32,000 bases of DNA, from positions 1,560,001 to 1,592,000 of the forward strand of contig NC_022093.1 in NCBI RefSeq assembly GCF_000446015.1. Direction: 5' to 3'. This document shows positions 1 to 32,000 of the stretch, one piece after another (position 1 is the first letter of the stretch; every line of letters begins with the position of its first letter). The notes under the pieces are model-generated. The model worked only from the letters and a program-made list of their open reading frames with translations, searched no databases and had not been told where the DNA came from. The stretch is from Thermofilum adornatum (GTDB taxonomy: Archaea > Thermoproteota > Thermoprotei > Thermofilales > Thermofilaceae). Made by a program: the position numbers and the translations under genes.

Positions 1-2
1 GG

Positions 3-380
3 AAGGGCGAGATAAGGGAAAACATCTTCTCGATAATAGCCAAGCGTGGAAGAAAGTACAAGGTTGGAGGCCTCTACATCACACAGATGCCAAGCGAGCT
101 CATGGAGACGGTCGTGAGACAGTCCCTAACAAAGATAATCCTCTCCCTCCCAACGAGGCCCGACTACTCTACCATAATAAACCACAGCCCATACCTAGAC
201 GACGCAGAGGCAGAAATAAAGACACTAGACAGGGGAGAAGCAGTAGTAATCAGCCAGCCAAGCGGGTTCAGGCTAGCAGTATCCACCAGGATCTACCAGT
301 TCGAAGAATACGCCCAAAGGCTGATACGCGAAGAAAAACTAGCACTACAACAGCGGACGGCCGAAGTCTCTAACGTTTGA
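3..380 (+). CDS. HerA/DUF87-like P-loop ATPase, C-terminal fragment (5' end lies outside the window)
   Basis: The frame is open from the window edge (nt 3) to TGA at 378-380. The translation KGEIRENIFSIIAKRGRKYKVGGLYITQMPSELMETVVRQSLTKIILSL...LDRGEAVVISQP matches my memory of HerA/DUF87 C-termini (RKYG-strand-TQ-x-PSEL, later GEA-hydrophobic). Confidence 0.7.
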   Translation, partial: KGEIRENIFSIIAKRGRKYKVGGLYITQMPSELMETVVRQSLTKIILSLPTRPDYSTIINHSPYLDDAEAEIKTLDRGEAVVISQPSGFRLAVSTRIYQFEEYAQRLIREEKLALQQRTAEVSNV

Positions 381-1060
381 AAACGGCGCACAACTCCATC
401 TTTTATTTCATTTCGACGCAACATTATTCACAGAGAGATCAAGCTTAAGTAGCCTTCCACCATTACCTGTTTGACCCTCCCCCGTCCTAGCTCTCAAAAA
501 TACTTAACCAGGGCAGAAGAATCAATGGCTCTCACGGTCCTCTCTCACACTTTCAACAGCAAAGCCCTCACGGCTTGGTGTTACATCAGCGAGAAGCCCA
601 TTCCACTTTTCAACCATTCTACGAATCCTTATTTTCCAAGCAAGCTCCATCAAGAAGACTCTGATCCATCTACGAAAAGAGACACCGTTTTTCGGAACCT
701 CCTTAACGTCCGTAGGGATCCCCCACTCATAATGGCCTCATTCTGTCTCGTAAACAATTAAGTAAACAAGATGATATGTTTTACTGGAACTAGGACCATT
801 GCTATAAAAATTGTCAACGATTGACACCCTAAAAACGTCATGTGAATGTAGACCCGGGTCAAAGATAAACAAATACGGAACCACCAGTGCTGTCAAGGTC
901 TTCCAAACTGGTGTGTGTCAGCATTAAGCTATCAATTTACATGTTAGCAGTGACGGGGAATTAAGGAACCCCAAAAATATAGTCATATGTAAAGATAGAA
1001 AGCATTAACAATCTTTTTTAGGGGCAATAACTATTCAAATTATGAAGGCGAAGGCGATCC

Positions 1061-1633
1061 ATGAGCTCCCAGCTCAAGCAGAGATTCCTAAGGCTCCTAA
1101 AGGAGGACGAAGAGTTCAGATACGCCGTAGCCGGCCTCCTCGGCCTAGAAGAAATACTAAAAAGGCTGGACAAACATGAGGAACAACTTGTCAAGCTAAG
1201 AGAAGATTTCAATAAACTAAGAGAAGACATGAATAGGGGATTTGAACTCATCGAAAGAAGGATATCTGCTCTTGGGGCAAGATGGGGAATTCAGACAGGG
1301 GAAGCATTCAGAGAGGCACTAAAGGGAATACTAGAGAAAGAATTCGGCGTAAAGTTAGAGAGATGGATCACAGAGGACAACGAAGGTATAGTCTACGATT
1401 ACCCAAGCGAGGTAGAAATAGACATAGCCATAAAGGACGGCAAAACCATCCTAATAGAGATATCTTCCCACATAAAGCCATCCGACATACCAACCTTCAA
1501 GAGAAAAGCCCAACTCTACGAGAAAACAACTGGCAAAAAGCCAGACAGACTAATAATCGTCACCCCCTACGCCGACGAAAAAGCCCTAGAAATAGCTAAA
1601 AAATTAGGAATAGAGATATACACAAAGACATAG
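1061..1633 (+). CDS. Coiled-coil plus PD-(D/E)xK-like protein (DUF3782-like family, multi-copy in crenarchaea)
   Basis: ATG-initiated 190-aa ORF. The N-terminal heptad-rich region is LKEDEEFRYAVAGLLGLEEILKRLDKHEEQLVKLREDFNKLRED. The C-terminal core is SEVEIDIAIKDGKTILIEISSHIK, an acidic-D...E...K arrangement. The ExK motif is not canonical (EIS..HIK), so nuclease activity is uncertain. Confidence 0.65.
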   Translation: MSSQLKQRFLRLLKEDEEFRYAVAGLLGLEEILKRLDKHEEQLVKLREDFNKLREDMNRGFELIERRISALGARWGIQTGEAFREALKGILEKEFGVKLERWITEDNEGIVYDYPSEVEIDIAIKDGKTILIEISSHIKPSDIPTFKRKAQLYEKTTGKKPDRLIIVTPYADEKALEIAKKLGIEIYTKT

Positions 1634-1735
1634 AATGTGAAGATGGATGGTGCTGTAAGAGAGATCCTTCTCTACCATCAAGTTGTAGCTTAAGTGATAG
1701 TTTTGTGGCTAAGGGTAAATTAATGTGTATAACCA

Positions 1736-1999
1736 ATGGTTAAACTTAGGCTGAAGGTGGGTCCAAAGGGTCAGGTAGTTATCCCAAAGGTCTTGCGGGA
1801 GAAGTACGGCATTAGGGAAAACGGCTACGTCCTAGTGGAGGCTAGGGAGAACGAGCTCGCTATAGTGAGGGCACCGGGCATCGAGGAGACCCTTGAATGG
1901 ATCAGGCAGAGGAGAGAAAAGCTTAGGGCGAAACAAGCCAAGCTAGGAGAGCTCGCGGAACTAGACCTCGAGGAAGAGTTCAATGAAGATCTTTGCTGA
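1736..1999 (+). CDS. vapB: VapB-type antitoxin (AbrB/SpoVT/MazE fold)
   Basis: 87-aa ORF. GPKGQVVIPKVLREKYGIRENGYVLVE is a typical SpoVT/AbrB swapped-hairpin motif. Its 3' end overlaps the following PIN-like start by 17 nt. Confidence 0.8.
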   Translation: MVKLRLKVGPKGQVVIPKVLREKYGIRENGYVLVEARENELAIVRAPGIEETLEWIRQRREKLRAKQAKLGELAELDLEEEFNEDLC

Positions 2000-2066
2000 C
2001 GCTAGCCTCCTCATATACCTAAACGCACCTATGCCGCGTGCTGGGCTCAGCTTCGAGGTTAAGTGA
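1983..2066 (+). pseudogene. vapC: Truncated VapC (PIN domain) remnant, only 27 codons
   Basis: ATG at 1983 gives MKIFADASLLIYLNAPMPRAGLSFEVK then TGA at 2064-2066. KIFADASLLIYL is the canonical first strand and Asp of PIN toxins. I found no PIN-like continuation in any frame through 2284. Confidence 0.65.
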
Positions 2067-2284
2067 TACCAACAAGGAGTGAAGAGATGTATTGAATTCG
2101 ACCAGACTCGGCTAAGCTCCATTGTTAAGCCAATGTCACGGATAAAGGAGGGAGAAGAGCAAGTAGCAAATCCTTGAGATTAGCAACCATCCAATCCAGT
2201 AAAGATGGATACTCACACCCGCGATCTTTAAGGGTTAGCCGTGGTAAAGAATTTATTTTCAGGCGAATATTTATCTTGGGGGCT

Positions 2285-2554
2285 ATGGAGCCACTCATAT
2301 GGCTGTTTTACGCATTGCTTGTAGCGGGCATGCTTTTGATACTGGTGGGCTTCCTAGTTATGGCCTTCTCGGGCCTGAGGAGAGGCGGCGAGGCCGAGGC
2401 TGGGGGCGTATTGATGATTGGCCCGTTGCCCATTATCTTTGGCTCTAGCCCTGAGGCGGCGAAGAAGGCTTCCCTGCTTGCACTCCTGTTGATGCTCCTG
2501 TTTTTCTTTTTTGTATTGGCGTTGAGGCTGGTTGGGGTGTCTACGGGGATATGA
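2285..2554 (+). CDS. Small 3-TM membrane protein, DUF131/TIGR00304-like
   Basis: I prefer the internal ATG at 2285 of ORF 2174-2554. Translation: MEPLIWLFYALLVAGMLLILVGF...GGVLMIGPLPIIFGSSPE...LLLMLLFFFFVLAL. The GPhPIhFGS motif fits my recollection of DUF131. Confidence 0.55.
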   Translation: MEPLIWLFYALLVAGMLLILVGFLVMAFSGLRRGGEAEAGGVLMIGPLPIIFGSSPEAAKKASLLALLLMLLFFFFVLALRLVGVSTGI

Positions 2555-2838
2555 GGGACAGCTTCGAGACGGGGCTAAAACTTGTTTTCGCGGGATTTGC
2601 TTTGGTGTTTCTAGCCGTCATTTTACTGGTGCTTTTGGGTCTTGCTTGGGGGAGCAACGTGACAGGAGGAACGGGGGCGTGCATATTTGTATTCTTTGTT
2701 CCTGTCTTCTGTGTTGGTGTGGGAGAGCCGGGCGTCGTAACGTTTTTGATGTTTCTCGGAGTTATCCTTATGCTTGTAGCGTTTGTCCTGTTTGTTTTGC
2801 TCCTTGTCTTGTCTGGGAGGGGGAACGAGGAGGTCTAG
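2551..2838 (+). CDS. Small membrane protein, paralogue-like partner of the DUF131-like gene
   Basis: The start overlaps the upstream stop in ATGA (2551-2554). The 95-aa product has three hydrophobic segments and the central motif GGTGACIFVFFVPVFCVGVG, analogous to the upstream protein. Confidence 0.55.
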   Translation: MRDSFETGLKLVFAGFALVFLAVILLVLLGLAWGSNVTGGTGACIFVFFVPVFCVGVGEPGVVTFLMFLGVILMLVAFVLFVLLLVLSGRGNEEV

Positions 2839-3086
2839 ATTTCTTCTGTTTTGTATCTGTCGTATTCTGGGTCGTAGCCGTTGTCTGCTAGGAGGGCTTC
2901 GAGGTCGTCTACTTCTACTATGTGGTCGTCCTTGTCCTCGTCGAACTTTAGGTACTTTATGCCGAGCTCTAGGACGTCTTCGCCCCTTGTGAGGCGTTCC
3001 TCTATCTCGGCGAGTTCTTCGTCTGTTAGGTTTTGGCACTTCTCGAGGTAGCCCATGAGGCGTCTAAGCGTCATCTTCTTGGGCAA
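2835..3086 (-). CDS. Small acidic hypothetical protein (83 aa from TTG at 3086, or 79 aa from ATG at 3074)
   Basis: The composition is clean and protein-like (LEKCQNLTDEELAEIEERLTRGEDVLELGIKYLKFDEDKDDHIVEVDDLEALL). A/T-rich sequence lies about 25-30 nt upstream. I do not recognise a family. Confidence 0.5.
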   Translation of the reverse strand: MPKKMTLRRLMGYLEKCQNLTDEELAEIEERLTRGEDVLELGIKYLKFDEDKDDHIVEVDDLEALLADNGYDPEYDRYKTEEI

Positions 3087-3207
3087 GGAGCACCACAGAA
3101 AAGGACAATGAAGGAGTTTTTAAACCTATCATCTAGGATGCAGGGCAGTTTTCCACAGTGGAAATAGACGAGAAAAAGAAAAAGATCTTCATGTTCCCTA
3201 AGGTGTT

Positions 3208-4392
3208 TTAGTGGTTGTTTGCCTTGAAGAATACAACGTATAGTAGGTATCCTGTGGCTGCCAGGAGTATAGTGACGCCTATTACTGTTACCAGGTAGAG
3301 TGAGGGGTCTTGTGCAAGTGGGCTCACGTTTTCTAGGTTCAACGCCCTTGTGAGGATGGTCTTATATGGCTCTGGCAACTTGTCGGCAATTAGTGGGGCG
3401 TTCGCGACGAAGAATGGGTACTGGCTGAATGCGTTGAGGTACTCCCCTGTAAGCACCGTAAGACCTGCGGCTACGGCTCCAATTATTGTCGCTTTGTATC
3501 CATTTTGAGAGAAGAGGATATCCGTGCCTTTTATTGGGGCCAGAAGGTAGAGTAGGACTACTGCCTGTATCAGGACTAGTATCATTTTTACTATGAATAG
3601 CCATGCGTAGCTAGAAAACGTTGGAGCGTTTAGGGCGGCTCCTAGACCTGCGAAGATGTTGTTGAACTTTACCGGGACGTTTACGAGGGCGAGGGCGTAC
3701 CACGGACCCAGGAACATCATTGCTATTAGTCCCATGAGTGCTATTTTTATGCTGTCCATATATAGGCCCTTCTCGACCTGGCTCAGCTCCTGTCTCAAGC
3801 CTTTCCATGCAAGCACACCAGCTATAAATAGGAAGCCGAAGGTAAGCGCGCCCGTGACGCTTTTGAGGTATAGTGGCAGGAAGGTGGGGTTGAGCAAAGC
3901 ATCTACGACGTTTAGGCTTGGCTTGGGCTCGAGGATAAGGCCTGCTGGAGTGTTTAGGAAAGCGAAGACAGCCCTGAATCCGAGTGGTATGGTGTATGCG
4001 GTTATCGTTAGTAGCCAGCCTACCATGTCGTGGAGGCTCTCAGTGAACCTGCCCCACCCGTACCAGTAGGAGACTATGGCGAAGAAGTGGAAGAGGATCG
4101 AGACAATGGATATACCGAAGGGTATCATCGTTATGTTGCCTGCTATCCCTACGAATTCTGGGTAGAAGCTGACAAGGAAGACCGTGAATGCTGTCCCCAT
4201 AACGCCTGCAAGTCCATAGGTAACAGCGTAAATCTTGAAGAGCCCACGCGCGGCCTCCTCTAGTGCTTTGTCTCCGGTTTTGGCGGCTCTACGCTTTAGG
4301 AACGGGATCACTGTGGCTAGGGCTATTCCGACGTTGACTGCTACTATGTGTATCCCGAAGACCAGTCCCAGGAAGAGTGCTGGCGGATTCAT
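3208..4392 (-). CDS. Cytochrome bd oxidase second subunit of the CydA-paralogue type (CydA'-like, not canonical CydB)
   Basis: Its N-terminal third aligns by eye with the upstream CydA. AKTGDKALEEAARGLFKIYAVTYGLAGVMGTAFTVFLVSFYPEF...YWYGWGRF matches KKTGNQNWLKLARTATKALGINFALGAASGTLVEFGLVVVWPNV...LVFGWNKL. A 4-nt overlap with cydA (4389-4392) implies co-translation. Confidence 0.7.
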   Translation of the reverse strand: MNPPALFLGLVFGIHIVAVNVGIALATVIPFLKRRAAKTGDKALEEAARGLFKIYAVTYGLAGVMGTAFTVFLVSFYPEFVGIAGNITMIPFGISIVSILFHFFAIVSYWYGWGRFTESLHDMVGWLLTITAYTIPLGFRAVFAFLNTPAGLILEPKPSLNVVDALLNPTFLPLYLKSVTGALTFGFLFIAGVLAWKGLRQELSQVEKGLYMDSIKIALMGLIAMMFLGPWYALALVNVPVKFNNIFAGLGAALNAPTFSSYAWLFIVKMILVLIQAVVLLYLLAPIKGTDILFSQNGYKATIIGAVAAGLTVLTGEYLNAFSQYPFFVANAPLIADKLPEPYKTILTRALNLENVSPLAQDPSLYLVTVIGVTILLAATGYLLYVVFFKANNH

Positions 4393-6014
4393 TCTTCCTC
4401 ACCTCTCAGACTTGGAACGAATAGGAGTCTCCAAGCCGCGTATACCTGCAGAGCCAAGACTGCGATGAACAATAGGCCTACTACTGCATAGGTTAGTGGA
4501 TCGACGGGGTTAGCTGTCCTCGCAACGTCAACGGTCATTACCCCGTATATTGTCCAAGGCTTTCTGCCCATTTCCCTGACACCCCAGCCAAGGAAAGATA
4601 CCAAATGGGCAATTACTGGCGAGGCGGCGAGGCTCCAGAGCCAGATATTTCCAGGTTCCTTCTTCATCCAAAGCATTACAGCCACAGCTAGTGAGAGGAG
4701 TCCAAGGAGAATTGCTAGTCCTGTTTTGGTATAGTAGAGGTAGTGTAAGATGAGCGGAGGCCTGCAGTCAGGAATGTTGGGGACGCCCATGAGGCTACAA
4801 TAGTCCACTGGTATCTGGTCGTAGCCTGGTAGCTGGGCGTTGGGGTTCCCGTAGATTATTAGTTTCATTAGCCCCTCTATCCCGAAAGTCCTAGGAATGC
4901 TTAGTATCTGGTTGCTTGTGCCCTCCATGGCTGCTAGTTTCTCTGGGTTGTATTGTGCTATCTCCTCTCCCATTGTGTGCCCGAAGACGGCGCCCTGGAG
5001 GAGTATAGCTACAAGAGAGAAGTAAACGCCAAACTTGAGGTCGTCCATGTAGTATGCGGTCTTTTTCTTTGTGAGGAGCATAAGGAGGGCAAAGGCCCCG
5101 GCGAACGTGAAGCCAGTGACTGTTAGGGCTGCACCTATCGAGTGCAGGATGCTTCCAAGGTAGACTGGGGACTGGAAAGTCACCGTTGTGTAGCCGACAG
5201 TCCTGACTGTCTCTACAAGTATCTTGTCCACGACGTCCTTCACGAGGAGACCCTTAATTGCAGGGAGTGCTTCGGGCTTCACGACAAGGGCTAGGACGCT
5301 GTCTCCAACTGTCTTCATGCTCCAAGCCTCATACGCAAGCCTAGCTACTATCTTTGAGGGCATGTATACTGCTACCCCGTTGCCCATTTGCCCGACTACC
5401 TCCATGCCTAAAGACTGTAGCTTTGCGACGTCTAGTGCCCCGACAAGGTCGCTTGGGACTACGAGGAGCACCTTGGGATAGCCCTGGCTATACGTCCATC
5501 CCGTCTGCGGGTTATATGCTGAGACGATTCCCGTTGGGGCCACCATGTAGCTGTTTACGCTGACGATCATTGCTGCGCTGAACCATGCCCCAAACATTGC
5601 AAGGAAGGCTACTATTATCTTTGCGTTCGTCGAGAGCTTGTTCCAGCCGAACACTAGGAGGTATACGAAGACGATCTCTGTTAGGAAAGCGAAGATCTCG
5701 AGGTATAGTGGGTAATAGATGTATCGTCCAGCCGCCTCAAGAACGTTTGGCCACACAACGACTAGCCCAAACTCAACTAGTGTGCCGGATGCGGCGCCGA
5801 GGGCAAAGTTTATTCCAAGAGCCTTTGTGGCCGTCCTAGCAAGTTTTAGCCAGTTCTGGTTCCCGGTTTTCTTATACAGGAGTAGTAGGACAAGTATGGC
5901 AAAGGGCAGTCCTAGTGTGTATTGGAGCAGGATCCAGTGGAGCTCGATGCCGATGATTGAAATAATTCTTTCTGGAGCCGCTGGATAGCTAAAATATTGT
6001 TCTAGGAGGTTCAT
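4389..6014 (-). CDS. cydA: Cytochrome bd-type quinol oxidase subunit I (CydA)
   Basis: 541 aa. His26 in TM1 (IELHWILL), GINFALGAASGTLVEFG (conserved Glu), His291 (GSILHSIGAALTVTGF), NPEKLAAMEG and GWGVREMGRKPWTIYG all match CydA hallmark segments. Confidence 0.9.
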   Translation of the reverse strand: MNLLEQYFSYPAAPERIISIIGIELHWILLQYTLGLPFAILVLLLLYKKTGNQNWLKLARTATKALGINFALGAASGTLVEFGLVVVWPNVLEAAGRYIYYPLYLEIFAFLTEIVFVYLLVFGWNKLSTNAKIIVAFLAMFGAWFSAAMIVSVNSYMVAPTGIVSAYNPQTGWTYSQGYPKVLLVVPSDLVGALDVAKLQSLGMEVVGQMGNGVAVYMPSKIVARLAYEAWSMKTVGDSVLALVVKPEALPAIKGLLVKDVVDKILVETVRTVGYTTVTFQSPVYLGSILHSIGAALTVTGFTFAGAFALLMLLTKKKTAYYMDDLKFGVYFSLVAILLQGAVFGHTMGEEIAQYNPEKLAAMEGTSNQILSIPRTFGIEGLMKLIIYGNPNAQLPGYDQIPVDYCSLMGVPNIPDCRPPLILHYLYYTKTGLAILLGLLSLAVAVMLWMKKEPGNIWLWSLAASPVIAHLVSFLGWGVREMGRKPWTIYGVMTVDVARTANPVDPLTYAVVGLLFIAVLALQVYAAWRLLFVPSLRGEEE

Positions 6015-6160
6015 TCGATTCCCCCTTGCATATTAAAACATATTATTCATTATTTTTAATTTTTCGGTTAGAGAAATAAACCAGCCAATTAAATGTTCCT
6101 TTAAAACTGAGTATTCCAGAGGCTTAGCAAATCTTTATCTGGGGGCAAGCCGAAGCAATA

Positions 6161-7606
6161 ATGATGTATTTAGGGAAAATTCCTAGGCCTGGGATTGGCA
6201 TAAGGATTCCTGAGATTGTTTTGCCTGAGGTCGTAGAGGCTTCTCGGCGGCTAGCAATGTTTTCTACGGTTATGCTTTCCTTTAACAGGGAGACCGCGCC
6301 CAAGAATTACATCGAGTCTAGGGATCCAAGGTTCTTTTATTTTGGCCACACGGGGACAAGTATTTCTAGCTATGTGTCCATGGCTAGAGATTATTCTGGG
6401 AGGCTTGGCGTCCCATTGGAGGTAGAGGCTGACCACGTAACGATAATGGGTTCTGTCGAGAGGGCACTAAAAAAGATAGCAGGTGTTAAGGTTGAGGAGC
6501 CTATAACTGACGGTGAGGCTGAAGAGTCGATTAGGTACATTCGGGAAGAACTACGGGAAGCCAGGGAGGCAGGCGGGGTAGACTTCGCGACTATCGATAC
6601 ATGCGACTTGATTGATTTCTCTGTGGACAAGGCGCCTTTAAGTGACGTGGAGGCTAGGTACGAGGAGCTTTTTGGTGCAGACGAGAGGAAAAAGCTTGAA
6701 GAAAGATATGTTGGTACTCATTGTTTCCTGGGAGATGACAGGCATGTATGTCTCAACTTTACGAGGCAAGATGTTTTGCGTCTAGCTGTAAAGTTCTGGA
6801 GGAGCTTGGAATACGCTTCTCGGGTTTACAGCTTGATTTTAAATGAGAACGGCTATGCCCCAGGCATAGAGGTGGCCTTTGACGAGACGCCTTTCGAGAG
6901 CAACCCGTTGGAGGTTTATTTTTACCTCTCTGAGCTTTTATCCCGTGGCGTGAGGGTAGACTTCATTGCCCCAAACATTGGTTTCAAGAAGCGGGAAGAC
7001 TACTCCGGCCGGCTTGACCAGCTCTACGAAGCTGTTTCAACCCTGCACAGCATTGTCTCAAGCATGAATGTCTACCTCTCTATTCATAGCGGTAGCGGTA
7101 GCAACCCATACACAGACAAGGGATTCGGTGTCTGGGCCACGCTGGCGAGGGCTACGCGTGGAAGAGTCAAGTATAAGATGTCTGGCGTATTTATCCAGCT
7201 ACTACTAGAGGTCATGGCGGGTTTCCCAGCGGGCTCGAAGACTCGTAGGCTTTACGAAGAGATATATGACGCGGTCGTTGATCACCTAGCTAGGACTGTG
7301 GAATCTAGGGGGGCTCTATACTCTAGCGAGCTAGAGGCGATGCTTGAGAAGTATAGGTCTTCTAGGGACAGCTATAATCCAAGGCACGACCTGTTTAGGC
7401 ACTACTTCTATGTTTTCCAGGCTGTTAGGGACGACAAGGGGGCAAGGTGGCTAAGGGAAGAGCTTGTAGAGCACTATTTTGCTTGTGAGGAATTAAGGAG
7501 AAGGTATTCTGCAGAGATGCAGAGGCTACTCGAGAGGCTTGCATATACTTTTAACTATGCCGGTAGTGCTCTTAGATATAGAGCGATAAGCCTGGGAGGA
7601 AAATAG
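6161..7606 (+). CDS. UxaE-like (tagaturonate/fructuronate epimerase family) TIM-barrel protein
   Basis: 481 aa. LEVEADHV, IEVAFDETPFESNPLEVYFYLSELLSRGVRVDFIAPNIGFKKREDYSG and YLSIHSGSGS parallel the ADADHV / EVSVDETETPTSP...RRGV...FIG...DYKG / SLHSGSDK blocks of Thermotoga UxaE as I recall them. The substrate is unknown. Confidence 0.5.
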   Translation: MMYLGKIPRPGIGIRIPEIVLPEVVEASRRLAMFSTVMLSFNRETAPKNYIESRDPRFFYFGHTGTSISSYVSMARDYSGRLGVPLEVEADHVTIMGSVERALKKIAGVKVEEPITDGEAEESIRYIREELREAREAGGVDFATIDTCDLIDFSVDKAPLSDVEARYEELFGADERKKLEERYVGTHCFLGDDRHVCLNFTRQDVLRLAVKFWRSLEYASRVYSLILNENGYAPGIEVAFDETPFESNPLEVYFYLSELLSRGVRVDFIAPNIGFKKREDYSGRLDQLYEAVSTLHSIVSSMNVYLSIHSGSGSNPYTDKGFGVWATLARATRGRVKYKMSGVFIQLLLEVMAGFPAGSKTRRLYEEIYDAVVDHLARTVESRGALYSSELEAMLEKYRSSRDSYNPRHDLFRHYFYVFQAVRDDKGARWLREELVEHYFACEELRRRYSAEMQRLLERLAYTFNYAGSALRYRAISLGGK

Positions 7607-8091
7607 TGTTGTCAAGCGATAGACACAGGCTGGATGAGATAGAGGAACAGCTTAGACAGCTATACTTAAAGAAGCCTGTCCTGGTTTTTCTCGGAAACCC
7701 TCTGAGGGGCGACGACAAGGTTGGCCTGCTAATAGGTAGGAGATTCATTAGAGTTTCCAGGTATCCCTACCTAGTTATATGTTGGAAGGGTATAGAAAAC
7801 TGCACCTCCAAGATTAAGCAGATGAACAGGGGAAGCCTCCTCATTGTAGATGCCGTCTATGCCAGCCTGGCTCCCGGAACGATAATATTTGCTGGGCAAG
7901 GCGAAGTAGACGAGAACTTTTTGGCTTCAACACATAGTCTTCCCTTGAGCATTTTAAGTGAAGTACTTAAATTGGAGTTTCACGTGCTGGGCATACAGGT
8001 CGAGAATACAGAGATAGACCAGCCTGTGTCCCCAAGCGTGCTTAGAGCTGCTAGAATGGTTTTGCAGTTACTGAAGAAGACATTCGGCTAG
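7606..8091 (+). CDS. Hydrogenase maturation endopeptidase homologue (HycI/HybD family)
   Basis: VLVFLGNPLRGDDKVGLLIG, LLIVDAV, PGTIIF, STHSLPLSIL and LGIQ match the HycI blocks, including the Asp/Asp/His metal ligands. The GTG start at 7606 shares one nt with the upstream TAG (TTG at 7609 is the alternative). Confidence 0.8.
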   Translation: MLSSDRHRLDEIEEQLRQLYLKKPVLVFLGNPLRGDDKVGLLIGRRFIRVSRYPYLVICWKGIENCTSKIKQMNRGSLLIVDAVYASLAPGTIIFAGQGEVDENFLASTHSLPLSILSEVLKLEFHVLGIQVENTEIDQPVSPSVLRAARMVLQLLKKTFG

Positions 8092-8124
8092 TAAAACTGT
8101 AGAGCCTTGGAATTTCATTAATAG

Positions 8125-8979
8125 CTATTTTTGCTCCCTGACTCGACGTTTCTCAGCCAACCAGCCGATATAGCCAGCTATAAGACTGACTAGGAGGGCC
8201 AAGGCAAAGTATAGGGGCTTTGGCTCCGCAGTATAGGATATGACTTTTCCCGAGGGTGTGTCTACCAAGGATGCCCTCGCCTCTACAAGGCCAAATAAGT
8301 CTACTGTCATTGTTCCCTTGTCTTGCAGGATTTCCTTAGCCCTGTCGGCCCGCTGCAGGCTGAACTGGGCTGCGAACATGAGGATCGGCAACACGATGGT
8401 TAGCATTAGGAAGAGAGCTAGTCCTGCTGGTGCCAGTGCTCTTATCTTGCGGGCTCGGCTCATATCTGGACATTTTCCCCTATAGACTATTGCAGCGCCC
8501 TCGTCCCTGATTAACGTATCCCTAGAAGTAGTCAAAGAGAAGAGAACAAGAACTATGTCCCCGCTAGAGCCCACAAAGTTGATTATGCTAGCTTGTATCA
8601 ATGTGTCTCTGAATATTCCACCCGAGAGATATGCTAGGAGCAATGTTATGGGGGAAATTATTAGCGGTGCCAATGCAACTATTACCCATTTGTCTCTTGG
8701 CAGGGGATCCTCTACAGCCACGTATGCACCGTACTTGAATATTCCGGCCTTTATCTTCTTTGCGCCGAGGATCTTCGCAATGACTGCATGTGTCCCCTCG
8801 TGTACAACAACTGTTAGAACTACCGCTAGAACCAATGGGACAAAAGGATAGTTTATAGACTGTAGGGAAGACATACCTGTGAGTGACAACAGGTATAGCC
8901 AGCCAACCCCCATGAAAACAGAGAGTCCTAGGACTGCTCCGAGGTATTCTAAAACGTTGATCCTACACTCAGCAGACAT
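8125..8979 (-). CDS. Polytopic membrane protein with HExxH motif (putative zincin-like peptidase, DUF3267-like)
   Basis: VVHEGTHAVIAKILGAKKIKAGIFKYGAYVAVEDPLPRDKWVIVALAPLIISP contains HExxH inside a TM-flanked segment and resembles DUF3267. An extra C-terminal roughly 110 aa carries two more TM segments. Confidence 0.6.
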   Translation of the reverse strand: MSAECRINVLEYLGAVLGLSVFMGVGWLYLLSLTGMSSLQSINYPFVPLVLAVVLTVVVHEGTHAVIAKILGAKKIKAGIFKYGAYVAVEDPLPRDKWVIVALAPLIISPITLLLAYLSGGIFRDTLIQASIINFVGSSGDIVLVLFSLTTSRDTLIRDEGAAIVYRGKCPDMSRARKIRALAPAGLALFLMLTIVLPILMFAAQFSLQRADRAKEILQDKGTMTVDLFGLVEARASLVDTPSGKVISYTAEPKPLYFALALLVSLIAGYIGWLAEKRRVREQK

Positions 8980-9042
8980 AGACTTGTGCAGAAGGAAGAG
9001 GTATAAAATATAAAGATTTCCTGTGACGGCTTAAAGAATTTT

Positions 9043-9654
9043 CTATGGTCCCAGAGGGAAGAGTACAATTGTTTCTAACAGCCAAGCCACGTGGCAAATC
9101 ATCGAAGCTGACAGGCCCAGTTTTTTAGCTGTGATGGCCATGTAGATGCCTATCGTAAGGGCTCCCAGTAGAAGTGATATGTTGAGGGTCCATATGTGGA
9201 CAAGGGTGTAGTACGATATGCTGAGCATATAGGCATGTATCCTCTTAAGCCTTTCTTCTAAGACTGCTAATTGGCCGCCCCTCCAGTATAGCTCCTCCAT
9301 TGCCCCTATTATTGTTAGGAAAAATGGCAGAAGCGTGGCGTCGCTAGACAAATAGATGCTTGTATAAACGTTTGAGACAGAGTGTTGTAGGTTTAAGGCT
9401 GTAAGGAAGATTTTTCCAAAGACAAATATACCGTAGAGGGGGAACGAGAGAATTAGTCCTGCCAGGGCACTCTTCCACGTGGGTCTCAGATTCCTGTGTA
9501 CTTTTTCCCTGTAGAATAGGAGAGTTAAGGTTCCCAGGAGAAGAGTAGCGAGAAGCATTGCTGTTATGAAGACTTCACGTAAAACTACGAAGACAAGTGG
9601 CCAGAGGAATATAGGTAGAGAAAGATACAATAGTTCAGTATAGCGCTTAAACAT
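9043..9654 (-). CDS. CPBP-family intramembrane glutamic endopeptidase (CAAX protease/Abi-like)
   Basis: About six TM segments. Motifs are MEELYWRG (EExxxR), YYTLVH and CHVAWLL, in the order expected for CPBP proteins. Confidence 0.8.
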   Translation of the reverse strand: MFKRYTELLYLSLPIFLWPLVFVVLREVFITAMLLATLLLGTLTLLFYREKVHRNLRPTWKSALAGLILSFPLYGIFVFGKIFLTALNLQHSVSNVYTSIYLSSDATLLPFFLTIIGAMEELYWRGGQLAVLEERLKRIHAYMLSISYYTLVHIWTLNISLLLGALTIGIYMAITAKKLGLSASMICHVAWLLETIVLFPLGP

Positions 9655-9667
9655 GTTTTCTACCTTG

Positions 9668-10066
9668 CTATCCGCCCATCTTTGTAGCTATCATCGAGAT
9701 AATCCTGCTTGCATATTCTTTCTTGTCTATTACCGCCCTCTCATGGACAGCATAGCCTATAAGCGTTTCTCCGCACCACGCCTCCAGCCACAAGACCACT
9801 CTTTTCCCGGTGTCACGCAGGACCCTGCCACGTATCTCGACCTGCGAGCCGAGTAGGGCTGGGGCAACGTGGTAGACATCGATGTGTACTCCTACGGTGG
9901 TCTGGCTCTCGGGTAGCTTGCCGTCGAGAAATATCCTGCTAGCCTCCTCCATGAATGCTATCATGCTTGGCGTAGAAAGTATTCCTGTCCCCTCTAGGGA
10001 GACATGTTTTGCAATGTGTTCGCGGGAAACTGTATATAACCTGCTAAAGGTTTCTCCTTGGCTCAT
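9668..10066 (-). CDS. Hotdog-fold thioesterase (FlK/4HBT-like)
   Basis: 132 aa. ILSTPSMIAFMEEASRIFL followed by GVHIDVYHVAPALLGSQVEIRGRV is the typical hotdog thioesterase pattern. It ends 13 nt upstream of the CPBP gene, so the two are likely co-transcribed. Confidence 0.7.
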   Translation of the reverse strand: MSQGETFSRLYTVSREHIAKHVSLEGTGILSTPSMIAFMEEASRIFLDGKLPESQTTVGVHIDVYHVAPALLGSQVEIRGRVLRDTGKRVVLWLEAWCGETLIGYAVHERAVIDKKEYASRIISMIATKMGG

Positions 10067-10150
10067 ACACTTCTAGAGTGTGCCAAAAATATTTAGGGTT
10101 TTCCTCTCTCCATCCAAACATATTTTTAGTAGATGACATACAAGTAACCC

Positions 10151-11083
10151 GTGGATACTGTCATCCTGGCGCATGGGGACGCTGATGGCGTAACTTCTGC
10201 CGCTATAGCGAAGAGCATCTATAGGGATGCAGAGGTCTACTTCACACATCCCGTCGGTCTGCTCGGAGACCTGAGGGAGTTCGCCCTCGGCAAAGAGCTC
10301 GTAATAATCCAGGACATAGCTATCGACGAGCGGAACCTAGAAGAGTTGCTACAGCTATTAGGCTCCATTGATTCCAGGATAATCTATATTGATCACCACC
10401 CAGACAATGGTGCGGTGGACAGGCTTAAAAGCACAGGAGTGACAGTTGTACACGAGGAGGGGGCTTCTGCGGCGGAGCTGTCCTATAGGTTTCTTAATCC
10501 TCCACGTGAAATGAGCAGGGTAGCAGTCTACGGCGCGATAGGCGACCACATGATGTCTACCCCATGGTACCTTGAAATGCTCGAAACCTGGGACGTCAAG
10601 ACACTCTTCTTCGAAGCTGGTACACTTGTTTTGGCTCTAGAGGCAATAGGGAGAAACTACGAAGAGAAAAGAAAACTTGTCCAGTATCTAGCAGAAAACA
10701 AGCTCCCATCACAAGACCCACAACTAGTTGAAAAGGCAGCCCTACAGAGCAGGCTAAACGAGGAGCTTAGGCTACGCGTAGCGAAAGAGGCCATCGTCCT
10801 GGGAAACGTTGCTTACATAATAGACCCTGGGGGAAGCCTCGGCACAGCTGCTTTCTATGCAAGGGTCGAGAAAAACGTGAAGGTCGGCGTCGCAGTAGAA
10901 AAGAGGAAAGACCTCTGCGTCATGAGCCTTAGGTCAACAAGCCAGGTAGACCTCAACACTTTGCTCAGAAAAATAGCTGTAGAGCTTGGAGGCCACGGCG
11001 GAGGACACCGACAAGCGGCCGGTGCAAGGATACCGTGCTCCAACCTTGGAAGCTTCCTAGAGAAGCTAGCCAAACATGTCTAA
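10151..11083 (+). CDS. DHH/DHHA1-family phosphoesterase (NrnA/RecJ-like core)
   Basis: GTG start. Motifs are ILAHGDADGV (DxD), IYIDHHP (DHH) and GGHGGGHRQAAGA (DHHA1 GGGH). Confidence 0.85.
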   Translation: MDTVILAHGDADGVTSAAIAKSIYRDAEVYFTHPVGLLGDLREFALGKELVIIQDIAIDERNLEELLQLLGSIDSRIIYIDHHPDNGAVDRLKSTGVTVVHEEGASAAELSYRFLNPPREMSRVAVYGAIGDHMMSTPWYLEMLETWDVKTLFFEAGTLVLALEAIGRNYEEKRKLVQYLAENKLPSQDPQLVEKAALQSRLNEELRLRVAKEAIVLGNVAYIIDPGGSLGTAAFYARVEKNVKVGVAVEKRKDLCVMSLRSTSQVDLNTLLRKIAVELGGHGGGHRQAAGARIPCSNLGSFLEKLAKHV

Positions 11084-11662
11084 TTAGTATCTAAGTGACG
11101 TCAGTCAAGATAATTATAGCGGGCGAACACGAGAACTGAGAATAATAATGCTTCGACTATTGTTGTTTATGTTATTCTTTTTATGAGGTTCAGCAAGTTA
11201 TTTATCTGGTAATGATCATTGTGAAAAAGAATAAAGTTACTATGAAAAAGATAGATAAAAGGGGAAGAGATGCAGACCTAACTAAATACTTTGACAGCGT
11301 AGAGGTTGAGGTGACAAATTTTGAGGATTATCACGAGCTGAGAAGTGAGCTCCGTGAGGTATGGACACGAATGTGTTTCTCTATGGAGTTCTAAAAACCA
11401 AGAAGAAGACATACGGATAGAGAACGGGAAGTAGAAGAAAAAATAGAAGGATGATAGCTAGAGTAAACAAAGGCAAGAGTTGGAAAGATTCAGTTGCTTG
11501 CTCACCAAGGCTTTATGGTTTTCGACGCCAATACGTTTATCCTAGACATTTAAATGTGGAAAAGCTTTTTCGGGGGACGCATGGCGGCAAGATAGGTTAC
11601 AGTCTTCATACTCCTTTTTGGAACCGGAATAAATTTAAACTGGTTCAATTTTAAACCGGTAT

Positions 11663-12058
11663 ATGCTCGATGAAGAGTTCGAAGTGCTCTACGAGGTACT
11701 CTTATATCCAAGCATCAATGTAAATAAGCTTTATCAGAGCCTAAGCGGGAAAATCTCGAAGGTAAAGCTCATATCGCTTATCAAGAGGCTAAGCGACCTT
11801 GGCCTCATTAGGACTGTGAGGGACCCCAGGCACAAACAGAGGATCATGCTTTTTCTCAGGGAAGACATCCAGGCCCTTGCACAGAGATTCCTTATAGAAC
11901 CAATCAATGATAAGGGCCGGGACGTGGTCAAGGAAGCGGAAAGGCTTATCAGGAGCTACATGGAGGTTGCCTCCAGTGTACGGGACCCCGTCGCAAAAGA
12001 GTTTCTGAAAAAACTGGTAACAGTAGAGGTAGACAGGTTGCTTTCGCTTGTCATGTAG
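11663..12058 (+). CDS. Winged-helix transcriptional regulator (MarR/ArsR-like)
   Basis: 131 aa. INVNKLYQSLSGKISKVKLISLIKRLSDLGLIRTVRDPRHKQRIMLFL has the helix-turn-helix plus wing pattern. A TATA-like box lies about 29 nt upstream of the ATG. Confidence 0.65.
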   Translation: MLDEEFEVLYEVLLYPSINVNKLYQSLSGKISKVKLISLIKRLSDLGLIRTVRDPRHKQRIMLFLREDIQALAQRFLIEPINDKGRDVVKEAERLIRSYMEVASSVRDPVAKEFLKKLVTVEVDRLLSLVM

Positions 12059-12068
12059 GTGTCCCGCT

Positions 12069-12869
12069 ATGCCCATGTTATTGAAGTGTGCCCTGCTTGT
12101 CTCTAGGCCAAGGGGGTGGAGGGCTTACCTCTGGATGGGGTTGCTAGGAATTCTCCAGGGCAAGCCCGAGCCCCAAATAGCTTTGGTGGGGCTGTATTCG
12201 CTTGTGTCTTTCCTTGCCACCGCCTTCGCTGTGAACAACTATTTCGACGTGGGGTCGGACATGCTTAACCCGAAAAAGTACAACCCGTTTATTGGGCACT
12301 GCGACAGGAGGGCTCTCTATGTTGTCCTACTTAACCAGGCTGTTGCCCTAGCCTTGGTAGCCTTGTTGACCCCTCTTTCCAGCTTCCTAGTTTATCTCTC
12401 CACTGTTGTTCTAGGTGTGGCTTATAGTTCTCCGCCTTTTAGGCTAAAGGCAAGAACCGGGCTAGAGCTGGTATCCCACATGCTGTATTTCGGGATACTC
12501 CTATTTTTGTTTGGCGCGTTGCTTTCTCATGTTCAGTTTAGCCAGCAAACCGTTGCAATAGCCCTAGTTATAGGTGTTTACTCTGCGTTTTTGCAGTTGC
12601 GCAACCTGAGGGACGACAGGGAGTTCGACGGGCTAATTGGAGACAAGACGCTCTTTGTAAGGTACCCAAATTTTTCGGCTCTGCTCCTCTATTCTACAGC
12701 GGCTTTGTCCCTTCTTGGTTCAGTATATGTTTTGCCCGTAAGCCTTGCTGTGGCCCTACCTGTTGCTGTAATCTTTGGCTGGAAGTATGGCTGGGAGAGG
12801 CTTGTCGATTCCTTTGTCGCTGTCTCGCTCAGCCTTCAAGTGGTGGCTAGGCTATGCACGTGCTTCTAG
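12069..12869 (+). CDS. UbiA-superfamily prenyltransferase with a variant first Asp-rich motif
   Basis: Polytopic. The first motif is NNYFDVGSDMLN where NDxxDxxxD is expected. The second motif is RNLRDDREFDGLIGDKTL. The ORF opens at TTG 12048 and I prefer ATG 12069, so the start is uncertain. Confidence 0.7.
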   Translation: MPMLLKCALLVSRPRGWRAYLWMGLLGILQGKPEPQIALVGLYSLVSFLATAFAVNNYFDVGSDMLNPKKYNPFIGHCDRRALYVVLLNQAVALALVALLTPLSSFLVYLSTVVLGVAYSSPPFRLKARTGLELVSHMLYFGILLFLFGALLSHVQFSQQTVAIALVIGVYSAFLQLRNLRDDREFDGLIGDKTLFVRYPNFSALLLYSTAALSLLGSVYVLPVSLAVALPVAVIFGWKYGWERLVDSFVAVSLSLQVVARLCTCF

Positions 12870-13945
12870 TGTCTGAGTGGGGCCCATGTAGGCATGGAGG
12901 CGTGGCTTCCCAGGTTTCCCTCCTCGAAAACTGGCTCAAGCAGAGGAGCTACCAGGTAAGCGTGCTATGCAACCATGGCTGCTGCAAGGGTTCTGGCCAT
13001 GTAGAGGCTTCAAGCCTCCTGCCACTAGACCATTACTTCGCGATTCCTTCGCCCAGCTTTATCGAAGAAACAGTACGGAGGCTTAAGCCCGACGTTATCC
13101 ATGTCCACCACGTCTTCACGCCGCTCTCTCTTGCAACTGGGGCCATCTGCAAGAGGCTCGAGGTTCCATGCATATTCACTAACCACTCCCTCCCACCTGT
13201 AGGCTCGCCTGACAAGTGGGCACCTCTCTCTTACGTCTCTCTGTATAGGTGGATCCTGAAACCAACCATTGCGACTGCTGTGAGCAATGCGGCGGCAGAT
13301 TTCTTAAAGAGATTTCTCGGGTGGAGAAACGTAAAAGTGATACCTAATGCTGTTGACTGCGAGAAGTACAGGCCAGGCGACAGGAAAAGGGAAAACATTG
13401 TGTTGTATGTGGGTAGGCTCGTTTGGCGAAAAGGGGTACATGTGCTGGTAGAGGCATCAAGCATACTAAGCGAGACGAGTAGAGACACCAAAATTATCAT
13501 TGCCGGCGACGGCTACATGAAGCCCTACCTTCAAGCAATAGCACCCAATGACGAAAGGGTTCTTTTCCTTGGCGAGGTAGATGAACAAAGAAAAATCAAG
13601 CTATACCAGGAGTCGAAGGTCTTCGTGTTGCCTAGCCTTGGAGGCGAAAGCTTTGGCGTGGTGCTAATAGAGTCATTTGCCTCCGGGACACCGGTCGTAG
13701 CCTCTAGAGTGGGAGGCATACCAGAAATCGTCGACCACTATGTCAACGGCTTACTGACCAGACCCGGGGATGCAAGAGACCTTGCAAAAGCAATAAAGCT
13801 TCTCCTAGACGACGAGGAGCTGTGGAGCCGCCTCTCGTATAATGCGAGGAAAAAAGCCGAAGAAAAATACTCGATAAGAAATATTGGAAGAATGTATGAA
13901 GAAACATATATCGAGACTCTGGAGAAAAATAAGGTTCAGAACTAA
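12854..13945 (+). CDS. GT-B glycosyltransferase, family 4-like
   Basis: MHVLLVSEWGPCRHGGVASQV is a GT4 N-terminus. ESFGVVLIESFASGTPVVASRVGGIPEIV is the EX7E block. It overlaps the UbiA gene by 16 nt. Confidence 0.9.
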   Translation: MHVLLVSEWGPCRHGGVASQVSLLENWLKQRSYQVSVLCNHGCCKGSGHVEASSLLPLDHYFAIPSPSFIEETVRRLKPDVIHVHHVFTPLSLATGAICKRLEVPCIFTNHSLPPVGSPDKWAPLSYVSLYRWILKPTIATAVSNAAADFLKRFLGWRNVKVIPNAVDCEKYRPGDRKRENIVLYVGRLVWRKGVHVLVEASSILSETSRDTKIIIAGDGYMKPYLQAIAPNDERVLFLGEVDEQRKIKLYQESKVFVLPSLGGESFGVVLIESFASGTPVVASRVGGIPEIVDHYVNGLLTRPGDARDLAKAIKLLLDDEELWSRLSYNARKKAEEKYSIRNIGRMYEETYIETLEKNKVQN

Positions 13946-13980
13946 TATTGATGTCTTTCCAGAATTCTCAATGTTTGACA

Positions 13981-14003
13981 TTTATTATTTTTTATTATTT
14001 TTA
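13981..14003 (+). terminator. Oligo-T tract downstream of the GT4 gene
   Basis: tttattattttttattattttta lies about 35 nt after the stop at 13945. Archaeal termination typically uses T-runs. It overlaps the 3' end of the convergent TrmB gene. Confidence 0.35.
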
Positions 14004-14720
14004 AATCGACTCTGCCATTCCTGGATTCTCGGCGTTTTTCCATATTCTCATAAAGTATTCAGTAGCAGCGCTTGCAATTTCTCTGTCAAGCACGAGTACG
14101 CCGCTCGTTTTTTCATGTAAGCTAAGCAATGAGAAGTGGAGTATAAGCTTCGAGCTGTCAGCAATGATAATATCTAAGGGGGAGTTGAGTTGGGCTTTTC
14201 TCCATTCCCCGTAGCGCGGAGCCTGCATATCTATGTCTATGACTCCTTTTATTTTCCCCTTGGAGACCAGGCTTTTTATATTCTCAAATAGCCTCTCAGA
14301 GGATATGACCATGTATACTTCGCTTGAGTCGGCTAAAAGGTTTCGTATAGCCTTTATGAGAGCTGTGAAATTTCTAATAACATAGATTCCCGTCGCTACA
14401 GATCCAGCTTTTTCGAGAGTCTTTAGTTTCTCTTCGGCCTCTTTAAGCCTTTCCTCTATCTTTCTTTTCTCTATTGCAATGGCTTCTTCGACCTTCTTTG
14501 GAGCATAAACTAAAGGGGACCGTGAAACCACCATTGCCCACCCTCGGGCTTCTAGCTTTTTTAGAGCATCGTAGACCTTTGTGTATGGGATATTAGTTGC
14601 ACTGCTTATTTCTCTGGGTGTAAGTTCGCCCATAGCTAGAAGGGCAGCATAGGCCTTTGCCTCGTAGTCTGAGAAACCTAACTTCCTTAGAACCTCGACA
14701 GCATCTCTGAATTCACTCAT
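14001..14720 (-). CDS. TrmB-family transcriptional regulator
   Basis: AVEVLRKLGFSDYEAKAYAALLAMGELTPREISSATNIPYTKVYDALKKLEARGWAMVV is the canonical TrmB N-terminal wHTH, followed by a coiled-coil linker and a C-terminal domain. It is divergent from the ABC operon. Confidence 0.85.
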   Translation of the reverse strand: MSEFRDAVEVLRKLGFSDYEAKAYAALLAMGELTPREISSATNIPYTKVYDALKKLEARGWAMVVSRSPLVYAPKKVEEAIAIEKRKIEERLKEAEEKLKTLEKAGSVATGIYVIRNFTALIKAIRNLLADSSEVYMVISSERLFENIKSLVSKGKIKGVIDIDMQAPRYGEWRKAQLNSPLDIIIADSSKLILHFSLLSLHEKTSGVLVLDREIASAATEYFMRIWKNAENPGMAESI

Positions 14721-14777
14721 ATTAACTTTTTACCGTGAAAAAAGTATATAAAGATTCTGAAAATTTGATCAGAAGCG

Positions 14778-15701
14778 ATGACCATAGCAATCGAGGCTGT
14801 CAATCTCGTCAAAGTCTTTGGGGGATTTAGGGCAGTTGATGGTGTAAACCTCAAAGTAGAAGAAGGAACGATTTTTGGTCTACTCGGACCAAACGGAGCT
14901 GGCAAATCTACAACAATCAGGCTCATTCTAGGCCTTCTCAAGCCTACTTCTGGCTATGTGAAAGTCTTTGGAATAAGCGTTGAAAAGAACCGCAAAGAAG
15001 TTCTAAAGATAACAGGTTACATGCCTCAGCAATTTAGCTTGTATGAAGACTTGACAGTAGAGGAAAATATGCGTCTCTATGCATCAATGTATGGTATTAA
15101 AAGTAAAGAAGCCAACGAGAGGATACAGCAACTCATGGACGAATTTAATTTAAGAGAAATTAGGAATAGGCTTGCAGGTAAACTGAGTGGAGGGATGAAG
15201 CAGAGATTAGCGTTGGCAGTGGCCCTCATACATAATCCCAAATTACTGGTCGTAGATGAACCAACCGCGGGTGTAGATCCGCCTCTAAGAAGGTATTTCT
15301 GGGAGAAGTTTAGAGAGCTGAAACGCCGAGGAGTAACTATCCTCGTGACTACCCACTACATGGATGAGGCAGAAAACTGTGACAGGATCGCCCTAATGAG
15401 TAGGGGACGCGTAGCCGCTGAGGGTACACCTCTCCAGATCAAGAGACTTGCTTTTGGAGGAGACCTTGTAGAGTTGGTTGTAGAAGGAGACCCCCGTCCA
15501 AAGCTAATCAACCTTGATGCCCAGATTTTAGAATTTGAAAAGGACGGATCCTATAGCAGGCTAAGACTACTTGTGTCTGATGCCTCCGAGAAGCTTGTCC
15601 TTTTGACGAAGAATTTCGAAAAGGAAGGTATCAAGGTGGTTCGAGCTTACGCCGTGTATGTTAGCTTGGAAGACGCCTTCATTAGGCTCACAAGTAGGTG
15701 A
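14778..15701 (+). CDS. ABC transporter ATP-binding protein (ABC-2/DrrA-like)
   Basis: Walker A GPNGAGKST, Q-loop YMPQQ, signature LSGGMKQR, Walker B LLVVDEPT, H-loop TTHYM. Confidence 0.95.
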   Translation: MTIAIEAVNLVKVFGGFRAVDGVNLKVEEGTIFGLLGPNGAGKSTTIRLILGLLKPTSGYVKVFGISVEKNRKEVLKITGYMPQQFSLYEDLTVEENMRLYASMYGIKSKEANERIQQLMDEFNLREIRNRLAGKLSGGMKQRLALAVALIHNPKLLVVDEPTAGVDPPLRRYFWEKFRELKRRGVTILVTTHYMDEAENCDRIALMSRGRVAAEGTPLQIKRLAFGGDLVELVVEGDPRPKLINLDAQILEFEKDGSYSRLRLLVSDASEKLVLLTKNFEKEGIKVVRAYAVYVSLEDAFIRLTSR

Positions 15702-15707
15702 TTATCT

Positions 15708-16808
15708 ATGGGAGCTCTCACTGCGCTGGTTATAAAGGATGTCAAGCAGCTTCTTAGAGACCCAAGGTCTTTAACCATGATTCTCCTCATGCCTCTAGCT
15801 GTAATGGCAATGTTCGTTGCAGGTTACGGCGAAGAAAAAAGCACAATCCCTATAGTCATAGTTAACTTGGATAGGGGCACTGCCTCATGGCAACTGATTG
15901 AGGCTTTGAGGACGAGTAGTACCTTCTCTATTGTTGCTTATGCCTCATCTATTGAGGCCGGTAAAAGCCTTGTACAGAGAGGAGTAGCTTACGCTGCTGT
16001 AGTTATCCCAGAAAACTTCACATATGATGTTTCTAGGGGACGTAGCACGCGGATCATTACAATTCTCGATGCAGCCTATGCAACTGTCTCAGAGCTAGTG
16101 TGGCAGTGGACCGTTGTCTCTACGCAGAGCTTTATGAAAAAAGCGTCAGAGCTTTACGGCACCTTCTATATAGAAGTACAGGAAGAAACAGTTTATGGCC
16201 CAAAAGTTAGCGCTGTGGATAGCTTCACTTCGACAATAATGGGTATTCTCCTTCACCTCGTTCCAATGAGCCTTATAGCTGTTTCAATTAGCCGTGAGAG
16301 AGAACGTAAAACATTTGAACAACTTATTATGGCTCCCATTTCGAGCTGGCACGTTGTTTTTGGGAAGTTTCTCGCATACGCATTGGTGACAGTAGCTGAC
16401 CTAGCCGTTACCCTCGCCTTTGCTGTTTATCTTCTAGGAGTAAGAGTAAAAGGTGACCTCTTCTCGCTTCTAATAGTCTCTTTGCTTATGTTGCTCTGCT
16501 CCCTAGCCATGGGGCTACTTATTTCTGCGGCATCCCGCAACCAGCTTCAAGCATATCAGGCAGCCATTTTCGTCTTTATCCCCTCAATGCTCTTTTCTGG
16601 ATTCTTTAGGCCTGTAGAATTGCTGTCTCCGGACGTTCAACTAGTCAGCAGATTGTTGCCTCTTTACTATTTCTTCAGGGCTTTCAGGAATATCCAGCTT
16701 AGAGGATGGTCGCTTTTTGACGTATCTTGGGACTGTCTAACACTCGGATTATTCACGTTTATCTTCTTGTTAGCTGCTGTTAGAGTTTTAAGATTAAAGG
16801 TGGAATAA
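15708..16808 (+). CDS. ABC-2-type transporter permease
   Basis: One N-terminal TM, a roughly 150-aa extracytoplasmic loop, then five TM segments, which is the typical ABC-2 permease layout. GGTGA lies upstream of the ATG, 6 nt after the ATPase stop. Confidence 0.85.
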   Translation: MGALTALVIKDVKQLLRDPRSLTMILLMPLAVMAMFVAGYGEEKSTIPIVIVNLDRGTASWQLIEALRTSSTFSIVAYASSIEAGKSLVQRGVAYAAVVIPENFTYDVSRGRSTRIITILDAAYATVSELVWQWTVVSTQSFMKKASELYGTFYIEVQEETVYGPKVSAVDSFTSTIMGILLHLVPMSLIAVSISRERERKTFEQLIMAPISSWHVVFGKFLAYALVTVADLAVTLAFAVYLLGVRVKGDLFSLLIVSLLMLLCSLAMGLLISAASRNQLQAYQAAIFVFIPSMLFSGFFRPVELLSPDVQLVSRLLPLYYFFRAFRNIQLRGWSLFDVSWDCLTLGLFTFIFLLAAVRVLRLKVE

Positions 16809-16809
16809 T

Positions 16810-19323
16810 ATGAGATGGAAAACAATTATTATAGGAATAGTGATCTTAATAGTACTCCGCATGCTTATAGCGCATGCTCAGCCAGTTTTCTCGCTGAATG
16901 ATTCCTACTGGCAGGCTCCTCCAATGAGCGGCGTCAATGATACGCTGTACGTTATCCTAGAGCATGAGAGCCTTGGCGAAAATGTATCTCTAAATGCAAC
17001 TCTAACAATACAGGGAGTCGCCCGATCAAACCTCACTGCGAATGCAAGCTATGTTGGGTATCTCGGTCAAGGAGCGCTCCTTCCCCTAAAATTCCAGGTA
17101 AATATTCCCAGCGGGGACCTAGCTTCATATTATCCGGCCCAGCTTCTAATTCAGTGTAACAATACATCTACTATTATCAATTTCAACGTCGGCTTCTCTG
17201 GCGGCCCCTCATTTACTGTAACATCTGATAAACAGGTTTTGTCAAAAGGAGAAAACAACTCAGTAACAATCACAGTCAAGGTGATGGGTGCTCCCGCAAG
17301 AAATGTTGAAGTACGCGTTACTCCTGCAAGCGCCTTTGTTACTGTTCTTGGAGAGTCTCTAAGCCGAAAAGGTCTTGTAAATGTAGGAGAGACCCTTACC
17401 CTGCCAATCAACGTAATGGTTGATAGCTCCGCGGGAGACAGCGTTGCTCTAACCGTCACAATTTCCTCTGAAGATTTTACCAGGACACTAACTACTCAAA
17501 CTGTAACCATTGGCTTTCAGGTTGTGAGAACTCGAGGTCTACCATTCTTTACCCTCACACTAACTCCAAATATTATTTCATCAGGTCAGAGGACACAGGC
17601 ATACCTGTACATTACCAATACTGGTCCTAGCCCTGCAAAAGATGTTAGAGTCTCAGTCTCTGGTCTTTCGCCTGGCCTAGCAGTGCTCTCTGGTTCATCG
17701 GCGTCACTGGGCGACTTTGCTCCAGGAGAAACAAAAGTTCTACCGCTTGTTATAAGGGCTGACAGAACCGCTGTCGGTGTAGCCCAGCTTCAATTATCCT
17801 TTTCCTTTTTCGATGAGAGTGGGAATCCCCATACGAGTATGTTGAATGTTGGCTTCGAAGTTGCAAGGTCTCCCACACCAATTCTATCTATTAGCTTACT
17901 GAACGGGACACTTCCATATGGCTTGAACTCCAAACTCGCAGCATCGATTATCAATATCGGAGATGCAACAGCACAAGACATAACAGTTGACGCTAGTCCG
18001 GGACCAGGCGTGTATGTTTTGGGAACTTCACGTTCACGGATTAAGCAACTAAGCCCAGGAGCAAGCTCCTTGATTACTTTAATGGTCAGATCTACCTCAT
18101 TGGAGGGGTCGGGGACTCTGAGTTTTCGAATACACTACTATGACGATTACGGCAATGCCTATGACGACATAATCCAAGTTTCGTTTAATGTTAGCCGTAG
18201 CGGCGCAGAGATAAAGTTGATCCTGCTTAATGAAACACTTCATCCAAACCAAGTTAACAGAGTTCTTCTCCTGATAAACAACACGGGATCAATAGACGTA
18301 AAGAATCTCACCTTGACACTGACTTCTCAGAGCCCAGACATAGGATCCGTTATTGGGCCCTCAAATATACACCTTGGTTCGCTACCACATGGAAATTCAA
18401 CCCTAGTTACATTCAATGTATTTGTACAGCCAAAAGTATACGGCGCCTTACAGCTCCTTGCAGCCGTTTCTTATACTTTAACAGACGGGAGGTTTGCCAG
18501 AGATGTGTATACTCTCGGCTTTGAAGTGCATGGAGACTGGGAACTAAGTGTCTCCTCTGTCACCACAGTCCCTACGGCAATCTTTCCAGGAGACAACCAG
18601 GTAATGCTTCGGGTTACTTTCGTAAACTCGGGGGACTATATGGCGAAAAATGTACAGGTTGACTTCCTAGGAGACCAATGGGTGAAGCCCAGCTCGGCAA
18701 GTAGCGCAGAGGCCTTTATTCCATACTTGCCTGTAGGACAGACTGTGACAATTAACTTTCTGGCCGATATACGTAGCGATGCACCAATAGGCAATCATAG
18801 ACTTGCTGTGAATGCAAGCGGGCGTACCATATATTTTACGTTAACAGTACTCGAGAAGGCGACTTTCAATATACGAAACGTGACAAGTCTTGAAGTGACA
18901 AGAGGTGGTAGAGGATATCGACTCGTATATGAAGTTGAGAACACGTCAAACATGACTGCCGACGACGTCCGTGTCGAGATGTTTTCACCCTTTGTCACAG
19001 GCACAACCAGCGTTTATATCGGGACTCTATCTGGACACGAGCGCAAGCTTGTAACCTTCGAGGTAGACATAGATCAGACAGCACCTATAGGCGAGCTGCC
19101 CGTAGACTTCAGGGTGTCCTGGACACAGGAAAACAGAAACCTTGATCAATACATTCGCAACTCAATCCATGTAAATCCGCCTAAACCTATCTCTAACCTG
19201 GTCTTCGTGGCCCTGATCCTCATATTCTTGGTTCTACTTGGCTACATGAAACGGGAAACTCTCAAAACATTTATTACACGAGTTGCTAGGGCTAAGGCGG
19301 AATCAACAAAGACTAACTCATAG
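16810..19323 (+). CDS. Large surface protein: signal peptide, about six tandem CARDB/COG1361 'S-layer domain'-like repeats, C-terminal TM anchor
   Basis: Repeats of about 110 aa fall between aa 135 and 790. Each has an NxG...A.(D/N)V.V motif: ITNTGPSPAKDVRVSVSG, INIGDATAQDITVDASP, INNTGSIDVKNLTLTLTS, FVNSGDYMAKNVQVDFLG, VENTSNMTADDVRVEMFS. There are many N-x-S/T sequons, and the C-terminus is LVFVALILIFLVLLGY followed by a basic tail. The start is 1 nt after the permease stop. Confidence 0.8.
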   Translation: MRWKTIIIGIVILIVLRMLIAHAQPVFSLNDSYWQAPPMSGVNDTLYVILEHESLGENVSLNATLTIQGVARSNLTANASYVGYLGQGALLPLKFQVNIPSGDLASYYPAQLLIQCNNTSTIINFNVGFSGGPSFTVTSDKQVLSKGENNSVTITVKVMGAPARNVEVRVTPASAFVTVLGESLSRKGLVNVGETLTLPINVMVDSSAGDSVALTVTISSEDFTRTLTTQTVTIGFQVVRTRGLPFFTLTLTPNIISSGQRTQAYLYITNTGPSPAKDVRVSVSGLSPGLAVLSGSSASLGDFAPGETKVLPLVIRADRTAVGVAQLQLSFSFFDESGNPHTSMLNVGFEVARSPTPILSISLLNGTLPYGLNSKLAASIINIGDATAQDITVDASPGPGVYVLGTSRSRIKQLSPGASSLITLMVRSTSLEGSGTLSFRIHYYDDYGNAYDDIIQVSFNVSRSGAEIKLILLNETLHPNQVNRVLLLINNTGSIDVKNLTLTLTSQSPDIGSVIGPSNIHLGSLPHGNSTLVTFNVFVQPKVYGALQLLAAVSYTLTDGRFARDVYTLGFEVHGDWELSVSSVTTVPTAIFPGDNQVMLRVTFVNSGDYMAKNVQVDFLGDQWVKPSSASSAEAFIPYLPVGQTVTINFLADIRSDAPIGNHRLAVNASGRTIYFTLTVLEKATFNIRNVTSLEVTRGGRGYRLVYEVENTSNMTADDVRVEMFSPFVTGTTSVYIGTLSGHERKLVTFEVDIDQTAPIGELPVDFRVSWTQENRNLDQYIRNSIHVNPPKPISNLVFVALILIFLVLLGYMKRETLKTFITRVARAKAESTKTNS

Positions 19324-19415
19324 AGTAGTCATTATTCTCTTTCCTTGATGAGAAAGCTTTTTTGATGGGAAACGTAGCAATTAGAAAATTTGCATGTTAT
19401 TACTTTTATTCCATG

Positions 19416-19429
19416 AAAAAATATAAATT
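19416..19429 (+). promoter_or_regulatory. TATA-like box for a leaderless transcript starting near GTG 19451
   Basis: aaaaaatataaatt is centred about 29 nt upstream of GTG 19451, which fits archaeal TATA-to-TSS spacing of about 26-27 nt. Confidence 0.45.
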
Positions 19430-19450
19430 GCGTCATATTGTTTTTATCAC

Positions 19451-19969
19451 GTGAGAAAGAGAAGCATCTCATCGGTCTTCTACTTAAAGCCCCGACAAGT
19501 AAAGGCCGTCGTTTATCTTCCAACACTTTTGGGTGTGCGACCCTTTAGCCTTATCATCAACAAAAAAGAGGTCGACAAAATAATTTCCAAGTCGAGGAAA
19601 AGAAAGAAGTGGCTTGCCGGTGGAAAAACCGAGGCGGTCAGTTTAAGCCTCTCCAGTGACGCCCTTAGCCTACTCTTACTCGAGATCCCCGACATCTGTA
19701 AAAAGGCTGATTTCAAGAAGCTTGACGAATATGTTAAGACCTCTTATCGGCATAACACAAAGGTAAAGGAGGAGGTTTATAAGAGAGCGCTTGGGAAAGT
19801 TTTAGGAGACAAAGAGATAGCTGATGCATACCTTGGGGCCTGGCTAAAGGCAAACAACTTTGAGCTACCACCTGACGACCCGGACGCCAGCAAGGTTTCT
19901 AGCCAGTTCTATAAACTCGTCTGGAAGTTTGGAGATAGGTATGTCCTCCAAGATCCTCCATGGTGTTAA
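19451..19969 (+). CDS. Hypothetical 172-aa protein (no family recognised), first gene of a two-gene cassette
   Basis: The ORF has no internal Met, and the GTG start at 19451 is supported by the upstream TATA box. It has a basic patch (SKSRKRKKW) and a helical C-terminal half (EEVYKRALGKVLGDKEIADAYLGAWLKAN). Confidence 0.5.
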   Translation: MRKRSISSVFYLKPRQVKAVVYLPTLLGVRPFSLIINKKEVDKIISKSRKRKKWLAGGKTEAVSLSLSSDALSLLLLEIPDICKKADFKKLDEYVKTSYRHNTKVKEEVYKRALGKVLGDKEIADAYLGAWLKANNFELPPDDPDASKVSSQFYKLVWKFGDRYVLQDPPWC

Positions 19970-21482
19970 AGAAATGTTTTCTCCTAAAAGTCTACCATTG
20001 TCCATAAAAAGTGTGGAAGAATATAGGCGCTACGTTAAAACTTACGGCAAGCTTCCTACAAAGACCTTCAACGATATCGTAGGCCACATAGAGTCGGAAA
20101 ACAGAGGACTGTATTTGTTGTTGATGCCTCCGGGGAGCGGGAAATCCTTCATACTCTTCCAGTTGCTTGATGAATTCACGGCTAAAGGCCCAGTTTTATT
20201 TGAATCATTCAGCAACAGTTCAGAGAAATTTAAAAGCTTCGTAAATACTCTCGAAGTTCGACTAGCCCAATCCATTGCTAACTGGGTTCATACGGTGACG
20301 GGGAAGACAATCGGAGGGAACAACCCAGAACTTCTAACCGTTGCCTGTGCAATTGCGGAAGCCACAGGTGTCCACATACCTCTCTTGTTCCTTCTTGACG
20401 AAGTTCCACTGGAGAGGGAAGAGTCAAAGCTAGAGGAAAATATTCAATATATGGAGACTTTTCTTAGGAAAGCAGATGAACTTGCAGGATTCAAGATCCA
20501 TGTTGTGCTGACCTCCCATGCTATATCTGCTGACTTACAGGAAAAATTTTTTGAGAAGCTAAGGGAAAGGGGAGGGCTTCAAAGATACAATAGAATCCGA
20601 ACATTTAATAAGGTTGAGTTGGCTCCTGGATTCGAGGATGAAGCGAGAGATTTCGTCAAGAAACTTGCTCAAGGCTTTCTGCTGGATCCCTACCTTGTCG
20701 ATACTGCAGTAGAAATGTTAAAGCGAGGCTTTGTCTTTCGCCACGTCATTAGGCTGATTGACGGGGCAAGGCGCAGAGAAGCCTCGGTCGACCTAGAAAG
20801 AGACTTGCATCACGCCCTGGTAGGTGAGCTGGAAAAGAAACTACCACAGGGCAAAGCCAACATTTCAAGCAGACCAGACCTTGTCCTTGTCGACGGGACA
20901 TGTATCGAGGTAAAAGTTAGATTTTCAACTCTAGACATAAACCCGCTACAACATGCTGAATGTCCCAAGAAGCTATACATAATAGTTGCTCCTGAATCCC
21001 AAAATATCCAGGGAGCCCGCGTAATACACAGAAAAGCAGACGTAGCACAGATTGTTTCCGCACTTCAGGCTCTTAAAGCGGAAGACAAGAAGACTTATGA
21101 AGGAGTACTAGGCATCCTTGCACAAACAATCGTCACTTCTATACTTCCCGACATAACCCAGGTGCCTAAGCCACAGCCTGTCCTTGAAGACAACAGAATT
21201 AGGCTCATATGCGCAATACTGTCACAAATGTTTAGAGATTCAAAGACACAGACCCGATCATACATCGCTAAGAGTAGCGTTTTTAAAGCCCTGCTACACG
21301 AGCTAGCTCCAATTACGCCTGCAGAATACAAAGAACAACTTGAAAAATGTATGAAAAATCCCGTAGCTTCATGTGTAGACTTGGCGAGCGACATCAGCGA
21401 GAAAGTTTACGGAAAAACCATATTCAGGATCGAGGGCTCAAAGGTCTACATTGGGAACTTTTGCATTGACCAACAATTCTAA
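19941..21482 (+). CDS. AAA+/P-loop ATPase fused to a PD-(D/E)xK-like nuclease motif and a helical C-terminal extension
   Basis: Walker A is LLLMPPGSGKSFIL (nt 20127-20147) and Walker B is LLFLLDEV (20382-20405). The later segment GELEKKLPQGKANISSRPDLVLVDGTCIEVKVR (about 20871-20918) has a P-D...E-x-K arrangement. The ORF opens at 19860. Plausible starts are ATG 19941 (29-nt overlap with the upstream gene) or ATG 19974 (5 nt after its stop). Confidence 0.7.
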   Translation: MSSKILHGVKEMFSPKSLPLSIKSVEEYRRYVKTYGKLPTKTFNDIVGHIESENRGLYLLLMPPGSGKSFILFQLLDEFTAKGPVLFESFSNSSEKFKSFVNTLEVRLAQSIANWVHTVTGKTIGGNNPELLTVACAIAEATGVHIPLLFLLDEVPLEREESKLEENIQYMETFLRKADELAGFKIHVVLTSHAISADLQEKFFEKLRERGGLQRYNRIRTFNKVELAPGFEDEARDFVKKLAQGFLLDPYLVDTAVEMLKRGFVFRHVIRLIDGARRREASVDLERDLHHALVGELEKKLPQGKANISSRPDLVLVDGTCIEVKVRFSTLDINPLQHAECPKKLYIIVAPESQNIQGARVIHRKADVAQIVSALQALKAEDKKTYEGVLGILAQTIVTSILPDITQVPKPQPVLEDNRIRLICAILSQMFRDSKTQTRSYIAKSSVFKALLHELAPITPAEYKEQLEKCMKNPVASCVDLASDISEKVYGKTIFRIEGSKVYIGNFCIDQQF

Positions 21483-21524
21483 GAGCATAGTTTTTATACA
21501 GCCTAACTAATTTTATCTTAATAA

Positions 21525-21622
21525 TGAGGGTTATTGTCAAGAGCATTGCCATCGAAGATTTTCGCGGCGTTAGACGACTAAAAGAACCACTCGAACTCGG
21601 AAAAATTCAATATTCCCCTTGA
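21525..21622 (+). pseudogene. Frameshifted, truncated N-terminal relic of an ABC/SMC-type (AAA_15/OLD/Rad50-like) ATPase
   Basis: ATG 21525 gives MRVIV. After a 1-nt frame change the reading continues SIAIEDFRGVRRLKEPLELGKIQYSP then TGA at 21620-21622. 'I.I.nFRg...L...l..' is the characteristic first strand of ABC-type ATPases. No Walker A follows. Confidence 0.5.
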
Positions 21623-21725
21623 ATGAGACTGGAACAGCCAGAGCTTAATTTGTCTTTCTCCTAACAAAGAGCTCGGGGATAGCCAAGTAAGAAATTATTT
21701 AAGCAACTCATGTGAGGGTATCACT

Positions 21726-22715
21726 GTGAAGGCCGCCTTATTGTCTGGTCCACGCTTGCTTCGGGTTACGGATGTTCCCATTCCCTCTAGACCGCAGGGC
21801 TGGGCTCTCGTGAAGACTCTCGCGGTGGGAATATGTGGGACAGATAAGGCGTTCTATACTGGGTCTTACCCCTTGTTCAAGAAGCCCCTTATACCTGGAC
21901 ACGAGGTTGTAGGGATAGTTGTCGAGGGGTCTAGAAGCCTAGTTGGCAGGACGGTTGTCTCAGAGATTAACTTCCCGTGCTGGAGCTGTGAGGCGTGCAG
22001 GTCTGGTATGTACACGCATTGCCCGTACAAGAAGACTCTGGGCATAGACTTTGACGGAGGGATGGCCGAGTACTTTGTCGCGCCCGAGTCTGCCCTTCAC
22101 CTGGCCGAAGGCCTGGATACAGTGGTAGCAACAGAGGTTGAGCCTCTCGCCGCGTTGATACATGGGCTCAGGGTTACCCCTGTGGGGCCAGAGGACACTG
22201 TGGCGATAATTGGCACGGGGAACCTTGCATACCTATTGTACCAGCTCCTAAAGCTTAGGGGTGCAAAGCCTGTGATCATCGCGAGGAAGGGGAGCCCCAA
22301 GGCCAGCCTCCTAGTGCTTGAAGGCTTCCGCGTTGCATACGTTGAGGACACTAGCAAGTTGCTCGAGGAGACTTGGATGGGTCTAGGATTTGACGTTGTG
22401 TTCGATGTTTCTGGGGACCCATCAGCTGTAGAATTTGCCATAGACATTGCTAGGCCCCGTGGAACAGTTCACTTGAAGTCTACTCCCGGCTCCAGGAGCA
22501 ACGTCAACTTGACGAGGGCAGTTGTAAAGGAAGTCAAGATTGCTACGAGTAGGTGTGGCGACTTTAGGGACTTCGAGGAGGCAATAAAGCTACTGAAAAG
22601 TGGCGCCGTTAAGCCGAAGATTACCAGCGTGTTTGTAGGCGTTGAAAGTATCCCTGAGGCTTTCGAGAAGGCACTGGAACGTGAACAGTTCAAGGTCGCT
22701 ATTCGTATGATATAA
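21726..22715 (+). CDS. Zinc-dependent medium-chain alcohol/polyol dehydrogenase (MDR family)
   Basis: GICGTD, PGHEVVG, the structural-zinc cluster CWSCEACRSGMYTHC, and the Rossmann motif IIGTGNLA. GTG start. Confidence 0.9.
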   Translation: MKAALLSGPRLLRVTDVPIPSRPQGWALVKTLAVGICGTDKAFYTGSYPLFKKPLIPGHEVVGIVVEGSRSLVGRTVVSEINFPCWSCEACRSGMYTHCPYKKTLGIDFDGGMAEYFVAPESALHLAEGLDTVVATEVEPLAALIHGLRVTPVGPEDTVAIIGTGNLAYLLYQLLKLRGAKPVIIARKGSPKASLLVLEGFRVAYVEDTSKLLEETWMGLGFDVVFDVSGDPSAVEFAIDIARPRGTVHLKSTPGSRSNVNLTRAVVKEVKIATSRCGDFRDFEEAIKLLKSGAVKPKITSVFVGVESIPEAFEKALEREQFKVAIRMI

Positions 22716-23004
22716 AGAAAGGCAGGGGCTGTTAGATACGGGGGAACTGGAGCAAATATACAGCAAGATCATTGAGACGGCACAGAAGAAAAAGCTCATA
22801 AACACTCTGGAGATTAGCCGGGAGACGGGAATACCAGAGGAAAAAGTTAGGCTAGCATTGCTCATGCTCAGAGACATGGGAAGACTGAAAACGGAGGAAG
22901 TCAGCTGTGGCTCCACATGTGAGAATTGCCCATTTAAAAAAGTGTGTACGTTGAATTCTCCCAGCCAGGGAAGAATCTTTATTGTGGAACTGGGGGAGCA
23001 TTAG
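22711..23004 (+). CDS. wHTH plus Cys-cluster small regulator-like ORF that lacks a canonical start codon (either non-canonical initiation or a recent pseudogene)
   Basis: The stop-to-stop frame translates ..ELEQIYSKIIETAQKKKLINTLEISRETGIPEEKVRLALLMLRDMGRLKTEEVSCGSTCENCPFKKVC... The first ATG/GTG/TTG is TTG 22858, inside the recognition helix. Coordinates are stop-to-stop. Confidence 0.4.
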   Translation, partial: YKERQGLLDTGELEQIYSKIIETAQKKKLINTLEISRETGIPEEKVRLALLMLRDMGRLKTEEVSCGSTCENCPFKKVCTLNSPSQGRIFIVELGEH

Positions 23005-23800
23005 TTGCTGGCGCCTGGCCGGCCTCTTTGAGGGCCTTGATTGCGCTTTCGCGTAGGATTATTAAGGCAGCTATCTGTAGGGCGGGAGCAACAAAAGATA
23101 TGACTAGTATCAGGTGGGGGACCAATGACACAAAGCTTACTAGGAAAGCTAGAAGATAGAGTATACCAGCCGTCCTAAAGCCCTGTAAACTTGTCTGTGT
23201 TGACAGCTCAAAGAGAAACATTATTTCGCCTATCCAGCCGATGAGGTAAGCTATAGAGGCAACAATCGCAACGAGGACGGCACCCAGAAAGGTGAAAACC
23301 AGTGAGATAATCATACCGTTAGTTTCACTTCTACTTGAAGAAATCAATCCGTGCAGGTTGCCAATGTGGGGAGCTATACCTGCCACGAGAATTATTATGG
23401 CGAGGATTATGAGCCCTAGGAAGCCCCAGTAGCCATATTTCATTAGCTTGGCAGAAGATGAAAAAGTGGATCGCCACTTTGCGAGCGTTTCTCCAGCTGG
23501 GACTAGGCGCCCATAAATAGCTATAAGAGATAATATGATTGAAGCTAGGATTAATAGTACCTCTACAACCAAAAGCCCAGCAAAGTTCATGAAGTGCTGG
23601 CGGAGACCAGGTTCAGGGAGAGAGCTCCAGGGTTCACGACTAAGCTGAGTAAAGATAGCAAAGAGCATAGGAAATATAAGTATGAGCGATATGATTCCAA
23701 GTATCTGGGAGGCTAAAGAGAGCTCTGAGTATCCCTTCAGTAACTTGAAACCACGTCGGTAAACCTCTTGTTCAGCCATAAGTCTAAAAACATTTTTCAT
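22979..23800 (-). CDS. Polytopic membrane protein, family not recognised
   Basis: 273 aa with about 6-7 hydrophobic segments. Its ATG lies 3 nt after the upstream permease stop, so the two are likely co-transcribed. Any DUF973-like assignment would be a guess. Confidence 0.6.
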   Translation of the reverse strand: MKNVFRLMAEQEVYRRGFKLLKGYSELSLASQILGIISLILIFPMLFAIFTQLSREPWSSLPEPGLRQHFMNFAGLLVVEVLLILASIILSLIAIYGRLVPAGETLAKWRSTFSSSAKLMKYGYWGFLGLIILAIIILVAGIAPHIGNLHGLISSSRSETNGMIISLVFTFLGAVLVAIVASIAYLIGWIGEIMFLFELSTQTSLQGFRTAGILYLLAFLVSFVSLVPHLILVISFVAPALQIAALIILRESAIKALKEAGQAPATNAPPVPQ

Positions 23801-23803
23801 GAT

Positions 23804-25081
23804 TTATATTTTACTTTTTACGTAGGTCTTGTATATGTAAAACCACACAATGCCCACAACAATGAGTATCACACCTATCTTAATGGCTGTCACCTCCACG
23901 CTGAGGGCAAGCGCCAGGCTTAGAGCCATGCCTATAAAGGCGTGTAGCGGTCGTAGGGGCGCCTTGAACGCTGGATTGAACTTTTTGTCCCTGTAGAGTC
24001 GCAGAGAGGCATAGTTGGTCAATACATGAGAGAGAAGGACAAGGAAGCTAGTAAGCATCGCTAAGCCTGAGATGTCCATAAACAATACTAGGACAAGCAT
24101 GATTCCTCCTGAAAGGAGAATAGAGTAGACTGGTGTCCCAAACCTCTCGCTAACCTCTGATAGCTTTTGAGGTATCTCGTTGTTCCTTGCCATAGCAAAG
24201 AAGACCCTCGACTGGCCCATGACTGAGGTCAAGACAACACTGAATGTCGCAACAAGGCCTCCGACGCCAATAACCCAGCCTAAGCCAAGCATCTCTGCTA
24301 CCTCTGCGAGGGGGGCACTGCTTGATGCGAGCCTCTGCCAGCCAGCAACACCTACGGCTGTGAATGAGACTAGCGCGTAAAGGAGGGCAGAAATGCCTAG
24401 AGCTAAGAGGATTGCTCGCGGGATATTTTTCTCGGGATCCCTCACTTCTTCTGCCATTGTCGCGATCCTAGGGAAACCTATATAGGCAAAGTAGAATAGG
24501 GACGCAGCCTCTAAGACGGGCATAAAGCCTCTCGGCATAAATGGAGTGAAGTTTTCTGCCTGAACAGCGAGCAAGCCTACTGCGACAAGCAGGATCAAGA
24601 CCAAGACCTTGATAGCTACAAAGACATTGTTTACCCATGCAGATAGCTTTGCCCCTAAAATATTGATCAGAGTAACAAAGACGACTAGCAAAGCTGCAAC
24701 AATGTGGAAGTCAAGTCCATGTATGAAAAAAGACAAGTAGAAAGCGAAGCCCTGGCTCGCCGTGGCGCCAAGCACAATGTTTCCTGCTACCCACATCCAG
24801 CCCATAAGGAAGCCGACCAGTGGATGTATCAAGGTGTGGCCATACTCGTAGACGCCGCCAGACTTCGGGAGGGCAGAGCCCAGTTCACAGAAGCTCAAAG
24901 CAGTAAAGGACGCGCTTATGCCGGCAATTACGACTGACAGGACGACGGCTGGGCCTGCTAGGCCAGCAGCGATACCTATGAGTACGAAGATCCCTGCACC
25001 AATAATTGCGCCTAGCCCTACCGAAAGAGCGTCTATGAGACCGAGCTCTCTTTTTAGTGGAGTGTCTACCTGGTTTGACAC
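23804..25081 (-). CDS. APC-superfamily amino acid/polyamine permease
   Basis: GLIDALSVGLGAIIGAGIFVLIG...FCELGSALPKSGGVYEYG is the typical APC N-terminal signature. About 12 TM segments. Confidence 0.9.
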   Translation of the reverse strand: MSNQVDTPLKRELGLIDALSVGLGAIIGAGIFVLIGIAAGLAGPAVVLSVVIAGISASFTALSFCELGSALPKSGGVYEYGHTLIHPLVGFLMGWMWVAGNIVLGATASQGFAFYLSFFIHGLDFHIVAALLVVFVTLINILGAKLSAWVNNVFVAIKVLVLILLVAVGLLAVQAENFTPFMPRGFMPVLEAASLFYFAYIGFPRIATMAEEVRDPEKNIPRAILLALGISALLYALVSFTAVGVAGWQRLASSSAPLAEVAEMLGLGWVIGVGGLVATFSVVLTSVMGQSRVFFAMARNNEIPQKLSEVSERFGTPVYSILLSGGIMLVLVLFMDISGLAMLTSFLVLLSHVLTNYASLRLYRDKKFNPAFKAPLRPLHAFIGMALSLALALSVEVTAIKIGVILIVVGIVWFYIYKTYVKSKI

Positions 25082-25228
25082 ATGGGAATTCCAATGTGCG
25101 CAGATATATACTTATGTTTTTCAAATACTCATAGAAAAATGTGTATTTTTAGGGGAGCAAATCATTTGAAAAAACTTTTCATATACAACGTCACATTTAT
25201 TAAAATCAATTCATATATTTATTGTATA

Positions 25229-25615
25229 ATGGCAGTCCAGTGGTGCGTAAAAGCAGTCAAAGACTATGTAGACAAGTGTTCTGAAACACTTTCTAGGGAA
25301 GAGTGCGCCAAGAGAGCAGAGGAAACAGTTGGCACGTGGACATACAGGGTCAACTATTCCTTCTTTATTTCAGGCGTATTCACTAGGGTCCTACAGAGAT
25401 TCATGCCAGACGTAGCCTGGAAAATCCACGACACCCTGGTAACAAGGCCGAGGCAGAGGATAGCTTTCGACGAGCAACTATACCTCAACCTTCTCAGGGT
25501 CTTCAGCGAGATAGAGAAAAGCCCACCGTCGCCAGAGGACAGGATACATGCAAGGAAGCTTAGAGAACTAATAGAGACAGCTCTCAGGCTTAGAAGCTCA
25601 ATAGAAAGAGTATAA
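25229..25615 (+). CDS. Hypothetical 128-aa soluble protein
   Basis: I prefer ATG 25229 within ORF 25082-25615, because the upstream part is A/T-rich with a TATA-like tttattaaaa about 26 nt before it. The sequence is helical and charged, with no recognised family. Confidence 0.5.
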   Translation: MAVQWCVKAVKDYVDKCSETLSREECAKRAEETVGTWTYRVNYSFFISGVFTRVLQRFMPDVAWKIHDTLVTRPRQRIAFDEQLYLNLLRVFSEIEKSPPSPEDRIHARKLRELIETALRLRSSIERV

Positions 25616-25662
25616 AACATTAATCAAATAAAGATTTATTAAAGTAGCCACAAAAGATACAC

Positions 25663-27033
25663 GTGGCAAGGATAAAAATAGGAGTAATAGGCGCGGGAAG
25701 CGTTGCCTGGAGCTCAAAACTGATACACGACCTTCTACACATGCCTACTCTTTACGGGAGCAAGGTATACCTGATGGACATAAACGAGGAGAGGCTCAGG
25801 CTTCTAAAGGGCTTCGCCGAGAGATATATGTCCGAGATAGGTGGAAACTACGAGTTCATAACTACCACAGACAGATTGGAGGCTATTAGGGACGCGGACA
25901 TAGTAATAAACACTGCGATGTATGGCGGCCACCAGTATTATGAGGAGATGCGCAGGATAAGCGAGAAGCACGGCTATTATCGTGGAGTAAACAGTACAGA
26001 GTGGAACATGGTCAGCGACTACCACACTATCTGGGGCTACTACCAGTGGAAGCTAGCAATGGACATAGCGGGGGAGACAGAGGAATACGCGCCAAACGCC
26101 TGGCTAATACAGCTAGCGAACCCAGTATTCGAGCTGACGACCCTAATTGCCCGTGAAACAAAGGCTAGGGTGATAGGGCTGTGCCACGGACACATGGGAT
26201 ACAGGGAGATAGCCCACACTATTGGCCTGGACCCAGACAAGGTGGACTTCGAGGCCATAGGGTTCAACCACGTCATATGGCTTACTAGGTTCAGGTACAA
26301 CGGGGAGGACGCTTACCCACTCATAGACAAGTGGATAGAGGAGAAGGCTGAAGAGTACTGGCAGGAGTGGAGAAAGACACAGGTAAACCCCTTCGACATC
26401 CAGATGTCGCCGGCGGCAGTAGACATGTATAGGCGGTACGGCTTGTTCCCAGTTGGAGACACTGTGAGGGGAGGCACGTGGATGTACCACTGGAACCTAG
26501 AGACAAAGAAGCAGTGGTTTGGGCCGACCGGCGGCCCAGACAGCGAGATAGGCTGGGAAATATACCTGACCCACGGCGAGGCCTGGCTAGAAGAGCTAGA
26601 AGAGGCTCTCAAAAACAACAGCCCATTGGCGCCGATGTTCCCCAAGGGATTGACGGGCGAAACAATAGTTCCCCTCATAAATTCACTCATACACGACGAG
26701 CCAGGTACATACCAGGTTAATGTGCTAAACATGGGGGCAATCGAGGGGTTGCCAGACAACATCGCCGTAGAGATACCAGCTACCGTAGACGGGAAAGGGG
26801 TGAAGCGCCCACAGGGGCTAAGGCTACCGGGAAGAATAATGAAGCTCGTACTCTGGCCAAGAATGCTCAGGGCAGAAATGGCCATAGAGGGCTTCCTAGA
26901 GGGCGGATTCCAGGTCCTAGTCGACTGGCTAATGCTCGACCCAAGAACAAAAAGCGAGAAACAAGCCGAACAAGCATGGCAAGAAATACTCTCCATCCCC
27001 GGAAACGAAGAAATGAAAAAACACTACAGATAG
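25663..27033 (+). CDS. aglA: Glycoside hydrolase family 4 (NAD+/Mn2+-dependent alpha-glucosidase, AglA-like)
   Basis: KIGVIGAGSVAWS (Rossmann), INTAMYGGH, YYRGV, GLCHGH, AYPLIDKWIEEK and LDPRTKSEKQAEQAWQEILSIPGNEEMKKHY are collinear with Thermotoga maritima AglA as I recall it. Confidence 0.9.
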   Translation: MARIKIGVIGAGSVAWSSKLIHDLLHMPTLYGSKVYLMDINEERLRLLKGFAERYMSEIGGNYEFITTTDRLEAIRDADIVINTAMYGGHQYYEEMRRISEKHGYYRGVNSTEWNMVSDYHTIWGYYQWKLAMDIAGETEEYAPNAWLIQLANPVFELTTLIARETKARVIGLCHGHMGYREIAHTIGLDPDKVDFEAIGFNHVIWLTRFRYNGEDAYPLIDKWIEEKAEEYWQEWRKTQVNPFDIQMSPAAVDMYRRYGLFPVGDTVRGGTWMYHWNLETKKQWFGPTGGPDSEIGWEIYLTHGEAWLEELEEALKNNSPLAPMFPKGLTGETIVPLINSLIHDEPGTYQVNVLNMGAIEGLPDNIAVEIPATVDGKGVKRPQGLRLPGRIMKLVLWPRMLRAEMAIEGFLEGGFQVLVDWLMLDPRTKSEKQAEQAWQEILSIPGNEEMKKHYR

Positions 27034-27206
27034 TATTTTTAATTTCGTCATTTCGATAACCGTTCCTTTTACATGACGCGCGCAGAATCTCATGTAGACA
27101 AGAAATGCCAATAAACGAGAGCACGACTTAAAAGCGAGGAGGCTATCAGAAAGCTTTAGTGCTAGCTCGCTATGTGTATTTCTCTTTGCTTAGATCTTTT
27201 ACTCCC

Positions 27207-27632
27207 CTACAATGTCTCGGGAACTAATGCCACACCTATATTGGATGCTTGCCTCCTCAGCTTTTCATCGAAGGTCGCTAGTGGAACATTTCTTCGCAGA
27301 GCTACTGAAAGAAAGATTTTGTCGTTGAAGCATGAGAGAGACAGGCCCTCATCTACAAGTGTAGAGATAGCCCAGCGGATCTCATCTAAGCCCTCCCTCA
27401 CCAATACGGACTTCTCGGAGGTAATATACTCGAGTACCTTGTCCCGAGCATCAGCTGTACTCATTTTTAACCCCTTCAGGAACCAAGCATACTCGTAGAT
27501 GACTATTAGGGGGATTATCCACCGGTTTAAACTGTCAAGTATATGGGAAGCCTCCTTGTGGTAGAGAGAATCCTCAAAGGTATCGTAGACAAGGATATTT
27601 GTGTCAATCACCGCCTCCGGCAATGTTTTCAC
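27207..27632 (-). CDS. vapC: VapC toxin (PIN-domain ribonuclease)
   Basis: AVIDTNILVYDTF carries the first catalytic Asp and VPLATFDEKL carries the C-terminal Asp. It is 141 aa with a GTG start and overlaps the upstream antitoxin by 29 nt. Confidence 0.85.
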   Translation of the reverse strand: MKTLPEAVIDTNILVYDTFEDSLYHKEASHILDSLNRWIIPLIVIYEYAWFLKGLKMSTADARDKVLEYITSEKSVLVREGLDEIRWAISTLVDEGLSLSCFNDKIFLSVALRRNVPLATFDEKLRRQASNIGVALVPETL

Positions 27633-27846
27633 CCAGCCCTTTAGCGATTATCCCATCAATTTCTTCCGGAGTAAGGGGTCTTCCAGCTCTAAAAGTCTTC
27701 CTCTTCAGAACTTTTTTCTCCATAATGATTCTCCCCTTTTCATCCACATACATGTCCAGGTAGTCGCCGATCTGCAGTCCCAATGCTTCACGTATCTCTT
27801 TTGGAATCGTTACTTGAAAACTCCTCGTTATTTTACTTCTCTTCAC
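27604..27846 (-). CDS. vapB: VapB antitoxin (AbrB/SpoVT fold)
   Basis: ITRSFQVTIPKEIREALGLQIGDYLDMYVDEKGRIIMEK is a SpoVT/AbrB motif. Confidence 0.85.
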   Translation of the reverse strand: MKRSKITRSFQVTIPKEIREALGLQIGDYLDMYVDEKGRIIMEKKVLKRKTFRAGRPLTPEEIDGIIAKGLGENIAGGGD

Positions 27847-27936
27847 AGTAACTCTTTAAAAATTACTTCTATAAAAACATTTCTACTTTATTCCATAGAA
27901 TCCTCCGAGAATAGAGATTTTTTCCTTACCACCTTG

Positions 27937-28177
27937 TTATCGGTTAGCTGTGCCTTGGCACGCGCAAAAAATGTATAGGAAACGGCTAGGAGGAACCGAG
28001 AGTTCTACAGATGTAACGTTTAAGCTGTCTTTCACAGCGGTATATAGGTTGGCGTATTTACAGCACGAAAATCAGTCTCTACCAGCTATTTTCTTTACCG
28101 GCGACTTAGTTGCCTGGACATGCCACTCATCAATCTTTGTTGTGGTGGCAAAGACTTAAAAAATAAATACACAACAT
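27937..28177 (-). pseudogene. Decayed paralogue of the secreted 'EWHVQ' protein family (in-frame TGA, N-terminal frameshift, 3' truncation)
   Basis: The minus strand reads ..ATTTKIDEWHVQATKSPVKKIAGRD*FSCCKYANLYTAVKDSLNVTSVELSVPPSRF.., with the TGA at 28074-28072. This aligns with the ORF at 31773: AITITNVNEWHVQATQPPVKKIAGRDLGNPAYGVKSGRVYSSIEDGLNVTYVEVSVP. A signal-peptide-like MLCIYFLSL (ATG 28177) sits in another frame. Confidence 0.75.
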
Positions 28178-28225
28178 GAAGAACAATAAGCAACAAAAAC
28201 ATTAACATCCCATGTTTCAACCCAG

Positions 28226-28639
28226 CTAGAAAATAAAGACGCTAGGAAGCCCAAGCATCCTTGCAATTATGATAATTACTATTATGAGAAACCATGGCGT
28301 AGAGGCGACCGCGAACACCCTTATGTCTGTAATGTTTCTATACATCGCGTAGAACACTATGGATATGCTAGCAAGCAGGGTATAGAGGAATAAGTGGAAT
28401 AGGAACTTCCCAACAAACACTGGGAAAAACTGGACAAGATACGCCACAGTGAAGCCATCTATAAAGGAAAGAACAATGCCAACCGCGAACGCGCTCCACT
28501 CATCCTCGCCCTTAGGCCTGCCCTGGAAAAGCCTAAGCGTCGCAGAAGCAAACACCAAGACCAGTCCCACAAGCGTCTGGACAATCATAGATAAATTTTT
28601 GCTAAAACGGGTATTTAAATTATTTAGTTCAAAACCCAC
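28226..28639 (-). CDS. Small 4-TM membrane protein, hypothetical
   Basis: 137 aa from GTG 28639 (the alternative Met gives MIVQTLVG). It has four hydrophobic segments and is transcribed divergently from the wHTH regulator at 28689. Confidence 0.5.
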   Translation of the reverse strand: MGFELNNLNTRFSKNLSMIVQTLVGLVLVFASATLRLFQGRPKGEDEWSAFAVGIVLSFIDGFTVAYLVQFFPVFVGKFLFHLFLYTLLASISIVFYAMYRNITDIRVFAVASTPWFLIIVIIIIARMLGLPSVFIF

Positions 28640-28655
28640 CCTTATAGACGCAAAG

Positions 28656-28666
28656 TTTATTTAAAA
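28656..28666 (+). promoter_or_regulatory. TATA-like box for leaderless gene 28689
   Basis: tttatttaaaa is centred about 28 nt upstream of ATG 28689. Confidence 0.45.
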
Positions 28667-28688
28667 GACCGAAAAACTCACAGTTAGG

Positions 28689-29567
28689 ATGAAAGAATAC
28701 ATTACAGCCATACTCCTCCTCGCTTTGGCAACCACGGCCACACTTCTCAGCCTCCAGACCCTCACCCAAAAAGCAACAGCTACACCGACAGGCCTCATCG
28801 TTACAAGCCCCACGACAAGCCTGATAAAAACTGAGACAAGGAACAACACGCACATCTATACCCTGCAGGTTCACGTTAACCCCCTATCAAGCCTCCAAGC
28901 CGAAAAGATTGCCTGCATATACGGCGCCAAAGTCACGGCACTCAACACGTCGGCTGGAAAAGCAACTCTCGAGAAAAACCCAGACTCTGCATGTATCTTT
29001 TTCACAATCGACAACCCCTCCATACGAGAAGCCGAGGCAACAGTGCTCGTCGCCGCCACAATACCTTCACAGGAAAAAGGCGAGCCACCAATACTCCTAA
29101 TAGGGGCAATAGCAGGCATAGCGGCGGCAAGCTACCTGACCCAGACAGAGAGCGGGAGAGACAAACTCTTCAAGGCAATATCCATACCAGTAGGCTACTA
29201 CGTCGCACGCCACGAAGACGTCCTCAGAATCAAAAAGAGGGTCGAAATACTAGAATACCTCAAAAAAGAGCCCGGCGCAAGCATGCGGCGCATATCACGC
29301 GACACAGGCATAAGCTTCGGCGAGGTCCAGTGGCACCTCTCGATCCTCGAAAGGCTGGGATACGTACGAAGAGCAAGGATAGGAAAATGGACAGTCTACT
29401 ACCCAACAGGCACCCCAGCAGAGAAATGGCTTGAAAACTTCATATCGGACGAGCTAGGCGAAAAAATCACGCCACAAACAGCCGCCACCCTAGCGGCCAG
29501 GCTAGAGCCATACCTATCAACAGGCACGATACCGACGAGCCTAATTAGGGAAGCAATCTCCAAATAA
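28689..29567 (+). CDS. Membrane-tethered wHTH transcriptional regulator (TM, about 110-aa extracytoplasmic domain, TM, cytoplasmic wHTH)
   Basis: TM1 is ITAILLLALATTATLLSL and TM2 is PPILLIGAIAGIAAASYL. The wHTH is RVEILEYLKKEPGASMRRISRDTGISFGEVQWHLSILERLGYVRRARIGKWTVYY. The architecture resembles COG2512-type 'membrane-associated transcriptional regulators', from memory. Confidence 0.7.
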   Translation: MKEYITAILLLALATTATLLSLQTLTQKATATPTGLIVTSPTTSLIKTETRNNTHIYTLQVHVNPLSSLQAEKIACIYGAKVTALNTSAGKATLEKNPDSACIFFTIDNPSIREAEATVLVAATIPSQEKGEPPILLIGAIAGIAAASYLTQTESGRDKLFKAISIPVGYYVARHEDVLRIKKRVEILEYLKKEPGASMRRISRDTGISFGEVQWHLSILERLGYVRRARIGKWTVYYPTGTPAEKWLENFISDELGEKITPQTAATLAARLEPYLSTGTIPTSLIREAISK

Positions 29568-29650
29568 AAAGTTTGAGAAGCAAATCATCTTGCTAGGAAA
29601 TTATCAAACTTGAAAGTTTACCCCTGCAACCAGAGGAATAACTGAACTAA

Positions 29651-29662
29651 AAAATTTATAAA
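29651..29662 (+). promoter_or_regulatory. TATA-like box plus GGTG Shine-Dalgarno-like element upstream of gene 29696
   Basis: aaaatttataaa sits at 29651-29662. GGTG at 29687-29690 is 5 nt before the ATG. Confidence 0.4.
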
Positions 29663-29695
29663 CCCCAGTTTGACAACTTACCAAAAGGTGAAAAA

Positions 29696-30250
29696 ATGCA
29701 ACTGAAAAGGACAACACTAACAGCTCTACTGATAGTACTAGCAACGCTCTCCTTCGCCACCGCAGCAATAACACTCACCAACATAACCGAGTGGCACGTA
29801 CAGACCCCTGGAACACCGCCAGTCGTCAAGGTGAAAGGCGCAGACGCGACGGGAAGCCTCCTCAGCGTTTCTACGTATACTGCTAGTGATGGAACCAACA
29901 GGACGGTAATAACAATCAAGGGCTACACGGGAGACCCCACATACTACAGCGAAGCCATCAAGATATGCAACACGTATGGAACAAGCTCATTCACAGTAAG
30001 TCTAAAATACAATGGAGTACTAAGTGGAAACTGGACATACGTAAAGTACTTGAAGCTCTGGCTTGGCACGCTTGGCCCACTCACTATTGACAGCTCAACA
30101 AGCGTGGGTACAACTCTTGGTTCGGTCACACTGAATCCGGGACAATGCGTCTCTGTTCCAGCCGAAGTACTAGTCCACGCGAATACTCCTTCATCTCAGT
30201 GGAACACGGACTTGATAACCATAGAAGTCGACGTAGTCTCTACTGGATAA
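29696..30250 (+). CDS. Secreted 184-aa beta-rich protein, 'EWHVQ' family member 1
   Basis: Sec-type signal MQLKRTTLTALLIVLATLSFATA/AITLTNITEWHVQ. The mature part is Thr/Ser/Val-rich with N-x-S/T sequons and a CARDB-like stretch (AIKICNTYGTSSFTVSL...SVTLNPGQCVSVPAEVLV). Confidence 0.7.
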   Translation: MQLKRTTLTALLIVLATLSFATAAITLTNITEWHVQTPGTPPVVKVKGADATGSLLSVSTYTASDGTNRTVITIKGYTGDPTYYSEAIKICNTYGTSSFTVSLKYNGVLSGNWTYVKYLKLWLGTLGPLTIDSSTSVGTTLGSVTLNPGQCVSVPAEVLVHANTPSSQWNTDLITIEVDVVSTG

Positions 30251-30318
30251 GCTGAGTAGGGCAATTGAACTAAAATCTTTAAATAATATTTTTTTCTATA
30301 ATTTTTAGGTGTTGCTTT

Positions 30319-31770
30319 GTGGATAGCCAGCCTGCCAGGTTCAGGAAAAGCAGGGTTCTAGCAATAATAGCTGTTATCGTTTTGGCTAGCTTCCTCACGC
30401 TTCTAGCAGTTTATCCTCTCGGCATCCAGGCTGTCATCCTTGGAGGCACAAAAGACGTCTGGGCATACTCCGACGGGAAGCCGGTTAGCGGGGCTGTCCA
30501 GGTCTACGCTTCTAATGAGACTGTTTACTGTTTTCCCGGAATTGTCGAGCTGAGGAATAGCGGCATAGCTGGCCTGCCCTACACGCTAGGCGTGTCTCTT
30601 AGGCCAAGTTCCGGCCTCGAGTTTCTCGAGGTTAGGGCTAATGGTAGCATGGTGCTAGGTTTTGGCCCTGGCCTAAACTATTCTGGTAGTCTGAGGCTTG
30701 ATCCGGGGTCCAGTGTAAAGCTAGATCTATGTCTAAGGGCCGGCAGGCAAGGCTCCTTCATGCTGACATTTGTGGACCCGAGGTATGAGCGTGCTACGAT
30801 GAGCGTGGTCACTTTTTCCTATGTTCTTGTCGACTGGTGGAACAACTCTTTCACGAGGCGGATAACTCTGGCCCCTACTGTTTCTAGGGAAGGCTTGGCA
30901 CTCTTCGAGATTACTGCGGATGGCACCGTGTACGTGAACGGGAAGCCTGTGAGGAAGGTTTCGAGCCTGGAGGGTGTCGAGGCTAATGGGCTGGCTGTTG
31001 TCTTGAAGAGCGGTGGGGCCCGTTACCTTGTCCCATTCCAGGTCGAGTCTTGGGCAAAAAGACCTGACGGCGTCCTATATCCGGCCAGAATTAAGAGTGG
31101 ACGTGAGCAGATGTGGGGATATGATAGGCTCGTCTTCTCCGCGTACCTAACAAATGGTTCACGCATAGAGATCTATCTTGGAGGACGCCTGACAGCAAAC
31201 TTTACTGGAGGCGTAGAGGTTAGGGGCGACACAGTTGTCTTCGGCTCTGAGCGCGCCACGCTTAACGAGTGGGGCTTTTTCAGCGAGGGCTGGGGTGTCA
31301 ACCTCTCGGGCTACATTGTCTACCCGTACCAGGCCAGGCGTATAGGGTACAGCGACGCTGGCACGTGGAGACAGCTGGTTAGTGGGCCTGTCCGGACTAT
31401 TTCCTGGTTTAATACTTCTGGCTTCTCAGACTACAGGATAGAGTCCGCGGTAGCCTTCTGGGGTAGGGGGGTAAACGCTACACAGATGTATGTCTGGCCC
31501 AGTGTCGACTTTAGGGGCATTGTTTTGGAGTGGGTCTCGCCAATAATATACATGGGCAAGGGCTGGACAATGAGCTTCGACTGTGGAACCACGTGTAGCT
31601 CGCTTCCAGTAAAGGTGTTGCCGGGCAACGAGACAAGGGTCCAGCTTTGCCGGGACTTCTTTACGCCTGGAGGCGCACGGTACGGCTACTTCCATATCGC
31701 GCTAGTCAAGGCTCCACTAGCAGAAATAAGGAGCATGGCCGCGAGCTTTTCGAGCTTCCCGGGTGGCTAG
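30319..31770 (+). CDS. N-terminally TM-anchored 483-aa extracytoplasmic protein (beta-sandwich domain plus DUF2341/LamG-like region)
   Basis: GTG start with AGGTG 8 nt upstream. The TM segment is VLAIIAVIVLASFLTLLAV. Residues 45-165 echo the 184-aa protein (IVELRNSGIAGLPYTLGVSL...SLRLDPGSSVKLDLCLRA). VDWWNNSFTRRITL at about aa 171 resembles the start of DUF2341 domains (tentative). Confidence 0.65.
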   Translation: MDSQPARFRKSRVLAIIAVIVLASFLTLLAVYPLGIQAVILGGTKDVWAYSDGKPVSGAVQVYASNETVYCFPGIVELRNSGIAGLPYTLGVSLRPSSGLEFLEVRANGSMVLGFGPGLNYSGSLRLDPGSSVKLDLCLRAGRQGSFMLTFVDPRYERATMSVVTFSYVLVDWWNNSFTRRITLAPTVSREGLALFEITADGTVYVNGKPVRKVSSLEGVEANGLAVVLKSGGARYLVPFQVESWAKRPDGVLYPARIKSGREQMWGYDRLVFSAYLTNGSRIEIYLGGRLTANFTGGVEVRGDTVVFGSERATLNEWGFFSEGWGVNLSGYIVYPYQARRIGYSDAGTWRQLVSGPVRTISWFNTSGFSDYRIESAVAFWGRGVNATQMYVWPSVDFRGIVLEWVSPIIYMGKGWTMSFDCGTTCSSLPVKVLPGNETRVQLCRDFFTPGGARYGYFHIALVKAPLAEIRSMAASFSSFPGG

Positions 31771-31772
31771 GC

Positions 31773-32000
31773 GTGAGGAGGATTGAGGCGCTCCTGCTTG
31801 CTGTGCTTTTATGTGTAGGCGCTTTAGCGGCAATCACTATAACGAATGTAAATGAGTGGCACGTCCAGGCGACCCAGCCGCCCGTAAAGAAAATTGCCGG
31901 TAGGGACCTTGGGAACCCAGCCTACGGCGTTAAGTCTGGTAGAGTATATTCGAGTATCGAGGACGGCTTAAATGTTACATACGTTGAGGTGTCAGTTCCA
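31773..32000 (+). CDS. Secreted 'EWHVQ' family member 2, 3' end outside the window
   Basis: GTG at 31773 lies 2 nt after the upstream stop. Translation is VRRIEALLLAVLLCVGALA/AITITNVNEWHVQATQPPVKKIAGRD..., and the frame is open to the window end. Confidence 0.65.
   Translation, partial: MRRIEALLLAVLLCVGALAAITITNVNEWHVQATQPPVKKIAGRDLGNPAYGVKSGRVYSSIEDGLNVTYVEVSVP

Follow-up and report, generated by a model that had tools for sequence, protein, structure and literature searches.

Does a rare pair of adjacent genes in Thermofilum adornatum, the second of which carries an ATPase and a nuclease-like domain in one chain, protect its host against foreign DNA, or does it serve some other cellular function? 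Immunity in archaea beyond CRISPR and restriction is poorly charted, and the catalogues built from bacteria miss lineage-specific systems. The two genes, here termed A and B, lie within a stretch of 32,000 nucleotides (contig NC_022093.1, positions 1,560,001 to 1,592,000) that is called the window throughout; all coordinates are positions of the window, and all features lie on its forward (+) strand. A first-pass annotation had singled out the pair as a defence-like candidate.

The gene pair and its expression signals

Gene A (19451-19969) is an open reading frame with a GTG start that encodes 172 aa, and gene B (19974-21482) encodes a protein of 502 aa; both reading frames were found as first described. 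Three start codons come into question for B, at 19860 (TTG), 19941 (ATG) and 19974 (ATG), with a common end at 21482. It had been left undecided whether B overlaps A or begins just after its stop, and it is the latter that is borne out, not the overlapping starts: conservation singles out the ATG at 19974, which four bases (19970-19973) separate from the stop codon of A, and B starts 1-8 nt past the A stop in the homologues from lineages where the junction was read. A Shine-Dalgarno-like element, GGTG (19962-19965), is situated 8 nt before this ATG, within the conserved Trp-Cys codons that end A. These TGGTG(T/C) codons are kept in most lineages, and the GGTG presumably acts as the ribosome-binding signal of B. 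We take both genes to be intact and translationally coupled.

Upstream of A is a TATA-like A/T-rich box, AAAAAATATAAATT (19416-19429), with its TATAAA (19422-19427) centred some 26 nt ahead of the GTG, in agreement with the spacing first claimed for it. An A/T-rich box recurs at the same distance from the A start codon in six lineages, and both spacing and conservation fit a putative leaderless archaeal promoter of the A-B unit. A scan for sigma-70 promoters and intrinsic terminators, with models that are not applicable to archaea, gave no more than the shuffle expectation.

The A protein is basic, with a pI of 9.7 overall and of 10.9 for its N-terminal half, and its invariant features include Y11, R15, W54, a DDPDA motif (142-146) and a C-terminal PPW. 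It had been described as a protein of no recognisable family, and indeed no family match was obtained in Pfam, PADLOC, NCBIfam or the PDB; we regard A as a member of a new family. As its N-terminal YLP..LG.RP looked like that of AbrB/MazE-type antitoxins, this relationship was considered and rejected (hhalign Prob 0.3 against the locus's own MazE).

The ATPase, nuclease-like and C-terminal domains of B

The first 262 residues of B (19974-20759) are predicted, from Pfam matches and invariant residues, to form an AAA+/STAND-like P-loop module with a helical lid. The Walker A motif PPGSGKS (residues 52-58; 20127-20147) and the Walker B motif LLFLLDEV (residues 137-144; 20382-20405) are present and intact, as had been noticed at first, and their residues G54, G56, K57, D142 and E143 do not vary across 13 family sequences that reach down to 22% identity. 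The family-wide forms, PPGSGK[ST] and LLLDE, are those of a P-loop AAA+/STAND-like ATPase. H182 and R256 are likewise invariant in the 13 sequences, with putative functional roles. Among the 13 members, AAA_22 is matched by all (sub-threshold), AAA_16 by 10 and Arch_ATPase (PF01637) by six, one of which, P0015, scores 37.3 bits (E 3.4e-9), above the gathering cutoff of 33.2, and five further ones below the cutoff. A homologue in L036 is annotated as PF01637, and B of the window gave nothing against this model at E up to 1. Weak matches of the family extend to the nSTAND3, nSTAND_NTPase5, NPHP3_N and NACHT models. We assign the ATPase to the AAA_22/AAA_16/Arch_ATPase (PF01637) group, as a probable relative divergent from PF01637 itself.

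A Foldseek search with the full-length model of B, which is of moderate quality (pLDDT 67.7), returned ORC4 (E 7e-4) as the best match, together with RAD17 and Vps4, at TM-scores of about 0.24; that these AAA+ matches are weak is attributable to the mediocre model. The possibility that B is a housekeeping Orc1/Cdc6 paralogue was rejected, given that there is no Cdc6_C match, that only 2 of 185,579 species genomes carry B and that the gene is deleted in strain L035.

Residues 266-356 of B (20769-21041) appear to constitute a PD-(D/E)xK-like, more precisely Hjc-like, domain, as judged from invariant columns, an AlphaFold2 (AF2) model and hhalign. The signature that had drawn attention to it, E...PD-x9-E-V-K, is found as E275 (20796-20798) and P301-D302-x9-E312-V-K314 (20874-20915). 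D302 and K314 are invariant in the same 13 sequences, E275 is present in most, and the sole substitute for E312 is an aspartate, in P0015; C310, Q326, H327, C330 and H352 are conserved as well. The AF2 model of the domain (pLDDT 89.7, pTM 0.85) consists of a helix, four strands and a helix, with E275 on the helix, D302 immediately ahead of strand 2 and E312-x-K314 within strand 3. These are the canonical positions, and motifs I-III of the PD-(D/E)xK class are found in the domain by motif and by model placement alike. The helix that the canonical core usually has between strands 3 and 4 is missing from the model, and a loop with a conserved Q-H-x-x-C stands there.

In hhalign, the domain aligned to Hjc with Prob 38-46 (E 2-3e-4) and with the catalytic residues in register, over only 20-44 columns; Hjc had been picked as the target after the motif resemblance was noticed, and the controls gave Prob of at most 0.2. 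Foldseek with the domain model returned no significant match, the best being MspJI in the PDB (E 0.12) and an entry in BFVD (E 0.04), and TM-scores reached at most 0.4, with about 0.2-0.3 for matches to nucleases. The weak matches that recur are to PD-(D/E)xK nucleases (MspJI, Bax1, NhoI, XPF, DdmD, T7 endo I and RecB-like), and Hjc is absent from the top matches. At E up to 1, no member of the 13 gave a match to PF01870, PF03008 or another PDDEXK family, and sequence searches of the PDB with profiles of full-length B, the nuclease domain and A yielded nothing meaningful. Structure prediction had been proposed as a way to verify the nuclease fold, and it did so in part: the catalytic residues stand at canonical places in a model with pLDDT of about 90, and since Foldseek gave nothing significant, a nuclease (restriction-endonuclease-like) fold is supported, not proven.

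The tail beyond the nuclease core, first described as some 180 aa of helices, is about 145 aa long and consists of a pair of long helices, followed by a Pro-rich linker and then a compact domain. The latter (residues 407-495, or 407-502 with the C-terminal end; 21192-21479) is modelled as a helical domain with two small hairpins at pLDDT 86-94 within the full-length model; its cysteines C413, C459 and C497 never vary in the family, and C467 hardly does. A winged-helix-like DNA-binding domain is one possible identity, a metal/disulfide domain another.

Distribution, selection and loss of neighbouring genes

The pair is exceedingly rare. The full-length B family comprises 8 clusters in 1.84 billion representatives, one of them distant (E 1e-4), all from Thermoproteota where assigned, and relatives of A make up only 15 clusters among 5.8 billion. 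A lies directly upstream of B in 33 of the 33 fetched loci that hold B and upstream DNA, so the co-occurrence suggested as a check is seen throughout; loci with the pair include those of a Thermofilales MAG and a Thermoproteus MAG. The identities run in parallel (77/54/56/37% for A and 78/53/51/34% for B): A and B always co-occur and diverge at an equal rate. Both are under purifying selection, with dN/dS of 0.07-0.27 for A against the window copy (and as much as 0.38 when other lineages are compared) and of 0.08-0.23 for B. The genomic position of A-B varies by lineage, and it is these two genes alone that are conserved across the loci.

The cassette had been thought more A/T-rich than its neighbours. 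This holds modestly for B (GC 0.443 and GC3 0.443, against 0.483 +/- 0.035 and 0.530 +/- 0.063 in other genes) and not for A, which is average. Since B falls short of the other genes by only some 1.1-1.4 SD, A shows no such shortfall and four upstream genes are as low as B, composition is uninformative on transfer and was set aside as a sign of a recent one. A viral or plasmid origin was likewise rejected, as no relatives of A-B were found in IMG/VR viral contigs, INPHARED phages or PLSDB plasmids. A search for direct and inverted repeats over 18900-22000 gave only short, chance-level pairs and no mobile-element borders, the window gave no tRNA gene or Rfam match, and no integrase was found near the pair.

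The relic of an ABC-type ATPase gene that had been reported downstream of B is indeed there. It spans 32 codons (21524-21622), encodes MRVIVKSIAIEDFRGVRRLKEPLELGKIQYSP before its stop codon and corresponds to the N-terminus of an AAA_15/AAA_21/DUF2813 ABC-type ATPase, gene C, which is intact in L015, L003 and L018. By tblastn, the relic shares 50% identity with residues 3-28 of C in L003. L015 is a 99%-identical strain (its B is 99% identical to that of the window), with which the region is collinear at 98% identity up to position 21621 (blastn); from there, 1570 bp of L015 correspond to 43 bp in the window (21622-21664), the rest of C and all of the next gene, D, being deleted. Intact C of L003 and L015 matches AAA_21 (1.6e-14), AAA_15 (3e-10) and DUF2813, as well as the PADLOC models PDC-M38A, AriA, AbiLi, PtuA, GajA and Old, and is followed by the overlapping small partner gene D, whose 203-aa product has no family or PDB match.

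C is separated from B by a gap of 41-44 nt and has its own TATA-like box. In the window a TTTTTATA box (21491-21498) persists 26-33 nt before the ATG of the relic, and the identical sequence precedes intact C in L015; we interpret it as the leftover promoter of the C-D unit, and its oligo-T may in addition serve as a terminator of A-B. It appears that C-D of the window was deleted recently and left the 32-codon stub. Fragments of C also follow A-B in L001 and L002. Moreover, a sister strain, L035, has a clean deletion of window 19835-21530 that takes B and the C-terminus of A, and two other strain-level deletions flank A-B.

The surroundings of the pair in other lineages are mixed. A different, AriA/NsnB-like AAA_15/21 ATPase with a 126-aa partner lies directly upstream of A-B in L013, L019 and L020; a McrB-like gene (L014) lies upstream of A-B in a Thermoproteus MAG; a ResIII helicase is a neighbour in L031; and a PIN/MazE pair lies some 6 kb downstream in the window (by synteny with L004). 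The 126-aa partner (L013), a 397-aa gene (L014) and a 932-aa gene (L031) gave no family or PDB match. In several lineages the pair adjoins genes unlike those of defence, namely XPB/Bax1 and ThyX (L001, L031), glycosyltransferases and PEMT. Upstream of the pair, L036 has a resolvase fragment and L014 a GP88-family gene. Against PADLOC-DB v2, A and B of the window had no match at E up to 1, nor had A and B of L003 or the A homologue of L011 at E up to 0.1.

Overall, the context fits a defence island. The first-pass annotation had named three findings that would speak against its reading of the cassette: a housekeeping AAA+ family with no nuclease fold, loss of synteny elsewhere and a place in the conserved core genome. 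None of these was observed; as to the last, the locus lies in a region with at least three independent strain-level deletions. Rare, dispensable, situated in a deletion-prone region and beside the wreck of a known defence-type gene pair, A-B is a plausible candidate antiviral system, a role assigned to it through guilt by association.

Functional interpretation and relation to known systems

The interpretation that we favour, and to which we give about even weight, is that A and B make up a self-contained accessory operon found in hyperthermophilic Thermoproteota, whose most likely role is that of an immunity or conflict module aimed at nucleic acids. ATP binding and hydrolysis would switch or oligomerise B; the C-terminal domain of B, the very basic N-terminal half of A, or both, would bind DNA; the Hjc-like domain would cut foreign or branched DNA; and A might link recognition to cutting, as an adaptor, a sensor or a brake. 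A more specific version is put forward as a tentative proposal, somewhat less probable than not: the pair would by itself suffice as an antiviral or anti-plasmid system, one not described before and specific to hyperthermophilic Thermoproteota, with A gating an ATP-driven, Hjc-like junction- or DNA-cutting B. In that case A-B would represent a new archaeal defence family that current defence catalogues do not contain in any form.

It is conceivable, if unlikely, that the pair persists selfishly as a toxin-antitoxin or addiction module, with or without protection from viruses, B being a DNA-cutting toxin and A its neutraliser and autorepressor. The layout, with a small basic protein encoded first and translationally coupled to a larger one, would suit such a module, as would the patchy, rare distribution and the PIN/MazE pair in the same region. 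In L035, A is not lost alone, and the removal of B along with the C-terminus of A is what one expects if B cannot persist without A. However, A resembles neither AbrB/MazE-type antitoxins nor any other family, its 172 aa are large for an antitoxin, and ATP-dependent toxins of 500 aa are unusual. Further, A appears frameshifted in L031 (possibly a sequencing error) beside an intact B, which counts against a lethal toxin, as this should not tolerate the loss of A.

Another account that we judge unlikely is that B is a chromosomal DNA-transaction factor without a role in immunity. An Arch_ATPase/Orc-like ATPase with an Hjc-like resolvase domain, it would act on branched DNA during repair, recombination or the restart of replication, and A would assist it as a cofactor that binds DNA. 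It would explain why the motif resemblance is to Holliday-junction resolvases, and it is in line with ORC4 and RAD17 as the best Foldseek matches of the full model and with XPB/Bax1 and ThyX adjoining the pair in L001 and L031. A general repair factor, however, is expected to be widespread and stably placed, and the extreme rarity, patchiness, natural strain deletion and shifting position of the family argue against it.

That A-B works as part of a four-gene system with C and D, the window copy being a crippled, decaying remnant, we consider improbable. A-B-C-D is intact in L015, L003 and L018, C fragments remain in L001 and L002, and the downstream C and the different upstream ATPase with its 126-aa partner in L013, L019 and L020 amount to two independent associations with the AAA_15/21 class. 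Yet in at least five other lineages the flanks of A-B lack such an ATPase, and the gap before C and its own TATA-like box set it apart from B. A and B, moreover, are intact with dN/dS of about 0.1 where C-D is decayed or deleted, few substitutions having accumulated. C-D itself resembles a stand-alone two-gene layout of the AbiL/PARIS type. Finally, leftover cargo of a mobile element, such as an Orc/Cdc6-like initiator equipped with a domain that nicks or cuts, together with an accessory protein for replication or maintenance of the element, is very improbable: the AAA+ module with its C-terminal helical, winged-helix-like domain, the resolvase fragment, the GP88-family gene and the varied insertion contexts would agree with it, but the viral, phage and plasmid collections hold no relatives, no flanking repeats stand out, no tRNA gene or integrase is near, and A and B alone are conserved between loci.

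If the favoured interpretation, that of an immunity module, is true, A-B would provide an archaeal example of an ATPase-switch-plus-nuclease design and a function for one branch of the large uncharacterised Arch_ATPase/PD-(D/E)xK class. As a candidate it is minimal: two genes under purifying selection, with intact catalytic motifs, natural variants that have or lack them, and neighbours of the defence type. If it is not true, A-B stays an ordinary rare accessory gene pair; either way, the locus records how rapidly near-identical Thermofilum strains gain and lose genes of the defence type.

How does the pair relate to systems already described? Fusions of AAA+ modules related to PF01637 with PD-(D/E)XK domains are known from DUF1703 and DUF234/COG1672 (PMC1913061, PMC3424549). 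COG1672 (PF01637 plus DUF234) resembles B in that a chain of about 450-500 aa has an AAA+-type ATPase and, behind it, a PD-(D/E)XK-type domain (PMC3424549), to which the PD-(D/E)xK-like domain of B would correspond. It differs in that none of the 13 B members matches DUF234/PF03008 at E up to 1, in the Cys-rich C-terminal domain that B adds, in the obligate upstream partner A of a new family and in the tiny distribution confined to Thermoproteota. The Walker A motif usual in the common archaeal Arch_ATPase+DUF234 proteins is GxRRxGKT, as against PPGSGK in B. The layout had been held to be unlike that of these proteins, which is right as far as PF03008 is concerned; the architecture is nevertheless of the same kind, with an ATPase that is probably a divergent relative of PF01637. 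DUF1703 (PDDEXK_9) is built from the four parts predicted for B, namely AAA+ domain, lid, helical linker and restriction-endonuclease-like domain, and its AAA+ part has itself been connected to PF01637 (PMC1913061). Between the two no sequence match was detected; DUF1703 is mostly bacterial and has an arginine-rich Walker A, and its nuclease domain is C-terminal, whereas that of B is internal, with another domain after it.

The nuclease-like domain has its closest motif counterpart in Hjc/Hje (1GEF, 2WCW, 1OB8, 4TKD), with an ER(E/D)L helix, (P/V)D, x9-12 and (L/C)IEVK in register. Hjc, however, is a protein of its own, homodimeric and about 125-145 aa long, whereas the domain of B is embedded in an ATPase of 502 aa and has the Q-H-x-x-C loop in place of the second core helix; lacking a PF01870 match and alignable over so few columns, B is not placed in the Hjc/Hje family. 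The likeness to the ABC ATPase modules AbiL, PARIS (AriA-AriB), Septu (PtuA) and OLD belongs to gene C and not to A-B, and the C-D unit differs from these systems in its partner D, which falls in no family, and in being reduced to a stub in the window.

Avs proteins carry Mrr/Cap4-type nuclease domains, and B is far smaller than these and without a repeat-type sensor domain. Fusions of NACHT with Mrr are also known (PMC1913061). What sets A-B apart from such STAND/AAA+ immune NTPases, besides the want of a PADLOC match, is a separate small protein that is always co-encoded; what it has in common with them is a P-loop switch ATPase fused to a putative PD-(D/E)xK-type effector, in a setting like that of a defence island.

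A conserved gene pair

Central to this locus are two adjacent genes on the forward strand, both present as the first-pass annotation described them: A (19451-19969), which starts with GTG and encodes a small basic protein of 172 residues, and B, which ends at 21482 and encodes a 502-residue ATPase fused to a nuclease-like domain. B has candidate starts at 19860, 19941 and 19974, and alignment of homologues identifies the ATG at 19974 as the conserved one. An overlap with A, one of two options left by the earlier annotation, is thereby set aside, while a start just past the stop of A stands, with a gap of four bases (1-8 nt in other lineages whose junction was read). A GGTG at 19962-19965 on the same strand lies inside conserved Trp-Cys codons at the 3' end of A. 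Upstream, a TATAAA (19422-19427, forward strand) inside the A-rich stretch 19416-29 is centred about 26 nt 5' of the GTG, and an A/T-rich box recurs at equal distance in six lineages. The region thus appears compatible with the archaeal leaderless promoter pattern, in keeping with the TATA box proposed for A.

Pairwise Nei-Gojobori dN/dS, estimated between sequences 99% to about 60% identical, is 0.07-0.27 for A and 0.08-0.23 for B, and it follows that both are real genes; the highest value for A, 0.38, comes from one comparison between other lineages. Both families are very small. Seven relatives of B and three of A turned up when 5.8 billion clusters were searched by word index, while an exhaustive HMMER profile search over 1.84 billion representatives gave 14 matches to B, eight of them full-length clusters, including the distant member P0022 (E 1e-4). 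A profile of A from 13 diverse sequences reached 15 clusters. Among 185,579 species genomes, one per species, a pattern scan with tblastn confirmation found two loci, in a Thermofilales MAG and a Thermoproteus MAG; JGI metagenomes yielded 20 loci, and IMG/VR, INPHARED phages and PLSDB plasmids yielded no relatives of the pair.

Whether the genes stay together elsewhere had been raised earlier, and they do: tblastn with the two proteins and their neighbours, run on every fetched locus, places an A homologue immediately 5' of B wherever B was retrieved with upstream DNA (33/33), and the more distant locus L036 has the same order. Identities fall in parallel (77/54/56/37% for A, 78/53/51/34% for B). 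Given this constant adjacency and divergence in step, the evolutionary unit is the pair and neither gene alone. At locus L031 (9449-9950), the A homologue is seemingly frameshifted over two reading frames upstream of an intact B. Either the sequence is in error or A is a pseudogene in nature; the case bears on a reading of the pair as a toxin-antitoxin module.

Domain make-up of the two proteins

In an alignment of 13 B sequences reaching 22% identity, Walker A (G54, G56, K57) and Walker B (D142, E143) are invariant, and so intact as first noted, together with H182 and R256. The Pfam P-loop matches of the window's own B are all sub-threshold; across members, AAA_22 matches 13/13, AAA_16 10/13 and PF01637 (Arch_ATPase) 6/13, with the homologue P0015 above the gathering cutoff (37.3 against 33.2 bits) and that of L036 carrying the PF01637 annotation. 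These matches argue that the ATPase is a divergent branch of the Arch_ATPase/ORC-like AAA+ group, and they run counter to the earlier impression, which set B apart from the common Arch_ATPase+DUF234 layout. With pLDDT 67.7, the AF2 model of full-length B is mediocre, and ORC4, RAD17 and Vps4 at low TM are its best Foldseek matches.

Further along B, D302 and K314 are invariant, and E312 changes only once, to D in P0015 (CLDIK), the swap expected of a (D/E)xK motif. Residues 266-398, modelled alone with 12 sequences (pLDDT 89.7, pTM 0.85), are predicted to form a long helix with E275, a short strand just after P301-D302, a strand with E312-V-K314, a loop with the conserved Q-H-x-x-C, two further strands and two helices; in this model the catalytic-type residues would occupy PD-(D/E)xK fold positions. 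The nuclease proposed at first thus keeps its signature and its predicted residue placement, but Foldseek returned nothing significant for the domain (best in PDB MspJI, E 0.12; best in BFVD, E 0.04). Its weak matches nonetheless repeatedly include nucleases of this fold (MspJI, Bax1, NhoI, XPF-ERCC1, DdmD, T7 endonuclease I-like and RecB-like proteins and a resolvase). No B member matches PF03008 (DUF234) or any PDDEXK Pfam family. The B segment PDLVLVDGTCIEVKV resembles VDLVAGNGKKYLCIEVKV of Pyrococcus Hjc (the sequence used is identical to PDB 1GEF). By hhalign, the domain aligns to 1GEF alone with Prob 38 and E 3.4e-4, E...D...ExK in register, and to a four-sequence Hjc/Hje alignment with Prob 46 and E 2.1e-4, against Prob 0.1-0.2 and E 0.35-0.53 for two unrelated controls. 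Being post hoc and short, the match supports the nuclease assignment rather than proving it.

Past the nuclease core, the full-length model predicts a pair of long helices and then, after a Pro-rich linker of low confidence, a compact domain (407-495, pLDDT 86-94) with three invariant cysteines and one nearly so. Over the whole protein C310, C330, C413, C459 and C497 are invariant in the 13 sequences and C467 nearly so; the six may form a metal site, or disulfides typical of the hyperthermophile cytoplasm. C310 lies two residues N-terminal of E312, and C330 sits in the Q-H-x-x-C loop, near the almost invariant H352.

Protein A, described at first as of no recognisable family, indeed has no match in Pfam, PADLOC, NCBIfam or PDB. 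Its pI is 9.7 (10.9 for the N-terminal half), and its invariant features include W54, a DDPDA motif (142-146) and a C-terminal PPW. A suspected likeness to AbrB/MazE was tested and rejected.

Neighbours and turnover of the locus

The ABC-type ATPase relic reported after the cassette is real: 32 residues at 21524-21622 match the N-terminus of a gene, C, that stands intact straight after B in L003, in L018 and in the sister strain L015, which shares 99% identity with the window in B. Intact C matches AAA_21, AAA_15 and DUF2813 and the PADLOC models PDC-M38A, AriA, AbiLi, PtuA, GajA and Old, and is followed by an overlapping gene, D, whose 203-residue protein has no family or PDB match (C-D at L015 11553-13237 and L003 7721-9327; ATPase of 332-358 aa). 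Although this adjacency would suit a four-gene system, a TTTTTATA box of its own lies 26-33 nt upstream of the C start, so C looks like a separate unit; C-D could itself be an AbiL/PARIS-like archaeal system that is so far uncharacterised.

By blastn, 43 bp in the window replace 1570 bp of C and D in L015, and the sister strains L004, L006 and L007 hold a bigger wreck (C residues 1-51 and 296-332, D split over two frames). Another sister strain, L035, has lost 1,696 bp (window 19835-21530; junction at L035 6849-6850, with 2-nt TT microhomology), so that B is gone entirely, along with the last part of A and the beginning of the relic; the deletion joins A residues 1-128 to the relic as a 157-aa protein, P0010. 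Upstream, window 14219-19260 is cleanly deleted in L004-L009 and kept in the window and L035; this 5-kb block involves a TrmB-family regulator (14001-14720, minus strand), an ABC-2 transporter ATPase (14778-15701) and permease (15708-16808), and an 837-aa CARDB/NPCBM_assoc surface-type protein (16810-19323). In the L003 lineage, a DHH/DHHA1 gene adjoins A on its 5' side and a GH4 glycosidase follows D after one gene. Compared with L003 4427-11614, the window interval (10151-11083 to 25663-27033) has gained about 8 kb on one side (UbiA, glycosyltransferase, TrmB, ABC-2 transporter, CARDB protein) and, on the other, about 4 kb (alcohol dehydrogenase, 273-aa membrane protein, amino-acid permease, 177-aa protein). 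Given the strain-level deletions and the losses of C-D, the interval between the DHH phosphoesterase and the GH4 glycosidase is a hotspot where genes are gained and lost in Thermofilum. Some 6 kb 3' of the pair, synteny with L004 18517-19156, whose genes bear the PIN and MazE/AbrB Pfam annotations, places putative PIN-domain (VapC-like) and MazE/AbrB-type antitoxin genes at about 27207-27850 on the minus strand.

Composition says little about the origin of the pair. The cassette had seemed more A/T-rich than its neighbours, which holds modestly for B (GC and GC3 both 0.443, 1.1-1.4 SD under other window genes), but A is average and the low GC of B is matched by the four genes upstream (14001-19323), with GC3 of 0.42-0.45. 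The non-coding flanks are A/T-rich as described (0.28 and 0.39), but so is other intergenic DNA in the window.

Elsewhere, L013, L019 and L020 carry a different AriA/NsnB-like AAA_15/AAA_21 ATPase and a 126-aa gene of no family directly 5' of A-B (L013 7686-9387; ATPase of 446 aa; PADLOC NsnB, AriA, PD-T4-4_A), a second, independent association with this ATPase class. In the Thermoproteus locus L014, A-B lies about 1 kb 3' of a McrB-like AAA_5 gene (464 aa; PDB 6ut6, E 2e-12) and a 397-aa partner of no family, possibly a McrC analogue (681-4226); a GP88-family gene lies on the opposite strand. A-B is close to ResIII helicase and ThyX in L031, adjoins a resolvase fragment in L036, and sits amid unannotated or metabolic genes in L001, L022, L029 and L032.

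Possible roles and precedents

Overall, A and B make up a two-gene operon that is conserved, under selection, dispensable and very rare, and that often lies beside defence-type genes. Within B, an Arch_ATPase-like AAA+ module is followed by a domain whose Hjc-like PD-(D/E)xK signature is intact and by a C-terminal domain rich in cysteines. B could be an ATP-gated nuclease whose targets are foreign or branched DNA; A would then serve as its adaptor, sensor or brake. The chance that the pair is an immunity or conflict module seems to us about even; the remaining probability is shared by four rivals, in which the pair would be a toxin-antitoxin module, a factor in DNA repair, part of a four-gene system completed by C-D, or cargo of a mobile element. 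Fusions of a PF01637-related AAA+ module to a PD-(D/E)XK domain have precedents in DUF1703 (PMC1913061) and DUF234/COG1672 (PMC3424549), whose functions are not reported in those papers. Given these fusions, the domain logic of A-B is familiar; its nuclease-like domain, C-terminal domain and partner protein are unclassified.

Follow-up and report, generated by a model that had tools for sequence, protein, structure and literature searches.

Does the far end of the 32,000-nt stretch of Thermofilum adornatum DNA analyzed here (the window) encode a surface filament of a new family, as a sequence-only reading had proposed, or a version of one already described? That reading correctly placed four co-oriented ORFs, at 28689-29567, 29696-30250, 30319-31770, and 31773-32000 (all +), the last beginning 2 nt after its neighbor; the intergenic gaps measure 128, 68, and 2 nt. 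It omitted a divergent gene for a four-transmembrane (4-TM) protein (28226-28639, -), which is part of the locus according to its blastp relatives. We find that these genes form the Thermofilum counterpart of the described archaeal bundling pilus (ABP; AbpA and AbpB, relatives of the bacterial biofilm proteins TasA and TapA), and so add a member to a described filament system rather than founding a new family. We are highly confident that the region from 28226 to beyond 32000 is an ABP locus of a Thermofilum, with the following features:

28226..28639, minus strand: 4-TM membrane protein gene (blastp orthology and hydrophobic segments)
28689..29567, plus strand: membrane-tethered wHTH regulator, Pcal_0905-like, 292 aa (Pfam, topology, orthologues)
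29644..29662, plus strand: promoter-like box upstream of abpA, GAACTAAAAAATTTATAAA (motif conservation)
29696..30250, plus strand: abpA, ABP major pilin of the TasA superfamily, 184 aa (phmmer, profile, Foldseek)
30267..30285, plus strand: promoter-like box upstream of abpB, GAACTAAAATCTTTAAATA (motif match)
30319..31770, plus strand: abpB, predicted TapA-like accessory protein, 483 aa, GTG start (synteny, hhalign, AF2 model)
31773..32000, plus strand: third structural gene, 5' end (76 codons), GTG start (counterpart in contig L019)

The structure and donor-strand mechanism of the ABP have been described for Pyrobaculum calidifontis, in which AbpA (Pcal_0910, PDB 7UEG) and AbpB (Pcal_0909) belong to the Pcal_0903-0910 operon, and the two proteins were reported to be conserved in the Thermoproteales and Thermofilales (Wang et al. 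2022, PMC9245690). The nearest relative of the present locus, with proteins 93-95% identical, is in the Thermofilum sp. MAG GCA_022759215.1; contig L019 has 93.7% DNA identity to positions 25524-31999 of the window.

The 184-aa protein carries the assignment. The sequence-only reading had recognized no characterized family and no similarity to TasA-like bundling pili, but phmmer aligns aa 12-181 of this protein with aa 13-199 of AbpA (7UEG_A; E=1.2e-15), and the family profile aligns aa 4-182 with aa 4-200 (E=4.2e-36). The AF2 monomer model (pLDDT 82) has 7ueg_A as its best Foldseek match in the PDB (E=1.2e-11, TM 0.70/0.72, 30% identity, rmsd 3.3 Å over 175 columns), followed by the Sulfolobus thread 7pnb (E=2.4e-4, TM 0.58) and, at lower rank, by jelly-roll carbohydrate-binding modules and ephrin-receptor domains (TM 0.22-0.35). 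As judged from sequence and model, the protein is AbpA, a jelly-roll pilin of the TasA superfamily, and its earlier description as Sec-secreted and beta-rich agrees with its Sec-type leader and modeled fold. Its link to TasA runs only via AbpA, as published (PMC9245690); Pfam PF12389 (TasA/camelysin, Peptidase_M73) does not match it at E up to 1. More generally, no Pfam or NCBIfam model matches the 184-aa protein (Pfam, E up to 1) or the 483-aa protein, and the database homologues of both are all annotated 'hypothetical protein'.

The signal peptide of AbpA spans aa 1-23 (29696-29764), with K4 and R5 in the n-region, a hydrophobic core, and a predicted cleavage site, ATA|AIT, that aligns with AMA|T25 of Pcal_0910, the mature end seen in the cryo-EM map (PMC9245690). 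The putative donor strand follows at approximately aa 24-46 (29765-29833), beginning with AITLTNITEWHVQ, and the remainder is the jelly-roll core, with Cys91 and Cys151 conserved. Invariant residues of the family concentrate in the post-cleavage strand (T26, T28, N29, T31, W33), and the donor-strand motif TxTNxTxW and both cysteines align with Pcal_0910. Residues 22-42 of the monomer model are unstructured (pLDDT ~52), which is compatible with a strand that has no partner within its own subunit. Pyrobaculum AbpA is glycosylated at N37, N78, and N93 (PMC9245690). The N68-R-T sequon of the Thermofilum protein, invariant in its family, aligns with N78 (alignment read by eye), while the alignment shows no conserved equivalents of the N37 and N93 sequons; in place of the N37 donor-strand sequon there is N29-I-T, and a further sequon lies at N112.

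The 483-aa protein occupies the abpB position, the gene after abpA as in Pyrobaculum, and lies directly 3' of abpA in all Thermofilaceae loci. Near the N-terminus, a hydrophobic helix (aa 13-31) precedes a conserved PLGxQA motif. The protein has three beta-rich domains and 10 N-X-S/T sequons, and SSFPGG is invariant at its C-terminus; AF2 predicts a multidomain, all-beta structure (pLDDT 70.7). A blastp search finds no match outside the Thermofilaceae, and hhalign of the family against Pyrobaculum AbpB gives a supportive though not strong match (E=1.1e-4, probability 57%) that starts at the N-terminus and stays colinear for 226 columns, the motifs PxGxxA, LY(A/S)S, and DW(W/Y) being common to both. 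The earlier suggestion that its first domain echoes the small protein is not borne out (blastp E=0.46; 6% probability in hhalign of the family profiles). TapA is a strand-donating filament initiator (PMC10151520), and by position and architecture AbpB is likely to be a TapA-like accessory protein, serving to start the filament and/or to hold it at the membrane.

The third structural gene continues off the end of the window just past the abpB stop codon. The part within the window covers a signal peptide, a donor strand like that of AbpA (AITITNVNEWHVQATQPPVKK), and the beginning of a pilin-like domain; the mature N-terminus of AbpA recurs in this ORF as AITITNVNEWHVQ (41% identity, E=7e-10). 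The conserved, extended N-terminus noted from the sequence stands, but the ORF is not the second small paralogue that it was taken for: 75 of its 76 residues are identical in L019:6276-7571, which encodes a two-domain protein of 431 aa. In that protein, a pilin-like domain (~aa 1-190), which matches 7UEG directly (E=6e-4, aa 7-154), precedes an unrelated C-terminal domain; the N-terminal region of the family matches AbpA with 98% probability in hhalign (E=1.5e-13). The T. pendens counterpart (525 aa) is 56% identical over aa 1-189 and has a different C-terminal part, with DUF2341 and LamG-like segments. The sister strains L018/L002, and also L006-L008, instead encode the Pcal_0904 type (687-755 aa, 32-43% identity between orders). 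Since the C-terminal part in L019 differs, the N-terminal module is common to the 431-aa and Pcal_0904 types and the remainder is not. By analogy with known pili, the product is probably a minor or terminal (tip), adhesin-like subunit with a strain-variable C-terminal domain.

Upstream, the 292-aa protein has hydrophobic segments at aa 4-22 and 133-151 (TM2) around a ~110-aa segment, predicted to be extracytoplasmic, with two cysteines and two N-X-S/T sequons, and a wHTH at aa 183-241 (Pfam HTH_HVO_0163_N, 7.7e-10; HTH_24, 5.3e-9). It had been described as a membrane-anchored wHTH regulator with an outer domain, and the topology and Pfam matches agree; we infer a one-component regulator whose sensor faces outward and whose DNA-binding domain lies in the cytoplasm. 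Orthologues of like architecture occur in Thermofilaceae loci and inside the ABP loci of Pyrobaculum/Thermoproteus (E=4e-13 to 5e-9), with a recognition-helix motif, G.VQWH...LER.G, in which G211, Q214, W215, H216, L220, E221, and R222 never vary and V213 and G224 hardly do. The divergent 4-TM gene starts at an internal Met in relatives, giving 28226-28588 and 120 aa. Its product has no match in a Pfam search; by blastp it is 79-95% identical to its positional counterparts in L001/L002/L003 and 46-49% identical to those in L006/L008, and it matches 4-TM proteins of 120-147 aa in the Pyrobaculum/Thermoproteales ABP loci L009, L010, L011, L014, and L016 (E=3e-8 to 1e-4). For both proteins, E-values were computed against a database of 716 ORFs. 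From these matches, we take the 4-TM protein to be orthologous to the one of 120 aa (Pcal_0907/0908-like) that ABP operons of Pyrobaculum encode.

Both abpA and abpB are preceded by a promoter-like box composed of the same GAACTA element and a TATA box, each ending 34 nt before the start codon. The motif GAACTAnnAnnTTTAnAnA is found upstream of abpA in 10 of the 10 Thermofilaceae loci that cover this region, and twice in the window, where none is expected by chance. The abpB box has the abpA stop codon on one side and a T-run on the other; a second box before abpB is likewise present in L001, L018, and L019. These conserved boxes may act as promoter or operator. The module had been placed under the regulator; such control is putative, and abpA and abpB each have a promoter-like box of their own.

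The synteny comparison proposed across the Thermoproteota supports the assignment. Seven Thermofilaceae loci (L001, L002, L003, L006, L008, L018, L019) have the genes in the order 4-TM gene (-), regulator, abpA, abpB, third gene, and homologues of the 4-TM protein, the regulator, and the AbpA-headed large protein lie within Pyrobaculum/Thermoproteus ABP operons. Because regulator and 4-TM orthologues are present in the ABP loci of both orders, the core common to the two would comprise about five genes, as compared from sequence, versus the two reported in 2022. T. pendens has abpA, abpB, and the third gene with no adjoining regulator or 4-TM gene, so the latter two are not obligatory neighbors. 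Further components had been anticipated beyond 32000; in relatives the cluster stops at the third gene, which is followed by an MFS transporter gene in L018 and an AT-rich spacer in L019, and no SipW-type dedicated signal peptidase is found in or beside the locus, here or in relatives. Between strains, the C-terminal half of AbpA is 56% identical and the N-terminal half 90%. Near-identical strains are mosaic in the C-terminal half of the pilin, the regulator ectodomain, and the C-terminal domain of the third-gene product; these mosaic parts are the exposed ones.

Set against known systems, the locus most resembles the Pyrobaculum ABP, with which it shares a homologous pilin with the same cleavage position, donor-strand motif, cysteine pair, and N78-equivalent sequon, an AbpB-like gene immediately after abpA, a wHTH regulator with TM segments, a 4-TM protein of 120 aa, and a large protein whose N-terminus resembles AbpA. 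It differs in that the regulator and 4-TM genes are upstream (the latter divergent) rather than between abpB and the large-protein gene, in having one 4-TM gene instead of two and no GTPase, in an AbpB of remote similarity with ~70 additional aa, and in a third gene of the 431-aa type with a different C-terminal domain, as opposed to the ~740-aa Pcal_0904 type. As in the tapA-sipW-tasA system of Bacillus subtilis, a secreted jelly-roll subunit would polymerize by donor-strand exchange, and a lower-abundance beta-sandwich accessory protein encoded beside it would initiate or anchor the fiber; unlike that system, the Thermofilum locus has no SipW-type peptidase and no PF12389 match, and for its kinship with TasA and TapA we follow the published comparison of AbpA and AbpB (PMC9245690). 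The threads of Sulfolobus acidocaldarius (Saci_0406, PDB 7PNB), also from the Thermoproteota, are donor-strand filaments of the TasA superfamily and the second-best fold match, but the structural alignment has 12% identity and neither phmmer nor hmmsearch detects sequence homology of Saci_0406 to the 184-aa protein, leaving a likeness at the level of the fold.

The third gene recalls two-domain tip adhesins such as FimH and PapG of type 1 and P pili, in that a pilin-like domain is joined to a separate variable domain; predicted minor and tip subunits, as well as transcription regulators, have also been reported for the AbpX and Tafi loci. Unlike chaperone-usher pili, the present system has neither a chaperone nor an usher, and there is no outer membrane. 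The N-terminal domain of FimH is a lectin, and FimH is not known to carry a donor strand, whereas the Thermofilum protein has its pilin-like domain at the N-terminus, with a donor strand of its own, and its position in the filament may therefore differ from that of FimH.

The original proposal of a donor-strand filament family without sequence kinship to TasA-like pili, threads, or cannulae is ruled out by the phmmer, profile, and Foldseek matches to AbpA, and we give it next to no credence. What speaks for it is the lack of a Pfam or NCBIfam model and the uninformative annotation of the homologues; against these stand homology to 7UEG over the full length, from a single sequence as well as from the profile, the top structural match, and the placement of AbpA and AbpB in the Thermofilales by the ABP paper itself (PMC9245690). 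The filament-type logic behind the proposal, namely a small secreted beta-rich subunit, an extended N-terminus, a larger accessory protein, and a pilin-like relative, is upheld; the separate family is not. It is very improbable that the products are non-filament surface proteins (S-layer-associated, lectin or carbohydrate-binding, or solute-binding) whose N-terminus is merely a signal peptide and linker. The carbohydrate-binding module and ephrin-receptor matches and the DUF2341 and LamG-like segments in T. pendens would fit such proteins, but those fold matches score far below 7UEG and the invariant residues cluster in the very strand that is the donor strand of the solved filament.

A bundling pilus is also favored over an arrangement in which AbpA polymerizes by strand donation, but as single thread-like filaments or a secreted mesh rather than as cell-anchored bipolar bundles. 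We regard this as unlikely, though deserving of some weight: a thread is the second-ranked fold match, TasA-superfamily relatives such as AbpX form meshes, and the surface-exposed C-terminal half of AbpA, the would-be contact between filaments, is its most variable part. However, sequence likeness to AbpA far exceeds that to the threads, and abpB, the regulator, the 4-TM gene, and large pilin-headed genes are all common to the Pyrobaculum bundling-pilus operon.

For the ABP reading, we propose that cleavage at ATA|AIT frees the N-terminal strand of AbpA, which would enter the groove left open in the neighboring subunit (donor-strand complementation) and so build a chaperone-free extracellular filament. 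AbpB would provide its start and/or membrane anchor; the third-gene protein would probably join by the same strand exchange through its own donor strand, the identical GAACTA-TATA boxes before abpA and abpB are the probable targets of the regulator, and the 4-TM protein would be a conserved membrane component. Strand insertion and bundling are read across from Pyrobaculum AbpA, which is 30% identical. Such filaments would be able to bundle and link cells in biofilms; were they single filaments or a mesh, their biological role would differ from that of the Pyrobaculum ABP.

The 184-aa protein of the putative filament cluster is a member of the AbpA family, which is typified by the subunit of the archaeal bundling pilus (ABP) of Pyrobaculum calidifontis. 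The four ORFs of the sequence-only reading are present, separated by gaps of 128, 68 and 2 nt, and a divergent gene that it did not include lies beside them:

28226-28639, minus strand: 137-aa ORF with four hydrophobic segments (the 4TM gene)
28689-29567, plus strand: regulator, 292 aa
29696-30250, plus strand: 184-aa protein (abpA)
30319-31770, plus strand: 483-aa protein (abpB), GTG start
31773 onward, plus strand: truncated ORF (the third gene), GTG start, leaving the window

The 184-aa protein has the Sec-type leader ascribed to it and matches PDB chain 7UEG_A ('Pilin') in a phmmer search (E=1.2e-15, aa 12-181) and, more extensively, as a profile built from 41 AbpA-family members (E=4.2e-36, aa 4-182). 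7UEG is AbpA (Pcal_0910), the bundling-pilus subunit of P. calidifontis, a TasA homologue that assembles by donor-strand complementation (PMC9245690). The AF2 model of the protein (pLDDT 82) has a well-defined beta core, with residues 22-42 unstructured and of low confidence; its best Foldseek match in the PDB is 7ueg_A (E=1.2e-11, TM 0.70/0.72, 30% identity), followed by the Sulfolobus threads (7pnb, E=2.4e-4), and all remaining matches have a TM of <=0.35. In the alignment with 7UEG, the predicted cleavage between ATA and AIT falls on the processing site in the cryo-EM map (between AMA and T25), the donor strand (TxTNxTxW) is aligned, and both cysteines are kept; by our reading, N68-R-T would occupy the position of the glycosylated N78 sequon. 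The 7UEG matches and the alignment of cleavage site, donor strand and cysteines contradict the earlier statement that the protein lacks sequence similarity to TasA-like bundling pili, and with it the proposal that the cluster represents a different, uncharacterised family.

Close homologues of the 184-aa protein occur only in Thermofilaceae, among them Thermofilum and Infirmifilum. When 1.84 billion cluster representatives were searched exhaustively with HMMER, only 47 proteins came out at E <=1e-3, and the family is therefore small. Homologues of the Thermofilum cluster are all labelled 'hypothetical protein', and when the four ORFs were scanned against Pfam and NCBIfam, only the wHTH domain of the regulator matched; the families that had been suggested as search targets (TasA/camelysin, DUF1102, CARDB and DUF2341) gave no match in these proteins. 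The locus is an unannotated addition to a known system, the ABP within the TasA superfamily, and does not constitute a new class of archaeal filament.

The 483-aa gene lies directly 3' of abpA in every Thermofilaceae locus fetched, and the protein has nine relatives by sequence, all from Thermofilaceae. Its family profile has no match among PDB sequences, and an exact-sequence look-up of the window protein returned no record. We compared this profile with one built from the next gene after abpA in each of five Pyrobaculum/Thermoproteales loci (products of 411-420 aa, at the position of Pcal_0909/AbpB); hhalign aligned 226 columns colinearly from the N-terminus (E=1.1e-4, probability 57%), and the two profiles have in common the motifs PLGxQA/PGGExA, which comes after the hydrophobic helix, LYASN/LYSSP and DWWNN/DWYPG. 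The AF2 model (pLDDT 70.7) begins with a helix, after which come three beta-rich regions, a layout that agrees with the published description of AbpB (PMC9245690), which Wang et al. report to be conserved in Thermofilales (PMC9245690). Foldseek of the whole model against the PDB found only generic beta-sandwich matches and so did not confirm a TapA-like fold. The suggestion that the first domain of this protein echoes the small protein is rejected, as the two show no resemblance either in blastp (E=0.46) or in hhalign of the family profiles (6% probability).

The N-terminal helix of AbpB could be a retained anchor, as the sequence-only reading assumed, or a cleaved signal peptide with a candidate site between IQA and V, at A38/V39. 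All ten Thermofilaceae AbpB sequences carry an invariant P..QA motif straight after this helix (PLGIQA, window 30415-30432), at a place equivalent to PGGExA in the Pyrobaculum proteins, and an equally invariant C-terminal SSFPGG (10/10; window 31756-31770); these motifs may mark a site of processing, act as a donor strand or serve as a sorting signal. In several Pyrobaculum loci (L010, L011 and L012), abpB is preceded by a tandem pair of abpA paralogues (in L012, for instance, at 7920-8510 and 8661-9248), and abpB of P. oguniense TE7 (L016) is seemingly split into overlapping ORFs (8550-9122 and 9050-9778), which could reflect a frameshift or a sequencing error.

The truncated ORF has a post-leader motif, AITITNVNEWHVQ, that corresponds to AITLTNITEWHVQ in the 184-aa protein (41% identity, E=7e-10), and had been taken for a second small paralogue. 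Its 76-aa fragment had no match in a large protein database search. A DNA pattern back-translated from the fragment located its continuation in one metagenome contig, L019, which is colinear with and 93.7% identical to window 25524-31999 and reaches 1.28 kb beyond. The L019 counterpart is 431 aa long and identical to the window fragment in 75/76 residues; its first ~190 aa are pilin-like (phmmer to 7UEG, E=6e-4, aa 7-154), and it is this domain, joined to an unrelated C-terminal part, that replaces the supposed small paralogue. A 525-aa protein at the same position in T. pendens is 56% identical to the L019 protein over the first 189 aa; the C-terminal parts are unrelated, that of L019 having no Pfam match and that of T. 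pendens containing DUF2341 and a LamG-like segment. Other close strains, such as L018 (AbpB 91% identical to that of the window), encode a third type of 687-708 aa at this position, a full-length orthologue of the ~740-aa Pcal_0904-type proteins of Pyrobaculum operons (32-43% identity, E to 1e-155), a family whose N-terminus is likewise AbpA-like (hhalign 98%, E=1.5e-13). Compared with L018, the window DNA is highly identical from the signal peptide through the donor strand, and identity collapses directly beyond it. The truncated ORF is thus the beginning of a modular protein, in which a pilin-like domain that carries its own donor strand is combined with an exchangeable C-terminal domain; the whole looks like a pilin-plus-adhesin-like protein.

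Further components had been thought possible beyond position 32000, but in the relatives the cluster stops at the third gene, with neither a signal peptidase nor more paralogues; what follows is an MFS transporter in L018, an AT-rich spacer in L019 and unrelated genes in T. pendens. In the Thermofilaceae MAG SKYB99 (L006 12244-14695), the third gene is succeeded by genes for a secreted 473-aa WbsX-like glycosyltransferase/GH99-like protein and then a coiled-coil protein of 319 aa with hydrophobic segments at its termini, which may be lineage-specific additions to the locus.

The regulator is, as proposed, a TM-anchored wHTH protein: hydrophobic segments at aa 4-22 and 133-151 bracket a segment of ~110 aa, followed by the wHTH (aa 183-241; Pfam HTH_HVO_0163_N, 7.7e-10; HTH_24, 5.3e-9), a topology that places the DNA-binding domain in the cytoplasm. 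Orthologues with the same signal/TM-ectodomain-TM-wHTH architecture occur within Pyrobaculum ABP operons, at the position of Pcal_0905, and share the helix motif G.VQWH...LER.G, in which G211, Q214, W215, H216, L220, E221 and R222 are invariant. The 4TM gene holds the same position in Thermofilaceae loci, and its product matches 120-aa 4-TM proteins of Pyrobaculum ABP operons (E=3e-8 to 1e-4, in a database of 716 ORFs). Five gene families are thus common to the ABP loci of Thermofilales and Thermoproteales, namely the 4TM protein, the regulator, AbpA, AbpB and the pilin-headed protein encoded by the third gene. The 2022 paper named abpA and abpB as the only shared genes (PMC9245690), which may be explained by the T. 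pendens locus, where neither the regulator nor the 4TM gene is adjacent.

The elements upstream of the pilin genes are as follows:

29569-29611: inverted repeat AAGTTTGAGAA/TTATCAAACTT
29598-29679: inverted repeat AAATTATCAAACT/AGTTTGACAACTT, flanking the abpA TATA box
29644-29662: GAACTAnnAnnTTTAnAnA box, ending 34 nt before the abpA start codon
30267-30285: GAACTAnnAnnTTTAnAnA box, ending 34 nt before the abpB start codon

The GAACTAnnAnnTTTAnAnA motif occurs exactly twice in the 32-kb window, against 0 copies expected by chance. It also precedes abpA in the 10 Thermofilaceae loci covering that region, T. pendens included, and abpB in L001, L018 and L019. We infer that it joins a TATA box to an upstream element specific to the locus, and consider the boxes a candidate locus-specific promoter or operator. 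Because abpA and abpB are each preceded by their own promoter-like box, the pilin genes are not simply co-transcribed "under" the regulator, as had been supposed; for binding to the putative GAACTA element, the regulator is an obvious candidate. The two inverted repeats may represent an operator or the terminator of the regulator gene. Both are kept in the closest relatives only, and the 8-11-nt repeat at 29569-29611, which lies between the regulator gene and the abpA promoter, was for this reason not relied on as an operator.

Against a background DNA identity of 95-99% between the window and L019, the 3' half of abpA (29991-30284) is 61-72% identical and the DNA of the regulator ectodomain (28644-29091) 86-91%. 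The proteins follow suit: AbpA is 90% identical over aa 1-98 and 56% over aa 99-184, and the regulator is 87% identical over aa 1-132 and 98.8% over the remainder. Across the window, L001, L002, L018 and L019, the allele carried for the AbpA C-terminal half is independent of the third-gene type. This pattern suggests recombination and/or diversifying selection on exposed surfaces.

Elsewhere the window is ordinary Thermofilum chromosome, with genes for a cytochrome bd oxidase and a TrmB regulator, for an ABC-2 transporter and its accompanying CARDB protein, and for an alcohol dehydrogenase, an amino-acid permease, a GH4 enzyme and a VapBC pair. The 837-aa CARDB protein (16810-19323; CARDB, NPCBM-associated and DUF11 repeats), whose gene comes directly after the ABC-2 transporter pair (14778-16808) and the divergently oriented TrmB regulator gene, forms a surface-protein module of its own, with no relation to the ABP locus. 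The VapBC-type toxin-antitoxin pair (27207-27846, minus strand) separates the GH4 gene from the ABP locus; L001 and L019 have it, but it is absent from the same place in L002 and L018. Its members are:

27207-27632, minus strand: PIN gene
27604-27846, minus strand: MazE/AbrB-like gene

Membership in the AbpA family and the conserved composition of the locus are established by these comparisons; the steps of a mechanism can be inferred from the solved homologue and from work on TasA/TapA (PMC9245690, PMC10151520). AbpA would be exported by Sec and cleaved by a housekeeping signal peptidase, its N-terminal strand entering the groove of the next subunit, and the resulting filaments would be glycosylated and able to bundle between cells. 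AbpB would initiate or anchor the filament, the third protein would be incorporated through its AbpA-like strand and domain, exposing its variable C-terminal domain, and the regulator would link an extracellular cue to transcription of abpA and abpB.

In the related AbpX and Tafi loci, tip and minor subunits and adjacent regulators are already known; our literature search found no paper describing them for AbpA loci. The five-gene core, modular third gene, twin promoter boxes and mosaic exposed regions are modest refinements rather than a new kind of system. A joint reading of all of these is possible but doubtful: beside the conserved core, the pilin-headed protein would be built into the filament through donor-strand exchange, as a terminal or minor subunit, with its C-terminal domain swapped among near-identical strains (431-aa, 525-aa DUF2341 and ~690-750-aa types), and the regulator would sense an outside cue via its fast-evolving ectodomain and drive abpA and abpB through the GAACTA-TATA boxes. 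The locus supplies concrete candidates for the anchoring, initiation, tip and regulation functions of the ABP, and the comparative results may be useful for research on archaeal biofilms. If the joint reading is true, the mosaic exposed half of AbpA would tune which filaments bundle together, making the linkage between cells strain-specific.
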